The notes: generated from the sequence alone by a model not told the origin. 64,000 bases of DNA from Opitutales bacterium (GCA_965226885.1 CBDDEL010000014.1:128001-192000); one strand, 5' to 3'. Counted from the first letter of the stretch, positions 1 to 64,000 are shown. Program-made: numbers and translations.

Positions 1-3
1 CTC

Positions 4-1470
4 GTGTCCACTTTTTCCAGTGCACATCAAATTCCATTCCAGCAGGGACTGAGAATGAATTTATGCAGTTTCATACATCGTCCGTCGGAGATCGTGCTGG
101 GACTGGGGGAGGCTGGCAAACCCGATGATCGAATTGTGACTTATTACGGCACGGTACACAAGGTTGAGAACGAGTTCTGGATGTGGTATCTTGGGCAAGG
201 GTCAACGGGAAGCGATTGGCATCAACGGATGTGCCTGGCAAAAAGCCGTGATGGCCGACATTGGGAGCGGCCCAACCTGGGCCTGGTTGAGTATAATGGC
301 ACTAAAGAAAACAACCTAATCGATCTTTGTGATGGCGATCATATTTCTACGGCAGTGGTGTTTTATGATCCGAATGAGTCGCGTAGTGAACGGCGCTTCA
401 AAATGCTATTTGAATCATGGCGGTATGAGCGAAAAATGGCCGTGGCCTACAGTTCCGACGGGATTCGGTGGACGGAATATACGAAGAACCCGGTGGGTCC
501 GATGCTTGAAATGAGCGGTGGAACATCATTGGATGGAGCCTATTACGTAAACGGTCAAGGGGGGGTCCATTGGTCGCCGGGGGATTGGTCGAGGAAGCTT
601 GCCACCTTTGTTTCTTATGATTTTGAACATTGGACCGAGGCGTCGTGCATGGGATTTCGACGCGATCCGCTGCCTCCAAGGCCGACCGAATACAGCTTAC
701 TCCAAGGGCCGGACTCCACTCTTGGAGCCATAAATGGCAAACAGGTGCATCTTGGTGCGGCTCTGTGGAATCGAGGTAATGTGATAATAGGTTTTTATGG
801 AGCGTGGAATGGCCATCCATCTTGCGATCGTCGGCATGTCTGGATGAATTTAGGATTGTTGGTGAGTCACGATGCGCTCCATTTTCATGAACCGATTCCT
901 GATTTTCCGATAGTAGCGTGCAGTGAATTAGGTTATGGTTTACCTCCGTCTCAACCAGAAATGCGTTATTCTGCACTTGTCCAAGGGCAAGGGTTTGCAA
1001 ATGTGGGAGCGGAAACATTGTTTTGGTATGCGCCTTGGCCCCAGATGTATAGCGATGGCATTCGGCTGGCGACATGGGAAAGGGATCGGCTTGGATGCTT
1101 GCAACCTTATACAGGTCCAGACACCAAGCCGCACTTGATCTCCGCAGCGATTGAAACGGACGACAAGCCGGTTAATGTTTCTCTTAATGTGGACGGTATA
1201 ACATCGTTATCAAATGTGCGAGTTTCCATTCTTGACGAGGGCTTCCGCGAATTGCCGGATTTTAGCGCTGATGATTGCTTGCCAATGCCGGAATCCGGCC
1301 TCGGGCAAAAGGTGAAATGGGAGAACGGGGATATTATCAACACCGATCATCCGGTTCGAATACGGGTGGATTTTTGCGGTCCGCGGCCCGAGGACGTAAA
1401 ACTTTATGCTATTTATGTGGAGCATAAAGAAAGTGCGGTTGCCCTGGAAACGGCGGGCGATGCGGATTAG
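4..1470 (+). CDS. Hypothetical protein, probable five-bladed beta-propeller glycoside-hydrolase-like fold (may be 5'-partial)
   Basis: 488-aa ORF with repeated Asp-box-like SxDGxxW motifs (SRDGRHW, SSDGIRW, SYDFEHW, SHDALHF) and a C-terminal beta-sandwich-like region. Confidence 0.6.
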   Translation: MSTFSSAHQIPFQQGLRMNLCSFIHRPSEIVLGLGEAGKPDDRIVTYYGTVHKVENEFWMWYLGQGSTGSDWHQRMCLAKSRDGRHWERPNLGLVEYNGTKENNLIDLCDGDHISTAVVFYDPNESRSERRFKMLFESWRYERKMAVAYSSDGIRWTEYTKNPVGPMLEMSGGTSLDGAYYVNGQGGVHWSPGDWSRKLATFVSYDFEHWTEASCMGFRRDPLPPRPTEYSLLQGPDSTLGAINGKQVHLGAALWNRGNVIIGFYGAWNGHPSCDRRHVWMNLGLLVSHDALHFHEPIPDFPIVACSELGYGLPPSQPEMRYSALVQGQGFANVGAETLFWYAPWPQMYSDGIRLATWERDRLGCLQPYTGPDTKPHLISAAIETDDKPVNVSLNVDGITSLSNVRVSILDEGFRELPDFSADDCLPMPESGLGQKVKWENGDIINTDHPVRIRVDFCGPRPEDVKLYAIYVEHKESAVALETAGDAD

Positions 1471-1479
1471 ATGTGCAAT

Positions 1480-2253
1480 TCAAGGCACATAGAGATCTGA
1501 ACGCCTCCCTTTGAGGTTTGAATTGTCTCTGGCGCGACGGCGGTTGACCAAAGTAAGGTCGACTTCGCAGATTGAGTAGGGTGCCGCCGGGTCGTTTTCG
1601 TCAACAACGATATTTCCCAAGGGGTCCGTGACGAGAGACTGTCCGGGGTGGGTAAATGCAATGAACAGCTCGTTTTCAACAGACCGGGTTCGCATGAGAC
1701 AATTATTAATCTCGCCGAAGTTCCCGTAGGTAGGATTGAAGATGATGCAGGCGCCTTTCAGGGCTAGCGATCGAACACTCTCCGGGCGCCGCCGGTCGGC
1801 GCAAATCACGATCCCGAACCGGCCGAAATCCGATTCGAATACCGGAAGCGCTGCACCTGGGATGAACTTGCGGTCATGCAGGAGACAGTGCGTTTTATCG
1901 TAATAACCCGCCAGCCGACCGGCGCGGTCAAACACAAGGGCCGAGTTGGAGACCCCGATGCCCTCCACTTTTCGTGAACACCCATAGATCACCCAGCAGT
2001 TCCGGGCGGCCGCCCAATCAGAGATGTAGCGGGTATAAGGCGAATTTACCGGATGGATGGCGTAGTCCGCGATATTTTCCCAGTCGACGTTTTCCTCCGT
2101 AACGACATACCCGTCGAGAAAACACTCCGGTGTAATGACGACATCGGGCCGATGGCTTTGGATTTCTCCCAAGATTTCGGTGAGTCGGCGGTGGTTCGCT
2201 TCGAGATCCCCTTTTTTGGGATAGGTGCGGATGAGGGCCAGGCGGATTTTCAT
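1480..2253 (-). CDS. Carbon-nitrogen hydrolase (nitrilase superfamily)
   Basis: E-K-C triad motifs PECFLDGY, YDKTH, ICAD. Confidence 0.9.
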   Translation of the reverse strand: MKIRLALIRTYPKKGDLEANHRRLTEILGEIQSHRPDVVITPECFLDGYVVTEENVDWENIADYAIHPVNSPYTRYISDWAAARNCWVIYGCSRKVEGIGVSNSALVFDRAGRLAGYYDKTHCLLHDRKFIPGAALPVFESDFGRFGIVICADRRRPESVRSLALKGACIIFNPTYGNFGEINNCLMRTRSVENELFIAFTHPGQSLVTDPLGNIVVDENDPAAPYSICEVDLTLVNRRRARDNSNLKGRRSDLYVP

Positions 2254-2304
2254 CTAATGGCTTGTAGATTATGGCCGGTAAGTGAGTTCAGCCAAGGGTT
2301 ATGG

Positions 2305-2652
2305 TTATTGGCCGGATTTTTTCGGGGCGTAGCGGATTACATGCACCTTTTCCATGGTGATGAGCCCTTCCTTGACCATGGGGTCGATCAGCGGGAGAAC
2401 GCGGTCGATCTTTTCCTGGCTGTCCACCACTTCGATGATGATGGGCAAATCCTGGCTGAGACGCAAAAGATGGGCGGTGTGCATGTGGCTTTTGGCCCCA
2501 TAGCCGGACATGCCCCTTATGACGGTCGCCCCCGCTAATTTTTCCTTGCGGAATAATTCCACCAGCGCGGTGTAAAGCGGCTGCATCCCATGTTTGTCGG
2601 CCTCACCGATAAATATCCGCATCAATACTTGTTCACCATTCAATACTTGCAT
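2305..2652 (-). CDS. DUF190 family protein
   Basis: MRIFIGEAD...LAGATVIRG..GYG...LSQDLPIIIEVVD signature; adjacent to crcB, the usual context. Confidence 0.9.
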   Translation of the reverse strand: MQVLNGEQVLMRIFIGEADKHGMQPLYTALVELFRKEKLAGATVIRGMSGYGAKSHMHTAHLLRLSQDLPIIIEVVDSQEKIDRVLPLIDPMVKEGLITMEKVHVIRYAPKKSGQ

Positions 2653-2656
2653 CCGA

Positions 2657-3043
2657 TCAGGTTCCTCCGAGGATAATTCGTCCTATGGCCAGGCCGATTG
2701 CCATTGCGGCCAGGCAAAGCACGACGTTTGCCGAAATGTTTAAAGCCGCCAACGACCAGGCTCCATCTTCCATGTAGCGAATCGTCTCATACCCAAAAGT
2801 GGAAAATGTGGTGAAGGCGCCAAAAAATCCAATGGAAATCGGGGCCCGCCAAGAAGGATGAATGATTTCGCTGGTGAGAGCGACCTGCATCACGATTCCC
2901 AGTAACAGGCAGCCCAGCACGTTGACCACCAGGGTCCCATAGGCAAACCGCTCGCCCAGCAGCCGGTAGCTCCATCCGCTCAAAGCGTAACGGCTGAGAC
3001 TCCCAAGAGCGCCGGCAAAGGCGAGTGCAAGCAATTCTTTCAT
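2657..3043 (-). CDS. crcB: Fluoride efflux channel CrcB (Fluc)
   Basis: GALGSLSRY, GTLVVNVLG and GFFGAFTTFSTF motifs; 4 TM segments. Confidence 0.95.
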   Translation of the reverse strand: MKELLALAFAGALGSLSRYALSGWSYRLLGERFAYGTLVVNVLGCLLLGIVMQVALTSEIIHPSWRAPISIGFFGAFTTFSTFGYETIRYMEDGAWSLAALNISANVVLCLAAMAIGLAIGRIILGGT

Positions 3044-3261
3044 ATATTCGTCCGTTTTTTAAATTTTCAATAGCTACCAAAACCAAGGCAAAGGCAGTTC
3101 TTGCAGGCTTATAGATTCAATCGTTTACGGCAAAAACAACCAGATTGATATTCTGGTAAACGGCCGGAAAACGGCAAGACCATTCAAATTTAAATATTTT
3201 TCGTCCGTTGAATTAAACCGGCATACGCCTGTGCTATTGACACGGAAAAATGCCGGTCTTT

Positions 3262-3544
3262 CTAAGCCTGCAGGAGGGGCTTGGGCCGGTTCATTTTCCA
3301 GGCGGCAGCCCCGGCCAGCAGGGTCATTAGGACCATGATGCCCCACTCGTTCAATGTTGGGACGATGACAACGCCTGCTCCTGCCTGAATGGGTATGTCA
3401 GGCTCGTCTTCCCAGGCCCAGTCGATGATGGTGATCGAGGTGCTGCTTGCCGCAACATTGACCCTGATCCAGCCGAGCCGTAATGAAACTCTTCATCATT
3501 TTCACTTGCAAACCGGACGCCGAGGTACTTATTGCCCTGCTTAG
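3262..3544 (-). pseudogene. 3' part of an IPTL-CTERM sorting-domain surface protein, frameshifted
   Basis: Reads KYLGVRF..FHYG/WIRVNV..IIDWAWEDEPDIPIQAG..VPTLNEWGIMVLMTLLAGAAAWKMNRPK*; a 5-bp duplication at 3471-3480 breaks the frame; cut by IS at 3545. Confidence 0.8.
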
Positions 3545-5122
3545 CCCGGATATTTCGTAAAAAAAGTATCGTTGATATGCTTAACTGCTGATATACAGCA
3601 GGATAGATCAATAATTAAAGCAATATCAGCGATGACAAAAGGTAAACAATCAAAGCTACAGTTGACAAGGGTAAAAGGCCGCCGTGTGCGGGTTGATTTC
3701 AAGGGCGGAGAGGTTACTTCGGATGCCGGACTGCTTTTGATCCGGGAAGTGGATCGGCAGTTGGGCTTGACCGAACGAGCGGCCCGACAGTTAGTGGACA
3801 AACGGCAGAAGGGCAAAGTACGCCATGAGGTATTGGGGATGCTGCGGCAGCGCGTTTACGGGCTGGTGGCGGGCTATGAGGATTTGAACGACTTTGATAC
3901 CCTGCGCCACGATCCATTGTTGCAAACGGTAACGGGGCGCATTGAAACGTTGGCCAGCGCGCCGACTTTGTGTCGTTTTGAAAACGGGCAGGATCGGCGG
4001 GCGGCCTTTGCGGTAAACGAGCTGTTGGTCGAACAGTTCATGGGCTCCTTTGCCGAGGAACCCGAAGAGATCATCCTGGACTTTGACGCCACCGACAATC
4101 CGGTGCACGGGCTCCAGGAGGGACGTTTTTTCCACGGTTATTATGATCATTACTGTTTTCTGCCGCTATATGTTTTTTGCGGTGATCAGCTGCTGGTGGC
4201 CTACCTGCGGCCGAGCAAGATCGATGCCAGCAAGCATGCCGGGGCCATCCTCAAATTGCTGGTTAAACGGATGCGCCAAAGCTGGCCCCGTACGCGGATT
4301 ATTTGGCGCGCCGACAGTGGATTTTGTCGAGACCGGATACTCTCTTGGTGCGACCGCAACGAAGTTAGTTACATCGTGGGGATGGCTCGCAATGCACGCT
4401 TGCAGCAAGACGCCCAGCAGTTGCAAAAGCAGGCCAAAGAATGGTTCGAACTAAGGGGTAAAAAACAACGGTTATTCCAGGACTTCGTCTATGCTGCCGA
4501 TTCGTGGCGATGGCTGCGGTTGGTCATCCATAAAGCCGAACACACCGCACAGGGGTCCAACCCGCGCTTCGTGGTGACGAACCTGCCGGGCGATCCCCAG
4601 GAGCTTTACGACAAGGTATACTGTGGCCGCGGTGAAATGGAGAACCGAATCAAGGAACAGATGCAATTGTTCAGCGAGCGCACCAGCGCCCATCAATGGT
4701 GGGCCAATCAGTGGCGATTGCTCTTGTCGGCGCTGGCCTACACCTTGATGGAAGCCATGCGCCGGTTAGCCTTAAAAGGGACGAAGTGGGCGCGGGCCCA
4801 ATGCCACACCCTGCGGCTCAAATTAATCAAGATCGGAGCGGTCATCGTGCGCAACACCCGAACGATTCACTTTCACCTAAGTGAGAGTTATCCTTGGGCC
4901 AGTCTTTTCAACCATGCGGCCCGCCGATTGGTGCCAACCTAAAGGGTGCATTGGTGCTGCCCCCGGCACTACCGAACCAATGGGGGAAAGGGGGCAGTGT
5001 CTCTACACCCTGAAAAACACCTAAAAAACACCTAAAAATCAAGACGATCTGCTCAAAATACAAAGAAATCCATCTCCAATAGCAATAACGAGCCAAACTT
5101 TACCCTTCATGAAATATCCGGG
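3545..5122 (+). mobile_element. IS1380-family element type A, copy 1 (complete)
   Basis: Terminal IRs CCCGGATATTTC...GAAATATCCGGG; flanks TTAG/CTAG do not match. Confidence 0.95.
3632..4942 (+). CDS. IS1380-family transposase
   Basis: TSDAGLLL, GYEDLND, LDFDATD, RADSGF, RGEMENRIKE motifs; ATG at 3632 preferred over 3572. Confidence 0.95.
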   Translation: MTKGKQSKLQLTRVKGRRVRVDFKGGEVTSDAGLLLIREVDRQLGLTERAARQLVDKRQKGKVRHEVLGMLRQRVYGLVAGYEDLNDFDTLRHDPLLQTVTGRIETLASAPTLCRFENGQDRRAAFAVNELLVEQFMGSFAEEPEEIILDFDATDNPVHGLQEGRFFHGYYDHYCFLPLYVFCGDQLLVAYLRPSKIDASKHAGAILKLLVKRMRQSWPRTRIIWRADSGFCRDRILSWCDRNEVSYIVGMARNARLQQDAQQLQKQAKEWFELRGKKQRLFQDFVYAADSWRWLRLVIHKAEHTAQGSNPRFVVTNLPGDPQELYDKVYCGRGEMENRIKEQMQLFSERTSAHQWWANQWRLLLSALAYTLMEAMRRLALKGTKWARAQCHTLRLKLIKIGAVIVRNTRTIHFHLSESYPWASLFNHAARRLVPT

Positions 5123-5486
5123 CTAGTGCGATGTACTTGTTAATTTCGGTATCGGTGTTGGTGTACTTGTGTCCGTGAACAAAGATGAAGTCGTCGTTGT
5201 CATCGCCATCCATATCGATGTAAGTAAGCGCGAAGCCATCATATACCGTTATTCCCAGTGTTCCCCGCAAGAAAATATTTTGCTGGGCGTTGTATTGGAT
5301 GGTCGCCTCGGCCGCCGGCGCGACGGCCAGGGCGGCGGCTCCTGTGGCGGCGCTGGCCAGGGGCAGACTTCCGGATCGGGCCGGGCCTTTGCTATTTCCC
5401 GCCGCAAGGGCCGAGGCGCAGTAGGCATCTAGTTTGTCCTTTAAATCAATGACTTTTCTAACTGCGGGTTCTTTCCTTTTTTTCAT
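5123..5486 (-). pseudogene. 5' part of the IPTL-CTERM protein, interrupted by IS1380
   Basis: KLDAYCASALAAG...APAAEA|TIQY signal-like N-terminus and DMDGDDNDDF motif; the frame runs into the IS end. Confidence 0.7.
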
Positions 5487-5682
5487 GATTGAATCTCCCA
5501 ATGCTCAAAATAAAGGTAACGTTTTTGATGTGCCAATATTGCAACATAGTTTACTGCCAAAAAAAGTCAATACGATCATGTCCGATTTTTTTCTTTGCAA
5601 TGGACGATTGACGATTCCCAAACCCGCCGTCAGTAGCCGCAATCGAACTTCTTAAAGCGTACGAAACCATCATGCAATATTT

Positions 5683-6484
5683 GGTAGTGTATTAAGTAGG
5701 AATGGTGGCTAATTCTTGATTATATTGATGAATGAAAAGTCTCAGACAGGTTTCATGCATACTCTTAAGCTTGGAAAAGGAGAGGGTTTTGCGTGTGAGA
5801 CGACCCAGTCGTTGGCGCAGGGTATTGTTCCATCGTTCCACATGGGCCGTTTCACCGGTTTCTTTTCCCACGGATCGGTTATGAGGAAAGACTTCATCAT
5901 AAGTGCTCCAAAAGTCGCTGTAGGTGGCACATCTTTTGTAGGCCCGTGGCAGACGCTCGTAAAGTTCCCGGCAACGATACCAATCCCGAGGCCCAATGGC
6001 ATAGGAGAGGATTTGACGGGTGCGTCGGCAAAGAGCGATCCAAACCCATTGGGCATCGCTCTTGCGCCCCACAAAAGACCACAGTTCGTCCAGTTCAATG
6101 ACATCATGGCGGCGGGCCGCAAGAATCGTGCTTTTGAGCGGTCGCAGCGATTGTCGTTTTTTTTAACCAACTCAAAACGGTGTTGGGACTCACCCCGAAG
6201 GCGCGCTGTAAACCGCGTAGACTGCTGCGTTCCTGATAGACTCGCAGGATCATTTCTTTTTGCTCTTCGGTGTATTTCACTGTGGGGTTTTCGCGGCTTT
6301 GTTTACCACAATCATGGCAGCGGTAGCGCTGTTTATGGTTGGGCGTCTTGCCAAATTTAATGATATTTTCACTTCCACAGTGCCGACAATTAATAATTTT
6401 AGTAACCATGCACTAAGAATAAACTGCCTAACGCTATTTGTACAGCTAAAAATACAAAATAACATTCTTTTTTTATACACTACC
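5683..6484 (-). mobile_element. IS1-family element type B, copy 1 (complete; insA/insB 5692-6409 joined by an A8C -1 frameshift)
   Basis: IRs GGTAGTGTAT; 8-bp TSD CAATATTT; InsA zinc ribbon CRHCGS..CHDC; InsB DELW/HVERWNNTLR. Confidence 0.95.
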
Positions 6485-6742
6485 CAATATTTCAATCGGT
6501 TTCTTTAGCGACAAACCATTAATTTTCTTCAACTCATTTTGAAATATGGAATCAGCCGAAGAAGCCCAAGCCCTGTTGAGCAGTTTTTGGGGCGGCATGA
6601 ATGATTCCAGATATACGATTTATAGCCTAAGGGATGATTTTGTCCATGCCATCCGACCAGGAATAGGTCATACTCATATTGCGAAGGCCAATCAATACTG
6701 TCCATATGAGGTTTCTTGCATATCCGTTGAAACATCAAGAGC

Positions 6743-6792
6743 AGGTTCTTATACCCTCTTATACCCTAGGTTCTTATACCCTCTTATACCCT
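6743..6792. repeat. 25-bp perfect tandem duplication with a nested 10-bp duplication
   Basis: AGGTTCTTATACCCTCTTATACCCT x2. Confidence 0.9.
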
Positions 6793-7534
6793 TATTGAAA
6801 TAAATTGGATGGATGGCTTGACCAATACGTATATTGCGGCCAGGGAAATCGTGCAACGCCCACCGACTCCCGCTTCCTCGCCCCTGGTTAATCAGGTTTA
6901 TTGGCGCGGGTGTCAGGAAAAACAAGACTTAGAGGCCGTCTCCGAAGCCATTCCAAGCGGTAGTGTATTAAGTAGGAATGGTGGCTAATTCTTGATTATA
7001 TTGATGAATGAAAAGTCTCAGACAGGTTTCATGCATACTCTTAAGCTTGGAAAAGGAGAGGGTTTTGCGTGTGAAACGACCCAGTCGTTGGCGCAGGGTA
7101 TTGTTCCATCGTTCCACATGGGCCGTTTCACCGGTTTCTTTTCCCACGGATCGGTTATGAGGAAAGACTTCATCATAAGTGCTCCAAAAGTCGCTGTAGG
7201 TGGCACATCTTTTGTAGGCCCGTGGCAGACGCTCGTAAAGTTCCCGGCAACGATACCAATCCCGAGGCCCAATGGCATAGGAGAGGATTTGACGGGTGCG
7301 TCGGCAAAGAGCGATCCAAACCCATTGGGCATCGCTCTTGCGCCCCACAAAAGACCACAGTTCGTCCAGTTCAATGACATCATGGCGGCGGGCCGCAAGA
7401 ATCGTGCTTTTGAGCGGTCGCAGCGATTGTCGTTTTTTTTAACCAACTCAAAACGGTGTTGGGACTCACCCCGAAGGCGCGCTGTAAACCGCGTAGACTG
7501 CTGCGTTCCTGATAGACTCGAAGGATCATTTCTT

Positions 7535-8330
7535 GGTAGTGTTAACATTTTGAATGTTTAAGCTGTACTTTTTAGCGTGATTATGCTGTAAACTCGGAAT
7601 GGTCCATATCACAGTAAAATGTCCTCAATGCGGAAGCGATCACATCATCAAGCACGGCAAGGATCCGAAAGGGGTTCAGAAGTATCGATGCAAGAGGTGT
7701 GGTTATCAGTTTCGGCTTCACCCTAAAAGTCGTGAGCATCCCCCGGCATTGGTCGAGCAAGTGCTCCGTGCGCACCAAAACCGGATGAGCCTGCGTGCCA
7801 TTTACCGTACCTTCGGGGTAGCCCCAAAGACGGTCATTGAATGGATTAGAAAAAAGTCCTGAGTTTGCCGAAGCTGGAATCCACCCTGCTTGCTCGCCAG
7901 TGTAATGATGTGCTGGAGCTGGACGAGGTGTGGTCATTCTGGGGCGATAAGCGTTCGGGGTAGGTATGGCTATGGGTAGCCTTGTGCCGACGTACCCGAC
8001 AGGTCGTCGGCTTTGCCCTGGGTGATCGTAGCGATCAAACGTGCTGGCAGTTGAATCACAACATCGCCCAACCGTATCGCAACTGTGCCACCGTAAGCGA
8101 TTTCTGGGAGAGCTATGACAAGGTTTTCCCTCACAACAGCGCCAGCGGGAAACAATCCGGTCAAACCGCCCATATCGAACGCTGGAACAATACCTTGCGA
8201 CAGTCTCTGTCACGCTATGTGCGCAAAACGCTGTCATTCTCCAAATCTTTGGTCATGCATTTTCGTGTCCTGTGCTTGTTCATCTGGGAATACAACAGCA
8301 ATATCAAACATTCGTCATGTTAACACTACC
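7535..8330 (+). mobile_element. IS1-family element type C, copy 1 (insB has a premature TAG at ~7961)
   Basis: IRs GGTAGTGTTAAC; InsA MVHITVKCPQCGSD; CAG>TAG relative to copies 2 and 3. Confidence 0.93.
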
Positions 8331-8365
8331 CGATTTTGAGGCTGGTAAAACGGATGGGGTTAAAA

Positions 8366-8439
8366 TGATGTGCACTGGAAAAAGTGGACACGAGATTCTC
8401 CTAAATGGAGAATCGAAGCATGGGAAGAAGACGCTTTAG
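8366..8439 (+). mobile_element. IS3-family type D left-end fragment
   Basis: Identical to the left end of 11585-12912; cut at TTAG by IS1380-A. Confidence 0.9.
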
Positions 8440-8944
8440 CCCGGATATTTCGTAAAAAAAGTATCGTTGATATGCTTAACTGCTGATATACAGCAGGATA
8501 GATCAATAATTAAAGCAATATCAGCGATGACAAAAGGTAAACAATTAAAGCTACAGTTGACAAGGGTAAAAGGCCGCCGTGTGCGGGTTGATTTCAAGGG
8601 CGGAGAGGTTACTTCGGATGCCGGACTGCTTTTGATCCGGGAAGTGGATCGGCAGTTGGGCTTGACCGAACGAGCGGCCCGACAGTTAGTGGACAAACGG
8701 CAGAAGGGCAAAGTACGCCATGAGGTATTGGGGATGCTGCGGCAGCGCGTTTACGGGCTGGTGGCGGGCTATGAGGATTTGAACGACTTTGATACCCTGC
8801 GCCACGATCCATTGTTGCAAACGGTAACGGGGCGCATTGAAACGTTGGCCAGCGCGCCGACTTTGTGTCGTTTTGAAAACGGGCAGGATCGGCGGGCGGC
8901 CTTTGCGGTAAACGAGCTGTTGGTCGAACAGTTCATGGGCTCCT
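8440..8944 (+). mobile_element. IS1380 type A copy 2, 5' fragment
   Basis: IRL plus the first ~140 transposase codons; truncated by IS1-B. Confidence 0.93.
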
Positions 8945-9497
8945 GGTAGTGTATTAAGTAGGAATGGTGGCTAATTCTTGATTATATTGATGAATGAAAA
9001 GTCTCAGACAGGTTTCATGCATACTCTTAAGCTTGGAAAAGGAGAGGGTTTTGCGTGTGAAACGACCCAGTCGTTGGCGCAGGGTATTGTTCCATCGTTC
9101 CACATGGGCCGTTTCACCGGTTTCTTTTCCCACGGATCGGTTATGAGGAAAGACTTCATCATAAGTGCTCCAAAAGTCGCTGTAGGTGGCACATCTTTTG
9201 TAGGCCCGTGGCAGACGCTCGTAAAGTTCCCGGCAACGATACCAATCCCGAGGCCCAATGGCATAGGAGAGGATTTGACGGGTGCGTCGGCAAAGAGCGA
9301 TCCAAACCCATTGGGCATCGCTCTTGCGCCCCACAAAAGACCACAGTTCGTCCAGTTCAATGACATCATGGCGGCGGGCCGCAAGAATCGTGCTTTTGAG
9401 CGGTCGCAGCGATTGTCGTTTTTTTTAACCAACTCAAAACGGTGTTGGGACTCACCCCGAAGGCGCGCTGTAAACCGCGTAGACTGCTGCGTTCCTG
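8945..9497 (-). mobile_element. IS1 type B copy 3, partial (insB end)
   Basis: Matches the type B right end; truncated by IS1-C copy 2. Confidence 0.92.
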
Positions 9498-10293
9498 GGT
9501 AGTGTTAACATTTTGAATGTTTAAGCTGTACTTTTTAGCGTGATTATGTTGTGAACTGGGAATGGTCCATATCACAGTAAAATGTCCTCAATGCGGAAGC
9601 GATCACATCATCAAGCACGGCAAGGATCCGAAAGGGGTTCAGAAGTATCGATGCAAGGGGTGTGGTTATCAGTTTCGGCTTCACCCCAAAAGTCGTGAGC
9701 ATCCTCCGGCGCTGGTCAAGCAGGTGCTCCGTGCGCACCAAAACCGGATGAGCCTGCGTGCCATTTACCGTACCTTCGGGGTAGCCCCAAAGACGGTCAT
9801 CGAATGGATTAAAAAAAAGTCCTGAGTTTGCCGAAGCTGGAGTCCACTCTGCTTGCCCGCCAGTGTAGTGATGTGCTGGAACTGGACGAGGTGTGGTCAT
9901 TCTGGGGCGATAAGCGTTCGGGGCAGGTATGGCTATGGGTAGCCTTGTGTCGACGTACCCGACAGGTCGTCGGGTTTTCTCTGGGTGATCGTAGCGATCA
10001 AACGTGCTGGCAGTTGTATCACAACATCGCCCAGCCCTATCGCGACTGTGCCACCGTAAGCGATTACTGGGAAAGCTACGACAAGGTTTTCCCTCACAAC
10101 AGCGCCAGCGGGAAACAATCCGGCCAAACCGCCCATATCGAACGCTGGAACAATACCTTGCGACAGTCCCTGTCACGCTATGTGCGTAAAACGCTGTCAT
10201 TCTCGAAGTCTTTGGTCATGCATTTTCGCGTCCTGTGCTTGTTCATCTGGGAATACAACAGCAATATCAAACATTCGTCATGTTAACACTACC
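9498..10293 (+). mobile_element. IS1 type C copy 2 (intact insA/insB 9562-10286, A8G frameshift site)
   Basis: Both IRs present; ORFs 9562-9825 and 9828-10286. Confidence 0.95.
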
Positions 10294-10577
10294 CATTTCT
10301 TTTTGCTCTTCGGTGTATTTCACTGTGGGGTTTTCGCGGCTTTGTTTACCACAATCATGGCAGCGGTAGCGCTGTTTATGGTTGGGCGTCTTGCCAAATT
10401 TAATGATATTTTCACTTCCACAGTGCCGACAATTAATAATTTTAGTAACCATGCACTAAGAATAAACTGCCTAACGCTATTTGTACAGCTAAAAATACAA
10501 AATAACATTCTTTTTTTATACACTACCAATAATAAGTTACTTAAATATACTTATAACGAGCAAATTCTTAAAATCCA

Positions 10578-11452
10578 ATGGGTGACGCAAAAAAGAGCAG
10601 TTTTCGGGTTCAATTCAACCGCCGAATCAAGTTGGAGTTCCACGGTGCGAAGGTTACCAGTGATGCAGGATTGTTACTCTACCGGGAACTCGATGAGGCT
10701 TTCGGGCTGACTGCAATAGGAAGCAAAAATGTGGTGGAGGAGCGCACGGGCAAAAATATCCAGCACGGCAGAACGGCTCTGCTTCGGCAGTCTGTCTTTA
10801 GTCGCCTGGCAGGATACAAAGATACGAACGATGCGGAGCGACTGCGCTTTGATCCGGTCATGAGGCAGATTGTCGGGGGTCGTGCCGATTGGCAACCGGC
10901 GGCTTCGCCCAGTGAAATGAGCCGCTTTGAAACACAGATGTTAACCAAGCCTGCGAATCTGAGCGCACTGATGGACATGAGTGGTCAATGGATCGACCAG
11001 GTGAATAGGCGAGTGGGGATGAAAAAATTGATTCTCGATATGGATAGTTCGGAGAGCCCTACTTACGGGAAGCAGGAAGGCTCGGCCTTCAACGGTCATT
11101 TCGGCTGCACCTGTTACCATCCCCTGTTCTGCTTCAACCAGTTTGGTGATCTGGAACGGGCCAACCTGCGTAAAGGCAATGTGCACAGTGCCGACGATTG
11201 GTTGTCGGTGCTCCAACCGGTCGTTGCCCGCTATCGTGACTGTCCCCTGAAACGATTTTTCCGAGGTGACGCAGCCTTCGCCAATCCGGACCTCTACGGT
11301 TACCTTGAGCAAGAGAACTTCTCCTATGCCATTCGGCTGCAGAGCAACACGATTTTACAAAAACATATCGCCCCTTTACTCACTCGGCCAGTGGGGCGAC
11401 CCTCGTGGGCACCCAAGGTGTTTTATGCCAGTTTTCCGTATCAAGCCGCTAG
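10578..11452 (+). pseudogene. IS1380-family transposase type E (distinct lineage), 3'-truncated
   Basis: TSDAGLLLYRELDE, LDMDSSES..G.QEG, RGDAAFA motifs; cut at CTAG by IS1380-A. Confidence 0.9.
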
Positions 11453-11584
11453 CCCGGATATTTCATGAAGGGTAAAGTTTGGCTCGTTATTGCTATTGGA
11501 GATGGATTTCTTTGTATTTTGAGCAGATCGTCTTGATTTTTAGGTGTTTTTCAGGGTGTAGAGACACTGCCCCCTTTCCCCCAT

Positions 11585-12912
11585 TGATGTGCACTGGAAA
11601 AAGTGGACACGAGATTCTCCTAAATGGAGAATCGAAGCATGGGAAGAAGACGCTTTAGTATAGAGTTCAAAAATGAGGCAGTTCAACTGATGATACTCGA
11701 TGGTCTGAGCGCCACCGAGGTATCGACCAAACTTGGGGTCAACACCAACCAATTGTATAGGTGGAAGAGGCTCTATCTGGACGATCAGCAGGGCGAAGCC
11801 ACCTCAAAGCGACAGAGCAGTCCGAAGGAGATGGCGGCCGAGATAGATCGTCTTCGCAAAGAGCTGCGCCGCTCGGAGCGGATCAACCAGATACTAAAAA
11901 AAACGGTGGGCTACTTTGCCAAGGACGAACAATGAAGTACCAGTTTGTCAAAGACAACGAGGGGCGCTTCAAGATCGAGGAAATATGCTCGGCGATGGGG
12001 ATTTGTCGCAGTGGCTATTACTGCTGGAGGCACCGAGCGCCCTCGGCCCGGCGGATCGAGGACGAGGGAATCAAGGGGGCGATCCTGAAGGTACACAAAG
12101 AGGCCAAGGGCCGCTATGGGCATCGGCCAATGCACCGCCATCTGAAGGATGATGAGGGCATCGATTGCGGCCGTGACCGGGCTCTGCGTCTGATGCGTGA
12201 AATGGGAATCAAAAGCACCCAGAGTAAACGCTTTAAGCCATTAAAAACCAACAGTAACCATCCCTATGGTTACAGCCCCAATGTGCTTAAAAAGCATGGC
12301 CAGCCGACCCATATCGACGAGGTCTGGGTGGCGGACACGACCTACCTACGGACCCTGGCCGGTTGGATGTACTTGGCCACGGTGATGGACCTGTTCAGCC
12401 GACGCCTGCTGGGCTGGAGCGTTTCCAACCACAACGACGCGAAGCTGGTTGGCAAGGCCCTCAAAGCCGCGGCCATGACCCGCGGCACACTGCGCACCGG
12501 GATTATTCATCACAGCGATCGGGGCAGCCCCTACGCCAGCGACGACTATCAGAGGCTGGTCTCTGAACTAGGCATGAAGCCGAGCATGAGCGCCCAAGGC
12601 AACTGCTACGACAACGCGGCCATGGAATCGTTCTACGGCCGCTTCAAGACCAGCACGATTCGAGGCCGCCACTTTGCCGACGGGCGCGAACTGCGATCAA
12701 CTGTCTTCGAATACGTGGAAATCTTCTACAACCGATATCGCAAACATTCCTCTCTGAGTTACCAAAGCCCAGTCCAATTCGAGGAAAATATTTGCCCCCC
12801 ATGGGGGGCAACGAGAAAACAAAACCCTTTACCAAAACAAGCCGCCTGACACACTAATCAATAAACAATGAATATAAGAGAATCCCGTGTCCAACAAATC
12901 CAGTACACGTCA
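11585..12912 (+). mobile_element. IS3-family element type D, complete (orfA 11639-11935, orfB 11932-12849)
   Basis: TG...CA ends with IRs; 3-bp TSD CAT; rve motifs WVADTTY, HSDRGS, DNAAMESF. Confidence 0.95.
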
Positions 12913-12952
12913 CATTGGTTCGGTAGTGCCGGGGGCAGCACCAATGCACCCT

Positions 12953-14263
12953 TTAGGTTGGCACCAATCGGCGGGCCGCATGGTTGAAAAGACTGGCCCA
13001 AGGATAACTCTCACTTAGGTGAAAGTGAATCGTTCGGGTGTTGCGCACGATGACCGCTCCGATCTTGATTAATTTGAGCCGCAGGGTGTGGCATTGGGCC
13101 CGCGCCCACTTCGTCCCTTTTAAGGCTAACCGGCGCATGGCTTCCATCAAGGTGTAGGCCAGCGCCGACAAGAGCAATCGCCACTGATTGGCCCACCATT
13201 GATGGGCGCTGGTGCGCTCGCTGAACAATTGCATCTGTTCCTTGATTCGGTTCTCCATTTCACCGCGGCCACAGTATACCTTGTCGTAAAGCTCCTGGGG
13301 ATCGCCCGGCAGGTTCGTCACCACGAAGCGCGGGTTGGACCCCTGTGCGGTGTGTTCGGCTTTATGGATGACCAACCGCAGCCATCGCCACGAATCGGCA
13401 GCATAGACGAAGTCCTGGAATAACCGTTGTTTTTTACCCCTTAGTTCGAACCATTCTTTGGCCTGCTTTTGCAACTGCTGGGCGTCTTGCTGCAAGCGTG
13501 CATTGCGAGCCATCCCCACGATGTAACTAACTTCGTTGCGGTCGCACCAAGAGAGTATCCGGTCTCGACAAAATCCACTGTCGGCGCGCCAAATAATCCG
13601 CGTACGGGGCCAGCTTTGGCGAATCCGTTTAACCAGCAATTTGAGGATGGCCCCGGCATGCTTGCTGGCATCGATCTTGCTCGGCCGCAGGTAGGCCACC
13701 AGCAGCTGATCACCGCAAAAAACATATAGCGGCAGAAAACAGTAATGATCATAATAACCGTGGAAAAAACGTCCCTCCTGGAGCCCGTGCACCGGATTGT
13801 CGGTGGCGTCAAAGTCCAGGATGATCTCTTCGGGTTCCTCGGCAAAGGAGCCCATGAACTGTTCGACCAACAGCTCGTTTACCGCAAAGGCCGCCCGCCG
13901 ATCCTGCCCGTTTTCAAAACGACACAAAGTCGGCGCGCTGGCCAACGTTTCAATGCGCCCCGTTACCGTTTGCAACAATGGATCGTGGCGCAGGGTATCA
14001 AAGTCGTTCAAATCCTCATAGCCCGCCACCAGCCCGTAAACGCGCTGCCGCAGCATCCCCAATACCTCATGGCGTACTTTGCCCTTCTGCCGTTTGTCCA
14101 CTAACTGTCGGGCCGCTCGTTCGGTCAAGCCCAACTGCCGATCCACTTCCCGGATCAAAAGCAGTCCGGCATCCGAAGTAACCTCTCCGCCCTTGAAATC
14201 AACCCGCACACGGCGGCCTTTTACCCTTGTCAACTGTAGCTTTAATTGTTTACCTTTTGTCAT
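12953..14263 (-). CDS. IS1380-family transposase (type A)
   Basis: Near-identical to 3632-4942. Confidence 0.95.
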   Translation of the reverse strand: MTKGKQLKLQLTRVKGRRVRVDFKGGEVTSDAGLLLIREVDRQLGLTERAARQLVDKRQKGKVRHEVLGMLRQRVYGLVAGYEDLNDFDTLRHDPLLQTVTGRIETLASAPTLCRFENGQDRRAAFAVNELLVEQFMGSFAEEPEEIILDFDATDNPVHGLQEGRFFHGYYDHYCFLPLYVFCGDQLLVAYLRPSKIDASKHAGAILKLLVKRIRQSWPRTRIIWRADSGFCRDRILSWCDRNEVSYIVGMARNARLQQDAQQLQKQAKEWFELRGKKQRLFQDFVYAADSWRWLRLVIHKAEHTAQGSNPRFVVTNLPGDPQELYDKVYCGRGEMENRIKEQMQLFSERTSAHQWWANQWRLLLSALAYTLMEAMRRLALKGTKWARAQCHTLRLKLIKIGAVIVRNTRTIHFHLSESYPWASLFNHAARRLVPT

Positions 14264-14350
14264 CGCTGATATTGCTTTAATTATTGATCTATCCTGCTGT
14301 ATATCAGCAGTTAAGCATATCAACGATACTTTTTTTACGAAATATCCGGG

Positions 14351-15697
14351 TTAGGTTGGCACCAACCGGCGGGCCGCATGGTTGAAAAGACTGGCCCATG
14401 GATAACTTTCACTTAGATGAAAGTGAATCGTTCGGGTGTTGCGCACGATTACCGCTCCGATCTTGATTAATTTTAGCCGTAGACTGTGGCATTGGAGCCG
14501 CGCCCACTTCGTCCCTTTTAATGCGAACCGGCGCAAGGCTTCCATCAAGGTGTAGGCCAGCCCCGACAAGAGCAATCGCCACTGGTTGGCCCACCATTTA
14601 TGCGCGCTGGTGCGTTCGCTGAACAATTGCATCTGTTCCTTGATCCGGTTCTCCATCTCACCGCGGCCACAGTATACTTTGTCGTAAAGCTCTTGGGGAT
14701 CGCCCTGCAGGTTCGTCACCACGAAGCGCGGGTTGGACCCCTGTGCGGTGTGTTCGGCTTTGTGGATGATAAGGCGTTGGCGCCGCCACGATTTTGCCCC
14801 ATACTCGAAGTGCTGAAACAGCCGTTGCTTTTTGCCGCTACCCTCGAACCATTGTTTGGCTTGCTCCTGCAACTGCCGGGCCGCTTGCTGCAAGCGTGCA
14901 TGGCGGGCCGTTCCCACTATAAAATAAACCTCGTTGCGCTCGCACCACGAGAGAATCCGATCCCGGCAGAATCCGCTGTCGGCACGCCAAATAATCCGCG
15001 TATGGGGCCAGCTTTGGCGAATCCGTTTAACCAGCAATTTGAGGATGGCCCCGGCATGCTTGCTCGCATCGATCTTGCTGGGCCGCAGGTAGGCCACCAG
15101 AAGCTGATCGCCGCAAAAAACATACAGCGGCAAAAAACAGTAATGATCATAATAACCGTGGAAAAAACGTCCCTCCTGGAGCCCGTGCACCGGATTGTCG
15201 GTGGCGTCAAAGTCCAGGATGATCTCTTCGGGTTCCTCGGCAAAGGATCCGATGAACTGTTCGACCAGCAACTCGTTCAGGGCAAAGGCTGCCCGCCGAT
15301 CCTGCCCGTTTTCAAAACGACACAAAGTCGGCGCGCTGGCCAACGCTTCAGTGCGCCCCGTTACCGTTTGCAACAAAGGATCGCGGCGCAGGGTGTCAAA
15401 GTCGTTCAAATCCTCATGGCGCACTTTGCCCTTCTGCCGTTTGTCTACTAATTGCCGGGCCGCTTGCTCGGTCAAGCCCAACCGCCGATCCACTTCCCGG
15501 ATCAAAAGCAGCCCGGCATCCGAAGTAACCTCACCGCCCTTAAAATCAACCCGCACACGGCGGCCTTTTACCCTTGTCAACTGTAGTTCTAATTGTTTAC
15601 TTTTTGTCATCGCTGATATTGCTTTAATGTTTAATCTATCCTGCTGTATATCAGCAGATAAGCATATCAGCGATACTTTTTTTATGAAATTTCCGGG
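14351..15697 (-). mobile_element. IS1380 type F (diverged relative of A); transposase 14351-15610 with a 51-bp in-frame deletion; right end lost
   Basis: Similar IRL; lacks VLGMLRQRVYGLVAGYE; its stop codon is the insertion site of A copy 3. Confidence 0.9.
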
Positions 15698-15701
15698 CTA
15701 G

Positions 15702-17268
15702 CCCGGATATTTCATGAAGGGTAAAGTTTGGCTCGTTATTGCTATTGGAGATGGATTTCTTTGTATTTTGAGCAGATCGTCTTGATTTTTAGGTGTTTTT
15801 CAGGGTGTAGAGACACTGCCCCCTTTCCCCCATTGGTTCGGTAGTGCCGGGGGCAGCACCAATGCACCCTTTAGGTTGGCACCAATCGGCGGGCCGCATG
15901 GTTGAAAAGACTGGCCCAAGGATAACTCTCACTTAGGTGAAAGTGAATCGTTCGGGTGTTGCGCACGATGACCGCTCCGATCTTGATTAATTTGAGCCGC
16001 AGGGTGTGGCATTGGGCCCGCGCCCACTTCGTCCCTTTTAAGGCTAACCGGCGCATGGCTTCCATCAAGGTGTAGGCCAGCGCCGACAAGAGCAATCGCC
16101 ACTGATTGGCCCACCATTGATGGGCGCTGGTGCGCTCGCTGAACAATTGCATCTGTTCCTTGATTCGGTTCTCCATTTCACCGCGGCCACAGTATACCTT
16201 GTCGTAAAGCTCCTGGGGATCGCCCGGCAGGTTCGTCACCACGAAGCGCGGGTTGGACCCCTGTGCGGTGTGTTCGGCTTTATGGATGACCAACCGCAGC
16301 CATCGCCACGAATCGGCAGCATAGACGAAGTCCTGGAATAACCGTTGTTTTTTACCCCTTAGTTCGAACCATTCTTTGGCCTGCTTTTGCAACTGCTGGG
16401 CGTCTTGCTGCAAGCGTGCATTGCGAGCCATCCCCACGATGTAACTAACTTCGTTGCGGTCGCACCAAGAGAGTATCCGGTCTCGACAAAATCCACTGTC
16501 GGCGCGCCAAATAATCCGCGTACGGGGCCAGCTTTGGCGAATCCGTTTAACCAGCAATTTGAGGATGGCCCCGGCATGCTTGCTGGCATCGATCTTGCTC
16601 GGCCGCAGGTAGGCCACCAGCAGCTGATCACCGCAAAAAACATATAGCGGCAGAAAACAGTAATGATCATAATAACCGTGGAAAAAACGTCCCTCCTGGA
16701 GCCCGTGCACCGGATTGTCGGTGGCGTCAAAGTCCAGGATGATCTCTTCGGGTTCCTCGGCAAAGGAGCCCATGAACTGTTCGACCAACAGCTCGTTTAC
16801 CGCAAAGGCTGCCCGCCGATCCTGCCCGTTTTCAAAACGACACAAAGTCGGCGCGCTGGCCAACGTTTCAATGCGCCCCGTTACCGTTTGCAACAATGGA
16901 TCGTGGCGCAGGGTATCAAAGTCGTTCAAATCCTCATAGCCCGCCACCAGCCCGTAAACGCGCTGCCGCAGCATCCCCAATACCTCATGGCGTACTTTGC
17001 CCTTCTGCCGTTTGTCCACTAACTGTCGGGCCGCTCGTTCGGTCAAGCCCAACTGCCGATCCACTTCCCGGATCAAAAGCAGTCCGGCATCCGAAGTAAC
17101 CTCTCCGCCCTTGAGATCAACCCGCACACGGCGGCCTTTTACCCTTGTCAACTGTAGCTTTAATTGTTTACCTTTTGTCATCGCTGATATTGCTTTAATT
17201 ATTGATCTATCCTGCTGTATATCAGCAGTTAAGCATATCAACGATACTTTTTTTACGAAATATCCGGG
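15702..17268 (-). mobile_element. IS1380 type A copy 4 (complete, 1567 bp)
   Basis: Both IRs; CTAG on both flanks. Confidence 0.95.
15871..17181 (-). CDS. IS1380-family transposase (type A)
   Basis: Near-identical to the other copies. Confidence 0.95.
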   Translation of the reverse strand: MTKGKQLKLQLTRVKGRRVRVDLKGGEVTSDAGLLLIREVDRQLGLTERAARQLVDKRQKGKVRHEVLGMLRQRVYGLVAGYEDLNDFDTLRHDPLLQTVTGRIETLASAPTLCRFENGQDRRAAFAVNELLVEQFMGSFAEEPEEIILDFDATDNPVHGLQEGRFFHGYYDHYCFLPLYVFCGDQLLVAYLRPSKIDASKHAGAILKLLVKRIRQSWPRTRIIWRADSGFCRDRILSWCDRNEVSYIVGMARNARLQQDAQQLQKQAKEWFELRGKKQRLFQDFVYAADSWRWLRLVIHKAEHTAQGSNPRFVVTNLPGDPQELYDKVYCGRGEMENRIKEQMQLFSERTSAHQWWANQWRLLLSALAYTLMEAMRRLALKGTKWARAQCHTLRLKLIKIGAVIVRNTRTIHFHLSESYPWASLFNHAARRLVPT

Positions 17269-17269
17269 C

Positions 17270-17430
17270 TAGTGCACTGTAACGTATGAAACTGAACATT
17301 TCATTTAATTCGGCTAGCGGTATTGCGGTAAGTCCACTCGAACGACCGAGCGTGTTTGTTGTGGTGACGAATATACTTCATGATATTTCGTTTGAAATCT
17401 CTTTTCGTTTTAAATTCCTCTCCGTGTCTT
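17270..17430 (-). mobile_element. IS630-family remnant (transposase C-terminus and right end)
   Basis: FKTKRDFKRNIMKYIRHHNKHARSFEWTY resembles IS630 C-termini; end reads ...ACAGTGCACTA. Confidence 0.6.
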
Positions 17431-17687
17431 TGTGCCCCCGTGAGAGTTCCTATTCTTCTCTTAAATGCAGAATGTGAATTATGAACATTGACATCTTTTT
17501 TGTTCCCCTCAAATACTACTGGCGTCAATCATCGCCCAAACTCTCTCTCTGGAATGACGAACTGGTCCAGCCTTCCCGCCGCATCTGCTGAAGTAGGGTA
17601 GAGGGTATTATTCGCGAAGAACGCAATGGAGTCAGGATGCAAAATATGAATTATGAACATTGACGTATTTTCTCCTAAAACTTGTAA

Positions 17688-18439
17688 TTAATTTCCCTTA
17701 AGAGGATGATTGCCTGTAAGCGGCTGCCTCTCCGCTTCACTTATAAAATCTTCCATTTTCGGAACCATCTCATCCATCATTTTTTGTTCAAACTCGTCAA
17801 ATGATTGTCCATCGACTATCATTAAAATAGAAAACTTAATCTTGAAATATGTGAGTATTCCGCACATCCATGCAACACTCAAAATATCAGACCGGAGTGC
17901 CTCTTTAGATTTTTCGTAAGACTGAGAAATCTTCAGATCAATCAAATCATTAGTCTTTGTAATTGGCTGATGCTCCTCAGTCTTGCATATATTTCGAGCA
18001 AAATCCTCAAATCCTTTATTTATATGAATAAGATTATCTCGTCCGTTCAATCGGTAAGCTAAGATCGGATACTCATATGAAAGCTCCCTCAAGTCAGCGA
18101 GGTAATCGTCAGTAACAAACGAAAAACTTAGGTCTTTCAATTTCTCTAATAGATCTTTGAATGACAGCCAATGTGTTCTATAGTATCGGTTATCTCTTTT
18201 TCGGAAACCAAATAGCCTAAATTTGAAAATGCTTTTGTTATAACCTTACGGTAAACTATAGTGAAAATTTGTTCGTTGAGTCGAAATCTATCAAAAATCC
18301 AGTAGATATTCAGTAAATGGTACAAAATGCGCCGAATTTGCCGCTTCTTCAATGCACGATTTCTCAATATATATGCAGTGGCAGCGACCACTGCTGATAG
18401 TGGAACCGACAATTGCTGAATTGTGTTGAGATAATCCAT
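17688..18439 (-). pseudogene. AT-rich hypothetical membrane-anchored protein, frameshifted (97 aa + 150 aa pieces)
   Basis: Two consecutive same-strand ORFs; the second frame extends upstream across the first stop; N-terminal hydrophobic segment. Confidence 0.5.
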
Positions 18440-18916
18440 TGTTTTACGCGAGTCCTATGTGGTTGGAGTTTTCGTTTCCTCTATTTGGTTTTATTAAATT
18501 TTTGACCGAATTTTGCAAGTAAGTTTATAATTCATTGGCTGAGAAGGGAATTTATCTGAATTTCGAAATAGTGGTGAGTGAATATTTTGAATTTGAACGA
18601 TGTTTCTTACGGGGGCCTGGAGGCACGGAGAATTTGCTGAACGAACGTGCTGTGGACAGACCTGGCGACCTGCCTGGCGACCTGAAATGTGAAGGGATTG
18701 GGTTTTTTGTGGGACATTTTGGCGCATTTTTGGATTTTTTTTGTGTTTATTCAAACGCATCAAACGGAGCTAACCTATCCATTGACGTTTTTGGGGAATT
18801 ATGGTATGTTCAGGGTTCTGCCGGCGAAATCAGGCGAAAAAATGTAAACGCCGGGGAAAAACCGGTACGGTAAAGAGGGCGCTTTAAAACCGGTACGCTT
18901 ATCCTAGAAAGGAGGA

Positions 18917-20422
18917 GTGTATCGAGATATGAAGCAATGGACAAGAGTGCGGCACAAAGTGCTGCGGGACAAGCAGAGCAAGCGCTCTGTAATGCGAGAA
19001 GAGGGACTGCACTGGGAGACCCTGGGAAAGATGCTGGCCTATTCCCAGCCGCCGGGATACCGGCGCAAGAAGAGGCGAGAGCGCAAGATCGATCCGTATG
19101 TGGGCTGGATCGAGGAGGTGCTCAAAGCGGACCGGAACGTGCCCAAGAAGCAGCGCCATACGGCCAAACGGATCTACCAGCGTTTGGGTCGGGAGAAGGG
19201 CTACCAAGGGGGCTACACGGCGGTCAAGGAGGTGGTGGCCGAGCTGCGAGCGAGGCGGCGGGAAGTGTTCGTGCCGCTGGAGCACCGCCCCGGGGAGGGA
19301 CAGGTGGACTTCGGTCATGCCCTGGTGAAGGAGGCGGGGCAATTGCGTAGGCGGCCATTTTTTGCCATGAGCCTGCCCTACAGCGATGCCTTTTTCGTGC
19401 AGGTGTTCGAACGGGAGTGCACGGAGAGCTTCTGGGAGGGGCACCTGCGAGCTTTTGAGTTTTTCGGGGCGGTGCCCCGGCGCATCAGCTATGACAACTC
19501 GAAGGTGGCGGTGGGTAAGATTATCGGTTCGCGTGAACGCAAGCTGACCGACGGGTTTCTGCAGCTACAGAGCCATTACCTGTTCGAGGAACACTTCTGT
19601 CTGCCCGCCCGGCCCAACGAGAAGGGCGTGGTCGAGGGGATCGTGCGTTATGCCCGGGCCAACTTCCTGGTACCGGTACCGCAGGTTCGGGACCTGGAGG
19701 AACTCAACGCAAAGCTGTTGGAGGCATGTGAGCGGGACATGGAGCGTAAATTACGCGGGAAAAGGGCGGTGAAAAAGGAACTGCTGGCCGAGGAGCGCGC
19801 CGTCATGCTGGCGTTGCCGCCCATACCCTTTGAAGCGAGCCGCAAACGCTCGACCTGCGTCAGCAGCCTCTCGCTGGTGCGCTTCGAGTGCAACGACTAT
19901 TCGGTGCCGGTGCGCTGCGCCCACCATCCGGTGGTGGTGGAAGGGTCCTGTCGGCAGGTGGTGATCTTCTGTGGGGGCCAAGAGGTGGCCCGGCACCGCC
20001 GCATTTGGGATAAAGAGCAAGTCTCTTTCGAGCCGGTGCACTACCTGGCTTTGCTGGAGAAAAAACCGGGCGCTTTGGACTTCGCCCGCCCACTCTCGGG
20101 CTGGCAGTTGCCGCAGTGCCTGCAGGTCCTCAGACGCCGGCTCGAAAGCCAATGCGGGGGCGAAGGCACCCGGGAGTATATCCGGGTGCTGCGGCTGTTG
20201 GAGAAACACCCCATGGCGGCCTTGCAGCAGGCCGTCGTCTCGGCCCTGCGGGTGGGGGGACTGACTCGTGAGGCCATCGCCCAGTATCTCTATCCTCAGG
20301 AAGACTACGGGAGCAGAACCTTCCGGCTGGACGGCCATCCACACCTGCGTCACGTCCGTGTGGCCGCCCCTGACCTCGGTGCCTACAGCGAACTGCTCAA
20401 GATTCCAGGAGGGGCTTTATGA
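18917..20422 (+). CDS. istA: IS21 transposase IstA
   Basis: QVDFG, YDN, EKGVVE DDE motifs. Confidence 0.95.
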   Translation: MYRDMKQWTRVRHKVLRDKQSKRSVMREEGLHWETLGKMLAYSQPPGYRRKKRRERKIDPYVGWIEEVLKADRNVPKKQRHTAKRIYQRLGREKGYQGGYTAVKEVVAELRARRREVFVPLEHRPGEGQVDFGHALVKEAGQLRRRPFFAMSLPYSDAFFVQVFERECTESFWEGHLRAFEFFGAVPRRISYDNSKVAVGKIIGSRERKLTDGFLQLQSHYLFEEHFCLPARPNEKGVVEGIVRYARANFLVPVPQVRDLEELNAKLLEACERDMERKLRGKRAVKKELLAEERAVMLALPPIPFEASRKRSTCVSSLSLVRFECNDYSVPVRCAHHPVVVEGSCRQVVIFCGGQEVARHRRIWDKEQVSFEPVHYLALLEKKPGALDFARPLSGWQLPQCLQVLRRRLESQCGGEGTREYIRVLRLLEKHPMAALQQAVVSALRVGGLTREAIAQYLYPQEDYGSRTFRLDGHPHLRHVRVAAPDLGAYSELLKIPGGAL

Positions 20423-21186
20423 AGGAAGAAAAAAACCAGCTGCTGTTACACCATCACCTCAAGAAACTGAAGTTGCCCACCATCCTGCGCGAATGGCCGG
20501 CGGTGGCCGCGGCTTGTTCCCGGGACCGGCTCGATTACGCCGCCTTTTTGTTGCATCTGGTCGAACGGGAGCTCATTGAACGCGAACAGCGGGCCGCCCA
20601 GCGGCGGATCAAAAACGCCCGTTTCCCCGTGCTCAAGACCCTCGAGAGCTTCGCCTTTGAAGCGCAGCCCTCGATCAACGAAGCGCTCATCCGAGAGCTC
20701 ATGCGCGGGGAGTATGTCGACCAGCGCGAAAACGTGCTGCTCCTCGGTAACGCCGGTACCGGTAAAACGCACCTGGCCACCGCCCTGGGCTTTGCCGCCT
20801 GTGCCCAGGGCCGGCGGATCCGTTTCTTCGGGGTCACCGCCCTGGTTACCCATATGCTCGAGCAACGCGACAACCACGACCTGCAGCGCTTCATGAAGCA
20901 ACTCGAAAGGCTCGACCTACTCATCCTCGACGAACTCGGTTACGTCCCTTTTTCCAAGACCGGTTCCGAACTGCTCTTCGACGTGGTCAGCCGCGCTTAC
21001 GAGCGCACCAGTCTCATCGTCACCACCAACCTGCCCTTTGAGAACTGGATCGAAGTGCTCGGTTCCGAACGGCTCACCGGAGCTCTGCTGGACCGACTCA
21101 CCCATCGGGTGCATATCCTCGAAGCCAACGGGCAAAGCTACCGCTTGCGCGATGCTCGACGCCGTCGCCGTGGCACAAAACAATAA
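20419..21186 (+). CDS. istB: IS21 ATPase IstB
   Basis: GNAGTGKTH Walker A, LLILDELGY Walker B, LLDRLTH. Confidence 0.95.
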   Translation: MKEEKNQLLLHHHLKKLKLPTILREWPAVAAACSRDRLDYAAFLLHLVERELIEREQRAAQRRIKNARFPVLKTLESFAFEAQPSINEALIRELMRGEYVDQRENVLLLGNAGTGKTHLATALGFAACAQGRRIRFFGVTALVTHMLEQRDNHDLQRFMKQLERLDLLILDELGYVPFSKTGSELLFDVVSRAYERTSLIVTTNLPFENWIEVLGSERLTGALLDRLTHRVHILEANGQSYRLRDARRRRRGTKQ

Positions 21187-21390
21187 ACGCCTTGGGCCCG
21201 GCTCGTCGGCCTCCGGCCTCCTCACCGACCCCAAGCCAATCCCCAAAACCAACTCCCAAACCCTAAACCTTGACGTACCTGCAATTACTAACCTAAACCT
21301 TATTCCAAGCGTACCGGTTTTACCCCGACCCCCGTACCGGTTTCATCCCGGCGTTTACAGAAATACTTATTTTTATTATTTTATTAACTA

Positions 21391-23207
21391 GAGGCTGTCC
21401 CAAAAGGGTGATTTTTGCGAGGGCTTTTGATAGGCGCTCATTTTAGAGGTATTTGCATTTGGGAGAGTATCAACTTTGCTCTTCTATGACGTTAGGATAC
21501 TGGTTTTGGGGTCCGGTTGCCTGGTTTTCTTTGTATGAGCCGACAGTACGGCTGTGAAAAAGTATTGTCCTTGCTTTTCCGCTCTCTAGGCCGCCGCTTT
21601 GGTTTTTAGTTCGTCTTGCTGGGCCAGCATCTTGGCTACTTTCCATAGGTTGTGCGAGAGTACCGACCAGGCTACGCTGATCGAGCGGTTGGCAAAGCCT
21701 TTGCTGCGCAACCGCCCGGCCTGCCAGCGATTCTTCAATACCCCGATCCGCCCTTCGGTGCTGGCCCGGCGCTTTTGCAATTGTCTGAACAGTGGTTCCT
21801 CCATCCGTTTTTTCAACTGCTTCGGATCGCGTGGACAGAGCGCGTCGTAGATTCCCTCCTGGGCTAACTGCCGGCGGGCCCGCTGGGAGGCAAATCCCCG
21901 GTCCGCGCACATGGCCGCTATGGGTTCTTCCAGGTTGAAGCGGTTCTGTCTTTGCAAACTCTCTAGCATTTGTTCATTTTCGCTTGGAGTTCGGCTGCCG
22001 TAGAGTTTCCAGTCCAGCAGGTACCCTTCAACGCTTTCTCCCAAAAACAGGGTGTTGCCGAACTCGACCTCTTGGCCCGCTTTACCTCGCACAATCACCT
22101 GCACATCGAGTTCGTAAACACTCAAGACTTTCTCTGCGTTTTTCACCTGGCGGCCGCCAATGATCCGCTCGTGCGCCTGTTTGATGACCACCGGGATTTG
22201 CTCGCTCATGCGCTCCATCCGGGCGAGGATCTGTTGGACCTGTTTTTCGCTGTAATCGCTTTGCTCCCAGCAGGCTTGCAATAATTCCCGGTGACTGCGG
22301 GCATGCTCCCCGATCCGTTTGAGCAGCTTTTTCATCTGCCTCAAGATACCCTTGCGCTGCCGCGCGCTGTCCTTTCGCCGCCGGCTGTGGGTCATCTGTA
22401 TGCACAGCCGATTCATCTGCCGAGCCAAGGGCTCCGGTTCGATCGGCATGCGATGGCGCAAACCGGCCTTCTCGCGGATCAGCCGGATCGCTTTGAGCAA
22501 CGTGCCGGCTACATCCTTGAGTAATACCCAGTCCGTCGGCCAATGAATGTTAGCCTCCAAACAGGTGCCGTCGATCAGGCAAATGGTGGTGTCAATCGGC
22601 TTGTCCAATCCCACCTGCCGGGCCAGAAGGGCATCGCCCACCACCTCAGTCAAGGTCCGGTGCAAGGCCCTCAACTGCTCTTCGCTGAAAAACTTCGAGG
22701 CCCGCTCCAGGGTGCTTTTGGAGATGCCCCTGATGCCATCGATCTGCCGGACACGGCAAAAGTCGGCCAACAGATCGCTGCTGCCCAGAGCCCGCGACAA
22801 ATGCCGAAACGAAATCCCTCCGAGCAGACGGCCCAGCGTATCCATGCGCAGTGCCTTGATGGCAAAACTGGCCCGCTGCCGCCGGGCCTTTAGACCCATT
22901 GGCGGCCACCCCTCCAAGGCCAGCTCAATGGCCTGCGATCCCACCTCCGAGTCGATCAGCAGCCGATCGATTCGATCAATGGTGGCGCGGAAGTTATCGT
23001 AATCGAGGCACCGGTCGACCACAGTTAAAGCTGGACGCAGGAGGCATTGGATGGCTATATTTTTCATAGAAAGGGCTATATTGATTTTCGCTAACTCAAT
23101 TATAGAACCCTTTTTTGGCCGGATCGAGCAAAAACTTGCTCTTTCCGGCTCTTTTTATCAACGTCATCCAGTTGACTATAAAATCTTTATATTTTTGGGA
23201 CAGCCTC
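21391..23207 (-). mobile_element. IS5-like (IS5/ISNCY) element type G, copy 1
   Basis: IRs GAGGCTGTCCCAAAA; TA on both flanks. Confidence 0.85.
21586..23067 (-). CDS. IS5-like DDE transposase
   Basis: DGTCLEANIHWPTD, GKA..VEFG, ADRGF, RASTEGRI motifs. Confidence 0.85.
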   Translation of the reverse strand: MKNIAIQCLLRPALTVVDRCLDYDNFRATIDRIDRLLIDSEVGSQAIELALEGWPPMGLKARRQRASFAIKALRMDTLGRLLGGISFRHLSRALGSSDLLADFCRVRQIDGIRGISKSTLERASKFFSEEQLRALHRTLTEVVGDALLARQVGLDKPIDTTICLIDGTCLEANIHWPTDWVLLKDVAGTLLKAIRLIREKAGLRHRMPIEPEPLARQMNRLCIQMTHSRRRKDSARQRKGILRQMKKLLKRIGEHARSHRELLQACWEQSDYSEKQVQQILARMERMSEQIPVVIKQAHERIIGGRQVKNAEKVLSVYELDVQVIVRGKAGQEVEFGNTLFLGESVEGYLLDWKLYGSRTPSENEQMLESLQRQNRFNLEEPIAAMCADRGFASQRARRQLAQEGIYDALCPRDPKQLKKRMEEPLFRQLQKRRASTEGRIGVLKNRWQAGRLRSKGFANRSISVAWSVLSHNLWKVAKMLAQQDELKTKAAA

Positions 23208-23768
23208 TATTTAGCTTCGTATCAAGGCCATGCCGAAGTGGTCAAATTGCTTCTGGAATCCGGAGCCGATGTGAATGAAGCCGATAAAGAGGGTGTTACA
23301 CCGTTATATAAAGCGTCGCAGTTTGATCGTGCTGAAGTGGTCAAGCTGTTGCTGGATTCTGAGGCCGATGTGGATAAAGGCGATAGAAGTGGCGAAAGAC
23401 CGTTATTTATAGCGTCGGAGCATGGCCGTGGCGAAGTGGTGAAGCTGCTATTGGAAGCCAAGGCCAATTTGAATAAAGCCGATAAAGATGGCAAAACTCC
23501 GCTCTACAAAGCGACGTATCGTGGCCATGCCGAAGTGGTCAAAGTGCTGCTGGAATCCGGGGCCGATGTGGATGATGCCGATAAAGAAGGCGTTACTCCG
23601 CTATATTTTGCGTCGTATCAAGGCCATGTCGAATTGGTCAAGCTGCTGCTGGAAGCTGGGGCCAATGTGAATAAAGCCCGTAAAAATGGCGCAACTCCGC
23701 TATTTATTGCGTCGCAGTATGGCCATTCAGAAGTCGCTCAGCTTTTAAAAAATCACGGTGCCGAATAA
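23208..23768 (+). pseudogene. Ankyrin-repeat protein, 5'-truncated by IS
   Basis: About six 33-aa repeats GxTPLYxASxxGHxEVVKLLLExGADVN; the start is replaced by element G. Confidence 0.9.
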
Positions 23769-23855
23769 TTTAGCCGTCAGTTCTGATCAAACAGGGGTCT
23801 CCGCATTCCGGCAGTTAGGTAGAAAAAGCTTCTGTCGAGGGCTGCTTGACAAATT

Positions 23856-23884
23856 ATCTGCGTTCATCCGTGTAGTCCGTGGTT
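23856..23884 (-). repeat. Dispersed intergenic repeat (ACCACGGA..ACGGATGAAC type)
   Basis: Reverse complement nearly identical to 49885-49913. Confidence 0.6.
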
Positions 23885-23950
23885 GAATTTATTTCCATTG
23901 GTAATCAGGGTTATGCGCGATGGTTTATTGGTTTTTTCTATTTAAATTAA

Positions 23951-25096
23951 ATGAGTCTCAAACTTGAATCGAAATTTCCCGGCGGCAATGCTCGTCGTTT
24001 ATCGCTGGTAACCGGGGACGATATGCCGGTGGTGAGCTTTGCGGCCGATCCTTGCCAGGGGCCCGAGTGCCTCTGGTTTTATTTTCGTCTGGTGGAGACG
24101 GCGCCGGTAACCGTCAAGGCGGAGAAAGTGCAGCTGGTTCTGGAGTATTTCGACAATCTTTTCGGCAGCGGTGATCCCATCCGGGTGCGGCCGGTTTGCA
24201 AGCACCAGAACAGGGATTGGGTGAGGATGAAACCGGGAAAAATCGATGTCAGCAAGGACGGGCGGCACAGTGTTTCCTGGGTCGTTGACTACCCCAATCC
24301 CAGCATGGAGGTGGCCGTCTCCTTTCCCTACGGGACTTTGGAAATCAAACAGATGGTGGGCAAAACAAAGGGCTACTGGCAGTCCGACACGATTGGCCTG
24401 ACGCAATCCGGGCGGCCCATCCAGCGATTGAGCAACCACTATGGAACGCCTGGCGGCAAGATGCCCGGCATCTACCTGGTGGCCCGTCAAAATCCTGGGG
24501 AGACGCCCGGTTCATGGATCCTCGACGGCCTTCTGCGGGAATTGGCCCGCACCCGCAACCAGCGCTGCCTGGTGTGGGTGATTCCCCTGGCCGACATCGA
24601 CGGGATTGCGCGCGGTGAATACGGCAAGAAAAATTATCCCTTCAACCTCAACCGCTCGTGGGGAGATTCCTTTTATAGGCACGAAACCCTGGTCATGCAA
24701 AGCGATCTGAAACGCTGGCAGGGACGCTGCCAACCGGCCCTTGGAATTAATTTTCAATCCCCCGGTATCTGCAACACCGAGGGCATTCACTGCTATTTGC
24801 CCGATGCGGAGCGTTTTGCCAACCTGCACAAACTCTCCACCGCCTGGGCCAACAACCTGGCCAACCGGATACCTCCAAAGTTTGCCGCCCCTGCCGCCAC
24901 TTTCAAGAAACCGGCTCCGCCACGGCCCGGAGGCCTCGAAAACGACTTCGTCTCCTATTGTAGCGAAACCTTGGGTAATTGCGCCTTGACGCTGTTGACC
25001 CCCTACGCCTTGGCGGGAGACAGTTTAATGTCCCGCAAATGCTACCGCGAAGCCGGCAAAGCCATCGCCCTGGCCATTCTGGACCGGTTTAAATAA
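23951..25096 (+). CDS. M14 zinc-carboxypeptidase-fold protein, predicted inactive
   Basis: WFYF, ARQNPGE, NLNR motifs of cytosolic-type M14; Zn ligands and catalytic Glu appear substituted. Confidence 0.8.
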   Translation: MSLKLESKFPGGNARRLSLVTGDDMPVVSFAADPCQGPECLWFYFRLVETAPVTVKAEKVQLVLEYFDNLFGSGDPIRVRPVCKHQNRDWVRMKPGKIDVSKDGRHSVSWVVDYPNPSMEVAVSFPYGTLEIKQMVGKTKGYWQSDTIGLTQSGRPIQRLSNHYGTPGGKMPGIYLVARQNPGETPGSWILDGLLRELARTRNQRCLVWVIPLADIDGIARGEYGKKNYPFNLNRSWGDSFYRHETLVMQSDLKRWQGRCQPALGINFQSPGICNTEGIHCYLPDAERFANLHKLSTAWANNLANRIPPKFAAPAATFKKPAPPRPGGLENDFVSYCSETLGNCALTLLTPYALAGDSLMSRKCYREAGKAIALAILDRFK

Positions 25097-25242
25097 AAAA
25101 ACCACGTCGCCCTTCAATCCTTTTATACCAACTCCTCCACAGCCGGAGGGGCTGGTCGGTTTTTTTGCATATTGAGATAAAAACAACGACTAGACAAAAC
25201 CTGACAATTTCAATAAAATGCCAAACTCGCTTTTTCAAGAAA

Positions 25243-25599
25243 TTACTTAATGGCTGGCATCAAATTACGTTTGAACCTTCCTGGCTGAATAAGATAGCCC
25301 AACGGAAATGGCGCATCTGCACTCCCTCCTTTTTGCCCTGCCCATTCCTCTGCCAAGGATTTCAATTCAGCGGCTGTAATTAGAGCGATAGTAGTGCCAT
25401 TTTCTACAAGATATTGCATCGCTATAACACTTGATTCATCAGTAAATGCGGGTCCGATCACCAAAAAAACGCCGACTTTTTTGTCCGCGTTGCAGATGTA
25501 ACCATCAAACTGGCTTAGGTGATCTTTTAGATTAACTTCCTTTTCTTTAGATTTGTTATCCCAAAAGATTAGCTTGTCTTGATATGAAACTACACCATC
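25243..25599 (-). pseudogene. C-terminal remnant of a PD-(D/E)xK (Mrr-like) restriction-endonuclease-like protein
   Basis: DG...WDNKS...QFDGY...FLVIGPAFT...LITAAEL pattern; cut by IS3 at 25600. Confidence 0.6.
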
Positions 25600-26923
25600 T
25601 GATGTGCACTGGAAAAAGTGGACACGAGATTCTCCTAAATGGAGAATCGAAGCATGGGAAGAAGACGCAGTATAGAGTTCAAAAATGAGGCAGTTCAACT
25701 GATGATACTCGATGGTCTGAGCGCCACCGAGGTATCGACCAAACTTGGGGTCAACACCAACCAATTGTATAGGTGGAAGAGGCTCTATCTGGACGATCAG
25801 CAGGGCGAAGCCACCTCAAAGCGACAGAGCAGTCCGAAGGAGATGGCGGCCGAGATAGATCGTCTTCGCAAAGAGCTGCGCCGCTCGGAGCGGATCAACC
25901 AGATACTAAAAAAAACGGTGGGCTACTTTGCCAAGGACGAACAATGAAGTACCAGTTTGTCAAAGACAACGAGGGGCGCTTCAAGATCGAGGAAATATGC
26001 TCGGCGATGGGGATTTGTCGCAGTGGCTATTACTGCTGGAGGCCCCGAGCGCCCTCGGCCCGGCGGATCGAGGACGAGGGAATCAAGGGGGCGATCCTGA
26101 AGGTACACAAAGAGGCCAAGGGCCGCTATGGGCATCGGCCAATGCACCGCCATCTGAAGGATGATGAGGGCATCGATTGCGGCCGTGACCGGGCTCTGCG
26201 TCTGATGCGTGAAATGGGAATCAAAAGCACCCAGAGTAAACGCTTTAAGCCATTAAAACCAACAGTAACCATCCCTATGGTTACAGCCCCAATGTGCTTA
26301 AAAAGCATGGCCAGCCGACCCATATCGACGAGGTCTGGGTGGCGGACACGACCTACCTACGGACCCTGGCCGGTTGGATGTACTTGGCCACGGTGATGGA
26401 CCTGTTCAGCCGACGCCTGCTGGGCTGGAGCGTTTCCAACCACAACGACGCGAAGCTGGTTGGCAAGGCCCTCAAAGCCGCGGCCATGACCCGCGGCACA
26501 CTGCGCACCGGGATTATTCATCACAGCGATCGGGGCAGCCCCTACGCCAGCGACGACTATCAGAGGCTGGTCTCTGAACTAGGCATGAAGCCGAGCATGA
26601 GCGCCCAAGGCAACTGCTACGACAACGCGGCCATGGAATCGTTCTACGGCCGCTTCAAGACCAGCACGATTCGAGGCCGCCACTTTGCCGACGAGCGCGA
26701 ACTGCGATCAACTGTCTTCGAATACGTGGAAATCTTCTACAACCGATATCGCAAACATTCCTCTCTGAGTTACCAAAGCCCAGTCCAATTCGAGGAAAAT
26801 ATTTGCCCCCCATGGGGGGCAACGAGAAAACAAAACCCTTTACCAAAACAAGCCGCCTGACACACTAATCAATAAACAATGAATATAAGAGAATCCCGTG
26901 TCCAACAAATCCAGTACACGTCA
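25600..26923 (+). mobile_element. IS3 type D copy 3; orfB frameshifted
   Basis: Both ends present; 3-bp deletion in orfA and 1-bp deletion near 26255 relative to 11585-12912; flanks unmatched. Confidence 0.93.
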
Positions 26924-27012
26924 TTTTTAGGTGTTTTTCAGGGTGTAGAGACACTGCCCCCTTTCCCCCATTGGTTCGGTAGTGCCGGGGGCAGCACCAA
27001 TGCACCCTTTAG
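26924..27012 (-). mobile_element. IS1380 type A right-end fragment
   Basis: Identical to the A 3' non-coding region, up to the transposase stop codon. Confidence 0.9.
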
Positions 27013-27758
27013 CCCGGATATTTCATGAAGGGTAAAGTTTGGCTCGTTATTGCTATTGGAGATGGATTTCTTTGTATTTTGAGCAGATCGTCTTGATTTT
27101 TAGGTGTTTTTCAGGGTGTAGAGACACTGCCCCCTTTCCCCCATTGGTTCGGTAGTGCCGGGGGCAGCACCAATGCACCCTTTAGGTTGGCACCAATCGG
27201 CGGGCCGCATGGTTGAAAAGACTGGCCCAAGGATAACTCTCACTTAGGTGAAAGTGAATCGTTCGGGTGTTGCGCACGATGACCGCTCCGATCTTGATTA
27301 ATTTGAGCCGCAGGGTGTGGCATTGGGCCCGCGCCCACTTCGTCCCTTTTAAGGCTAACCGGCGCATGGCTTCCATCAAGGTGTAGGCCAGCGCCGACAA
27401 GAGCAATCGCCACTGATTGGCCCACCATTGATGGGCGCTGGTGCGCTCGCTGAACAATTGCATCTGTTCCTTGATTCGGTTCTCCATTTCACCGCGGCCA
27501 CAGTATACCTTGTCGTAAAGCTCCTGGGGATCGCCCGGCAGGTTCGTCACCACGAAGCGCGGGTTGGACCCCTGTGCGGTGTGTTCGGCTTTATGGATGA
27601 CCAACCGCAGCCAGCGCCACGAATCGGCAGCATAGACGAAGTCCTGGAATAACCGTTGTTTTTTACCCCTTAGTTCGAACCATTCTTTGGCCTGCTTTTG
27701 CAACTGCTGGGCGTCTTGCTGCAAGCGTGCATTGCGAGCCATCCCCACGATGTAACTA
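27013..27758 (-). mobile_element. IS1380 type A copy 5, 3' half
   Basis: IRR plus transposase C-terminus (27182-27748); cut by element G. Confidence 0.93.
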
Positions 27759-29396
27759 GAGGCTGTCCCAAAAATATAAAGAATATAAAGATTTTATAGT
27801 CAACTGGATGACGTTGATAAAAAGAGCCGGAAAGAGCAAGTTTTTGCTCGATCCGGCCAAAAAAGGGTTCTATAATTGAGTTAGCGAAAATCAATATAGC
27901 CCTTTCTATGTTCTATGAAAAATATAGCCATCCAATGCCTCCTGCGTCCAGCTTTAACTGTGGTCGACCGGTGCCTCGATTACGATAACTTCCGCGCCAC
28001 CATTGATCGAATCGATCGGCTGCTGATCGACTCGGAGGTGGAATCGCAGGCCATTGAGCTGGCCTTGGAGGGGTGGCCGCCAATGGGTCTAAAGGCCCGG
28101 CGGCAGCGGGCCAGTTTTGCCATCAAGGCACTGCGCATGGATACGCTGGGCCGTCTGCTCGGAGGGATTTCGTTTCGGCATTTATCGCGGGCTCTGGGCA
28201 GCAGCGATCTGTTGGCCGACTTTTGCCGTGTCCGGCAGATCGATGGCATCAGGGGCATCTCCAAAAGCACCCTGGAGCGGGCCTCGAAGTTTTTCAGCGA
28301 AGAGCAGTTGAGGGCCTTGCACCGGACCTTGACTGAGGTGGTGGGCGATGCCCTTCTGGCCCGGCAGGTGGGATTGGACAAGCCGATTGACACCACCATT
28401 TGCCTGATCGACGGCACCTGTTTGGAGGCTAACATTCATTGGCCGACGGACTGGGTATTACTCAAGGATGTAGCCGGCACGTTGCTCAAAGCGATCCGGC
28501 TGATCCGCGAGAAGGCCGGTGTGCGCCATCGCATGCCGATCGAACCGGAGCCCTTGGCTCGGCAGATGAATCGGCTGTGCATACAGATGACCCACAGCCG
28601 GCGGCGAAAGGACAGCGCGCGGCAGCGCAAGGGTATCTTGAGGCAGATGAAAAAGCTGTTCAAACGGATCGGGGAGCATGCCCGCAGTCACCGGGAATTA
28701 TTGCAAGCCTGCTGGGAGCAAAGCGATTACAGCGAAAAACAGGTCCAACAGATCCTCGCCCGGATGGAGCGCATGAGCGAGCAAATCCCGGTGGTCATCA
28801 AACAGGCGCACGAGCGGATCATTGGCGGCCGCCAGGTGAAAAACGCAGAGAAAGTCTTGAGTGTTTACGAACTCGATGGGCAGGTGATTGTGCGAGGTAA
28901 AGCGGGCCAAGAGGTCGAGTTCGGCAACACCCTGTTTTTGGGAGAAAGCGTTGAAGGGTACCTGCTGGACTGGAAACTCTACGGCAGCCGAACTCCAAGC
29001 GAAAATGAACAAATGCTAGAGAGTTTGCAAAGACAGAACCGCTTCAACCTGGAAGAACCCATAGCGGCCATGTGCGCGGACCGGGGATTTGCCTCCCAGC
29101 GGGCCCGCCGGCAGTTAGCCCAGGAGGGAATCTACGACGCGCTCTGTCCACGCGATCCGAAGCAGTTGAAAAACCGGATGGAGGAACCACTGTTCAGACA
29201 ATTGCAAAAGCGCCGGGCCAGCACCGAAGGGCGGATCGGGGTATTGAAGAATCGCTGGCAGGCCGGGCGGTTGCGCAGCAAAGGCTTTGCCAACCGCTCG
29301 ATCAGCGTAGCCTGGTCGGTACTCTCGCACAACCTATGGAAAGTAGCCAAGATGCTGGCCCAGCAAGACGAACTAAAAACCAAAGCGGCGGCCTAG
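27759..29396 (+). mobile_element. IS5-like type G copy 2 (transposase 27915-29396 intact, right end lost)
   Basis: Left IR and 493-aa ORF; IS1380-A follows its TAG directly. Confidence 0.9.
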
Positions 29397-30962
29397 CCCG
29401 GATATTTCATGAAGGGTAAAGTTTGGCTCGTTATTGCTATTGGAGATGGATTTCTTTGTATTTTGAGCAGATCGTCTTGATTTTTAGGTGTTTTTCAGGG
29501 TGTAGAGACACTGCCCCCTTTCCCCCATTGGTTCGGTAGTGCCGGGGGCAGCACCAATGCACCCTTTAGGTTGGCACCAATCGGCGGGCCGCATGGTTGA
29601 AAAGACTGGCCCAAGGATAACTCTCACTTAGGTGAAAGTGAATCGTTCGGGTGTTGCGCACGATGACCGCTCCGATCTTGATTAATTTGAGCCGCAGGGT
29701 GTGGCATTGGGCCCGCGCCCACTTCGTCCCTTTTAAGGCTAACCGGCGCATGGCTTCCATCAAGGTGTAGGCCAGCGCCGACAAGAGCAATCGCCACTGA
29801 TTGGCCCACCATTGATGGGCGCTGGTGCGCTCGCTGAACAATTGCATCTGTTCCTTGATTCGGTTCTCCATTTCACCGCGGCCACAGTATACCTTGTCGT
29901 AAAGCTCCTGGGGATCGCCCGGCAGGTTCGTCACCACGAAGCGCGGGTTGGACCCCTGTGCGGTGTGTTCGGCTTTATGGATGACCAACCGCAGCCATCG
30001 CCACGAATCGGCAGCATAGACGAAGTCCTGGAATAACCGTTGTTTTTTACCCCTTAGTTCGAACCATTCTTTGGCCTGCTTTTGCAACTGCTGGGCGTCT
30101 TGCTGCAAGCGTGCATTGCGAGCCATCCCCACGATGTAACTAACTTCGTTGCGGTCGCACCAAGAGAGTATCCGGTCTCGACAAAATCCACTGTCGGCGC
30201 GCCAAATAATCCGCGTACGGGGCCAGCTTTGGCGAATCCGTTTAACCAGCAATTTGAGGATGGCCCCGGCATGCTTGCTGGCATCGATCTTGCTCGGCCG
30301 CAGGTAGGCCACCAGCAGCTGATCACCGCAAAAAACATATAGCGGCAGAAAACAGTAATGATCATAATAACCGTGGAAAAAACGTCCCTCCTGGAGCCCG
30401 TGCACCGGATTGTCGGTGGCGTCAAAGTCCAGGATGATCTCTTCGGGTTCCTCGGCAAAGGAGCCCATGAACTGTTCGACCAACAGCTCGCTTACCGCAA
30501 AGGCCGCCCGCCAATCCTGCCCGTTTTCAAAACGACACAAAGTCGGCGCGCTGGCCAACGTTTCAATGCGCCCCGTTACCGTTTGCAACAATGGATCTTG
30601 GCGCAGGGTATCAAAGTCGTTCAAATCCTCATAGCCCGCCACCAGCCCGTAAACGCGCTGCCGCAGCATCCCCAATACCTCATGGCGTACTTTGCCCTTC
30701 TGCCGTTTGTCCACTAACTGTCGGGCCGCTCGTTCGGTCAAGCCCAACTGCCGATCCACTTCCCGGATCAAAAGCAGTCCGGCATCCGAAGTAACCTCTC
30801 CGCCCTTGAAATCAACCCGCACACGGCGGCCTTTTACCCTTGTCAACTGTAGCTTTAATTGTTTACCTTTTGTCATCGCTGATATTGCTTTAATTATTGA
30901 TCTATCCTGCTGTATATCAGCAGTTAAGCATATCAACGATACTTTTTTACGAAATATCCGGG
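29397..30962 (-). mobile_element. IS1380 type A copy 6 (complete; transposase 29566-30876)
   Basis: Both IRs; CTAG/CTAG flanks. Confidence 0.95.
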
Positions 30963-31738
30963 CTAGCCCGGATATTTCATGAAGGGTAAAGTTTGGCTCG
31001 TTATTGCTATTGGAGATGGATTTCTTTGTATTTTGAGCAGATCGTCTTGATTTTTAGGTGTTTTTCAGGGTGTAGAGACACTGCCCCCTTTCCCCCATTG
31101 GTTCGGTAGTGCCGGGGGCAGCACCAATGCACCCTTTAGGTTGGCACCAATCGGCGGGCCGCATGGTTGAAAAGACTGGCCCAAGGATAACTCTCACTTA
31201 GGTGAAAGTGAATCGTTCGGGTGTTGGGTAGTGTATAAAAAAAGAATGTTATTCTGTATTTTTAGCTGTACAAATAGCGTTAGGCAGTTTATTCTTAGTG
31301 CATGGTTACTAAAATTATTAATTGTCGGCACTGTGGAAGTGAAAATATCATTAAATCTGGCAAGACGCCCAACCATAAACAGCGCTACCGCTGCCATGAT
31401 TGTGGTAAACAAAGCCGCGAAAACCCCACAGTGAAATACACCGAAGAGCAAAAAGAAATGATCCTTCGAGTCTATCAGGAACGCAGCAGTCTACGCGGTT
31501 TACAGCGCGCCTTCGGGGTGAGTCCCAACACCGTTTTGAGTTGGTTAAAAAAAACGACAATCGCTGCGACCGCTCAAAAGCACGATTCTTGCGGCCCGCC
31601 GCCATGATGTCATTGAACTGGACGAACTGTGGTCTTTTGTGGGGCGCAAGAGCGATGCCCAATGGGTTTGGATCGCTCTTTGCCGACGCACCCGTCAAAT
31701 CCTCTCCTATGCCATTGGGCCTCGGGATTGGTATCGTT

Positions 31739-34232
31739 TGTAAACGCCGGGATGAAACCGGTACGGGGGTCGGGGTAAAACCGGTACGCTTGGAATAAGG
31801 TTTAGGTTAGTAATTGCAGGTACGTCAAGGTTTAGGGTTTGGGAGTTGGTTTTGGGGATTGGCTTGGGGTCGGTGAGGAGGCCGGAGGCCGACGAGCCGG
31901 GCCCAAGGCGTTTATTGTTTTGGGCCACGGCGACGGCGTCGAGCATCGCGCAAGCGGTAGCTTTGCCCGTTGGCTTCGAGGATATGCACCCGATGGGTGA
32001 GTCGGTCCAGCAGAGCTCCGGTGAGCCGTTCGGAACCGAGCACTTCGATCCAGTTCTCAAAGGGCAGGTTGGTGGTGACGATGAGACTGGTGCGCTCGTA
32101 AGCGCGGCTGACCACGTCGAAGAGCAGTTCGGAACCGGTCTTGGAAAAAGGGACGTAACCGAGTTCGTCGAGGATGAGTAGGTCGAGCCTTTCGAGTTGC
32201 TTCATGAAGCGCTGCAGGTCGTGGTTGTCGCGTTGCTCGAGCATATGGGTAACCAGGGCGGTGACCCCGAAGAAACGGATCCGCCGGCCCTGGGCACAGG
32301 CGGCAAAGCCCAGGGCGGTGGCCAGGTGCGTTTTACCGGTACCGGCGTTACCGAGGAGCAGCACGTTTTCGCGCTGGTCGACATACTCCCCGCGCATGAG
32401 CTCTCGGATGAGCGCTTCGTTGATCGAGGGCTGCGCTTCAAAGGCGAAGCTCTCGAGGGTCTTGAGCACGGGGAAACGGGCGTTTTTGATCCGCCGCTGG
32501 GCGGCCCGCTGTTCGCGTTCAATGAGCTCCCGTTCGACCAGATGCAACAAAAAGGCGGCGTAATCGAGCCGGTCCCGGGAACAAGCCGCGGCCACCGCCG
32601 GCCATTCGCGCAGGATGGTGGGCAACTTCAGTTTCTTGAGGTGATGGTGTAACAGCAGCTGGTTTTTTTCTTCCTTCATAAAGCCCCTCCTGGAATCTTG
32701 AGCAGTTCGCTGTAGGCACCGAGGTCAGGGGCGGCCACACGGACGTGACGCAGGTGTGGATGGCCGTCCAGCCGGAAGGTTCTGCTCCCGTAGTCTTCCT
32801 GAGGATAGAGATACTGGGCGATGGCCTCACGAGTCAGTCCCCCCACCCGCAGGGCCGAGACGACGGCCTGCTGCAAGGCCGCCATGGGGTGTTTCTCCAA
32901 CAGCCGCAGCACCCGGATATACTCCCGGGTGCCTTCGCCCCCGCATTGGCTTTCGAGCCGGCGTCTGAGGACCTGCAGGCACTGCGGCAACTGCCAGCCC
33001 GAGAGTGGGCGGGCGAAGTCCAAAGCGCCCGGTTTTTTCTCCAGCAAAGCCAGGTAGTGCACCGGCTCGAAAGAGACTTGCTCTTTATCCCAAATGCGGC
33101 GGTGCCGGGCCACCTCTTGGCCCCCACAGAAGATCACCACCTGCCGACAGGACCCTTCCACCACCACCGGATGGTGGGCGCAGCGCACCGGCACCGAATA
33201 GTCGTTGCACTCGAAGCGCACCAGCGAGAGGCTGCTGACGCAGGTCGAGCGTTTGCGGCTCGCTTCAAAGGGTATGGGCGGCAACGCCAGCATGACGGCG
33301 CGCTCCTCGGCCAGCAGTTCCTTTTTCACCGCCCTTTTCCCGCGTAATTTACGCTCCATGTCCCGCTCACATGCCTCCAACAGCTTTGCGTTGAGTTCCT
33401 CCAGGTCCCGAACCTGCGGTACCGGTACCAGGAAGTTGGCCCGGGCATAACGCACGATCCCCTCGACCACGCCCTTCTCGTTGGGCCGGGCGGGCAGACA
33501 GAAGTGTTCCTCGAACAGGTAATGGCTCTGTAGCTGCAGAAACCCGTCGGTCAGCTTGCGTTCACGCGAACCGATAATCTTACCCACCGCCACCTTCGAG
33601 TTGTCATAGCTGATGCGCCGGGGCACCGCCCCGAAAAACTCAAAAGCTCGCAGGTGCCCCTCCCAGAAGCTCTCCGTGCACTCCCGTTCGAACACCTGCA
33701 CGAAAAAGGCATCGCTGTAGGGCAGGCTCATGGCAAAAAATGGCCGCCTACGCAATTGCCCCGCCTCCTTCACCAGGGCATGACCGAAGTCCACCTGTCC
33801 CTCCCCGGGGCGGTGCTCCAGCGGCACGAACACTTCCCGCCGCCTCCTTGACCGCCGTGTAGCCCCCTTGGTAGCCCTTCTCCCGACCCAAACGCTGGTA
33901 GATCCGTTTGGCCGTATGGCGCTGCTTCTTGGGCACGTTCCGGTCCGCTTTGAGCACCTCCTCGATCCAGCCCACATACGGATCGATCTTGCGCTCTCGC
34001 CTCTTCTTGCGCCGGTATCCCGGCGGCTGGGAATAGGCCAGCATCTTTCCCAGGGTCTCCCAGTGCAGTCCCTCTTCTCGCATTACAGAGCGCTTGCTCT
34101 GCTTGTCCCGCAGCACTTTGTGCCGCACTCTTGTCCATTGCTTCATATCTCGATACACTCCTCCTTTCTAGGATAAGCGTACCGGTTTTAAAGCGCCCTC
34201 TTTACCGTACCGGTTTTTCCCCGGCGTTTACA
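31739..34232 (-). mobile_element. IS21 copy 2; istB 31912-32679 intact, istA frameshifted by a 23-bp deletion
   Basis: 6-bp TSD ATCGTT; 23 bp shorter than copy 1. Confidence 0.95.
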
Positions 34233-34439
34233 ATCGTTGCCGGGAACTTTACGAGCGTCTGCCACGGGCCTACAAAAGATGTGCCACCTACAGCGACTTT
34301 TGGAGCACTTATGATGAAGTCTTTCCTCATAACCGATCCGTGGGAAAAGAAACCGGTGAAACGGCCCATGTGGAACGATGGAACAATACCCTGCGCCAAC
34401 GACTGGGTCGTTTCACACGCAAAGCCCTCTCCTTTTCCA

Positions 34440-35235
34440 GGTAGTGTTAACATGACGAATGTTTGATATTGCTGTTGTATTCCCAGATGAACAAGCACAG
34501 GACGCGAAAATGCATGACCAAAGACTTCGAGAATGACAGCGTTTTACGCACATAGCGTGACAGGGACTGTCGCAAGGTATTGTTCCAGCGTTCGATATGG
34601 GCGGTTTGGCCGGATTGTTTCCCGCTGGCGCTGTTGTGAGGGAAAACCTTGTCGTAGCTTTCCCAGTAATCGCTTACGGTGGCACAGTCGCGATAGGGTT
34701 GGGCGATGTTGTGATACAACTGCCAGCACGTTTGATCGCTACGATCACCCAGAGAAAACCCGACGACCTGTCGGGTACGTCGACACAAGGCTACCCATAG
34801 CCATACCTGCCCCGAACGCTTATCGCCCCAGAATGACCACACCTCGTCCAGTTCCAGCACATCACTACACTGGCGGGCAAGCAGAGTGGACTCCAGCTTC
34901 GGCAAACTCAGGACTTTTTTTTAATCCATTCGATGACCGTCTTTGGGGCTACCCCGAAGGTACGGTAAATGGCACGCAGGCTCATCCGGTTTTGGTGCGC
35001 ACGGAGCACCTGCTTGACCAGCGCCGGAGGATGCTCACGACTTTTGGGGTGAAGCCGAAACTGATAACCACACCCCTTGCATCGATACTTCTGAACCCCT
35101 TTCGGATCCTTGCCGTGCTTGATGATGTGATCGCTTCCGCATTGAGGACATTTTACTGTGATATGGACCATTCCCAGTTCACAACATAATCACGCTAAAA
35201 AGTACAGCTTAAACATTCAAAATGTTAACACTACC
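34440..35235 (-). mobile_element. IS1 type C copy 3 (intact)
   Basis: 8-bp TSD CTTTTCCA; ORFs 34908-35171 and 34447-34905. Confidence 0.95.
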
Positions 35236-36647
35236 CTTTTCCAAGCTTAAGAGTATGCATGAAACCTGTCTGAGACTTTTCATTCATCAATATAATCAAG
35301 AATTAGCCACCATTCCTACTTAATACACTACCGGGTGTTGCGCACGATGACCGCTCCGATCTTGATTAATTTGAGCCGCAGGGTGTGGCATTGGGCCCGC
35401 GCCCACTTCGTCCCTTTTAAGGCTAACCGGCGCATGGCTTCCATCAAGGTGTAGGCCAGCGCCGACAAGAGCAATCGGCACTGATTGGCCCACCATTGAT
35501 GGGCGCTGGTGCGCTCGCTGAACAATTGCATCTGTTCCTTGATTCGGTTCTCCATTTCACCGCGGCCACAGTATACCTTGTCGTAAAGCTCCTGGGGATC
35601 GCCCGGCAGGTTCGTCACCACGAAGCGCGGGTTGGACCCCTGTGCGGTGTGTTCGGCTTTATGGATGACCAACCGCAGCCATCGCCACGAATCGGCAGCA
35701 TAGACGAAGTCCTGGAATAACCGTTGTTTTTTACCCCTTAGTTCGAACCATTCTTTGGCCTGCTTTTGCAACTGCTGGGCGTCTTGCTGCAAGCGTGCAT
35801 TGCGAGCCATCCCCACGATGTAACTAACTTCGTTGCGGTCGCACCAAGAGAGTATCCGGTCTCGACAAAATCCACTGTCGGCGCGCCAAATAATCCGCGT
35901 ACGGGGCCAGCTTTGGCGAATCCGTTTAACCAGCAATTTGAGGATGGCCCCGGCATGCTTGCTGGCATCGATCTTGCTCGGCCGCAGGTAGGCCACCAGC
36001 AGCTGATCACCGCAAAAAACATATAGCGGCAGAAAACAGTAATGATCATAATAACCGTGGAAAAAACGTCCCTCCTGGAGCCCGTGCACCGGATTGTCGG
36101 TGGCGTCAAAGTCCAGGATGATCTCTTCGGGTTCCTCGGCAAAGGAGCCCATGAACTGTTCGACCAACAGCTCGTTTACCGCAAAGGCCGCCCGCCGATC
36201 CTGCCCGTTTTCAAAACGACACAAAGTCGGCGCGCTGGCCAACGTTTCAATGCGCCCCGTTACCGTTTGCAACAATGGATCGTGGCGCAGGGTATCAAAG
36301 TCGTTCAAATCCTCATAGCCCGCCACCAGCCCGTAAACGCGCTGCCGCAGCATCCCCAATACCTCATGGCGTACTTTGCCCTTCTGCCGTTTGTCCACTA
36401 ACTGTCGGGCCGCTCGTTCGGTCAAGCCCAACTGCCGATCCACTTCCCGGATCAAAAGCAGTCCGGCATCCGAAGTAACCTCTCCGCCCTTGAAATCAAC
36501 CCGCACACGGCGGCCTTTTACCCTTGTCAACTGTAGCTTTAATTGTTTACCTTTTGTCATCGCTGATATTGCTTTAATTATTGATCTATCCTGCTGTATA
36601 TCAGCAGTTAAGCATATCAACGATACTTTTTTTACGAAATATCCGGG

Positions 36648-37194
36648 CTAAGTTGTCATTTGAATCACAATTTGATGTAGTATTTTCAAACGCGGCTCTA
36701 CACTGGGTTAAGAATCATAAACTGGTTATAGAGGGGTTGTTCAGAAGCCTTAAATCAAATGGAAAAATACTCCTGCAAATGGGAGGTGAAGGCAATGCGG
36801 CAGTTATACTTTCAATTTTAGATGAGCTTCAAACCTCCAATGAATGGAAGCGATACTTTACCGATTTTGACTTTCCTTACGGCTTTTATGGTATAGAAAA
36901 ATACAAAAGATTATTAGATGAATCTGGTTTTAGTATTAATCGTGTAGAACTCATCCAGAAAGATATGGAGCATGATGGTAAGTCTGGTTTGGAAGGGTGG
37001 ATTCGAACGACGTGGTTGCCCTACGTAGAGCGAATCCCGAATCCCGAATCCCTTTAGAAAAAAGGGGAAATTTTATAAAAACTCTCTCCACCGAGTACAT
37101 AAAGATACAGCCATTAGATTCTAGGGGTAAAGTACACGTGGAAATGGTCAGAATTGAAGTTGAAGCGGAAAAGCTTGAACCCCCTACTATTTAA
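36648..37194 (+). pseudogene. Class I SAM methyltransferase (Tam-like), 5'-truncated and frameshifted
   Basis: FDVVFSNAALHWV, GGEGN motifs; CGAATCC x3 at 37031-37051 shifts the frame. Confidence 0.85.
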
Positions 37195-37269
37195 AAGAAA
37201 TAGTAGTATTTCCCTTATACCTCAAAACGCGTTGTAGTGGTCAGCTGTCTGAATTGGCAAGTGCTGTCC

Positions 37270-38478
37270 CTAACTGGTAGAGTCGAGGGCGAAGCGGATA
37301 TGGGGGGAGTAAAATTCCGGTTCGAGGAGGAAGGAGTCGTGGCCTTTTTCCGAATGAACGGTGATGCGGGTGGTTGGCAACTGGGCCTTTTTTAATTGGG
37401 ATTCGAGCCGTTTTTGCTCTTCCGGGAAATAGCAGGAATCGGAGTCGATGCTGAATATGAGGTGTCGCTGGTTCCGGCAGCAGCTGAACAGTTCCGTGTA
37501 ATCGGAAGTTTCTATATCGGCGAGGAGGTTGAAACTGGACCAGGCATCGAGAATTCTGAGGTAGGAATTGGCGTCAAACCGGCGGGCGAATTTTTTCCCC
37601 TGGTGCAGCATGTATGCCTCCAGGTCGTGATTGAATCGATACCAGTCGAATGATTTTTCCGAATGAGGCGTATTCTGTTTTACGCGGGTTTCGAGCAAAT
37701 CCGGGGCGACAAAAGTTTTATGGCTGATGATGCGGGCATGAGCCATGCCTGAATCGGGCGTTTTTTTACCATAATAGTTGCCGCTCTGGAAGTTCGCATC
37801 CTTTTCTATGGCGTAGATTTGCTCGAAAATAAGGATTTGTTGCCGCGGCGTTGTTTCCAACCCAGTGGCGATGAGGACGACGTTGCGCACCCGATCGGGA
37901 TAACGAACGGCAAAGTTGAGGGACAACTGGCCGCCGGTCGAGCTGCCCAGAACGGCGTGAGCAGTTTCGATGCCGAGATTATCGAGCAATTTTACCTGCG
38001 AATCCACTATGTCGAACAAGCTGATGCGGGGAAAAAGCGGCCCATAGGGAGCCGAAGTTTGAGGATTGATGGAGGTCGGTCCGGTGGAACCATAGCAGCC
38101 GCCCAGGTAATTTGCGCAGATGACGAAATATTGATCGGTATCGAGGGCCTTTCCGGGACCGATAAAGCGATCCCACCAACCAATCTGGCAGTCCTTTGTC
38201 CAGAGGGCGCCAACCCCCTCGACGGCGGGATTGAAACCGGCGGCGTGCTGGCTGCCGGTCAAAGCGTGAAAAAGAAGGATGGCGTTATCCCGCCGCCGGT
38301 TGAGGCGCCCGTAGGTTTCGTAACTGAGAGAGGCTTCCAGAAGGGATTCACCCGACTTCAATAAAATAGGATTGGAGGCATTTGCGATAGGCATCCACCG
38401 GGTCGTGGCGCGACCATTGGCGGAAACGGAAATGCTGCTTTCCCCAGTGCTCAAGGTTTTTGTCCTCTCGGAAATCAT
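37270..38478 (-). CDS. metX: Homoserine O-acetyltransferase
   Basis: HALTG, NYLGGCYGSTGP, GSSTGG nucleophile, RFDANSY, GHDSFL. Confidence 0.9.
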   Translation of the reverse strand: MISERTKTLSTGESSISVSANGRATTRWMPIANASNPILLKSGESLLEASLSYETYGRLNRRRDNAILLFHALTGSQHAAGFNPAVEGVGALWTKDCQIGWWDRFIGPGKALDTDQYFVICANYLGGCYGSTGPTSINPQTSAPYGPLFPRISLFDIVDSQVKLLDNLGIETAHAVLGSSTGGQLSLNFAVRYPDRVRNVVLIATGLETTPRQQILIFEQIYAIEKDANFQSGNYYGKKTPDSGMAHARIISHKTFVAPDLLETRVKQNTPHSEKSFDWYRFNHDLEAYMLHQGKKFARRFDANSYLRILDAWSSFNLLADIETSDYTELFSCCRNQRHLIFSIDSDSCYFPEEQKRLESQLKKAQLPTTRITVHSEKGHDSFLLEPEFYSPHIRFALDSTS

Positions 38479-38509
38479 GCCCTTAAAAGGCGCTTACAGT
38501 TATTTATTT

Positions 38510-39811
38510 TCAGCCTGCACCCGCGAGGACGGTTGGCAAGGCTTTGCTGAAGGCCAGGTCGAGGTCTGCAAGAATGTCGTCGATATTTTCAATGCCCACA
38601 GATAACCGGATGAGGTCCGCGGTTATGCCGCCTGCTGCCTGCTGTTCCTCGGTCATTTGCGAATGTGTGGTGGTGGCCGGGTGAATAGCCAGGCTTTTGG
38701 CGTCACCGACATTTGCCAGATGCGAAAAGAGTTCGAGGCTTTCAATAAACTTGCTGCCCGCTTCCTTGCCGCCCTCGATTCCAAAGACGACCATGGCGCC
38801 GCCCTTGCCGCCCAGGTATTTCTGGTTCAGGGCATAGGCCGGATCGTTTTCCAGTCCCGGAAAGCGCACCCATTTGACGGCATCCTTTTTGCCAAGGTGT
38901 TTGGCCACCGCGAGGGCGTTTTCGCAATGCCGATCCATGCGTAAAGGAAGCGTTTCCACCCCTTGAAGGAAAATCCAGGCATTGTCCGGGGAAATGCAGG
39001 CGCCCAGGTTGCGCAGGGGCACTACCCTCATGCGGAGAATGAAAGCCAGTGGACTGAGATCGCCCAGGTCATGGGCCCAGCGAATGCCGTGGTAGCTCGG
39101 GTCGGGATCGGAAAGGAGGGGAAATTTCCCGCTCGTCCAGTCAAACTTGCCGGAATCTACCACCACTCCGCCAATGCCGGTGCCGTGGCCGCCGAGCCAC
39201 TTGGTGAGGGAATGAATAGAGAGATCCGCACCGAACTCTATGGGCCGCTCGAGGTAGGGAGTGGAAAAAGTGCTGTCCACCACCAGGGGAATCCCGTGGG
39301 CGTGAGCGATAGCGGCAATGGCCTCGATATCGGCCACATCAAGGCCGGGATTACTGACCGATTCGCAAAAGAGCAGTTTGGTTTTTTCCGTAATGGCGGC
39401 GGCAAAATTTTCTGGATGATTGGGATCGACGAAACGCGTCTTGATGCCGAACTGGGGCAGAATATCGTTAAACTGGGTGTAAGTGCCCCCATACAGATTG
39501 TTGGCCGATACAAGCTCGTCCCCGGCCTGGCAAAGATTGATTACCGAGTAGAACACGCCGCTGGTGCCCGAGGCCGTGAGGAGGGCGGCGGCCCCGCCGT
39601 CGAGGGCGGCAATGCGTTGTTCGAGGACATCGTGTGTCGGGTTCATGATGCGGCTGTAAATATTGCCGAGTTCTTTTAGGGCAAAGAGATTGGCCGCGTG
39701 TTCGGTGTTTTTGAACACATAGGAGCTGGTCCGATAAATGGGAACGGCGCGGGAATTGGTGGTGGGATCGGGCTGCGTCCCCCCATGAAGGCATGTGGTT
39801 TCAAATTTCAT
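38510..39811 (-). CDS. metY: O-acetylhomoserine aminocarboxypropyltransferase/cysteine synthase
   Basis: YSRIMNPT, HSLTKW PLP lysine, HLANVGDAKSLAIHPA. Confidence 0.93.
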   Translation of the reverse strand: MKFETTCLHGGTQPDPTTNSRAVPIYRTSSYVFKNTEHAANLFALKELGNIYSRIMNPTHDVLEQRIAALDGGAAALLTASGTSGVFYSVINLCQAGDELVSANNLYGGTYTQFNDILPQFGIKTRFVDPNHPENFAAAITEKTKLLFCESVSNPGLDVADIEAIAAIAHAHGIPLVVDSTFSTPYLERPIEFGADLSIHSLTKWLGGHGTGIGGVVVDSGKFDWTSGKFPLLSDPDPSYHGIRWAHDLGDLSPLAFILRMRVVPLRNLGACISPDNAWIFLQGVETLPLRMDRHCENALAVAKHLGKKDAVKWVRFPGLENDPAYALNQKYLGGKGGAMVVFGIEGGKEAGSKFIESLELFSHLANVGDAKSLAIHPATTTHSQMTEEQQAAGGITADLIRLSVGIENIDDILADLDLAFSKALPTVLAGAG

Positions 39812-39837
39812 GTTAGTTAAACTTATGTTATCTTATC

Positions 39838-40599
39838 TTAGGTATTTGATTTTGAAGGGTTGATTTTATCGCTGTAATTGATGTTGCAGTAAATGGGCCG
39901 GTTGCCGTTGGACGCCCTTAAGTGACGCCATCTCCCGGCCCGGCTGACTTCACCCGGTTTTACGGGAGTCGTGCAGACGGCGCATCCGATGCCTGCATAG
40001 GATTGAGCGTAAAGGGGGTGAACGGGGACATCATGCTCACGTATATAGGACTCTAATCGCTCAGAGTTCCAGTCAAAAAGCGGGTTGAAAACAGTGCAAT
40101 TAATGCGTGGGTCCCTGCTGATGGCCTGCACATCTGTGCGTCTATTGCCTTCGGCTCGCATGAGCCCGCTGATGAGGGCCTTGGCCTGGAAGCGATCGAC
40201 CGCTTTGATGAGGGGTAGTTCCTTGCGCAAATGGCAGCATAGGGGCTGTCCGTCAACATAGCGGTGAAGTTCCGCGGCAAACCTTTTGTTCTGTTCGAGG
40301 GGAGTCAGGTCCGGTTGCACAGTGGTAATATCCAGGCCGTATTTTTTCTGAAATTGATCCCGGATGGCCAGGGTCTCGGGAAAATGCAATTGGGTATCGA
40401 TAAAAACAATGTTGGCCTGTGCCCTGGTTCGGTAAATCATATGCATGAGGACGCCGGCCGTTTTCTGCATACTTGAGAGATGGATCGCTCGGGTGCCGTA
40501 AATGGCGTCGATCATACGAATCCGGTCCAGAGCATCCGCGGTCGCGAATTCCGCTTTATTGATTTCAGCTGCAAGTTCAGCTGCAAGCATAGTATTCAT
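39838..40599 (-). CDS. cysH: APS/PAPS reductase (CysH family, 4Fe-4S type)
   Basis: FIDTQLHFPET, CCHLRK, GCAVCT, RAGRW; true start most likely the ATG at 40599. Confidence 0.88.
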   Translation of the reverse strand: MNTMLAAELAAEINKAEFATADALDRIRMIDAIYGTRAIHLSSMQKTAGVLMHMIYRTRAQANIVFIDTQLHFPETLAIRDQFQKKYGLDITTVQPDLTPLEQNKRFAAELHRYVDGQPLCCHLRKELPLIKAVDRFQAKALISGLMRAEGNRRTDVQAISRDPRINCTVFNPLFDWNSERLESYIREHDVPVHPLYAQSYAGIGCAVCTTPVKPGEVSRAGRWRHLRASNGNRPIYCNINYSDKINPSKSNT

Positions 40600-40601
40600 G
40601 T

Positions 40602-41396
40602 TCAGGCGTTGACAATATAAGGTTGAGGTTGGTCGGTGAACTCCTGCCTCCCGGCGCAACCCAGTTGGCCGATGGCTGCTCCAATTTCGACCACAGGGCC
40701 GATGACGATTATGGCGGGGGGCTGCGCCTCGGCTGCTTTTTCCACGATATCGGCAAGGTTTCCGGTGTAGGTTTTCTGATCCGGCAAAGTTCCGCGCTCG
40801 ATAATGGCAACCGGTGTTTGCGGGCTTCGTCCAAACGTTGTCAGATTGGAAACGATTTCCCGCAGATGACGCACCCCCATGAGAAAGACGGCGGTGTCCA
40901 CCCGGGCGGCCAGTTCCCAATCGATCCCGAAGAGGGAGCCTCCGGCGGCATGCCCGGTAAATACGGCGAAATTAGCCGCCGTGCCCCTGTGGGTGAGGGG
41001 AATGCCCGACATGGCCGGCACTCCGCTGCACGAGCTGACACCCGGTATGAGTTGAAATTCAATGCCTGCCTGACGCAACTCAAGGCACTCCTCCGAACCG
41101 CGCCCAAATATGAACGGGTCGCCGCCCTTTAGCCGCACCACGGTTTTCCCCTGGCGGGCCCAGGCAATCAACAAACGCGCAATGCGTTCCTGCTCGCTGA
41201 ATGGCGTATGATTGCTCTGTTTGCCGACATAAATGTGCTCCGCCTGGGGGGCGTAAGAAGCGAGCAATGCTGGATTGACGAGCCGGTCGTAAAGGACGAC
41301 ATCCGCCTGCTTGAGGGCTTCCACCGCGCCCACCGTAATCAAGGATGGATCCCCTGGGCCCGCCCCCGCAATAATCACTTTTCCTGTCGTCGTCAT
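40602..41396 (-). CDS. cobA: Uroporphyrinogen-III C-methyltransferase
   Basis: GAGPGDP, VRLKGGDPFIFGRG, GIPLTHRG. Confidence 0.95.
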   Translation of the reverse strand: MTTTGKVIIAGAGPGDPSLITVGAVEALKQADVVLYDRLVNPALLASYAPQAEHIYVGKQSNHTPFSEQERIARLLIAWARQGKTVVRLKGGDPFIFGRGSEECLELRQAGIEFQLIPGVSSCSGVPAMSGIPLTHRGTAANFAVFTGHAAGGSLFGIDWELAARVDTAVFLMGVRHLREIVSNLTTFGRSPQTPVAIIERGTLPDQKTYTGNLADIVEKAAEAQPPAIIVIGPVVEIGAAIGQLGCAGRQEFTDQPQPYIVNA

Positions 41397-41416
41397 CTAA
41401 ATTTAATTAAGATAAT

Positions 41417-42103
41417 CTAAACCAGAACGGGTTCTTCCCGCGCCGATACCTTTTCGTTTTTGAATGATTCCAATAATTCGTTGAACCGTGCTTCCGCCGC
41501 TCCATCATTTTTCTTCAGGAGGCCGGGTAATGACGATTCGAGGACTGCGCTCCAAAATTGTTTGCGCACTTCATAGGTGGGCAGGGACCTGATGACCAAT
41601 GGGCGTTTGGATCCCAGGAAATCGGCCAGTTGACCGAGAGAATCGGTCAGCAGATGGCGTTCAATCCTGTTCCTCAATCGTTGGGCCATGGCCGGGCTTT
41701 TCCCGGAAGATGTGACCGCTACCTGAATCGGCCCGGAGCGGGCCACGGCGGGGTAGATGAAATTGCTGTTAGCCGCGTCGTCATGGGAATTGACAAGCTG
41801 CCGAGACATTGCAGAAGGGGAGCAGACCTCGCTTTTCTCCGCCTCGTCATCGGTCGTGACAACGACTAGAAAAGCGTCAATCGCATCGGAGGCCCGCACT
41901 TTCCGCCGCAACCACCGTACCTGGCCCTTTTCAGCCCACGACTGGATTTTGTCGTCCGCATTTTCAGCAATAATCGTTACCACGGCTCCAGCATGAAGGA
42001 AGCTTTCGATCCGGGAAATGGCAACTTCGCCACCGCCCACGACCAGGCATCGGCGGTCTGCCAAATCGAGGTATACGGGAAAATAATTGTTCGATGCGGT
42101 CAT
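41417..42103 (-). CDS. Precorrin-2 dehydrogenase/sirohydrochlorin ferrochelatase (CysG N-terminal part)
   Basis: LVVGGGEVA Rossmann motif, VN..DD...NF..PA, GKSP. Confidence 0.9.
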   Translation of the reverse strand: MTASNNYFPVYLDLADRRCLVVGGGEVAISRIESFLHAGAVVTIIAENADDKIQSWAEKGQVRWLRRKVRASDAIDAFLVVVTTDDEAEKSEVCSPSAMSRQLVNSHDDAANSNFIYPAVARSGPIQVAVTSSGKSPAMAQRLRNRIERHLLTDSLGQLADFLGSKRPLVIRSLPTYEVRKQFWSAVLESSLPGLLKKNDGAAEARFNELLESFKNEKVSAREEPVLV

Positions 42104-42106
42104 GAT

Positions 42107-43966
42107 TCAGGCGGGAACGAGGTCTTTCTCGGTAGTTTGATCCGGTTTTGAGTCCATAAATGTTGTTACCGTTTCGGGTTTCATCAGATCGACGGTGGCG
42201 GGGTTTTCCTGAAAGCGGCGAATAATGTCTTGCATTCCGGTGCGCCGCAGAAAGGCGCCCAAATCCTCGGCTTCGCTGCGGTTTTCAAGGTAAAACCGAA
42301 AAAGGACGTCGATGACGCCGGGGATCCGATCGAGGGGCACTTTTCTCAGGTAAAGCTGCGAGCCGTCAGTTGAGAGGACGGGCACTCCCTGAAAACGCCC
42401 GTCTGCCGAGCCGAGGAGCCTGATTTGGTAGCGGCCACTGCCGGAACCGATCAACCCGATGGTTTTGGTCGCCGGGCGGAAGCATTGGCGCTCGCACCCG
42501 GTTACACCGATCGATTCGGTCATGCCGCCCCAGCCGAGTTTTTCCAATTGGTCGATTAGGAGGGGTTCGATTTTTTCAGATTCGGTGTAGGCCAGGCGGC
42601 AGGTATCCAGGCCGACGCAGGCGCCCGATCGTAACCGGAGCGCCGAGTAGTCCGACCCATTGCGCGAGCCGTAGCCATGTTCCTTCAGGTCGGAAGTAAA
42701 CTCCTCTTTCGCTTCCGATGGAAGGCCTGCGAAGATCAGGTCCTGGTTCGGTGTGAATCGAAGTTCCACCGGATATTTGTCCATGATGAATCGAACCAGA
42801 GTTTTTAAACGGCCGTTGGGGCTATCGTCCGTCAACCGCCCGTTTTCGATGAATAATCCGTAATTAACCATATCATCGTCGGGATGATCCAGCCAGCCGT
42901 GGTGCAGGTGGCGTTTACCGATATCGTGGTCTGTATGGGGGGCATCGAGGGAGAAACCGGCAATATCCTCAACCTGGCGGCGGTACCAATCGATCCCCTG
43001 GGCTTTGACGACGTATTTGAGGCGCGCCCAATGCCGGTTTTGGCGGTCTCCCCAGGTTTGATGGACCTGCACGATGGCGTCGAGAATGGGCAGGAGGTTT
43101 GCTTCGGAAGCCTGGGCAAAGGGCTTGGCAAAGGCGGACATGGTCGGTTTGCCGTTCTTCTCGCCCTGGCCCCCGCCAATGTAGATTTGAAAACCTTGCA
43201 GCTTTTCCTGGCGCACCAACGGGGCAATTCCAAGGTCGTGGGTGAGCAGCTCGACGCAATTGTCGGGAATCAATAAACCAGTGGTTTTGTCGCGGATATG
43301 CGCGGAAATGCCGATTTTAAATTTTCGATTGAGGAGCTGCTTGCCGTATTTGAAGGATTTGCTGTCATCGCGAACGGCTTCCGGGTCGATGGCGAAAATC
43401 TTGACAAAAGGTTCTGCCGGCAGACGGAAAAAGCTGGTCAGCTGCTGGGCCAGCCGGTTGCCATTGAAGGTATCGCTGAACGAAGCCAGAGGGCAGGCCA
43501 TGACATTGCGGACATTGTCGCCGCAGCCATTGATGCTGTAGAGTCCGCTATGGGCCAGGGTGCGCACAATTTCAATAACATCCTGTTTCCTGACCCAGTG
43601 AAACTGGAGGTTCTGCCGGGTGGTAATGCGTAGCGAAGGCCGGTGTTCAGCGGCATGGGCATAGCGCTCGGATAAATCATCGAGGACCCGCCATTGCTCA
43701 CTTGTAATGGGGCCGCCACCGGGAATCGAAACGCGGATCATATAAACCCAATCCTTTTCCCGGCCCGTCCTGGCCCGGTTGTATTCGAGGTAGATGCCGT
43801 AGGATTTGCTCAGTTGCTCGGCTTCCCAGGCCAGCTTGGGATCGTCCTGGCGCAACTCTTCGTAAAGATCGCCACGCACTCCGTTGGAAGCCGCTTTGTT
43901 GAGCTCTTCTCGCGAGTGATCCTGCTGTGGGGTCAGGAAATTGGGTTCGAAAAATTTCTTTTTCAC
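42107..43966 (-). CDS. cysI: Sulfite reductase, siroheme/4Fe-4S hemoprotein (CysI/Sir-like)
   Basis: TTRQNLQFH, CGDNVRN, RKFKIG, ARLKY; CVGLDTC...GCERQC ligands. Confidence 0.88.
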   Translation of the reverse strand: MKKKFFEPNFLTPQQDHSREELNKAASNGVRGDLYEELRQDDPKLAWEAEQLSKSYGIYLEYNRARTGREKDWVYMIRVSIPGGGPITSEQWRVLDDLSERYAHAAEHRPSLRITTRQNLQFHWVRKQDVIEIVRTLAHSGLYSINGCGDNVRNVMACPLASFSDTFNGNRLAQQLTSFFRLPAEPFVKIFAIDPEAVRDDSKSFKYGKQLLNRKFKIGISAHIRDKTTGLLIPDNCVELLTHDLGIAPLVRQEKLQGFQIYIGGGQGEKNGKPTMSAFAKPFAQASEANLLPILDAIVQVHQTWGDRQNRHWARLKYVVKAQGIDWYRRQVEDIAGFSLDAPHTDHDIGKRHLHHGWLDHPDDDMVNYGLFIENGRLTDDSPNGRLKTLVRFIMDKYPVELRFTPNQDLIFAGLPSEAKEEFTSDLKEHGYGSRNGSDYSALRLRSGACVGLDTCRLAYTESEKIEPLLIDQLEKLGWGGMTESIGVTGCERQCFRPATKTIGLIGSGSGRYQIRLLGSADGRFQGVPVLSTDGSQLYLRKVPLDRIPGVIDVLFRFYLENRSEAEDLGAFLRRTGMQDIIRRFQENPATVDLMKPETVTTFMDSKPDQTTEKDLVPA

Positions 43967-44041
43967 TTTGAAGGGATTTCGTTTGGAGGTTATCTTTTTA
44001 AATCTTTGGAAAGTGGAACTAAACGCTGGAATGGCCTGAGA

Positions 44042-44254
44042 TTACTTATGTTGACTGAGGGTCCCGATAATTTCGTCTCGCCGCTGCCGGGCTTCGGCCA
44101 GGGATTTTGTGCCCAGAGAATGGCGGATCCGCTTTTTCGTCAGATAAGTTGGGTGAACGGTATAGTGAATGAACCATGTTCCATTATTGTTCCACAGGTG
44201 GTGGTTGGGATTATCGAGAGAAAACCTCAAGGCTTTGGGGTGATCTGTTTTCAT
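44042..44254 (-). CDS. Small basic hypothetical protein, integrase arm-type DNA-binding-like
   Basis: 70 aa, first gene of the operon; beta-beta-beta-helix pattern ending RHSLGTKSLAEARQRRD. Confidence 0.7.
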   Translation of the reverse strand: MKTDHPKALRFSLDNPNHHLWNNNGTWFIHYTVHPTYLTKKRIRHSLGTKSLAEARQRRDEIIGTLSQHK

Positions 44255-44312
44255 GTTGGATTTGCTATTTGCTTATTAAAGTGAAGTGAAATTGCGGGTG
44301 AATGTTTTGAAT

Positions 44313-44356
44313 AAAAACAAAAAAAGCCCCGCAGCTTGAGGAGGCTGCGGGGCTTT
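44313..44356 (-). terminator. Intrinsic terminator (attenuator) in the sulfur-operon leader
   Basis: 13-bp stem AAAGCCCCGCAGC/GCTGCGGGGCTTT followed by a long U tract on the minus strand. Confidence 0.9.
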
Positions 44357-44397
44357 AAAAAGTTAGTTCAGGTCTTATTATATTTTACCTGGTCGCT

Positions 44398-44457
44398 CTA
44401 TTTGATGGCACAGCCGTTCTCCTGTTGTTGGTTGATGCAACAGCACATAATCGCCAT
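44398..44457 (-). CDS. Putative Cys-rich leader peptide MAIMCCCINQQQENGCAIK
   Basis: ATG TGC TGT TGC run plus a fourth Cys; stop ~40 nt before the terminator of a cysteine/methionine operon. Confidence 0.75.
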   Translation of the reverse strand: MAIMCCCINQQQENGCAIK

Positions 44458-44706
44458 AATTATACAAATCCATGCCCCCGCCTTCGATATGAAGGGGATT
44501 TCAATGAATCCGAAACGATGTGTGTCAATAGACATGCTCAAAATAATAATTCGACGGGTATTTATCGGTTGAGAGTCTCTCAAGTCAAGAGAGATTCCCA
44601 AAAAACTGTGTCATAAAATTTTTCTCGGTCAAATCCGTCTTTAAGCAAACCTGCTGCCTTTAAGCAAACCTGCTGCAATTGCGTCATAGAATAATGAAAT
44701 ATGAAC

Positions 44707-45732
44707 CTACGGTTCACTGATCTCATCCATTCGGAGGAAGCGGGCGGCGTTGTTATAAAAGATGTCGCGCTTTTGTTCCTCAGACAGGAAATCGGCCGAT
44801 TCAATTCCGTCGATCGCCATTTCAATGGCTTCGGGCCAGAACAATTGGTCTGAGCCAAACATGAGGCGCTTGCCATAACCGGCCCGCATAAGACCCTTGA
44901 GGTAGTAGTGAAACTCTTCCCGCGGCCACAGCCATGGGAGGGTCGCCAGGTCGACATAAACTTGGGGATAGTTGTGCAACAAGGCCTTGATTTCCTGCAA
45001 GTAGGGCCAACCCGCGTGCATGACGTAGAGGCGTAATTTCGGGTGCCGTACCAGAACTTCCTCTAATTCCAGGGGGTTGCCGAGGGACATGCGCAAAGGC
45101 GAGGGGCCTTGTTGAGTCCCCGGTCCCATGTGCACGCCAACGGGCAGGTCTAACTCCTCAGCCAGGGCAAAATAGGGCTCCAAAGCAGGATCGCTGGGAG
45201 AAAGCCCCTGAAATTGGGTCGTTACTTCTCCCAGCGCTCCCAGTTTCCCAGCCAGGTAATCGGCTCGGAGGGAGGTTATATTATAGTGCGGGTCCTGGGG
45301 GGAGGTTTTACCGTTGATCATGGGCGAGGCTATAATTCGGTCGGGCGCCGCTGCCTTCCACTTATCGAGAAGTTCTCGATCCGGTCCGCAAAGGATAGCT
45401 TTAACGATGTTGAAACGTTTAAGGTTTGCAACGGAGGCTTCCATGATTGCCTCGGTGGAGATGGCTGCGGAAGGCTTGCCTGTGATTGGATTGAGCTTAC
45501 CCGGTGGGCCCAGAAAATCCGCCGGAAAAGCATGCAGATGCATGTCGATTATCGGACCCCTTGATTTCGGTTCAGCTCCAATTACACTCTGCAATGAGAA
45601 AATGAAAATTAAAAGCAGCCCGATTACTGTCGATGCCGGATGACAACCGGATTGTGAACGGAATGATAAACAAAATTTTATCATATTTCGATTCTTATAA
45701 TGGTATTCGACCAACTCCAACTCCTGTTCCAT
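44707..45732 (-). CDS. Amidohydrolase family protein (Amidohydro_2), secreted; start uncertain
   Basis: IDMHLH, GE, PVGVHMG, HAGWP, FGSD, NAARFL. Confidence 0.88.
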   Translation of the reverse strand: MEQELELVEYHYKNRNMIKFCLSFRSQSGCHPASTVIGLLLIFIFSLQSVIGAEPKSRGPIIDMHLHAFPADFLGPPGKLNPITGKPSAAISTEAIMEASVANLKRFNIVKAILCGPDRELLDKWKAAAPDRIIASPMINGKTSPQDPHYNITSLRADYLAGKLGALGEVTTQFQGLSPSDPALEPYFALAEELDLPVGVHMGPGTQQGPSPLRMSLGNPLELEEVLVRHPKLRLYVMHAGWPYLQEIKALLHNYPQVYVDLATLPWLWPREEFHYYLKGLMRAGYGKRLMFGSDQLFWPEAIEMAIDGIESADFLSEEQKRDIFYNNAARFLRMDEISEP

Positions 45733-45833
45733 ATACGGCAGGATTAACTAGATGAAATGCTGAATGCCGGCGATAAAAGGAATTACCAATATTTTAGCTG
45801 ACTGATCAGACATTGTGATTTTGGAACAAGCAG

Positions 45834-48064
45834 TTAATTTGCGGATAAATCGGGAGGAACGCTGAAAAGGCTGCCGTCGTCAAACCTTTGGAAAAAACGG
45901 CTATAGGGATTATTGTCCTCGAAAGTCCAAACCCAGCCGGGGTTTGCGCCGTATAGATACATCCAGCGGTAGGTGTTTTGGTTGAGAAATATCCAGTTTA
46001 TCAAACCAAAATCAAAAAGAAAGATTCCATCGCTGTTGCTGTTCTCAGAAACGAATTGCCAGCCGTGTTCGTCGTGATAAATCCAAGGCCAGGAATCCAC
46101 ATTATAGTTCTTATACCAAGAGGAGGTCCTCCAGCCGGGAAAGCCTTCTATGGGGGCTCCTCTAAACATAAGATCCGTTGGATCCTCGCTCAATTCTCTG
46201 AGTGTCATTTGGGCCGGGTCTATGACCAGACTGCTCAGACCCCGAGTTGCAAATTTCCATGGGGTATCTTTTATAAATATCAGATTGTCACGGCTTGTTG
46301 CCGTCGCATATTCCTTGAATGAGAGTGTCAGCCATGTCATCTCGGCTTCGGTATGCTGCCTGTCGCTGATAAAAAGAATCCCGACGTTCCAGCTTTTTTG
46401 ACTCTCGTTGTATGCGGGTTCTCTGACACCGAACTGGGCGATGAAGTCATCGATTGTAAAGGGGATCACTTCTTCCGCGGTTACCAGGGTTTCGCTGCAA
46501 ATTAGGCCATTCTCATTTGACTCACACCCATCAATATGCGGGTTGACCAATTTATAGTAGGTCTCCGTCACATCCTCGGGAGGAAGCAGTCCCATCATGT
46601 AGAGGAAGATGTCCGCCCAGACGTATCGCTGGTCATCGATCGGTTTGATCCTGAATTCCCCACTATCGTCAACCGTCAAGTAAACTTCCTCTCCATTCGG
46701 AGTCAGCACTGGGTATGGCCATCCCCGGGCGGGATCCCAAAACGGCCCGGATAGCTCCCCGGTTACCGTAGTATCCGAGTCCAGATGTTGACCGTCGCCA
46801 GCATTCCAGGCTCGGTTGCCCGCAGCGGGAAAATCATCGGCCTCCATCCCAAGAAGCCCATGCCCCAGTTCGTGAGTAAATCCCTCCGAAACGATGTAAT
46901 GATTGTCTAAAATTCCAATGAATTCCCGATGTTCTCTCCCATCAACAATCTCATAGCAGTGGGATCTTGGTTCGCATGGAGGTTTAAATCCCGTGTTCAC
47001 AATATTATCGTGGACGCGAATGTAGCCGCCGCCGGCGGTAGAATCACGATCCTGGATTATGAAGAAATCAAACACATCACCGGAGATGTCCCATGCCACC
47101 GCACAGGACAGACAAGTCTCCGGGGAGATCAAGTTCCACAGGTCGCTCCTTCTATCAGCATATTCGTCGCCAATGTTAATAAAATAGCCGGAATCCGTGG
47201 TGCGGACGTGTTGATTTACTTGAGTGTGATCCACCGTTCCACGAAGTGAAGTTGAAAGAACAATTGTACCAAAAAAATCGGTAAAAAGGTTACCACCGAG
47301 GGACTCCTCGTTTAAACTTAAACAGGACCGGGAATAGACGCCGTCATCAGCAATCGCGTCACCATGAGTTCCATCATCGTAGAGTTGATGGCGTCCTGCC
47401 TCGCCTTCGAGCAATAGTTCCCCATAGATTTCGGGGGTTTCAACCATGCCAGATCCTTCCACTGTTTCTGGATGGTAGAAGAGCGTAAATGTCTCATCGG
47501 AGAAAATAACCGAAGGTTCAATCTGGGTTTCTCCAGTTGGTAAGGCTGCGGCCTGGGCCTCGGCGACAGGCGACAACGCATCCTCGTCGCAACCTACAAC
47601 CCGCTGGGGTATGAAATCGACGCTGGTGACGCCTGCCATCCAGTCGTCTAGCAATTCACTCAGGAATTGAGTGTACCAAATCGCTTTCCACTCGGCCGAG
47701 GGGTCATCTCCGACCCATTCAACCGTAATATCCCCATTCCACCCCGGATTCGCAGGGTTCCAGGCGTCAACATCGCTATATTCTTGCGCATTCCAGACGT
47801 CAGATGGCAATCCTGGTTGGACGACCCAAGTTTTTCCGGCAAAGTAAAAGAGGTAGATTCCATTACTATTCTGAAAGACAGGCCGATCGGTACGAAATTG
47901 ACCGGTCAACCGGTCATAGTGTAATCGCCATTGTATTGATCTTGATCGAATCCACTAACTATTAAATAGGGTGGATCGGGGTCTTGCGCACGAGCCACAC
48001 CGACAAGGGAAATTCCAACAACAAGGGATATGACGGCAACGAATACTGAAGAGATACTACTCAT
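45834..48064 (-). pseudogene. Secreted HEXXH metalloprotease-like protein with a Trp-rich C-terminal domain, frameshifted near the 5' end
   Basis: Signal peptide ORF (48064-47906) is separated from the 691-aa ORF by an 8-bp duplication ACCGGTCA; LYDDGTHGDAIADDGVYS and THELGH motifs. Confidence 0.75.
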
Positions 48065-48477
48065 GGATTGAAACGATTCGCGGTTTTCAAACGATTCGCG
48101 GTTTTCATAAGCATTTAAATTCGAGAACATTCTGACGCGGGGTACTAGCAAATGTGGGGCTTGGAAGAGTGAGGGAAATGTGGGGTTAACTTAGGACGTT
48201 TGTATTCCCTTATCCTTTTATGTAGCGATTTTCTCTATGCGGTCAATGAATTTGACGCCGCAGATGACTTTCCCGATCTGGTAGGAGCCGTCCCACCGCC
48301 TTGGCTGGGCCGTGTGGGTCTGTTTTAAGCCCACGGCAAGAGATGGCTGCGCGTACGCTGCGCTCTGGCCGATTTAATAAAAAGGTTTGTGCAATCCGCT
48401 ATGTCAATTTACGGTGTTTAAAGAAGCTTATCAACGCAACTACCCCGAATGTTAAATCTCATTTCAAGGAATCGTTT

Positions 48478-48885
48478 ATGAAGGATAAAGATCGTTTGCC
48501 CCTGGCCCTGCTGTTTATCCGTTTGAGCGTGTTTCTGGTGATGCTCATGTGGACCCTGGATAAAATCGTCAACCCCGAACATGCGGGTAGGGTTTATGAG
48601 AAATTTTATTTTATACCAGGCATGGGATCGACGGCGCTTTCGATTGTGGCCGGGCTGGAATTGCTTCTTATTCTCGGTTTCGTAGTCGGTTTTGCCAAGC
48701 GGTTTACCTACGGAGCGATGTTGGTATTCCACGCCGTTTCCACTCTATCCAGTTATGGCCAATACCTGGATCCATTCAAAAATCTACTCTTTTTCGCCGC
48801 CTGGCCCATGCTGGCCGCCTGTTTTGCCCTCTACCTTCTTCGCGATGAGGACACCCTGTGGGTTCTTGGCAGTAGGGGAAGGTAG
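48478..48885 (+). CDS. DoxX-like membrane protein
   Basis: Four hydrophobic segments; RLSVFLVMLMWTLDK and NLLFFAAWPMLAAC. Confidence 0.7.
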   Translation: MKDKDRLPLALLFIRLSVFLVMLMWTLDKIVNPEHAGRVYEKFYFIPGMGSTALSIVAGLELLLILGFVVGFAKRFTYGAMLVFHAVSTLSSYGQYLDPFKNLLFFAAWPMLAACFALYLLRDEDTLWVLGSRGR

Positions 48886-48986
48886 TAGGTTTCAGGTGTC
48901 GGGTGTCAGGATTCAGTATGGGGAATACAGGTCGGGCTTGCGTTTGAGGCTTGTTTTTGATTAAAGTTCAGCCATTGATCCAGCTT

Positions 48987-49835
48987 ATGAGATCCTCCAT
49001 CGCTTTTTACCTGCTTCTGTTTTGCCCAACTCTGTTCCTGTCTCCTTTGATGGCGGGAAAAAAGGCCGCCAATAATTACAGCCATGATTCCTTGCAGGCT
49101 ACTTTGTGGATGCAAACCTCGGCGGAATATAAGGCCGTAACTACAGGCATTTACAATTCGGCGAGGGAAAAACTGGTATTGGCTTTGCAGAATACCGATT
49201 GGACGGCCTCCGGCGAGCAAACGGGCAATTATCAGGATTTGCCGCCGGCTGTAATCCTCGACGTGGACGAAACGGTGTTGGACAACTCTCCTTATGCCGC
49301 CCGCCTTATTCGCAAGAGAGAGGGTTATACGCCGGAATCTTGGGCTCAATGGTGCGATGAGGCTCAGGCAGAGTCCATTCCCGGAGCATTGGAGTTCACG
49401 CGGTTTGCGGCCAGAAACGGGGTCGCCGTGTTCTATATTACGAACCGGAATTCCTCACTCGACGGGAGCACCCGGAAAAACCTTGAAAACAAGGGCTTTC
49501 CGCTGGACCCCAACATGGATACCGTGTTGACCAACGGGGAGAAGCCGAATTGGGGTTCTTCCAAAGTGGAACGCCGTCGGCATGTGGCGGAAAATTACAG
49601 GATTCTCTTGCTTTTCGGTGACGATTTTAACGATTTTGCACCAGTGCGCGAATCCTCCAGGGAGGAGCGCCAAAAAATTCTGGAAGAGGCCACCGGACGT
49701 TGGGGTGTGCGCTGGTTTCTCTTTCCCAATCCCACCTATGGCAGTTGGGAGCGCGCCCTCCGTATATCGGCGGATAGAAAAGATGCCAAAAAATACTACG
49801 AAGCCAAACTGCAATTACTGGATGCGGCTGAATGA
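48987..49835 (+). CDS. Class C acid phosphatase / 5'-nucleotidase, e(P4) family
   Basis: LDVDETVLDN, YITNR, GDDFNDF, PNPTYGSWE. Confidence 0.92.
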   Translation: MRSSIAFYLLLFCPTLFLSPLMAGKKAANNYSHDSLQATLWMQTSAEYKAVTTGIYNSAREKLVLALQNTDWTASGEQTGNYQDLPPAVILDVDETVLDNSPYAARLIRKREGYTPESWAQWCDEAQAESIPGALEFTRFAARNGVAVFYITNRNSSLDGSTRKNLENKGFPLDPNMDTVLTNGEKPNWGSSKVERRRHVAENYRILLLFGDDFNDFAPVRESSREERQKILEEATGRWGVRWFLFPNPTYGSWERALRISADRKDAKKYYEAKLQLLDAAE

Positions 49836-49884
49836 AGGGCTGGATGCTGGATGCTAGATACTGGATGAAGAAAGATGAATTTTT

Positions 49885-49913
49885 AACCACGGATTACGCG
49901 GATGAACACAGAT
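49885..49913 (+). repeat. Dispersed intergenic repeat, second copy
   Basis: AACCACGGATTACGCGGATGAACACAGAT; preceded by CTGGATG heptamer repeats. Confidence 0.6.
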
Positions 49914-49974
49914 GATAATAAAAAGTCGTTAACTCCATTGCTCCGAAGCCCAAACCCTGAACCTGTAAATTTCG

Positions 49975-50820
49975 ATGCCTGATTCATCCCACTTTTATTC
50001 TGAAAAATGGCCGGTCAAGGCCTATAACAATCGGGATTTCATGAACGGTTCCGACGCCCGCTCCATCCGTGTGCAGTGCGAATTACTGGAACCCGAATAC
50101 CGGCTGGAAATGCTGGGGATTCGCAACACCATCGTCTTTTTTGGCTCCGCCCGTTTGAAATCACCGGAAGTGGCCGAGAAAAACCTCAATGTGTTGCAGG
50201 AAAAGGTCGAAAAATCGGAATCCCAAAGCGAGGAATGGGAAGAAAAGCTTTCGGCTGCCAAGCGGGATGTGCGCACCTCGGTCTATTACCGGGTAGCGTC
50301 AGAGTTGGCCAATAAAATCACCCGATGGTCCCTCACCATCCGCGACCCCTTGGAGCGCTTCCTGATTTGCTCCGGTGGCGGTCCCGGCATTATGGAAGCA
50401 GCCAACCGGGGCGCTTCCGAGGCGGGGGGGCGATCCATCGGGTTGGGCATCAGCCTTCCCTTTGAGCAGGGCAATAACCCTTACATTTCAAGGGACTTGA
50501 ATTTTGAATTTCACTACTTCTTCGTGCGTAAATACTGGTTCCTCTACCTGGCCAAAGTCCTCCTGGTATTCCCGGGCGGCTTTGGCACCATGGACGAGTT
50601 GTTCGAGGTTTTGACCCTTATCCAGACCAAGAAAATTGAGAAACGTATTCCTATTATTCTTTTCGGGTCGGAGTTTTGGAAAGAGGTGATTAATTTTAAA
50701 TCCCTCTGCAAGTGGGGGGTCATTTCGGAAAAGGACCTGGACCTGTTCCAGATAATGGATTCGGTGGAGGATATCTATGAATTCATCGTCAAGGAAATGA
50801 CCGAGCATTACCTGAGTTGA
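49975..50820 (+). CDS. LOG family (TIGR00730) nucleotide-binding protein
   Basis: FFGSAR, GGGPGIMEAANRGA, PGGFGTMDE. Confidence 0.93.
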   Translation: MPDSSHFYSEKWPVKAYNNRDFMNGSDARSIRVQCELLEPEYRLEMLGIRNTIVFFGSARLKSPEVAEKNLNVLQEKVEKSESQSEEWEEKLSAAKRDVRTSVYYRVASELANKITRWSLTIRDPLERFLICSGGGPGIMEAANRGASEAGGRSIGLGISLPFEQGNNPYISRDLNFEFHYFFVRKYWFLYLAKVLLVFPGGFGTMDELFEVLTLIQTKKIEKRIPIILFGSEFWKEVINFKSLCKWGVISEKDLDLFQIMDSVEDIYEFIVKEMTEHYLS

Positions 50821-50830
50821 GGAGCCGGCC

Positions 50831-52002
50831 ATGAAAAAGGAGACGCTGGTCAGCCATCAACCCCCGGTGCGGCCGGAGCCCGAAAACGCGCCTTTGGTGG
50901 AGCCGATTCACCGGTCGGTCAAATTTACTTTCCCTTCGGTGGAGGAAATGGCAAAGTTTTTGCGAGGGGACAGGGAGGGCTATTTTTACTCCCGCTATGC
51001 CAATCCCACGCTGCGGCAGTTGGAGTTGCTCCTGTGCCGTTTGCAGGACCGCGATGACGCCCTCGCCACCAGCAGCGGAGTAACGGCCATCACGCTTTGC
51101 CTCCTGTCCTTGCTCAAGCAGGGAGACCATGTGGTGATGTTTGTCGAAACCTATCGGCCGACCCGTTACATCGTGCGCAATCTCCTGGCCAGGTTCGGCG
51201 TAACTAATTCGCTCCTGTCGATCAAAGACCATCGGAGAATTGCTCGCCAACTGGCGCGGAAAAAAACACGGCTCATTATTTTCGAAACTCCCACCAACCC
51301 CATGACCTGGATCGCGGACCTCGATTTCATAATCGGGCAAGCCAAAAAAAACCATGTCCTGACCTTGCTCGACAGCACCTTTGCCGGGTTGCACAACTAT
51401 GGTCAATATGGCATTGATCTCTTTCTGCACAGTCTGACCAAATATGCCTCGGGCCATGGGGACGCTCTGGGCGGGGCCGTTATCGGCAACAAAGAACTCA
51501 TTTCATCCATGCGGCCCGATTATGCCGCCACCGGCGCAGCCCTCACCCCGGATTCCGCTTATTTGATTCTTCGCGGGCTCAAGACGTATTTTTTGCGTTA
51601 TAGCCGTCAATGCGAGAATGCCCAACAAATAGCGGCTTTTCTGGAAGAACACGAACGTGTGGAAAAGGTTTTTTACCCTGGCCTTAAATCACACCCGGAT
51701 CACCAATTGGCCAAAAAGCAAATGCAGGATTTTGGCGGAATCGTGGCTTTTTACCTGTGCGGAAATGAGAGGCAAATGTACGCCTTTATCGATTCTCTGC
51801 GTTTGTTCCGTTTGGCCGCCAGTCTTGGGTCAACCGAGTCGATGGTGACCCCGGGCAAACTGTTTTCGCTTCCGATCTGGAAGCGGAGGAACGGGAACTG
51901 GGCGGTGTAGGAGATACCACCGTGAGGTTTTCCGTGGGCATTGAAGACCCTGACGACCTGATGGCGGATATTGAGCAGGCTTTAGATAAGGCCTTTTCCT
52001 GA
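50831..52002 (+). pseudogene. PLP trans-sulfuration enzyme (cystathionine gamma-synthase/lyase family), frameshift near 51865
   Basis: YSRYANPT, ETPTNP, HSLTKY; the conserved tail RFSVGIEDPDDL lies in another frame ending at 52002. Confidence 0.8.
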
Positions 52003-52725
52003 TTAACCTTTATCCAGGGTAATGTCCATCAAGGCGGCTTTTATTTTGGCGGCCGCTTCCTCCTCGTCCTTGCAATCGAGCTGGGAATAGGGCGGCAACC
52101 GGCCTATGCGCACATCAACCCTTGAAAATGGAATGGGGAAAAAATGTCGGTCCCAGGAATTCAATCGCCATGCGAGGCTGAAATTGGCGGAAATCAAGGC
52201 CATGGGCGTATCGGTTACCCTTGCCAGAAATACGGCGCCGCGCTTGAAATCGTAGAGGGGTCCGCTGGGCCCGTCCGGGCTGATCCCGATGTCCTGGCCG
52301 GATTTCCGGATGGCCAGCAGCTCGCGGGTGGCGGTGATGGAACGGCGGCTGCTGGAGCCGCGAATGGACCGGATGCCCAGGGTTGAGAAAAAGTCGGCCT
52401 CCCATGCGGCCATGCGACTGGGGCTGACCAGCAGATGGATTTTTCGTGGATCGTGAAAACGCCGGAATATTTCCGAAAATATGAAGGAACGGTTGTGCCA
52501 GCCAATGAGCATTTTGGGAATTTCGGTGTTGCGCAGCCAGGCCTCATCCAGCGGATCAATGCGCAGCCTGAGGGTGGCGTGCCAAAGACGGACAAAAAGG
52601 CAGGCAGGCCAAAAGAACAGCAGCCGCCAACCCCGGATACGATAAATATGACCGCTTTTAAAGGGCTGAGCCTCTCCACCCCGGACGGAACCGTCTGATT
52701 GGGCTAACGATTCGCTTTCACTCAT
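52003..52725 (-). CDS. DUF374 / lysophospholipid acyltransferase family protein
   Basis: WHNR, IRGSSSR, SPDGPSGP, SWDR..IPIPFS. Confidence 0.9.
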   Translation of the reverse strand: MSESESLAQSDGSVRGGEAQPFKSGHIYRIRGWRLLFFWPACLFVRLWHATLRLRIDPLDEAWLRNTEIPKMLIGWHNRSFIFSEIFRRFHDPRKIHLLVSPSRMAAWEADFFSTLGIRSIRGSSSRRSITATRELLAIRKSGQDIGISPDGPSGPLYDFKRGAVFLARVTDTPMALISANFSLAWRLNSWDRHFFPIPFSRVDVRIGRLPPYSQLDCKDEEEAAAKIKAALMDITLDKG

Positions 52726-53696
52726 GAATTAAGCCAATTATGATTGGATGTTGCCTTTACAAAATAGGAGTCTGCCCACCAATAGCTGGAAATGAGTGTT
52801 AATTCAATATTTTGAAATCCAACTGATTTAAGGTCGGATTTCCAGTAATCCATGGTCTGCTCGAAGGTAACCCGATTATCATCTTTGTGCAAGTTTCCCA
52901 ATAAAACCGGTATGAGAAATTCTTGTGCCACTACGTCCCTTTCCTCGCCTTCCTCATATTCACTAATGCCTGTTTCGTATTTTTCAAAATAATACCTAAA
53001 ACTGTCCGGCTCGCAGGGAGATGCAAATTCGGGGACGTCGAATTCGGCAAAGACAAAAGTTTTCCCATGCCGGCAAATCCATTCCAGCATCGTTTTGCGC
53101 TCTTCCATCGGTATAGTGTGAATGCTGTAGGTTGCCTGGATGATGTCCCAACGCTCCCTCTCTTCCCGGACAAATTCTTGCAACGGGCCGTTAAATGAGC
53201 GAAAATTTATCTGCCTTTCATCAAGGGCGGCACAGAGGCTGGAAAGCATTTGTTTGGACGGCTTGATGATACTTACCGATTCTACATTAGCTGTCAACGA
53301 AGGCAAAAGCGCGCGACCGTCTCCCGCTCCGATATCGAGCAGTTTCAATCCATTGTTTTGGACGTAAAGCCTGCGCAACAATTTTATCAGATTTTCATAA
53401 AGCTCGATATTTCCCCCGCCCCGTATGAAACGATTGAACCCATTCGGCGTGGCATAAATGGCGTCGCGGTTCGACGACTTTTTTTTGGCAAGATATTTAT
53501 CCAGTTCCGAAGCGACTAGAGATCGCGGATTGGACTCAAGGGCCAGGCCCAAATAATTTCGAGCGGCCTCCAAAAATCCTTCCCAGTAAGACAGGATGGT
53601 CTGGTAACAGTTGTCCAGAAACCCTTCCGCCGGGATTTTTCGGTGGATGGATTCAGGATCCTCAATATAACTTTTCCAGATACTTTCCAATCTCAT
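52722..53696 (-). CDS. Class I SAM-dependent methyltransferase
   Basis: LLDIGAGDG motif I. Confidence 0.8.
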   Translation of the reverse strand: MRLESIWKSYIEDPESIHRKIPAEGFLDNCYQTILSYWEGFLEAARNYLGLALESNPRSLVASELDKYLAKKKSSNRDAIYATPNGFNRFIRGGGNIELYENLIKLLRRLYVQNNGLKLLDIGAGDGRALLPSLTANVESVSIIKPSKQMLSSLCAALDERQINFRSFNGPLQEFVREERERWDIIQATYSIHTIPMEERKTMLEWICRHGKTFVFAEFDVPEFASPCEPDSFRYYFEKYETGISEYEEGEERDVVAQEFLIPVLLGNLHKDDNRVTFEQTMDYWKSDLKSVGFQNIELTLISSYWWADSYFVKATSNHNWLNS

Positions 53697-53773
53697 GCAA
53701 GGAGACTATTTCGGGTTAGGTTGCGTTTCGCATAGACACCAAATTCTTTCCGGAAAGGGAAAGAGGGAGTATC

Positions 53774-54130
53774 TTAAAAAGGCTTCCACAGCGCCAGGTA
53801 GGCGGCGATAAAACCGAGAACCAAAACGCCCCACCACATAGGAAGGGCCAGGGCCGGTTTTCGATTGGCCGCCGCGATCAATCCGCCAAAGGCAATCCAG
53901 ATAACGAGTTTTGCCAGAGCCCAGCCGGGAAATCCGTAGCCCAATTTTGCCAGCAGCCCAAAGCCGCCAATCAAGATCAATATCAGGCCAAGGCCGGATG
54001 TTATGCCCCCCAGTTTCTTCAGCCGAGCGCCCTCCACGCCCAACAAGCTCCGCCCGATCAATCCGCCGAAAGCCAAAAAAATCATCAGCGCCCCTAAGAT
54101 GTGAATCAATTTATAAAAATTTGCGTCCAT
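53774..54130 (-). CDS. Small four-TM hypothetical membrane protein
   Basis: YKLIHILG...GGFGLLAKLG..PGW..AKL pattern. Confidence 0.75.
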   Translation of the reverse strand: MDANFYKLIHILGALMIFLAFGGLIGRSLLGVEGARLKKLGGITSGLGLILILIGGFGLLAKLGYGFPGWALAKLVIWIAFGGLIAAANRKPALALPMWWGVLVLGFIAAYLALWKPF

Positions 54131-54179
54131 AATAAGCTCCGTTTTTTGATTTTAATACAACAGTTTCCAGAAAACCTAA

Positions 54180-55742
54180 CCCGGATATTTCGTAAAAAAA
54201 GTATCGTTGATATGCTTAACTGCTGATATGCAGCAGGATAGATCAATAATTAAAGCAATATCAGCGATGACAAAAGGTAAACAATTAAAGCTACAGTTGA
54301 CAAGGGTAAAAGGCCGCCGTGTGCGGGTTGATTTCAAGGGCGGAGAGGTTACTTCGGATGCCGGACTGCTTTTGATCCGGGAAGTGGATCGGCAGTTGGG
54401 CTTGACCGAACGAGCGGCCCGACAGTTAGTGGACAAACGGCAGAAGGGCAAAGTACGCCATGAGTGGGGATGCTGCGGCAGCGCGTTTACGGGCTGGTGG
54501 CGGGCTATGAGGATTTGAACGACTTTGATACCCTGCGCCACGATCCATTGTTGCAAACGGTAACGGGGCGCATTGAAACGTTGGCCAGCGCGCCGACTTT
54601 GTGTCGTTTTGAAAACGGGCAGGATCGGCGGGCGGCCTTTGCGGTAAACGAGCTGTTGGTCGAACAGTTCATGGGCTCCTTTGCCGAGGAACCCGAAGAG
54701 ATCATCCTGGACTTTGACGCCACCGACAATCCGGTGCACGGGCTCCAGGAGGGACGTTTTTTCCACGGTTATTATGATCATTACTGTTTTCTGCCGCTAT
54801 ATGTTTTTTGCGGTGATCAGCTGCTGGTGGCCTACCTGCGGCCGAGCAAGATCGATGCCAGCAAGCATGCCGGGGCCATCCTCAAATTGCTGGTTAAACG
54901 GATTCGCCAAAGCTGGCCCCGTACGCGGATTATTTGGCGCGCCGACAGTGGATTTTGTCGAGACCGGATACTCTCTTGGTGCGACCGCAACGAAGTTAGT
55001 TACATCGTGGGGATGGCTCGCAATGCACGCTTGCAGCAAGACGCCCAGCAGTTGCAAAAGCAGGCCAAAGAATGGTTCGAACTAAGGGGTAAAAAACAAC
55101 GGTTATTCCAGGACTTCGTCTATGCTGCCGATTCGTGGCGATGGCTGCGGTTGGTCATCCATAAAGCCGAACACACCGCACAGGGGTCCAACCCGCGCTT
55201 CGTGGTGACGAACCTGCCGGGCGATCCCCAGGAGCTTTACGACAAGGTATACTGTGGCCGCGGTGAAATGGAGAACCGAATCAAGGAACAGATGCAATTG
55301 TTCAGCGAGCGCACCAGCGCCCATCAATGGTGGGCCAATCAGTGGCGATTGCTCTTGTCGGCGCTGGCCTACACCTTGATGGAAGCCATGCGCCGGTTAG
55401 CCTTAAAAGGGACGAAGTGGGCGCGGGCCCAATGCCACACCCTGCGGCTCAAATTAATCAAGATCGGAGCGGTCATCGTGCGCAACACCCGAACGATTCA
55501 CTTTCACCTAAGTGAGAGTTATCCTTGGGCCAGTCTTTTCAACCATGCGGCCCGCCGATTGGTGCCAACCTAAAGGGTGCATTGGTGCTGCCCCCGGCAC
55601 TACCGAACCAATGGGGGAAAGGGGGCAGTGTCTCTACACCCTGAAAAACACCTAAAAATCAAGACGATCTGCTCAAAATACAAAGAAATCCATCTCCAAT
55701 AGCAATAACGAGCCAAACTTTACCCTTCATGAAATATCCGGG
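54180..55742 (+). mobile_element. IS1380 type A copy 8 (solitary); transposase frameshifted by a 4-bp deletion at ~54464
   Basis: Both IRs; 4-bp TSD CTAA. Confidence 0.96.
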
Positions 55743-55868
55743 CTAAAGTGTTCACAATCAAAAAAGAATGAGGTGGTTGTGTTTGGCAAATGATTGGCGG
55801 CAGCCGTAAAAAAGGTCCATTGGAGCGGTTTGACATCTGATCGCCTGATTTCTTAAACATTTGCCCCC

Positions 55869-56315
55869 ATGCAACGAGAGGAAGACCGGAAGTTTTTGCG
55901 CCTGGCTCTGGAGGAAGCGCGTAATGGAGTGGATGAGGGCGGCCTGCCCATCGGCGCCGTTCTGGTGCGGAATGGTGCAATTGTGGCCAGGGGACATAAT
56001 CGCCGTGTGCAGGAGGGCGATCCCATTGCCCACGGGGAAATGGATTGCCTGCGGCGGGCCGGAAGGCAGGCTTCCTACAGCGACACGATTCTCTACACCA
56101 CCTTGAGCCCCTGTATGATGTGCAGCGGTGCCATCGTTCAGTTCAAGATACCGCGCGTGGTTATTGGAGAGAATGTCAATTTTGGCGGCAACGAAGCTTT
56201 TCTGGTGTCGCAGGGGGTGGAGGTAGTCCTGCTCAACGATGGGGATTGCATCGGTCTCATGGGGGCATTTATCAAAAATCATCCCGAATTGTGGAATGAA
56301 GACATCGCCGAATGA
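55869..56315 (+). CDS. Cytosine/nucleoside deaminase
   Basis: HGE and SPCMMC zinc motifs, WNEDI tail. Confidence 0.92.
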   Translation: MQREEDRKFLRLALEEARNGVDEGGLPIGAVLVRNGAIVARGHNRRVQEGDPIAHGEMDCLRRAGRQASYSDTILYTTLSPCMMCSGAIVQFKIPRVVIGENVNFGGNEAFLVSQGVEVVLLNDGDCIGLMGAFIKNHPELWNEDIAE

Positions 56316-56386
56316 TATGGGGGCATTTGAGGTAAGCCAACCCCGCCGTCAAGCAGGTTGGCTCATTGGGGTGTGCCAGGTATGTC

Positions 56387-58000
56387 TCAATCCTCGGCAG
56401 TCTTGCGGGATATCCAGGGAGTGATGAAGAACAGGGCTCCCATCACTGCGTAACCCAATGCCCATTGCCAGGCGGGAAACAACTCCGCCCATCCTCGCGG
56501 TCCACCGGATGTGCCGTTTATCAAATCGAGCAGCGGCAGGTTTACGACGGTGTCGCCGGGCGTGTAGCGGTAGGAGTGCATGAGGCCGGCCAGGCAGAAG
56601 ATGGTCCCCACCAGGCTCCAGATGGAGGCCAGCCGAAACCGATGGTCGATCACATAGACGGCGATGACGGAGAGGATGACGGCGGTGTACAAAAATCCCT
56701 GTTCGAGGGCAAACCCGCCCTCCAGGTAGAGATTGTTGGCGTGAAAAGCAGGGAGCATATCGGCTGAAAAAACTCCGCCTTCTCCCCCGTAGCCAACACT
56801 GCGCAGGGTATTCTTGGCCGTTAGAATACCCCAGGCGGACAATCCCGGCAGCATGCCAACGGCTACCGCTATGTAGTGTCTTTTTGGGGTGACTTCGAAC
56901 GATTGCACCACCAGAACGAGCCCGATCCAGATAAAGATGGCGATCCCAGCCTCGATGGGAATGGCCCAGGCGACCAGGGAAAGTGTCCCCGTGAGGCAAA
57001 TCAGGGTGATAAAAATTCCGTTCAGGGTAGAGTAGCCGGCCCGCGCCCCCATTGCTTTCCAGCCGGGATGCCCGATGTAAATCGAGGTTGGAAAGGTCGA
57101 ACCGAAACAGGCCGCCGCCATGGTGCCAAGGCCGTTGACGATGAGGGACGGCTTCTCCGCATAGGCGTCGCCGGCCGCTTCCGCCGACTCGATATTTTGC
57201 AGCGAGGCCAGGCCGCTGATTAGCCCCATGGGCAAAATGATGGATAGGTAGGGCAGCAAATTATTTCCTTTCAGGGCGGTGAACAGTTCTCCCAAAACAG
57301 GGTAGGGCAGGTAAAAACCGGTGTGTTCCAGAGGCTTTTCTCCCAGAGGGGCCACACCCGTCAGCCAGGCCAGGGCGGTTCCCACCGCTACTACAACGAC
57401 CAGCCCCGGTGTGCCTTTGAGAAACTGCACCTTGCCGAAACAAACCAGGAAAACGAGGCCCAGTGTGGGCAGCCCGATTATGGGCAAGGCAAAGAGCTGG
57501 AAAAGAAAACCTAGAGTAAGGAAAGCCAGCCCAACCCCGGACAAAGTGGCGATCATTGCCGCCCGAGGGGTTACCGCACGGATTTTTTTAGCCACGAAAG
57601 CACAGGAAAATTCGATAATCCCGGTGGCGAAACAAGCCACCAGTCCCGCATGCCAGGCCACCCGGTCAGGGTCAGCCGCCCCTTGCGCGATGGCTATCTG
57701 CTTGGCTGGAAGCATGACCAGGAAAACAAAGGCGATCAAACTTATGGTATTGATGCCATAGGGCAGGGCGCAGATATCATTGCGGCCCGTTCTTTTCGCC
57801 AGTTGGAGGGCTTGCCAGGCGTAGAAAAGATTTCCGACTAGAAAAGAAACGGCCACTCCCGGCAAAATTCTCCCGTAAACTATCTCCGCGGAAAAACCCA
57901 GTACGCCATTGAGCAAGCCGAGCAGCAGCAGCAACTGGACAAGGTTGTCGATGGCGATGGCGAAAAATCCATCTATATCTCCTTTGACGAAAGGCTTCAT
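56387..58000 (-). CDS. NCS2/AzgA-like nucleobase permease
   Basis: GDIDGFF, ALPYGINT, NIESAEAAGD, YIGHPGWKAMGARAGYS; multi-TM. Confidence 0.88.
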   Translation of the reverse strand: MKPFVKGDIDGFFAIAIDNLVQLLLLLGLLNGVLGFSAEIVYGRILPGVAVSFLVGNLFYAWQALQLAKRTGRNDICALPYGINTISLIAFVFLVMLPAKQIAIAQGAADPDRVAWHAGLVACFATGIIEFSCAFVAKKIRAVTPRAAMIATLSGVGLAFLTLGFLFQLFALPIIGLPTLGLVFLVCFGKVQFLKGTPGLVVVVAVGTALAWLTGVAPLGEKPLEHTGFYLPYPVLGELFTALKGNNLLPYLSIILPMGLISGLASLQNIESAEAAGDAYAEKPSLIVNGLGTMAAACFGSTFPTSIYIGHPGWKAMGARAGYSTLNGIFITLICLTGTLSLVAWAIPIEAGIAIFIWIGLVLVVQSFEVTPKRHYIAVAVGMLPGLSAWGILTAKNTLRSVGYGGEGGVFSADMLPAFHANNLYLEGGFALEQGFLYTAVILSVIAVYVIDHRFRLASIWSLVGTIFCLAGLMHSYRYTPGDTVVNLPLLDLINGTSGGPRGWAELFPAWQWALGYAVMGALFFITPWISRKTAED

Positions 58001-58088
58001 GGTAATGTTGGCCCGTAGAATGCCTATTATCCTATCCTTGGCAAGGTATTCAAACGCCTTGCCAAGATACCGGAAATGCCTCTAAGAT

Positions 58089-59768
58089 GTGAGTCACACT
58101 GATGGAGGCACTTTCATTGCCCTCCGTATCCCAACCACCTGCCTACTGATGAATAAAATGAAATTCCTATTCCTGAAAGAGACTGTAAATGGAGTCCAGA
58201 TACCTGGAACCCTTCTTTTTGCCACCTTAACGATTGTTGGTCTTGGTCTGAATCAATCTTATGGCCAGGGAGAGGCCGATCCCGTAAGGTTCTCCACCTA
58301 CAATGCCTCCCTCAATCGAAGCTCAGACGGGAGACTTGTCACCGATCTGTCCGATGCCGATGATTCACAGGCCAAGAGGGTGGCGGAAATCATTCAGCGG
58401 GTTAATCCAGATGTTCTACTCATCAATGAATTTGATTTCGTGGTGAATAATGAGGCAGTTGACCTTTTCAGGACCAACTATCTGGAAATGACACAGGCTG
58501 CCGGTGTTTCGACCATCACTTTTCCCTACAGTTTTGTGGCCGAGTCCAATACCGGCATATCTTCCGGTTTCGATCTCAATAATAACGGCACTGCCGTTAC
58601 CACACCGGGATCTTTTAGCTATGCGGATGATTCCTTCGGGTTTGGAGTTTTCCCCGGCCAATACGGCATGGTCCTGTATTCTAAATACCCGATTGTCGTT
58701 GAGGATATTCGCACCTTCCAAAAGTTTCTCTGGAAGGATATGCCGAATGCTCTTTTACCGGACGATTCCGGCACGCCCGAAGCGGGCGATTATTACTCCA
58801 CCGAAGAACTGGAGGTTTTTCGCCTCTCTTCCAAGAGTCATTGGGATGTCCCCATCGAAATCGACGGCCAGGTCGTCCATGTTCTGGTCAGCCATCCTAC
58901 GCCTCCGGTTTTCGATGATGATGAGATAGACCACAATGGCCGGCGCAACCACGACGAAATTCGTTTCTGGGCCGATTATGTGACCCCTGGAGCAGACGAC
59001 TATATTTATGACGACGAAGGGGCAATCGAAGGACTCGGAGAAGACAAAAGATTCGTCATCATGGGAGACCAGAATGCCGACCCGAACGATGGCGAGAGCA
59101 CCGGAGATCCTATCCAGTTGCTGTTGGATAACAGCAATATTGACACTTCAATAGAGCCCACCAGCTTGGGCGGTACTCAGGCGGCCCTGTCTCAGGGAGG
59201 CGTCAATGATAGCCATACCGGCCCTTCAGCCCTCGACACTGCCGATTTTTCCGATAATTCCAATGACAGCCCGGGTAACCTGCGGGCCGATTATGTCCTG
59301 CCTTCCGTCTTTGGATTTAGCATCATTGAGGCGGGTGTATTCTGGCCATTGAGTAGCGAGGGCACATTTTCCCTCATCAGCGCATCCGATCACCGTTTAG
59401 TATATGTCGATCTTGAAAGTGTGCCCCCCGACCCCGTCCCCGATGTCCTCGGGGGTCTGCCCATTGATGGCTTTCCCGGCTGGCATGGCTCGCCCTGGTA
59501 TAAGAACTACAACAACGAAATGTGGCCCTGGATTTACCATGACGAACACGGTTGGCAATGGGTTGACGACGGTAGCACAATTGACATCATTTTTTTGTGG
59601 GATTTGGGCCTGGGGGAATGGATTTTCCTCAATGAACAGACCTACCGATGGCTTTATTTATTCAGCCAAAACTTCGGCTGGATATTTACCTTTGAAAATA
59701 ATACAGCGGGCAGCCGTTTCTTCCAGCGTTTCGACGACGGATCGATCTTCAGCATTCCGCCCGGCTGA
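58089..59768 (+). CDS. Secreted endonuclease/exonuclease/phosphatase family protein with a Trp-rich C-terminal domain; start may be ~58148
   Basis: TYNASL, LINEFD, SHPTPP, GDQNAD, RADYVLPS, SDHRLV. Confidence 0.9.
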   Translation: MSHTDGGTFIALRIPTTCLLMNKMKFLFLKETVNGVQIPGTLLFATLTIVGLGLNQSYGQGEADPVRFSTYNASLNRSSDGRLVTDLSDADDSQAKRVAEIIQRVNPDVLLINEFDFVVNNEAVDLFRTNYLEMTQAAGVSTITFPYSFVAESNTGISSGFDLNNNGTAVTTPGSFSYADDSFGFGVFPGQYGMVLYSKYPIVVEDIRTFQKFLWKDMPNALLPDDSGTPEAGDYYSTEELEVFRLSSKSHWDVPIEIDGQVVHVLVSHPTPPVFDDDEIDHNGRRNHDEIRFWADYVTPGADDYIYDDEGAIEGLGEDKRFVIMGDQNADPNDGESTGDPIQLLLDNSNIDTSIEPTSLGGTQAALSQGGVNDSHTGPSALDTADFSDNSNDSPGNLRADYVLPSVFGFSIIEAGVFWPLSSEGTFSLISASDHRLVYVDLESVPPDPVPDVLGGLPIDGFPGWHGSPWYKNYNNEMWPWIYHDEHGWQWVDDGSTIDIIFLWDLGLGEWIFLNEQTYRWLYLFSQNFGWIFTFENNTAGSRFFQRFDDGSIFSIPPG

Positions 59769-59818
59769 CCTTTTTTTCTCTACCATGAACTTATATTAGG
59801 ACTGAGAAACAAAGCGTT

Positions 59819-60151
59819 ATGGACAATGAGAAGTTGGAAATATTCAGAATTCTGGTTGAGGCAAGGATCACGGAGATTAATGAAAAACTGGGAATGGGTG
59901 ATGCCGACACCCAACCCATCGCTCCCGATGTAGCCATAGGTCGTTTATCGCGATTGGATTCCATGCAGATGCAGCAAATGGCGCTCAATGCCAAACGCCG
60001 CCTGAAAACGGAATTGCAGAAATTACAAAACGCTTTGGCGCGTATTGATAAGAAAACCTACGGCAATTGCGGCCTATGCCGAAAAGAAATCGCCGAAGCG
60101 CGGCTAGAGGCTCAACTGGATGCCGGCCTCTGCATCCATTGCGCCAGGTGA
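59819..60151 (+). CDS. TraR/DksA C4-type zinc-finger protein
   Basis: GRLSRLDSMQ, YGNCGLC..I...RL...LCIHC. Confidence 0.9.
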   Translation: MDNEKLEIFRILVEARITEINEKLGMGDADTQPIAPDVAIGRLSRLDSMQMQQMALNAKRRLKTELQKLQNALARIDKKTYGNCGLCRKEIAEARLEAQLDAGLCIHCAR

Positions 60152-60168
60152 GGCCACTTTACTTTTTT

Positions 60169-60495
60169 TTAAAGGTGCGGTGAAATCTTTTCGAGCAGGT
60201 CTTCCTTGCCTCGCAGGCCTATGATTTGTTCGACCATTTTTCCGTCCTTGAAAAGGAGGAGGGTGGGAATCGACTGGATGCCGTATTCTTTGGCCAGATC
60301 GAAGTTTTGATCGATGTCCACCTTGGACACTTGCAGTTGGCCGGTCAGTTCCCCTGCCAGTTCTTCCAGGATTGGCGCCATTTGTTTGCAGGGACCGCAC
60401 CATTGGGCCCAGAAGTCTACCAGGACCGGTGTGGAGGCAGTCTTAATGGAGTCATTGAAAGTTTCCGTATTTAAATCGAGCAGGGTTTCAGACAT
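60169..60495 (-). CDS. trxA: Thioredoxin
   Basis: WCGPC, SIPTL. Confidence 0.97.
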   Translation of the reverse strand: MSETLLDLNTETFNDSIKTASTPVLVDFWAQWCGPCKQMAPILEELAGELTGQLQVSKVDIDQNFDLAKEYGIQSIPTLLLFKDGKMVEQIIGLRGKEDLLEKISPHL

Positions 60496-60563
60496 AATTT
60501 TTAGACTGTTTAAAGGTTAGACGGGCAAGTTAATGAATGAAAGGGCAGCCAGGAATCTTTTTC

Positions 60564-60812
60564 TCAGGATTTTGGATCGTTTTTGGACAGCAGGTCTGAG
60601 AGCTCCCTGGCCTCGACATCTTCCAGCTCTTTGCCGCGATCTTTTAGGTTTTCAAAAGTTTTCACAACGGTTTCTGTCATGCGTTCGTGAGTCTCCTCGG
60701 AACCGCCCACGATAGAAAATTTTTCCGCCGCGGTAATACGTTTATGCCCATCCTTATTGTCAAGGCCGATTCCCAGCAGGCGTTGTTCCTGTTTTGGCGA
60801 TTTATTGTTCAC
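60564..60812 (-). CDS. Conserved-looking hypothetical protein
   Basis: LLGIGLDNKDGHKRIT...GGSEETHERMTE; lies between scpA and trxA; GTG start inferred. Confidence 0.7.
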   Translation of the reverse strand: MNNKSPKQEQRLLGIGLDNKDGHKRITAAEKFSIVGGSEETHERMTETVVKTFENLKDRGKELEDVEARELSDLLSKNDPKS

Positions 60813-60855
60813 GCTTTGAAGAAGTGTTGGTTTTGCCGTAAATATCAAGACGGAA

Positions 60856-61674
60856 TTACGTTGACCTGCTATTTTCATTCATTTTTTCCGATTCCTCATC
60901 GACATCCAGTTCGGCTTCCGGTTCCTCGTGTGCGGTGCACAGGACATCCTCGAATTCCCCTCGCTGCTGCACGTCCAGTTTTCTCAACCGCACCAGTTCG
61001 AGAACGGCCAGCAAGGTGGCCACAAAGTAATTGAGATTGTAAGTCTCTTTTGTGAAAAGGCTCGAAAATAGAAACTCCCGACGCTTCTTAAGGACATCGA
61101 GGAGGTCTTCCATGCGGTCGGAAACGGTCACCGTTTCACCATGTATTTCGCCGACCACGATTTTATCGGCCAACCGTCGCAGGACCTGATTGAAGACGTT
61201 CCAAACTTCTATCTTGTCGGTCGGTTTCATCTCGCGGGGCACTTTATCTTCCTTGGCCAGTTTGCATTGACGTGGAAGAAATTTCTGCGCCTCCGCCATC
61301 AAATCGTTGATTTTAAAGGAGGCTTCCTTGAATTTACGGTATTCGAGGAGTTGCTGGACCAATTCCCAGCGGGGATCGATTTCTTCCTCTTCTTCCAGAG
61401 CGCCTTCCAGCGGCTGTTCATTTTTGGGCAGCAGCATGCGGCTTTTAATGTGCATCAAGGTGGCCGCCATGACAAAAAATTCCCCGGCCACTTCCAGGCT
61501 CAGTTTTTCCATCTGATCCAGGATTTCGATGTACTGGCGGGTGACCGTTTTGATCGGAATATCGTAAATCTCGATTTCATTTTTACGGATGAGGTAGAGA
61601 AGGAGATCGAGTGGACCTTCGAAAAGAGCGAGTTTCACCGGGTGTTCCAAAGGTTGGGTAAAGGCTTCGGCCAT
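60856..61674 (-). CDS. scpA: Segregation and condensation protein A
   Basis: FEGPLDLLL, EFFVMAATL..IKSRMLLP, LAVLEL. Confidence 0.95.
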   Translation of the reverse strand: MAEAFTQPLEHPVKLALFEGPLDLLLYLIRKNEIEIYDIPIKTVTRQYIEILDQMEKLSLEVAGEFFVMAATLMHIKSRMLLPKNEQPLEGALEEEEEIDPRWELVQQLLEYRKFKEASFKINDLMAEAQKFLPRQCKLAKEDKVPREMKPTDKIEVWNVFNQVLRRLADKIVVGEIHGETVTVSDRMEDLLDVLKKRREFLFSSLFTKETYNLNYFVATLLAVLELVRLRKLDVQQRGEFEDVLCTAHEEPEAELDVDEESEKMNENSRST

Positions 61675-61678
61675 GATA

Positions 61679-63754
61679 TTAAAAACTCAATAGATTTATG
61701 CGGATATTGAAACCAAAATCGTCCTCGCGAACGCTGCCCTGGTGGAAGACAAGCTGGTATTCGATGTCCCAGGTATTGGCGATGCGCTGGCGGATGGCGT
61801 AAATCTGCTCCGTCAAATCGTTTCGCCGGGTGTCGATTCGCCAACGGCTGCGAAAGGCCCATCGCTCGTTGAATTTATAGAAAAAATCGATGTCGTATTG
61901 TTCGATCTGTCTTTGCAGGTTGTTCGTCTCGAATGATAATTGCCAGGTATCGCCATCGCTGAGCCGAAACCGGGTGCGGGTCTCTTGCAGGGTGAGCTGC
62001 TCCGTGTCTATTTTACTATAGAGGCCGAAACTGAACCAGTTGAACGGATGGATATTCATTTGGGCGAAAAAATAGGACCATTCATCCTCTCCTTTTTCCG
62101 CCGAAAACAGAATGTCCTGATAAAAGTTAAGTTCCGCCAGATTCCGCGAACCATATTCGTCATCCCGTGTTTGCAGGAGGTTTTCGATCCCGAGACGGAC
62201 CACGTTGAGATCGCTCAGGTCATCGGTATTGCGGATATTGGCCAGGCTGATGGGTGGCAGGCTGGTATTGAATACCTCGCGGTCGATGGGTATGATCTCC
62301 CTGCGGCCGCTGCTTCCCCCCGGCAGGTAACGCCAGCGGACGACCGGTTTTATGAGGTGGCGCAATCCGTCGATACCCAAAATTTTATTTTGATAATCCC
62401 AGGTGGCATGCGCCAGGATTTCCACATCCAGGCCCAATTCGCCCATTACCCTGGTGAAGGAACCGCCGCTCCCCAAGGTGTTCGTGTAATGAGTCACACG
62501 GGCGCTTGCCACCGGCAGCAGGTGCAGCCATTTACGTACTTCGATGGGGTTGTAGAGGGTGTAAAAGAAATCAAGACGGTCGCTTTCACGCTCCGGCTGC
62601 AGGTTAAAGGCATCCTCTTGCAGACGCACGTAGGAAGCGCTCAAACTTTGGTAAACCCCCGATTGGAGAATTGGCGAGGGCATCCAGTCGAAGCGAATTT
62701 CCGGCAGCCTTTCCTGTATGTTTTGAAAATTGTTGGGCCCAAATCGGACAAATCCAGTGAGGAAAAAATTTTCACCCCGGTAAATGGTTTCCACAAAGTT
62801 GTCCGGTTTCTGATGGTCCCGGAATCGATCCGGCCGGAAATCCCGTACCACCTCCGAATCACTCCAGGCATGGATGGAGGCATTTACGGATAAATGCTCA
62901 CCGGTTTCTTGCCGGTGGCGGATCGTGATAAAATAACGATCTTTATTGATGGGTTTTCTCAGAAGGTCCCGGCCGCGTTGGCCGCTGTCCGAAATAAATC
63001 CGCTTTCGAATTGGAAAATCGCCTGGTTGTCCGGTTCTCTCAACTTCCACTCGAGGGCAGGACCGATGAGCAATCCCCGTGCCGTGTAAGCATCGATAAC
63101 GGTGCCCGCCCGCCAGTTTTCGGTCAACGGAAAGAGACTGTTGGTGCGGAAATAGGCGCCCAAGTTGTCCCGGTAGCCCAGCTTGGCGGTGAGCAATACA
63201 GCCAGGCTTTCGACGCTTTGCCTGTAGCGCGGCAGTTTGAATATGGGGAAATTACCGATGCGGAAGGTGACATTTTCCGCCTCGATGCGATCCTTAGGAT
63301 AGACGGTGGCTTGGGCCGCCCGGATGTTGAGCCCGACAGGTGAAGGTTCGCCAAAATAGATCGTGACCCCTTGGGCCGTGAATTTATCGATTGTACCGCT
63401 AAAGCCGTCTCCTTCGGCAAAAATGGGAGGCGAACCCAGGCGGAAAGCTTCCGAGCTGGTCTTTCGGCTTTTCACCTCATAAATCAGCCCGCGGCCGACC
63501 AGCCGGAAATCGCCATAATGCATACGCGCATCTCCCACCGCCATAGCCTTATTCTGCTCGTCAAAGTAACGAATTTCGTCGGCCACAACCGTCAAACCCT
63601 GGTGAGTCAAGGTGGCATTACCCCGGGCAATCGTGCTTTTGGAAGCGATGTCGAATACGATTGCCTGGTCGGAACTCAATTGGGGGGCTGGGTCCGGGGC
63701 TTGTGCGGCCATTAAAAGATAGGCCAGGGCTGATAAATTTAATCCCGAGAACAC
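61679..63754 (-). CDS. lptD: LPS-assembly protein LptD
   Basis: N-terminal jellyroll (ARGNA..ADEIRY), beta-barrel pattern, ERLPE, C-terminal Phe. Confidence 0.8.
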   Translation of the reverse strand: MFSGLNLSALAYLLMAAQAPDPAPQLSSDQAIVFDIASKSTIARGNATLTHQGLTVVADEIRYFDEQNKAMAVGDARMHYGDFRLVGRGLIYEVKSRKTSSEAFRLGSPPIFAEGDGFSGTIDKFTAQGVTIYFGEPSPVGLNIRAAQATVYPKDRIEAENVTFRIGNFPIFKLPRYRQSVESLAVLLTAKLGYRDNLGAYFRTNSLFPLTENWRAGTVIDAYTARGLLIGPALEWKLREPDNQAIFQFESGFISDSGQRGRDLLRKPINKDRYFITIRHRQETGEHLSVNASIHAWSDSEVVRDFRPDRFRDHQKPDNFVETIYRGENFFLTGFVRFGPNNFQNIQERLPEIRFDWMPSPILQSGVYQSLSASYVRLQEDAFNLQPERESDRLDFFYTLYNPIEVRKWLHLLPVASARVTHYTNTLGSGGSFTRVMGELGLDVEILAHATWDYQNKILGIDGLRHLIKPVVRWRYLPGGSSGRREIIPIDREVFNTSLPPISLANIRNTDDLSDLNVVRLGIENLLQTRDDEYGSRNLAELNFYQDILFSAEKGEDEWSYFFAQMNIHPFNWFSFGLYSKIDTEQLTLQETRTRFRLSDGDTWQLSFETNNLQRQIEQYDIDFFYKFNERWAFRSRWRIDTRRNDLTEQIYAIRQRIANTWDIEYQLVFHQGSVREDDFGFNIRINLLSF

Positions 63755-63829
63755 GGAATTCGGACTATGCGGACCGGCATTTTAGGGCACAAGATAAATA
63801 TTGAAGGTGTCTACAAAAATACCAGCCAT

Positions 63830-64000
63830 TCATGCTTCCAGGATTTTTACGATACTGAGAACGTTTCGGTCACTTGCCCGATGATAGGATATTTCGTCCA
63901 CCAGATTTTTCACCACATGAATACCCAATCCGCCGATTTCCCGTTCCTCAATGGAAGTGGAGATATCCGGGGTTTCCGATAATAATGGGTTAAACGGAAC
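63830..64000 (-). CDS. Anti-sigma-factor/HATPase_c (RsbW-like) C-terminus, partial
   Basis: Manual translation: VPFNPL..PD....EEREIGGLGIHVVKNLVDEISY. Confidence 0.85.
   Translation of the reverse strand, partial: VPFNPLLSETPDISTSIEEREIGGLGIHVVKNLVDEISYHRASDRNVLSIVKILEA

Follow-up and report, generated by a model that had tools for sequence, protein, structure and literature searches.

What controls the sulfur-assimilation genes at this locus, and what is the short Cys-rich reading frame that precedes them? The DNA analyzed here, called the window throughout, is a single stretch of 64,000 nt from an Opitutales bacterium with a genome size of 5.48 Mb (GCA_965226885.1 CBDDEL010000014.1:128001-192000). 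On the minus strand, an open reading frame (ORF) with a run of Cys codons is followed by a strong intrinsic terminator, a small gene that we call int70, and an operon for sulfur assimilation (Table 1). We consider it probable that this leader is a ribosome-mediated transcription attenuator that responds to cysteine, and possibly to cysteine and methionine. The core of the original prediction for this DNA was that translation of a Cys-codon leader chooses between an antiterminator and an intrinsic terminator. That core is supported by conservation and geometry in eight of nine genomes of the family. All of the comparative evidence comes from eight related genomes in two genera, the window's genus (five genomes) and a second genus (three genomes), and segment 44620-44067 could be aligned in the four other genomes of the window's genus.

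Table 1. Features of the leader region and the downstream genes, in positions of the window
Feature	Position	Strand	Remark
Amidohydrolase gene	45732-44707	minus	upstream of the leader
Perfect tandem duplication, 19 nt	44676-44639	minus	between the amidohydrolase gene and TTATGACAC
TTATGACAC motif	44616-44608	minus	upstream of the promoter-like region
Promoter-like region: TTGACT (44588-44583), 17 nt, ATAAAT (44565-44560)	44588-44560	minus	putative
Leader ORF, 45 aa, MSIDTH...IMAIMCCCINQQQENGCAIK*	44535-44398	minus	includes the originally predicted mini-ORF
Hairpin within the leader ORF, CCCCTTC ... GAAGGCGGGG	44476-44497	minus	RNAalifold
Cys cluster ATG TGC TGT TGC (Met-Cys-Cys-Cys)	44448-44437	minus	candidate regulatory codons
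Extra Cys codons of the leader ORF	44466-44464, 44412-44410	minus	
Antiterminator 5' strand: AGGA (44423-44420) and GGCTGTG (44415-44409)	44423-44409	minus	last 9 leader codons
Spacer hairpin CCAGGT ... ACCTGA	44392-44368	minus	between the stop codon and the terminator
Intrinsic terminator: 5' arm 44353-44344, loop, 3' arm 44335-44326, A/T flanks	44356-44313	minus	
T-tract of the terminator	44325-44313	minus	
int70, 70-aa ORF	44254-44042	minus	first gene past the terminator
cysI	43966-42107	minus	Pfam
cysG-like sirohaem synthase	42103-41417	minus	Pfam
cobA-type methylase	41396-40602	minus	Pfam
cysH	about 40600-39838, 5' end approximate	minus	Pfam
metY-like	39811-38510	minus	Pfam
metX-like	38478-37270	minus	Pfam
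Whole downstream operon, cysI to metX-like	43966-37270	minus	

The mini-ORF proposed originally, MAIMCCCINQQQENGCAIK* on the minus strand at 44457-44398, is present, and it proved to be not the whole frame but the last 19 codons of a 45-aa ORF starting at the ATG at 44535. That ATG and the open frame behind it are kept in all five genomes of the window's genus, among which every length difference upstream of the Cys cluster is a multiple of 3. Alignment with relatives showed an in-frame Cys cluster in each of the eight leaders of the two genera, with two to four in-frame Cys codons and an adjacent or embedded Met. The cluster reads MCCC in four leaders, MCLC in one, and CMCSCC, CSCMCC, or CVCMCC in the second genus; it always lies in the frame of the ORF, and the TGC/TGT changes within it are synonymous. 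The genome with Met-Cys-Leu-Cys (G001) counts against an attenuator. Leader length ranges from 29 to 45 aa over the two genera (29 to 40 aa in the second), and apart from the Cys/Met cluster the peptides of the two genera are unalike. Met codons number one in the cluster of the genus in which cysH follows int70 and up to five in the genus that also has metY and metX in its operon, and the cluster could thus read the charging of Cys-tRNA and Met-tRNA together. Past the cluster, the sequence GGCTG(T/C)GCC keeps its nucleotides in the window's genus and is read there in two frames, giving peptides that end in ...NGCAIK* or ...DGCA* in the one and ...RMAAP* in the other. Retention across a change of frame suggests that in this part of the leader the RNA, and not the peptide, has been under selection.

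The start of the frame was also reconsidered. The hexamer TATAAT does occur at 44464-44459, where it had been suggested to make the second ATG nearly leaderless. This part of the prediction did not hold up, since the hexamer is unconserved beyond part of the genus and is not called by the promoter scan, and the leaderless start, present in the window and not kept in relatives, was dropped from the mechanism. In the second genus, the ATG adjacent to the cluster is preceded by in-frame Cys codons, which favors an upstream start. The leader peptides are long for the attenuator class, the start codon is a candidate only, and the Shine-Dalgarno signals are weak, all of which counts against an attenuator. 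A scan of the whole genome for ORFs of at most 70 aa with a Cys cluster near the stop codon and a terminator-like hairpin thereafter gave two places, the second being a weak 7-bp case on another contig. The combination of Cys ORF and hairpin is more than chance, and nowhere else in the genome does it occur in strong form.

Upstream of the ORF, TTATGACAC is invariant in all five genomes of the window's genus, as are CTTGAC and CGATAAATA. The consensus promoter scan made no call at TTGACT-17-ATAAAT, where its -10 rule is unmet, and we read this region as the putative promoter by inference. TTATGACAC also stands upstream of int70 homologs in other families and at metagenome loci, and it may be the binding site of a regulator. 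Exact copies of it number 12 in the genome, against some 42 expected from length alone. As a marker of a regulon it was rejected, because the other 11 copies have no shared context.

The 13-bp hairpin and T-tract at 44356-44313 were found as predicted; the stem has 13 pairs, including 9 G-C pairs, and closes a loop of 8. The 10-bp core has a folding energy of -22.4 kcal/mol in the window, and the terminator is the strongest of 32 terminator-like matches in 30000-49999. A hairpin with a T-tract is present in all eight leaders, at -15.4 to -28.2 kcal/mol. Pairing in the 10 core pairs amounts to 94.9% over these leaders, and 4 of the 10 have changed on both sides.

The strands proposed for the antiterminator are likewise complementary, AGGA and GGCTGTG near the end of the ORF matching TCCT in the terminator loop and CGCAGCC at 44349-44343, respectively. 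To represent a stalled ribosome, we computed minimum free energy (MFE) structures with RNAfold, with the ribosome on the Cys cluster and the terminator 3' arm left out. Under this constraint the 3' end of the ORF pairs with the 5' arm and loop of the terminator in all eight leaders, at MFE values of -13.4 to -25.9 kcal/mol, and moving the ribosome to the stop codon gives a prediction of the terminator alone, again in all eight. When the full leader is free, at equilibrium, the terminator wins in every one of the eight, and any antitermination would thus need to be a kinetic effect. Pairing of the final 33 nt of the ORF with the 5' arm yields a duplex that beats dinucleotide shuffles (fraction at or below the observed energy, 0.002 to 0.095 per leader), and the summed duplex energy of the eight leaders, whose sequences are related, beats 1000 of 1000 shuffles. 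Standard pairs fill 90% of the cells in the seven core pairs of the antiterminator, versus 31 to 61% when the partner is slid by one to three columns. Covariation in the antiterminator is weak, with two of seven pairs invariant and one of seven changed on both sides (C-G, U-G, U-A), and the shuffle control was not significant (44 of 500 shuffles reach the percentage paired and 304 of 500 the covariation score). Geometry was judged with the usual value for the size of the ribosome footprint. From the end of the cluster to the antiterminator strand there are 13 to 23 nt, and from the end of that strand to the stop codon 0 to 9 nt, over the eight leaders; in the window the strand lies 21 nt past the cluster and ends 8 nt before the stop. 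These spacings fit what a trp-type switch needs.

Could the Cys ORF regulate without any antiterminator? Translational coupling or occlusion, Rho-dependent polarity, or a stalled ribosome that hinders the hairpin would then be at work, and the GGCUG complementarity would be incidental. The nonsignificant covariation speaks for this, and the GGCUG match could be a by-product of a G+C-rich stem. Moreover, other segments of the leader pair with the terminator arm equally well in two of the eight genomes: in the window genome another stretch pairs more strongly, at -18.1, versus -15.2 for the proposed strand, and in G005 one does so at -17.2 versus -12.8. G005 has no homologous GGCUG strand, and its substitute pairing falls mostly on the loop, with the greater part of the terminator stem remaining unpaired by it. 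In mycobacteria, polycysteine short ORFs (sORFs) act on translation and not on termination, according to the report describing them (10.1101/834739). However, pairing of the strand with the 5' arm is predicted in all eight leaders, its spacing from the Cys cluster as well as from the stop codon is conserved, its nucleotides are kept across the change of frame, and the canonical hairpin and T-tract are found in eight of eight. Regulation of this kind without an antiterminator therefore seems unlikely to us.

The surroundings of the terminator bear on whether it is conditional at all. In the second genus, only 5 to 12 nt lie between the end of the T-tail and the int70 ATG, too little for a promoter past the terminator. 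The upstream neighbors there are divergent, and with so short a gap the terminator serves no upstream gene. The int70 stop codon overlaps or abuts the cysH start, and int70 and cysH would be expressible only via read-through, which makes the terminator of the second genus a conditional one. In the window's genus, the T-tail and int70 are 41 to 59 nt apart, and a second promoter in that gap is possible.

That gap is one of the points in favor of an altogether different view of the ORF, namely, that it is an independent gene for a Cys-rich microprotein, for example, one that is metal or redox active, with its own promoter and terminator, and that the int70-cys operon is a neighbor transcribed separately. 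The very strong terminator would suit such a gene, as would a frame that opens at a conserved ATG and has changed in length only by whole codons. The peptides, however, have nothing in common but the Cys/Met cluster, and their C-terminal parts lie in different frames. The 5- to 12-nt gap of the second genus does not accommodate the promoter that a separately transcribed operon would require. Furthermore, the linkage to cys genes persists although the gene after int70 differs, being cysI in the window's genus and cysH in the second genus. We regard a microprotein gene as improbable. Attenuation is favored, in part because what the two genera share upstream of the terminator is only a cluster of Cys codons and, at a set spacing from it, a strand that can pair with the terminator arm.

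The layout of Cys ORF, terminator, int70, and then cysI or cysH is found in eight of the nine family genomes, comprising 5/5 of the window's genus and 3/3 of the second genus. The ninth has int70 and cysI, but the sequence upstream of them differs and contains no Cys ORF. Among 80 loci from named genomes, Cys-cluster ORFs occur in relatives within the genus only (three by rule, plus the MCLC genome by eye); an unrelated 22-aa ORF in that scan (L102) was taken as chance. The leader was seen at only one of 12 metagenome loci, where it encodes the same leader peptide as in G005. Most of the other metagenome loci carry, by eye, a SAM-like aptamer sequence. A 59-aa ORF with CCC at L141 was also put down to chance, as it overlaps the promoter region, lies upstream of an aptamer, and has no terminator after it. 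In other families of the order, the upstream regions of 26 sulfite-reductase loci were free of Cys-cluster sORFs.

Sister families have a different element at this place. A SAM-I/IV-like aptamer lies just upstream of int70 at 12 of 38 Rfam-scanned loci from other families, between the TTATGACAC/promoter region and int70, with scores of 36.9 to 40.4 bits that fall under the 41.1-bit gathering cut-off. Several of the sister-family aptamers have a terminator after them. A crude 8-mer from the aptamer core occurs at 43 of the 80 loci, and SAM-I/IV-like aptamers are also found upstream of int70 in Chthoniobacter-like and other records. In the window, the Rfam scan placed neither a SAM riboswitch nor any other family at or near the cut-off at the leader. 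SAM families are absent from the 25 weak matches listed for 43500-45200 (E up to 10), and neither SAM-I/IV (RF01725) nor SAM-I (RF00162) gave a match in the window's whole genome at E up to 0.01. It appears that, at this gene, one sensor of sulfur status has taken the place of another. That the leader is itself a protein- or ligand-binding RNA switch, either an unrecognized riboswitch or a target of int70, with the ORF incidental, is highly improbable: the aptamers at the same position in sister families and the conserved hairpins within the ORF and between its stop codon and the terminator would suit it, but no Rfam family reaches cut-off, the two genera have little leader sequence in common apart from the Cys cluster, the GGCUG strand, and the terminator, and in-frame Cys codons with synonymous changes would be left unexplained.

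Returning to attenuation by a Cys-codon leader peptide, we infer the transcription start, the translation of the ORF, the stalling, and the switch itself from the arrangement of these features. Transcription would begin at the promoter just downstream of TTATGACAC, and the 45-aa leader ORF would be translated cotranscriptionally. With Cys-tRNA plentiful, the ribosome would reach the stop codon and cover the GGCUGUG strand; the 13-bp terminator would then form, and RNA polymerase would stop in the T-tract. With Cys-tRNA scarce, the ribosome would stall on the Met-Cys-Cys-Cys codons and leave the GGCUGUG/AGGA strand free. This strand could pair with the 5' arm and loop of the terminator once these are transcribed, and with the terminator blocked, transcription would read through into int70, cysI, the sirohaem genes, cysH, metY, and metX. 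The signal sensed would be the charging of tRNA-Cys and possibly that of the elongator tRNA-Met as well. None of the listed sequencing runs containing this DNA is recorded as RNA, and four RNA-labeled runs compared with 43900-44750 gave no coverage, a result that bears neither for nor against expression.

The gene that such a switch would control first is not cysI, as had been supposed, but int70, a conserved 70-aa ORF that intervenes between the terminator and cysI. The remainder of the predicted gene list, cysI, cysG-like, cobA, cysH, metY-like, and metX-like, agrees with the Pfam domains. The order of the operon genes is the same in the four other genomes of the genus, and the order from the amidohydrolase to metX is the same where the loci extend that far. 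The int70 protein weakly resembles the arm-type DNA-binding domain of integrases, its Pfam matches being to DUF6538 (24.9 bits) and Arm-DNA-bind_3 (20.0 bits), both below the 27-bit cut-offs. A decayed integrase was ruled out by its 70 to 89% identity and fixed position in the four other genomes of the genus. Of 401 genomes of the order, 85 have a homolog of similar size, and homologs are widespread in Verrucomicrobiota records. The AlphaFold2 model of int70 is mediocre (pLDDT, 69.7). Foldseek against the PDB gave no match at an E value of ≤0.001, a wide VIA-align search gave Z scores of at most 3.1, and a profile search of PDB sequences gave nothing meaningful.

A broader reading would combine these threads into a lineage-specific sulfur circuit with a Cys and Met sensor, int70 as a regulator, and a SAM riboswitch swapped for a peptide attenuator. 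In such a circuit, int70 would be an unrecognized small DNA-binding regulator of sulfur metabolism and may bind TTATGACAC at its own promoter. As a whole we hold this combination to be rather doubtful.

Leader-peptide attenuation is textbook knowledge for the enterobacterial trp, his, leu, thr, ilv, and pheA operons. Like those classical attenuators, the element described here has a cluster of end-product codons in a short ORF, a terminator ahead of the first structural gene, a predicted alternative helix with the terminator 5' arm, and a stop codon that would let the ribosome mask the antiterminator strand. Unlike them, it concerns cysteine, possibly with methionine, has a leader of 29 to 45 aa, and comes from the Verrucomicrobiota; it has no conserved helix between regions 1 and 2, and its first gene encodes a small DNA-binding-like protein rather than an enzyme. 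We place it, as a probable member, in the leader-peptide attenuator class, with cysteine as the predicted sensed amino acid. Within that class, an invariant Met embedded in the Cys cluster, a long leader peptide, the lack of a clear region 1, and the DNA-binding-like product of the first gene are its distinctive traits.

Closer counterparts involve cysteine itself, for which the record is thin. One report describes uORFC-8-2, a predicted ribosome-mediated attenuator before cysS in the Rhodobacterales, of the alphaproteobacteria, with two tandem Cys codons at approximately positions 14 to 15 that lie inside the first stem (PMC8632094). The present leader resembles it, as described there, in having conserved Cys codons in an upstream ORF (uORF) and a terminator stem with a U run. 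It differs in standing before sulfate-assimilation genes, in having three to five Cys codons plus Met, and in belonging to the Opitutales. No sequence relation between the two was detected. In mycobacteria, polycysteine leaderless sORFs, such as Ms5788A, are described in a preprint as translational in action, the Cys tract pairing with the downstream Shine-Dalgarno region (10.1101/834739), and in Actinobacteria Cys leader peptides were predicted without terminators (PMC1262725). Our element is like the mycobacterial and actinobacterial sORFs in placing consecutive Cys codons before cysteine-related operons, with a stall at Cys as the proposed signal. It is unlike the mycobacterial polycysteine sORFs, which are leaderless and lack conserved terminator hairpins, in its canonical terminator (8/8) and predicted antiterminator and in that a leaderless start is unsupported. 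The SAM-I/IV riboswitch of the sister families holds the same position, is often followed by a terminator, and likewise reports sulfur amino-acid status. Unlike the window leader, which has no aptamer match, that aptamer senses SAM directly.

In open-access papers and bioRxiv, we found no such element in the Verrucomicrobiota, nor any that precedes a sulfate-assimilation operon. A single terminator-based Cys case was encountered there, the predicted cysS motif of the Rhodobacterales (PMC8632094). The 2020 preprint calls uORF-mediated attenuation for cysteine previously undescribed (10.1101/834739). If the attenuator is real, leader-peptide attenuation with a terminator and antiterminator would gain both a further amino-acid pathway and a further phylum. 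The locus would also be a clear example of replacement between a riboswitch and a leader peptide, in either direction, at one orthologous gene. Finally, the locus draws attention to int70 as a widespread small protein that is consistently under predicted sulfur-status control.

Several lesser hairpins were considered in the leader. CTGTTG at 44443-44438 and CAACAG at 44427-44422 exist as described originally. The protector or pause hairpin proposed for them is kept in some members of the genus and is found neither in G001 nor in the second genus; present in the window and not conserved, it was dropped from the mechanism. No conserved anti-antiterminator, or 1:2 helix, was found among the eight leaders, so an untranslated leader would default to read-through. 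The hairpin within the ORF has five pairs by RNAalifold over the five sequences of the genus, zero of them changed on both sides, and may be a pause or timing element. The spacer hairpin is predicted by RNAfold in members of the genus and is enclosed by the antiterminator helix; by eye, its arms are CAGGT/ACCTG in three genomes and AGGTA/TACCT in two. In two genomes of the second genus, again by eye, an extra base in the antiterminator strand is matched by an extra base in the terminator arm, as a single event.

The small-protein gene int70, the first gene past the leader terminator and the one preceding cysI, has homologues of about 66 to 110 amino acids in the compared loci L026-L050 and L051-L142, with a strongly conserved core, NPNHHLWNNNGTW.xHYT...TKERIRRSLGTK...ARxRRD. 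It is widespread, carried, mostly as a single copy, by 85 of the 401 genomes of the order. In other families, many copies have ...AVA, ...LAA or ...AA at the C terminus, which resembles degradation tags. Upstream of the homologues there is usually a SAM-I/IV-like aptamer, a riboswitch-type element, and sulfur genes are often absent downstream; in one metagenome locus a metY-like gene adjoins int70. The int70 protein may be a sulfur-status regulator.

A 9-mer, TTATGACAC, lies about 10 to 20 nt upstream of a -35-like element at int70 loci of several families, and it occurs with either downstream element, the Cys leader (a short ORF with clustered Cys codons, followed by a terminator) or the SAM-like aptamer. 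Chthoniobacter-type loci carry its reverse complement (reverse orientation in L054-L066). The genome containing the window has just 12 exact copies, and a search for a context shared among the 11 others found none. Separately, a 19-nt unit is perfectly duplicated in tandem (2.0 copies) between the stop codon of the amidohydrolase gene and TTATGACAC.

Features of the window around the int70 operon
Feature	Position	Strand	Remark
int70	44042-44254	-	
Sulfite reductase gene	42107-43966	-	
9-mer TTATGACAC	44608-44616	-	Recurs upstream of int70 in L007, L008, L011, L042-L050 and L132-L142
19-nt tandem duplication	44639-44676		
DDE_Tnp_1_4 transposase gene	35328-36620	-	About 650 nt past the end of metX
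Region with a repeat of part of the transposase gene	~29389-31226		

One family (L011, L042 and L046-L050) has a well-conserved aptamer-like leader about 60 to 180 nt upstream of int70, with the pattern GCATCCA.AGA...CCAACCGAGCG...CTACGGTGG...GGATGCGCGG. Rfam reported no family for this leader at the thresholds used, and no terminator is obvious in it. Possibly this leader is a divergent relative of SAM-I/IV that acts on translation.

The sulfite reductase of the window's genus is only about 32 to 37% identical to those of the other families of the order, and a search of the three genomes of the second genus gave no match to it at an E value of 1e-60 or better. In that genus the attenuator stands upstream of int70-cysH alone. 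The two genera thus have different cys genes linked to int70. In the family's ninth genome (locus L009), cysI follows int70, whose match begins at residue 16; the sequence upstream of int70 is unrelated, with neither a Cys ORF nor a terminator, and loss or displacement of the Cys leader is possible in this genome.

Beyond metX, at least 300 nt of the transposase gene are repeated with 100% identity 5,684 nt away, and a second repeat, of 268 nt, lies close to these copies. Together, the two repeats suggest that the insertion sequence copies beside the sulfur operon were recently active.
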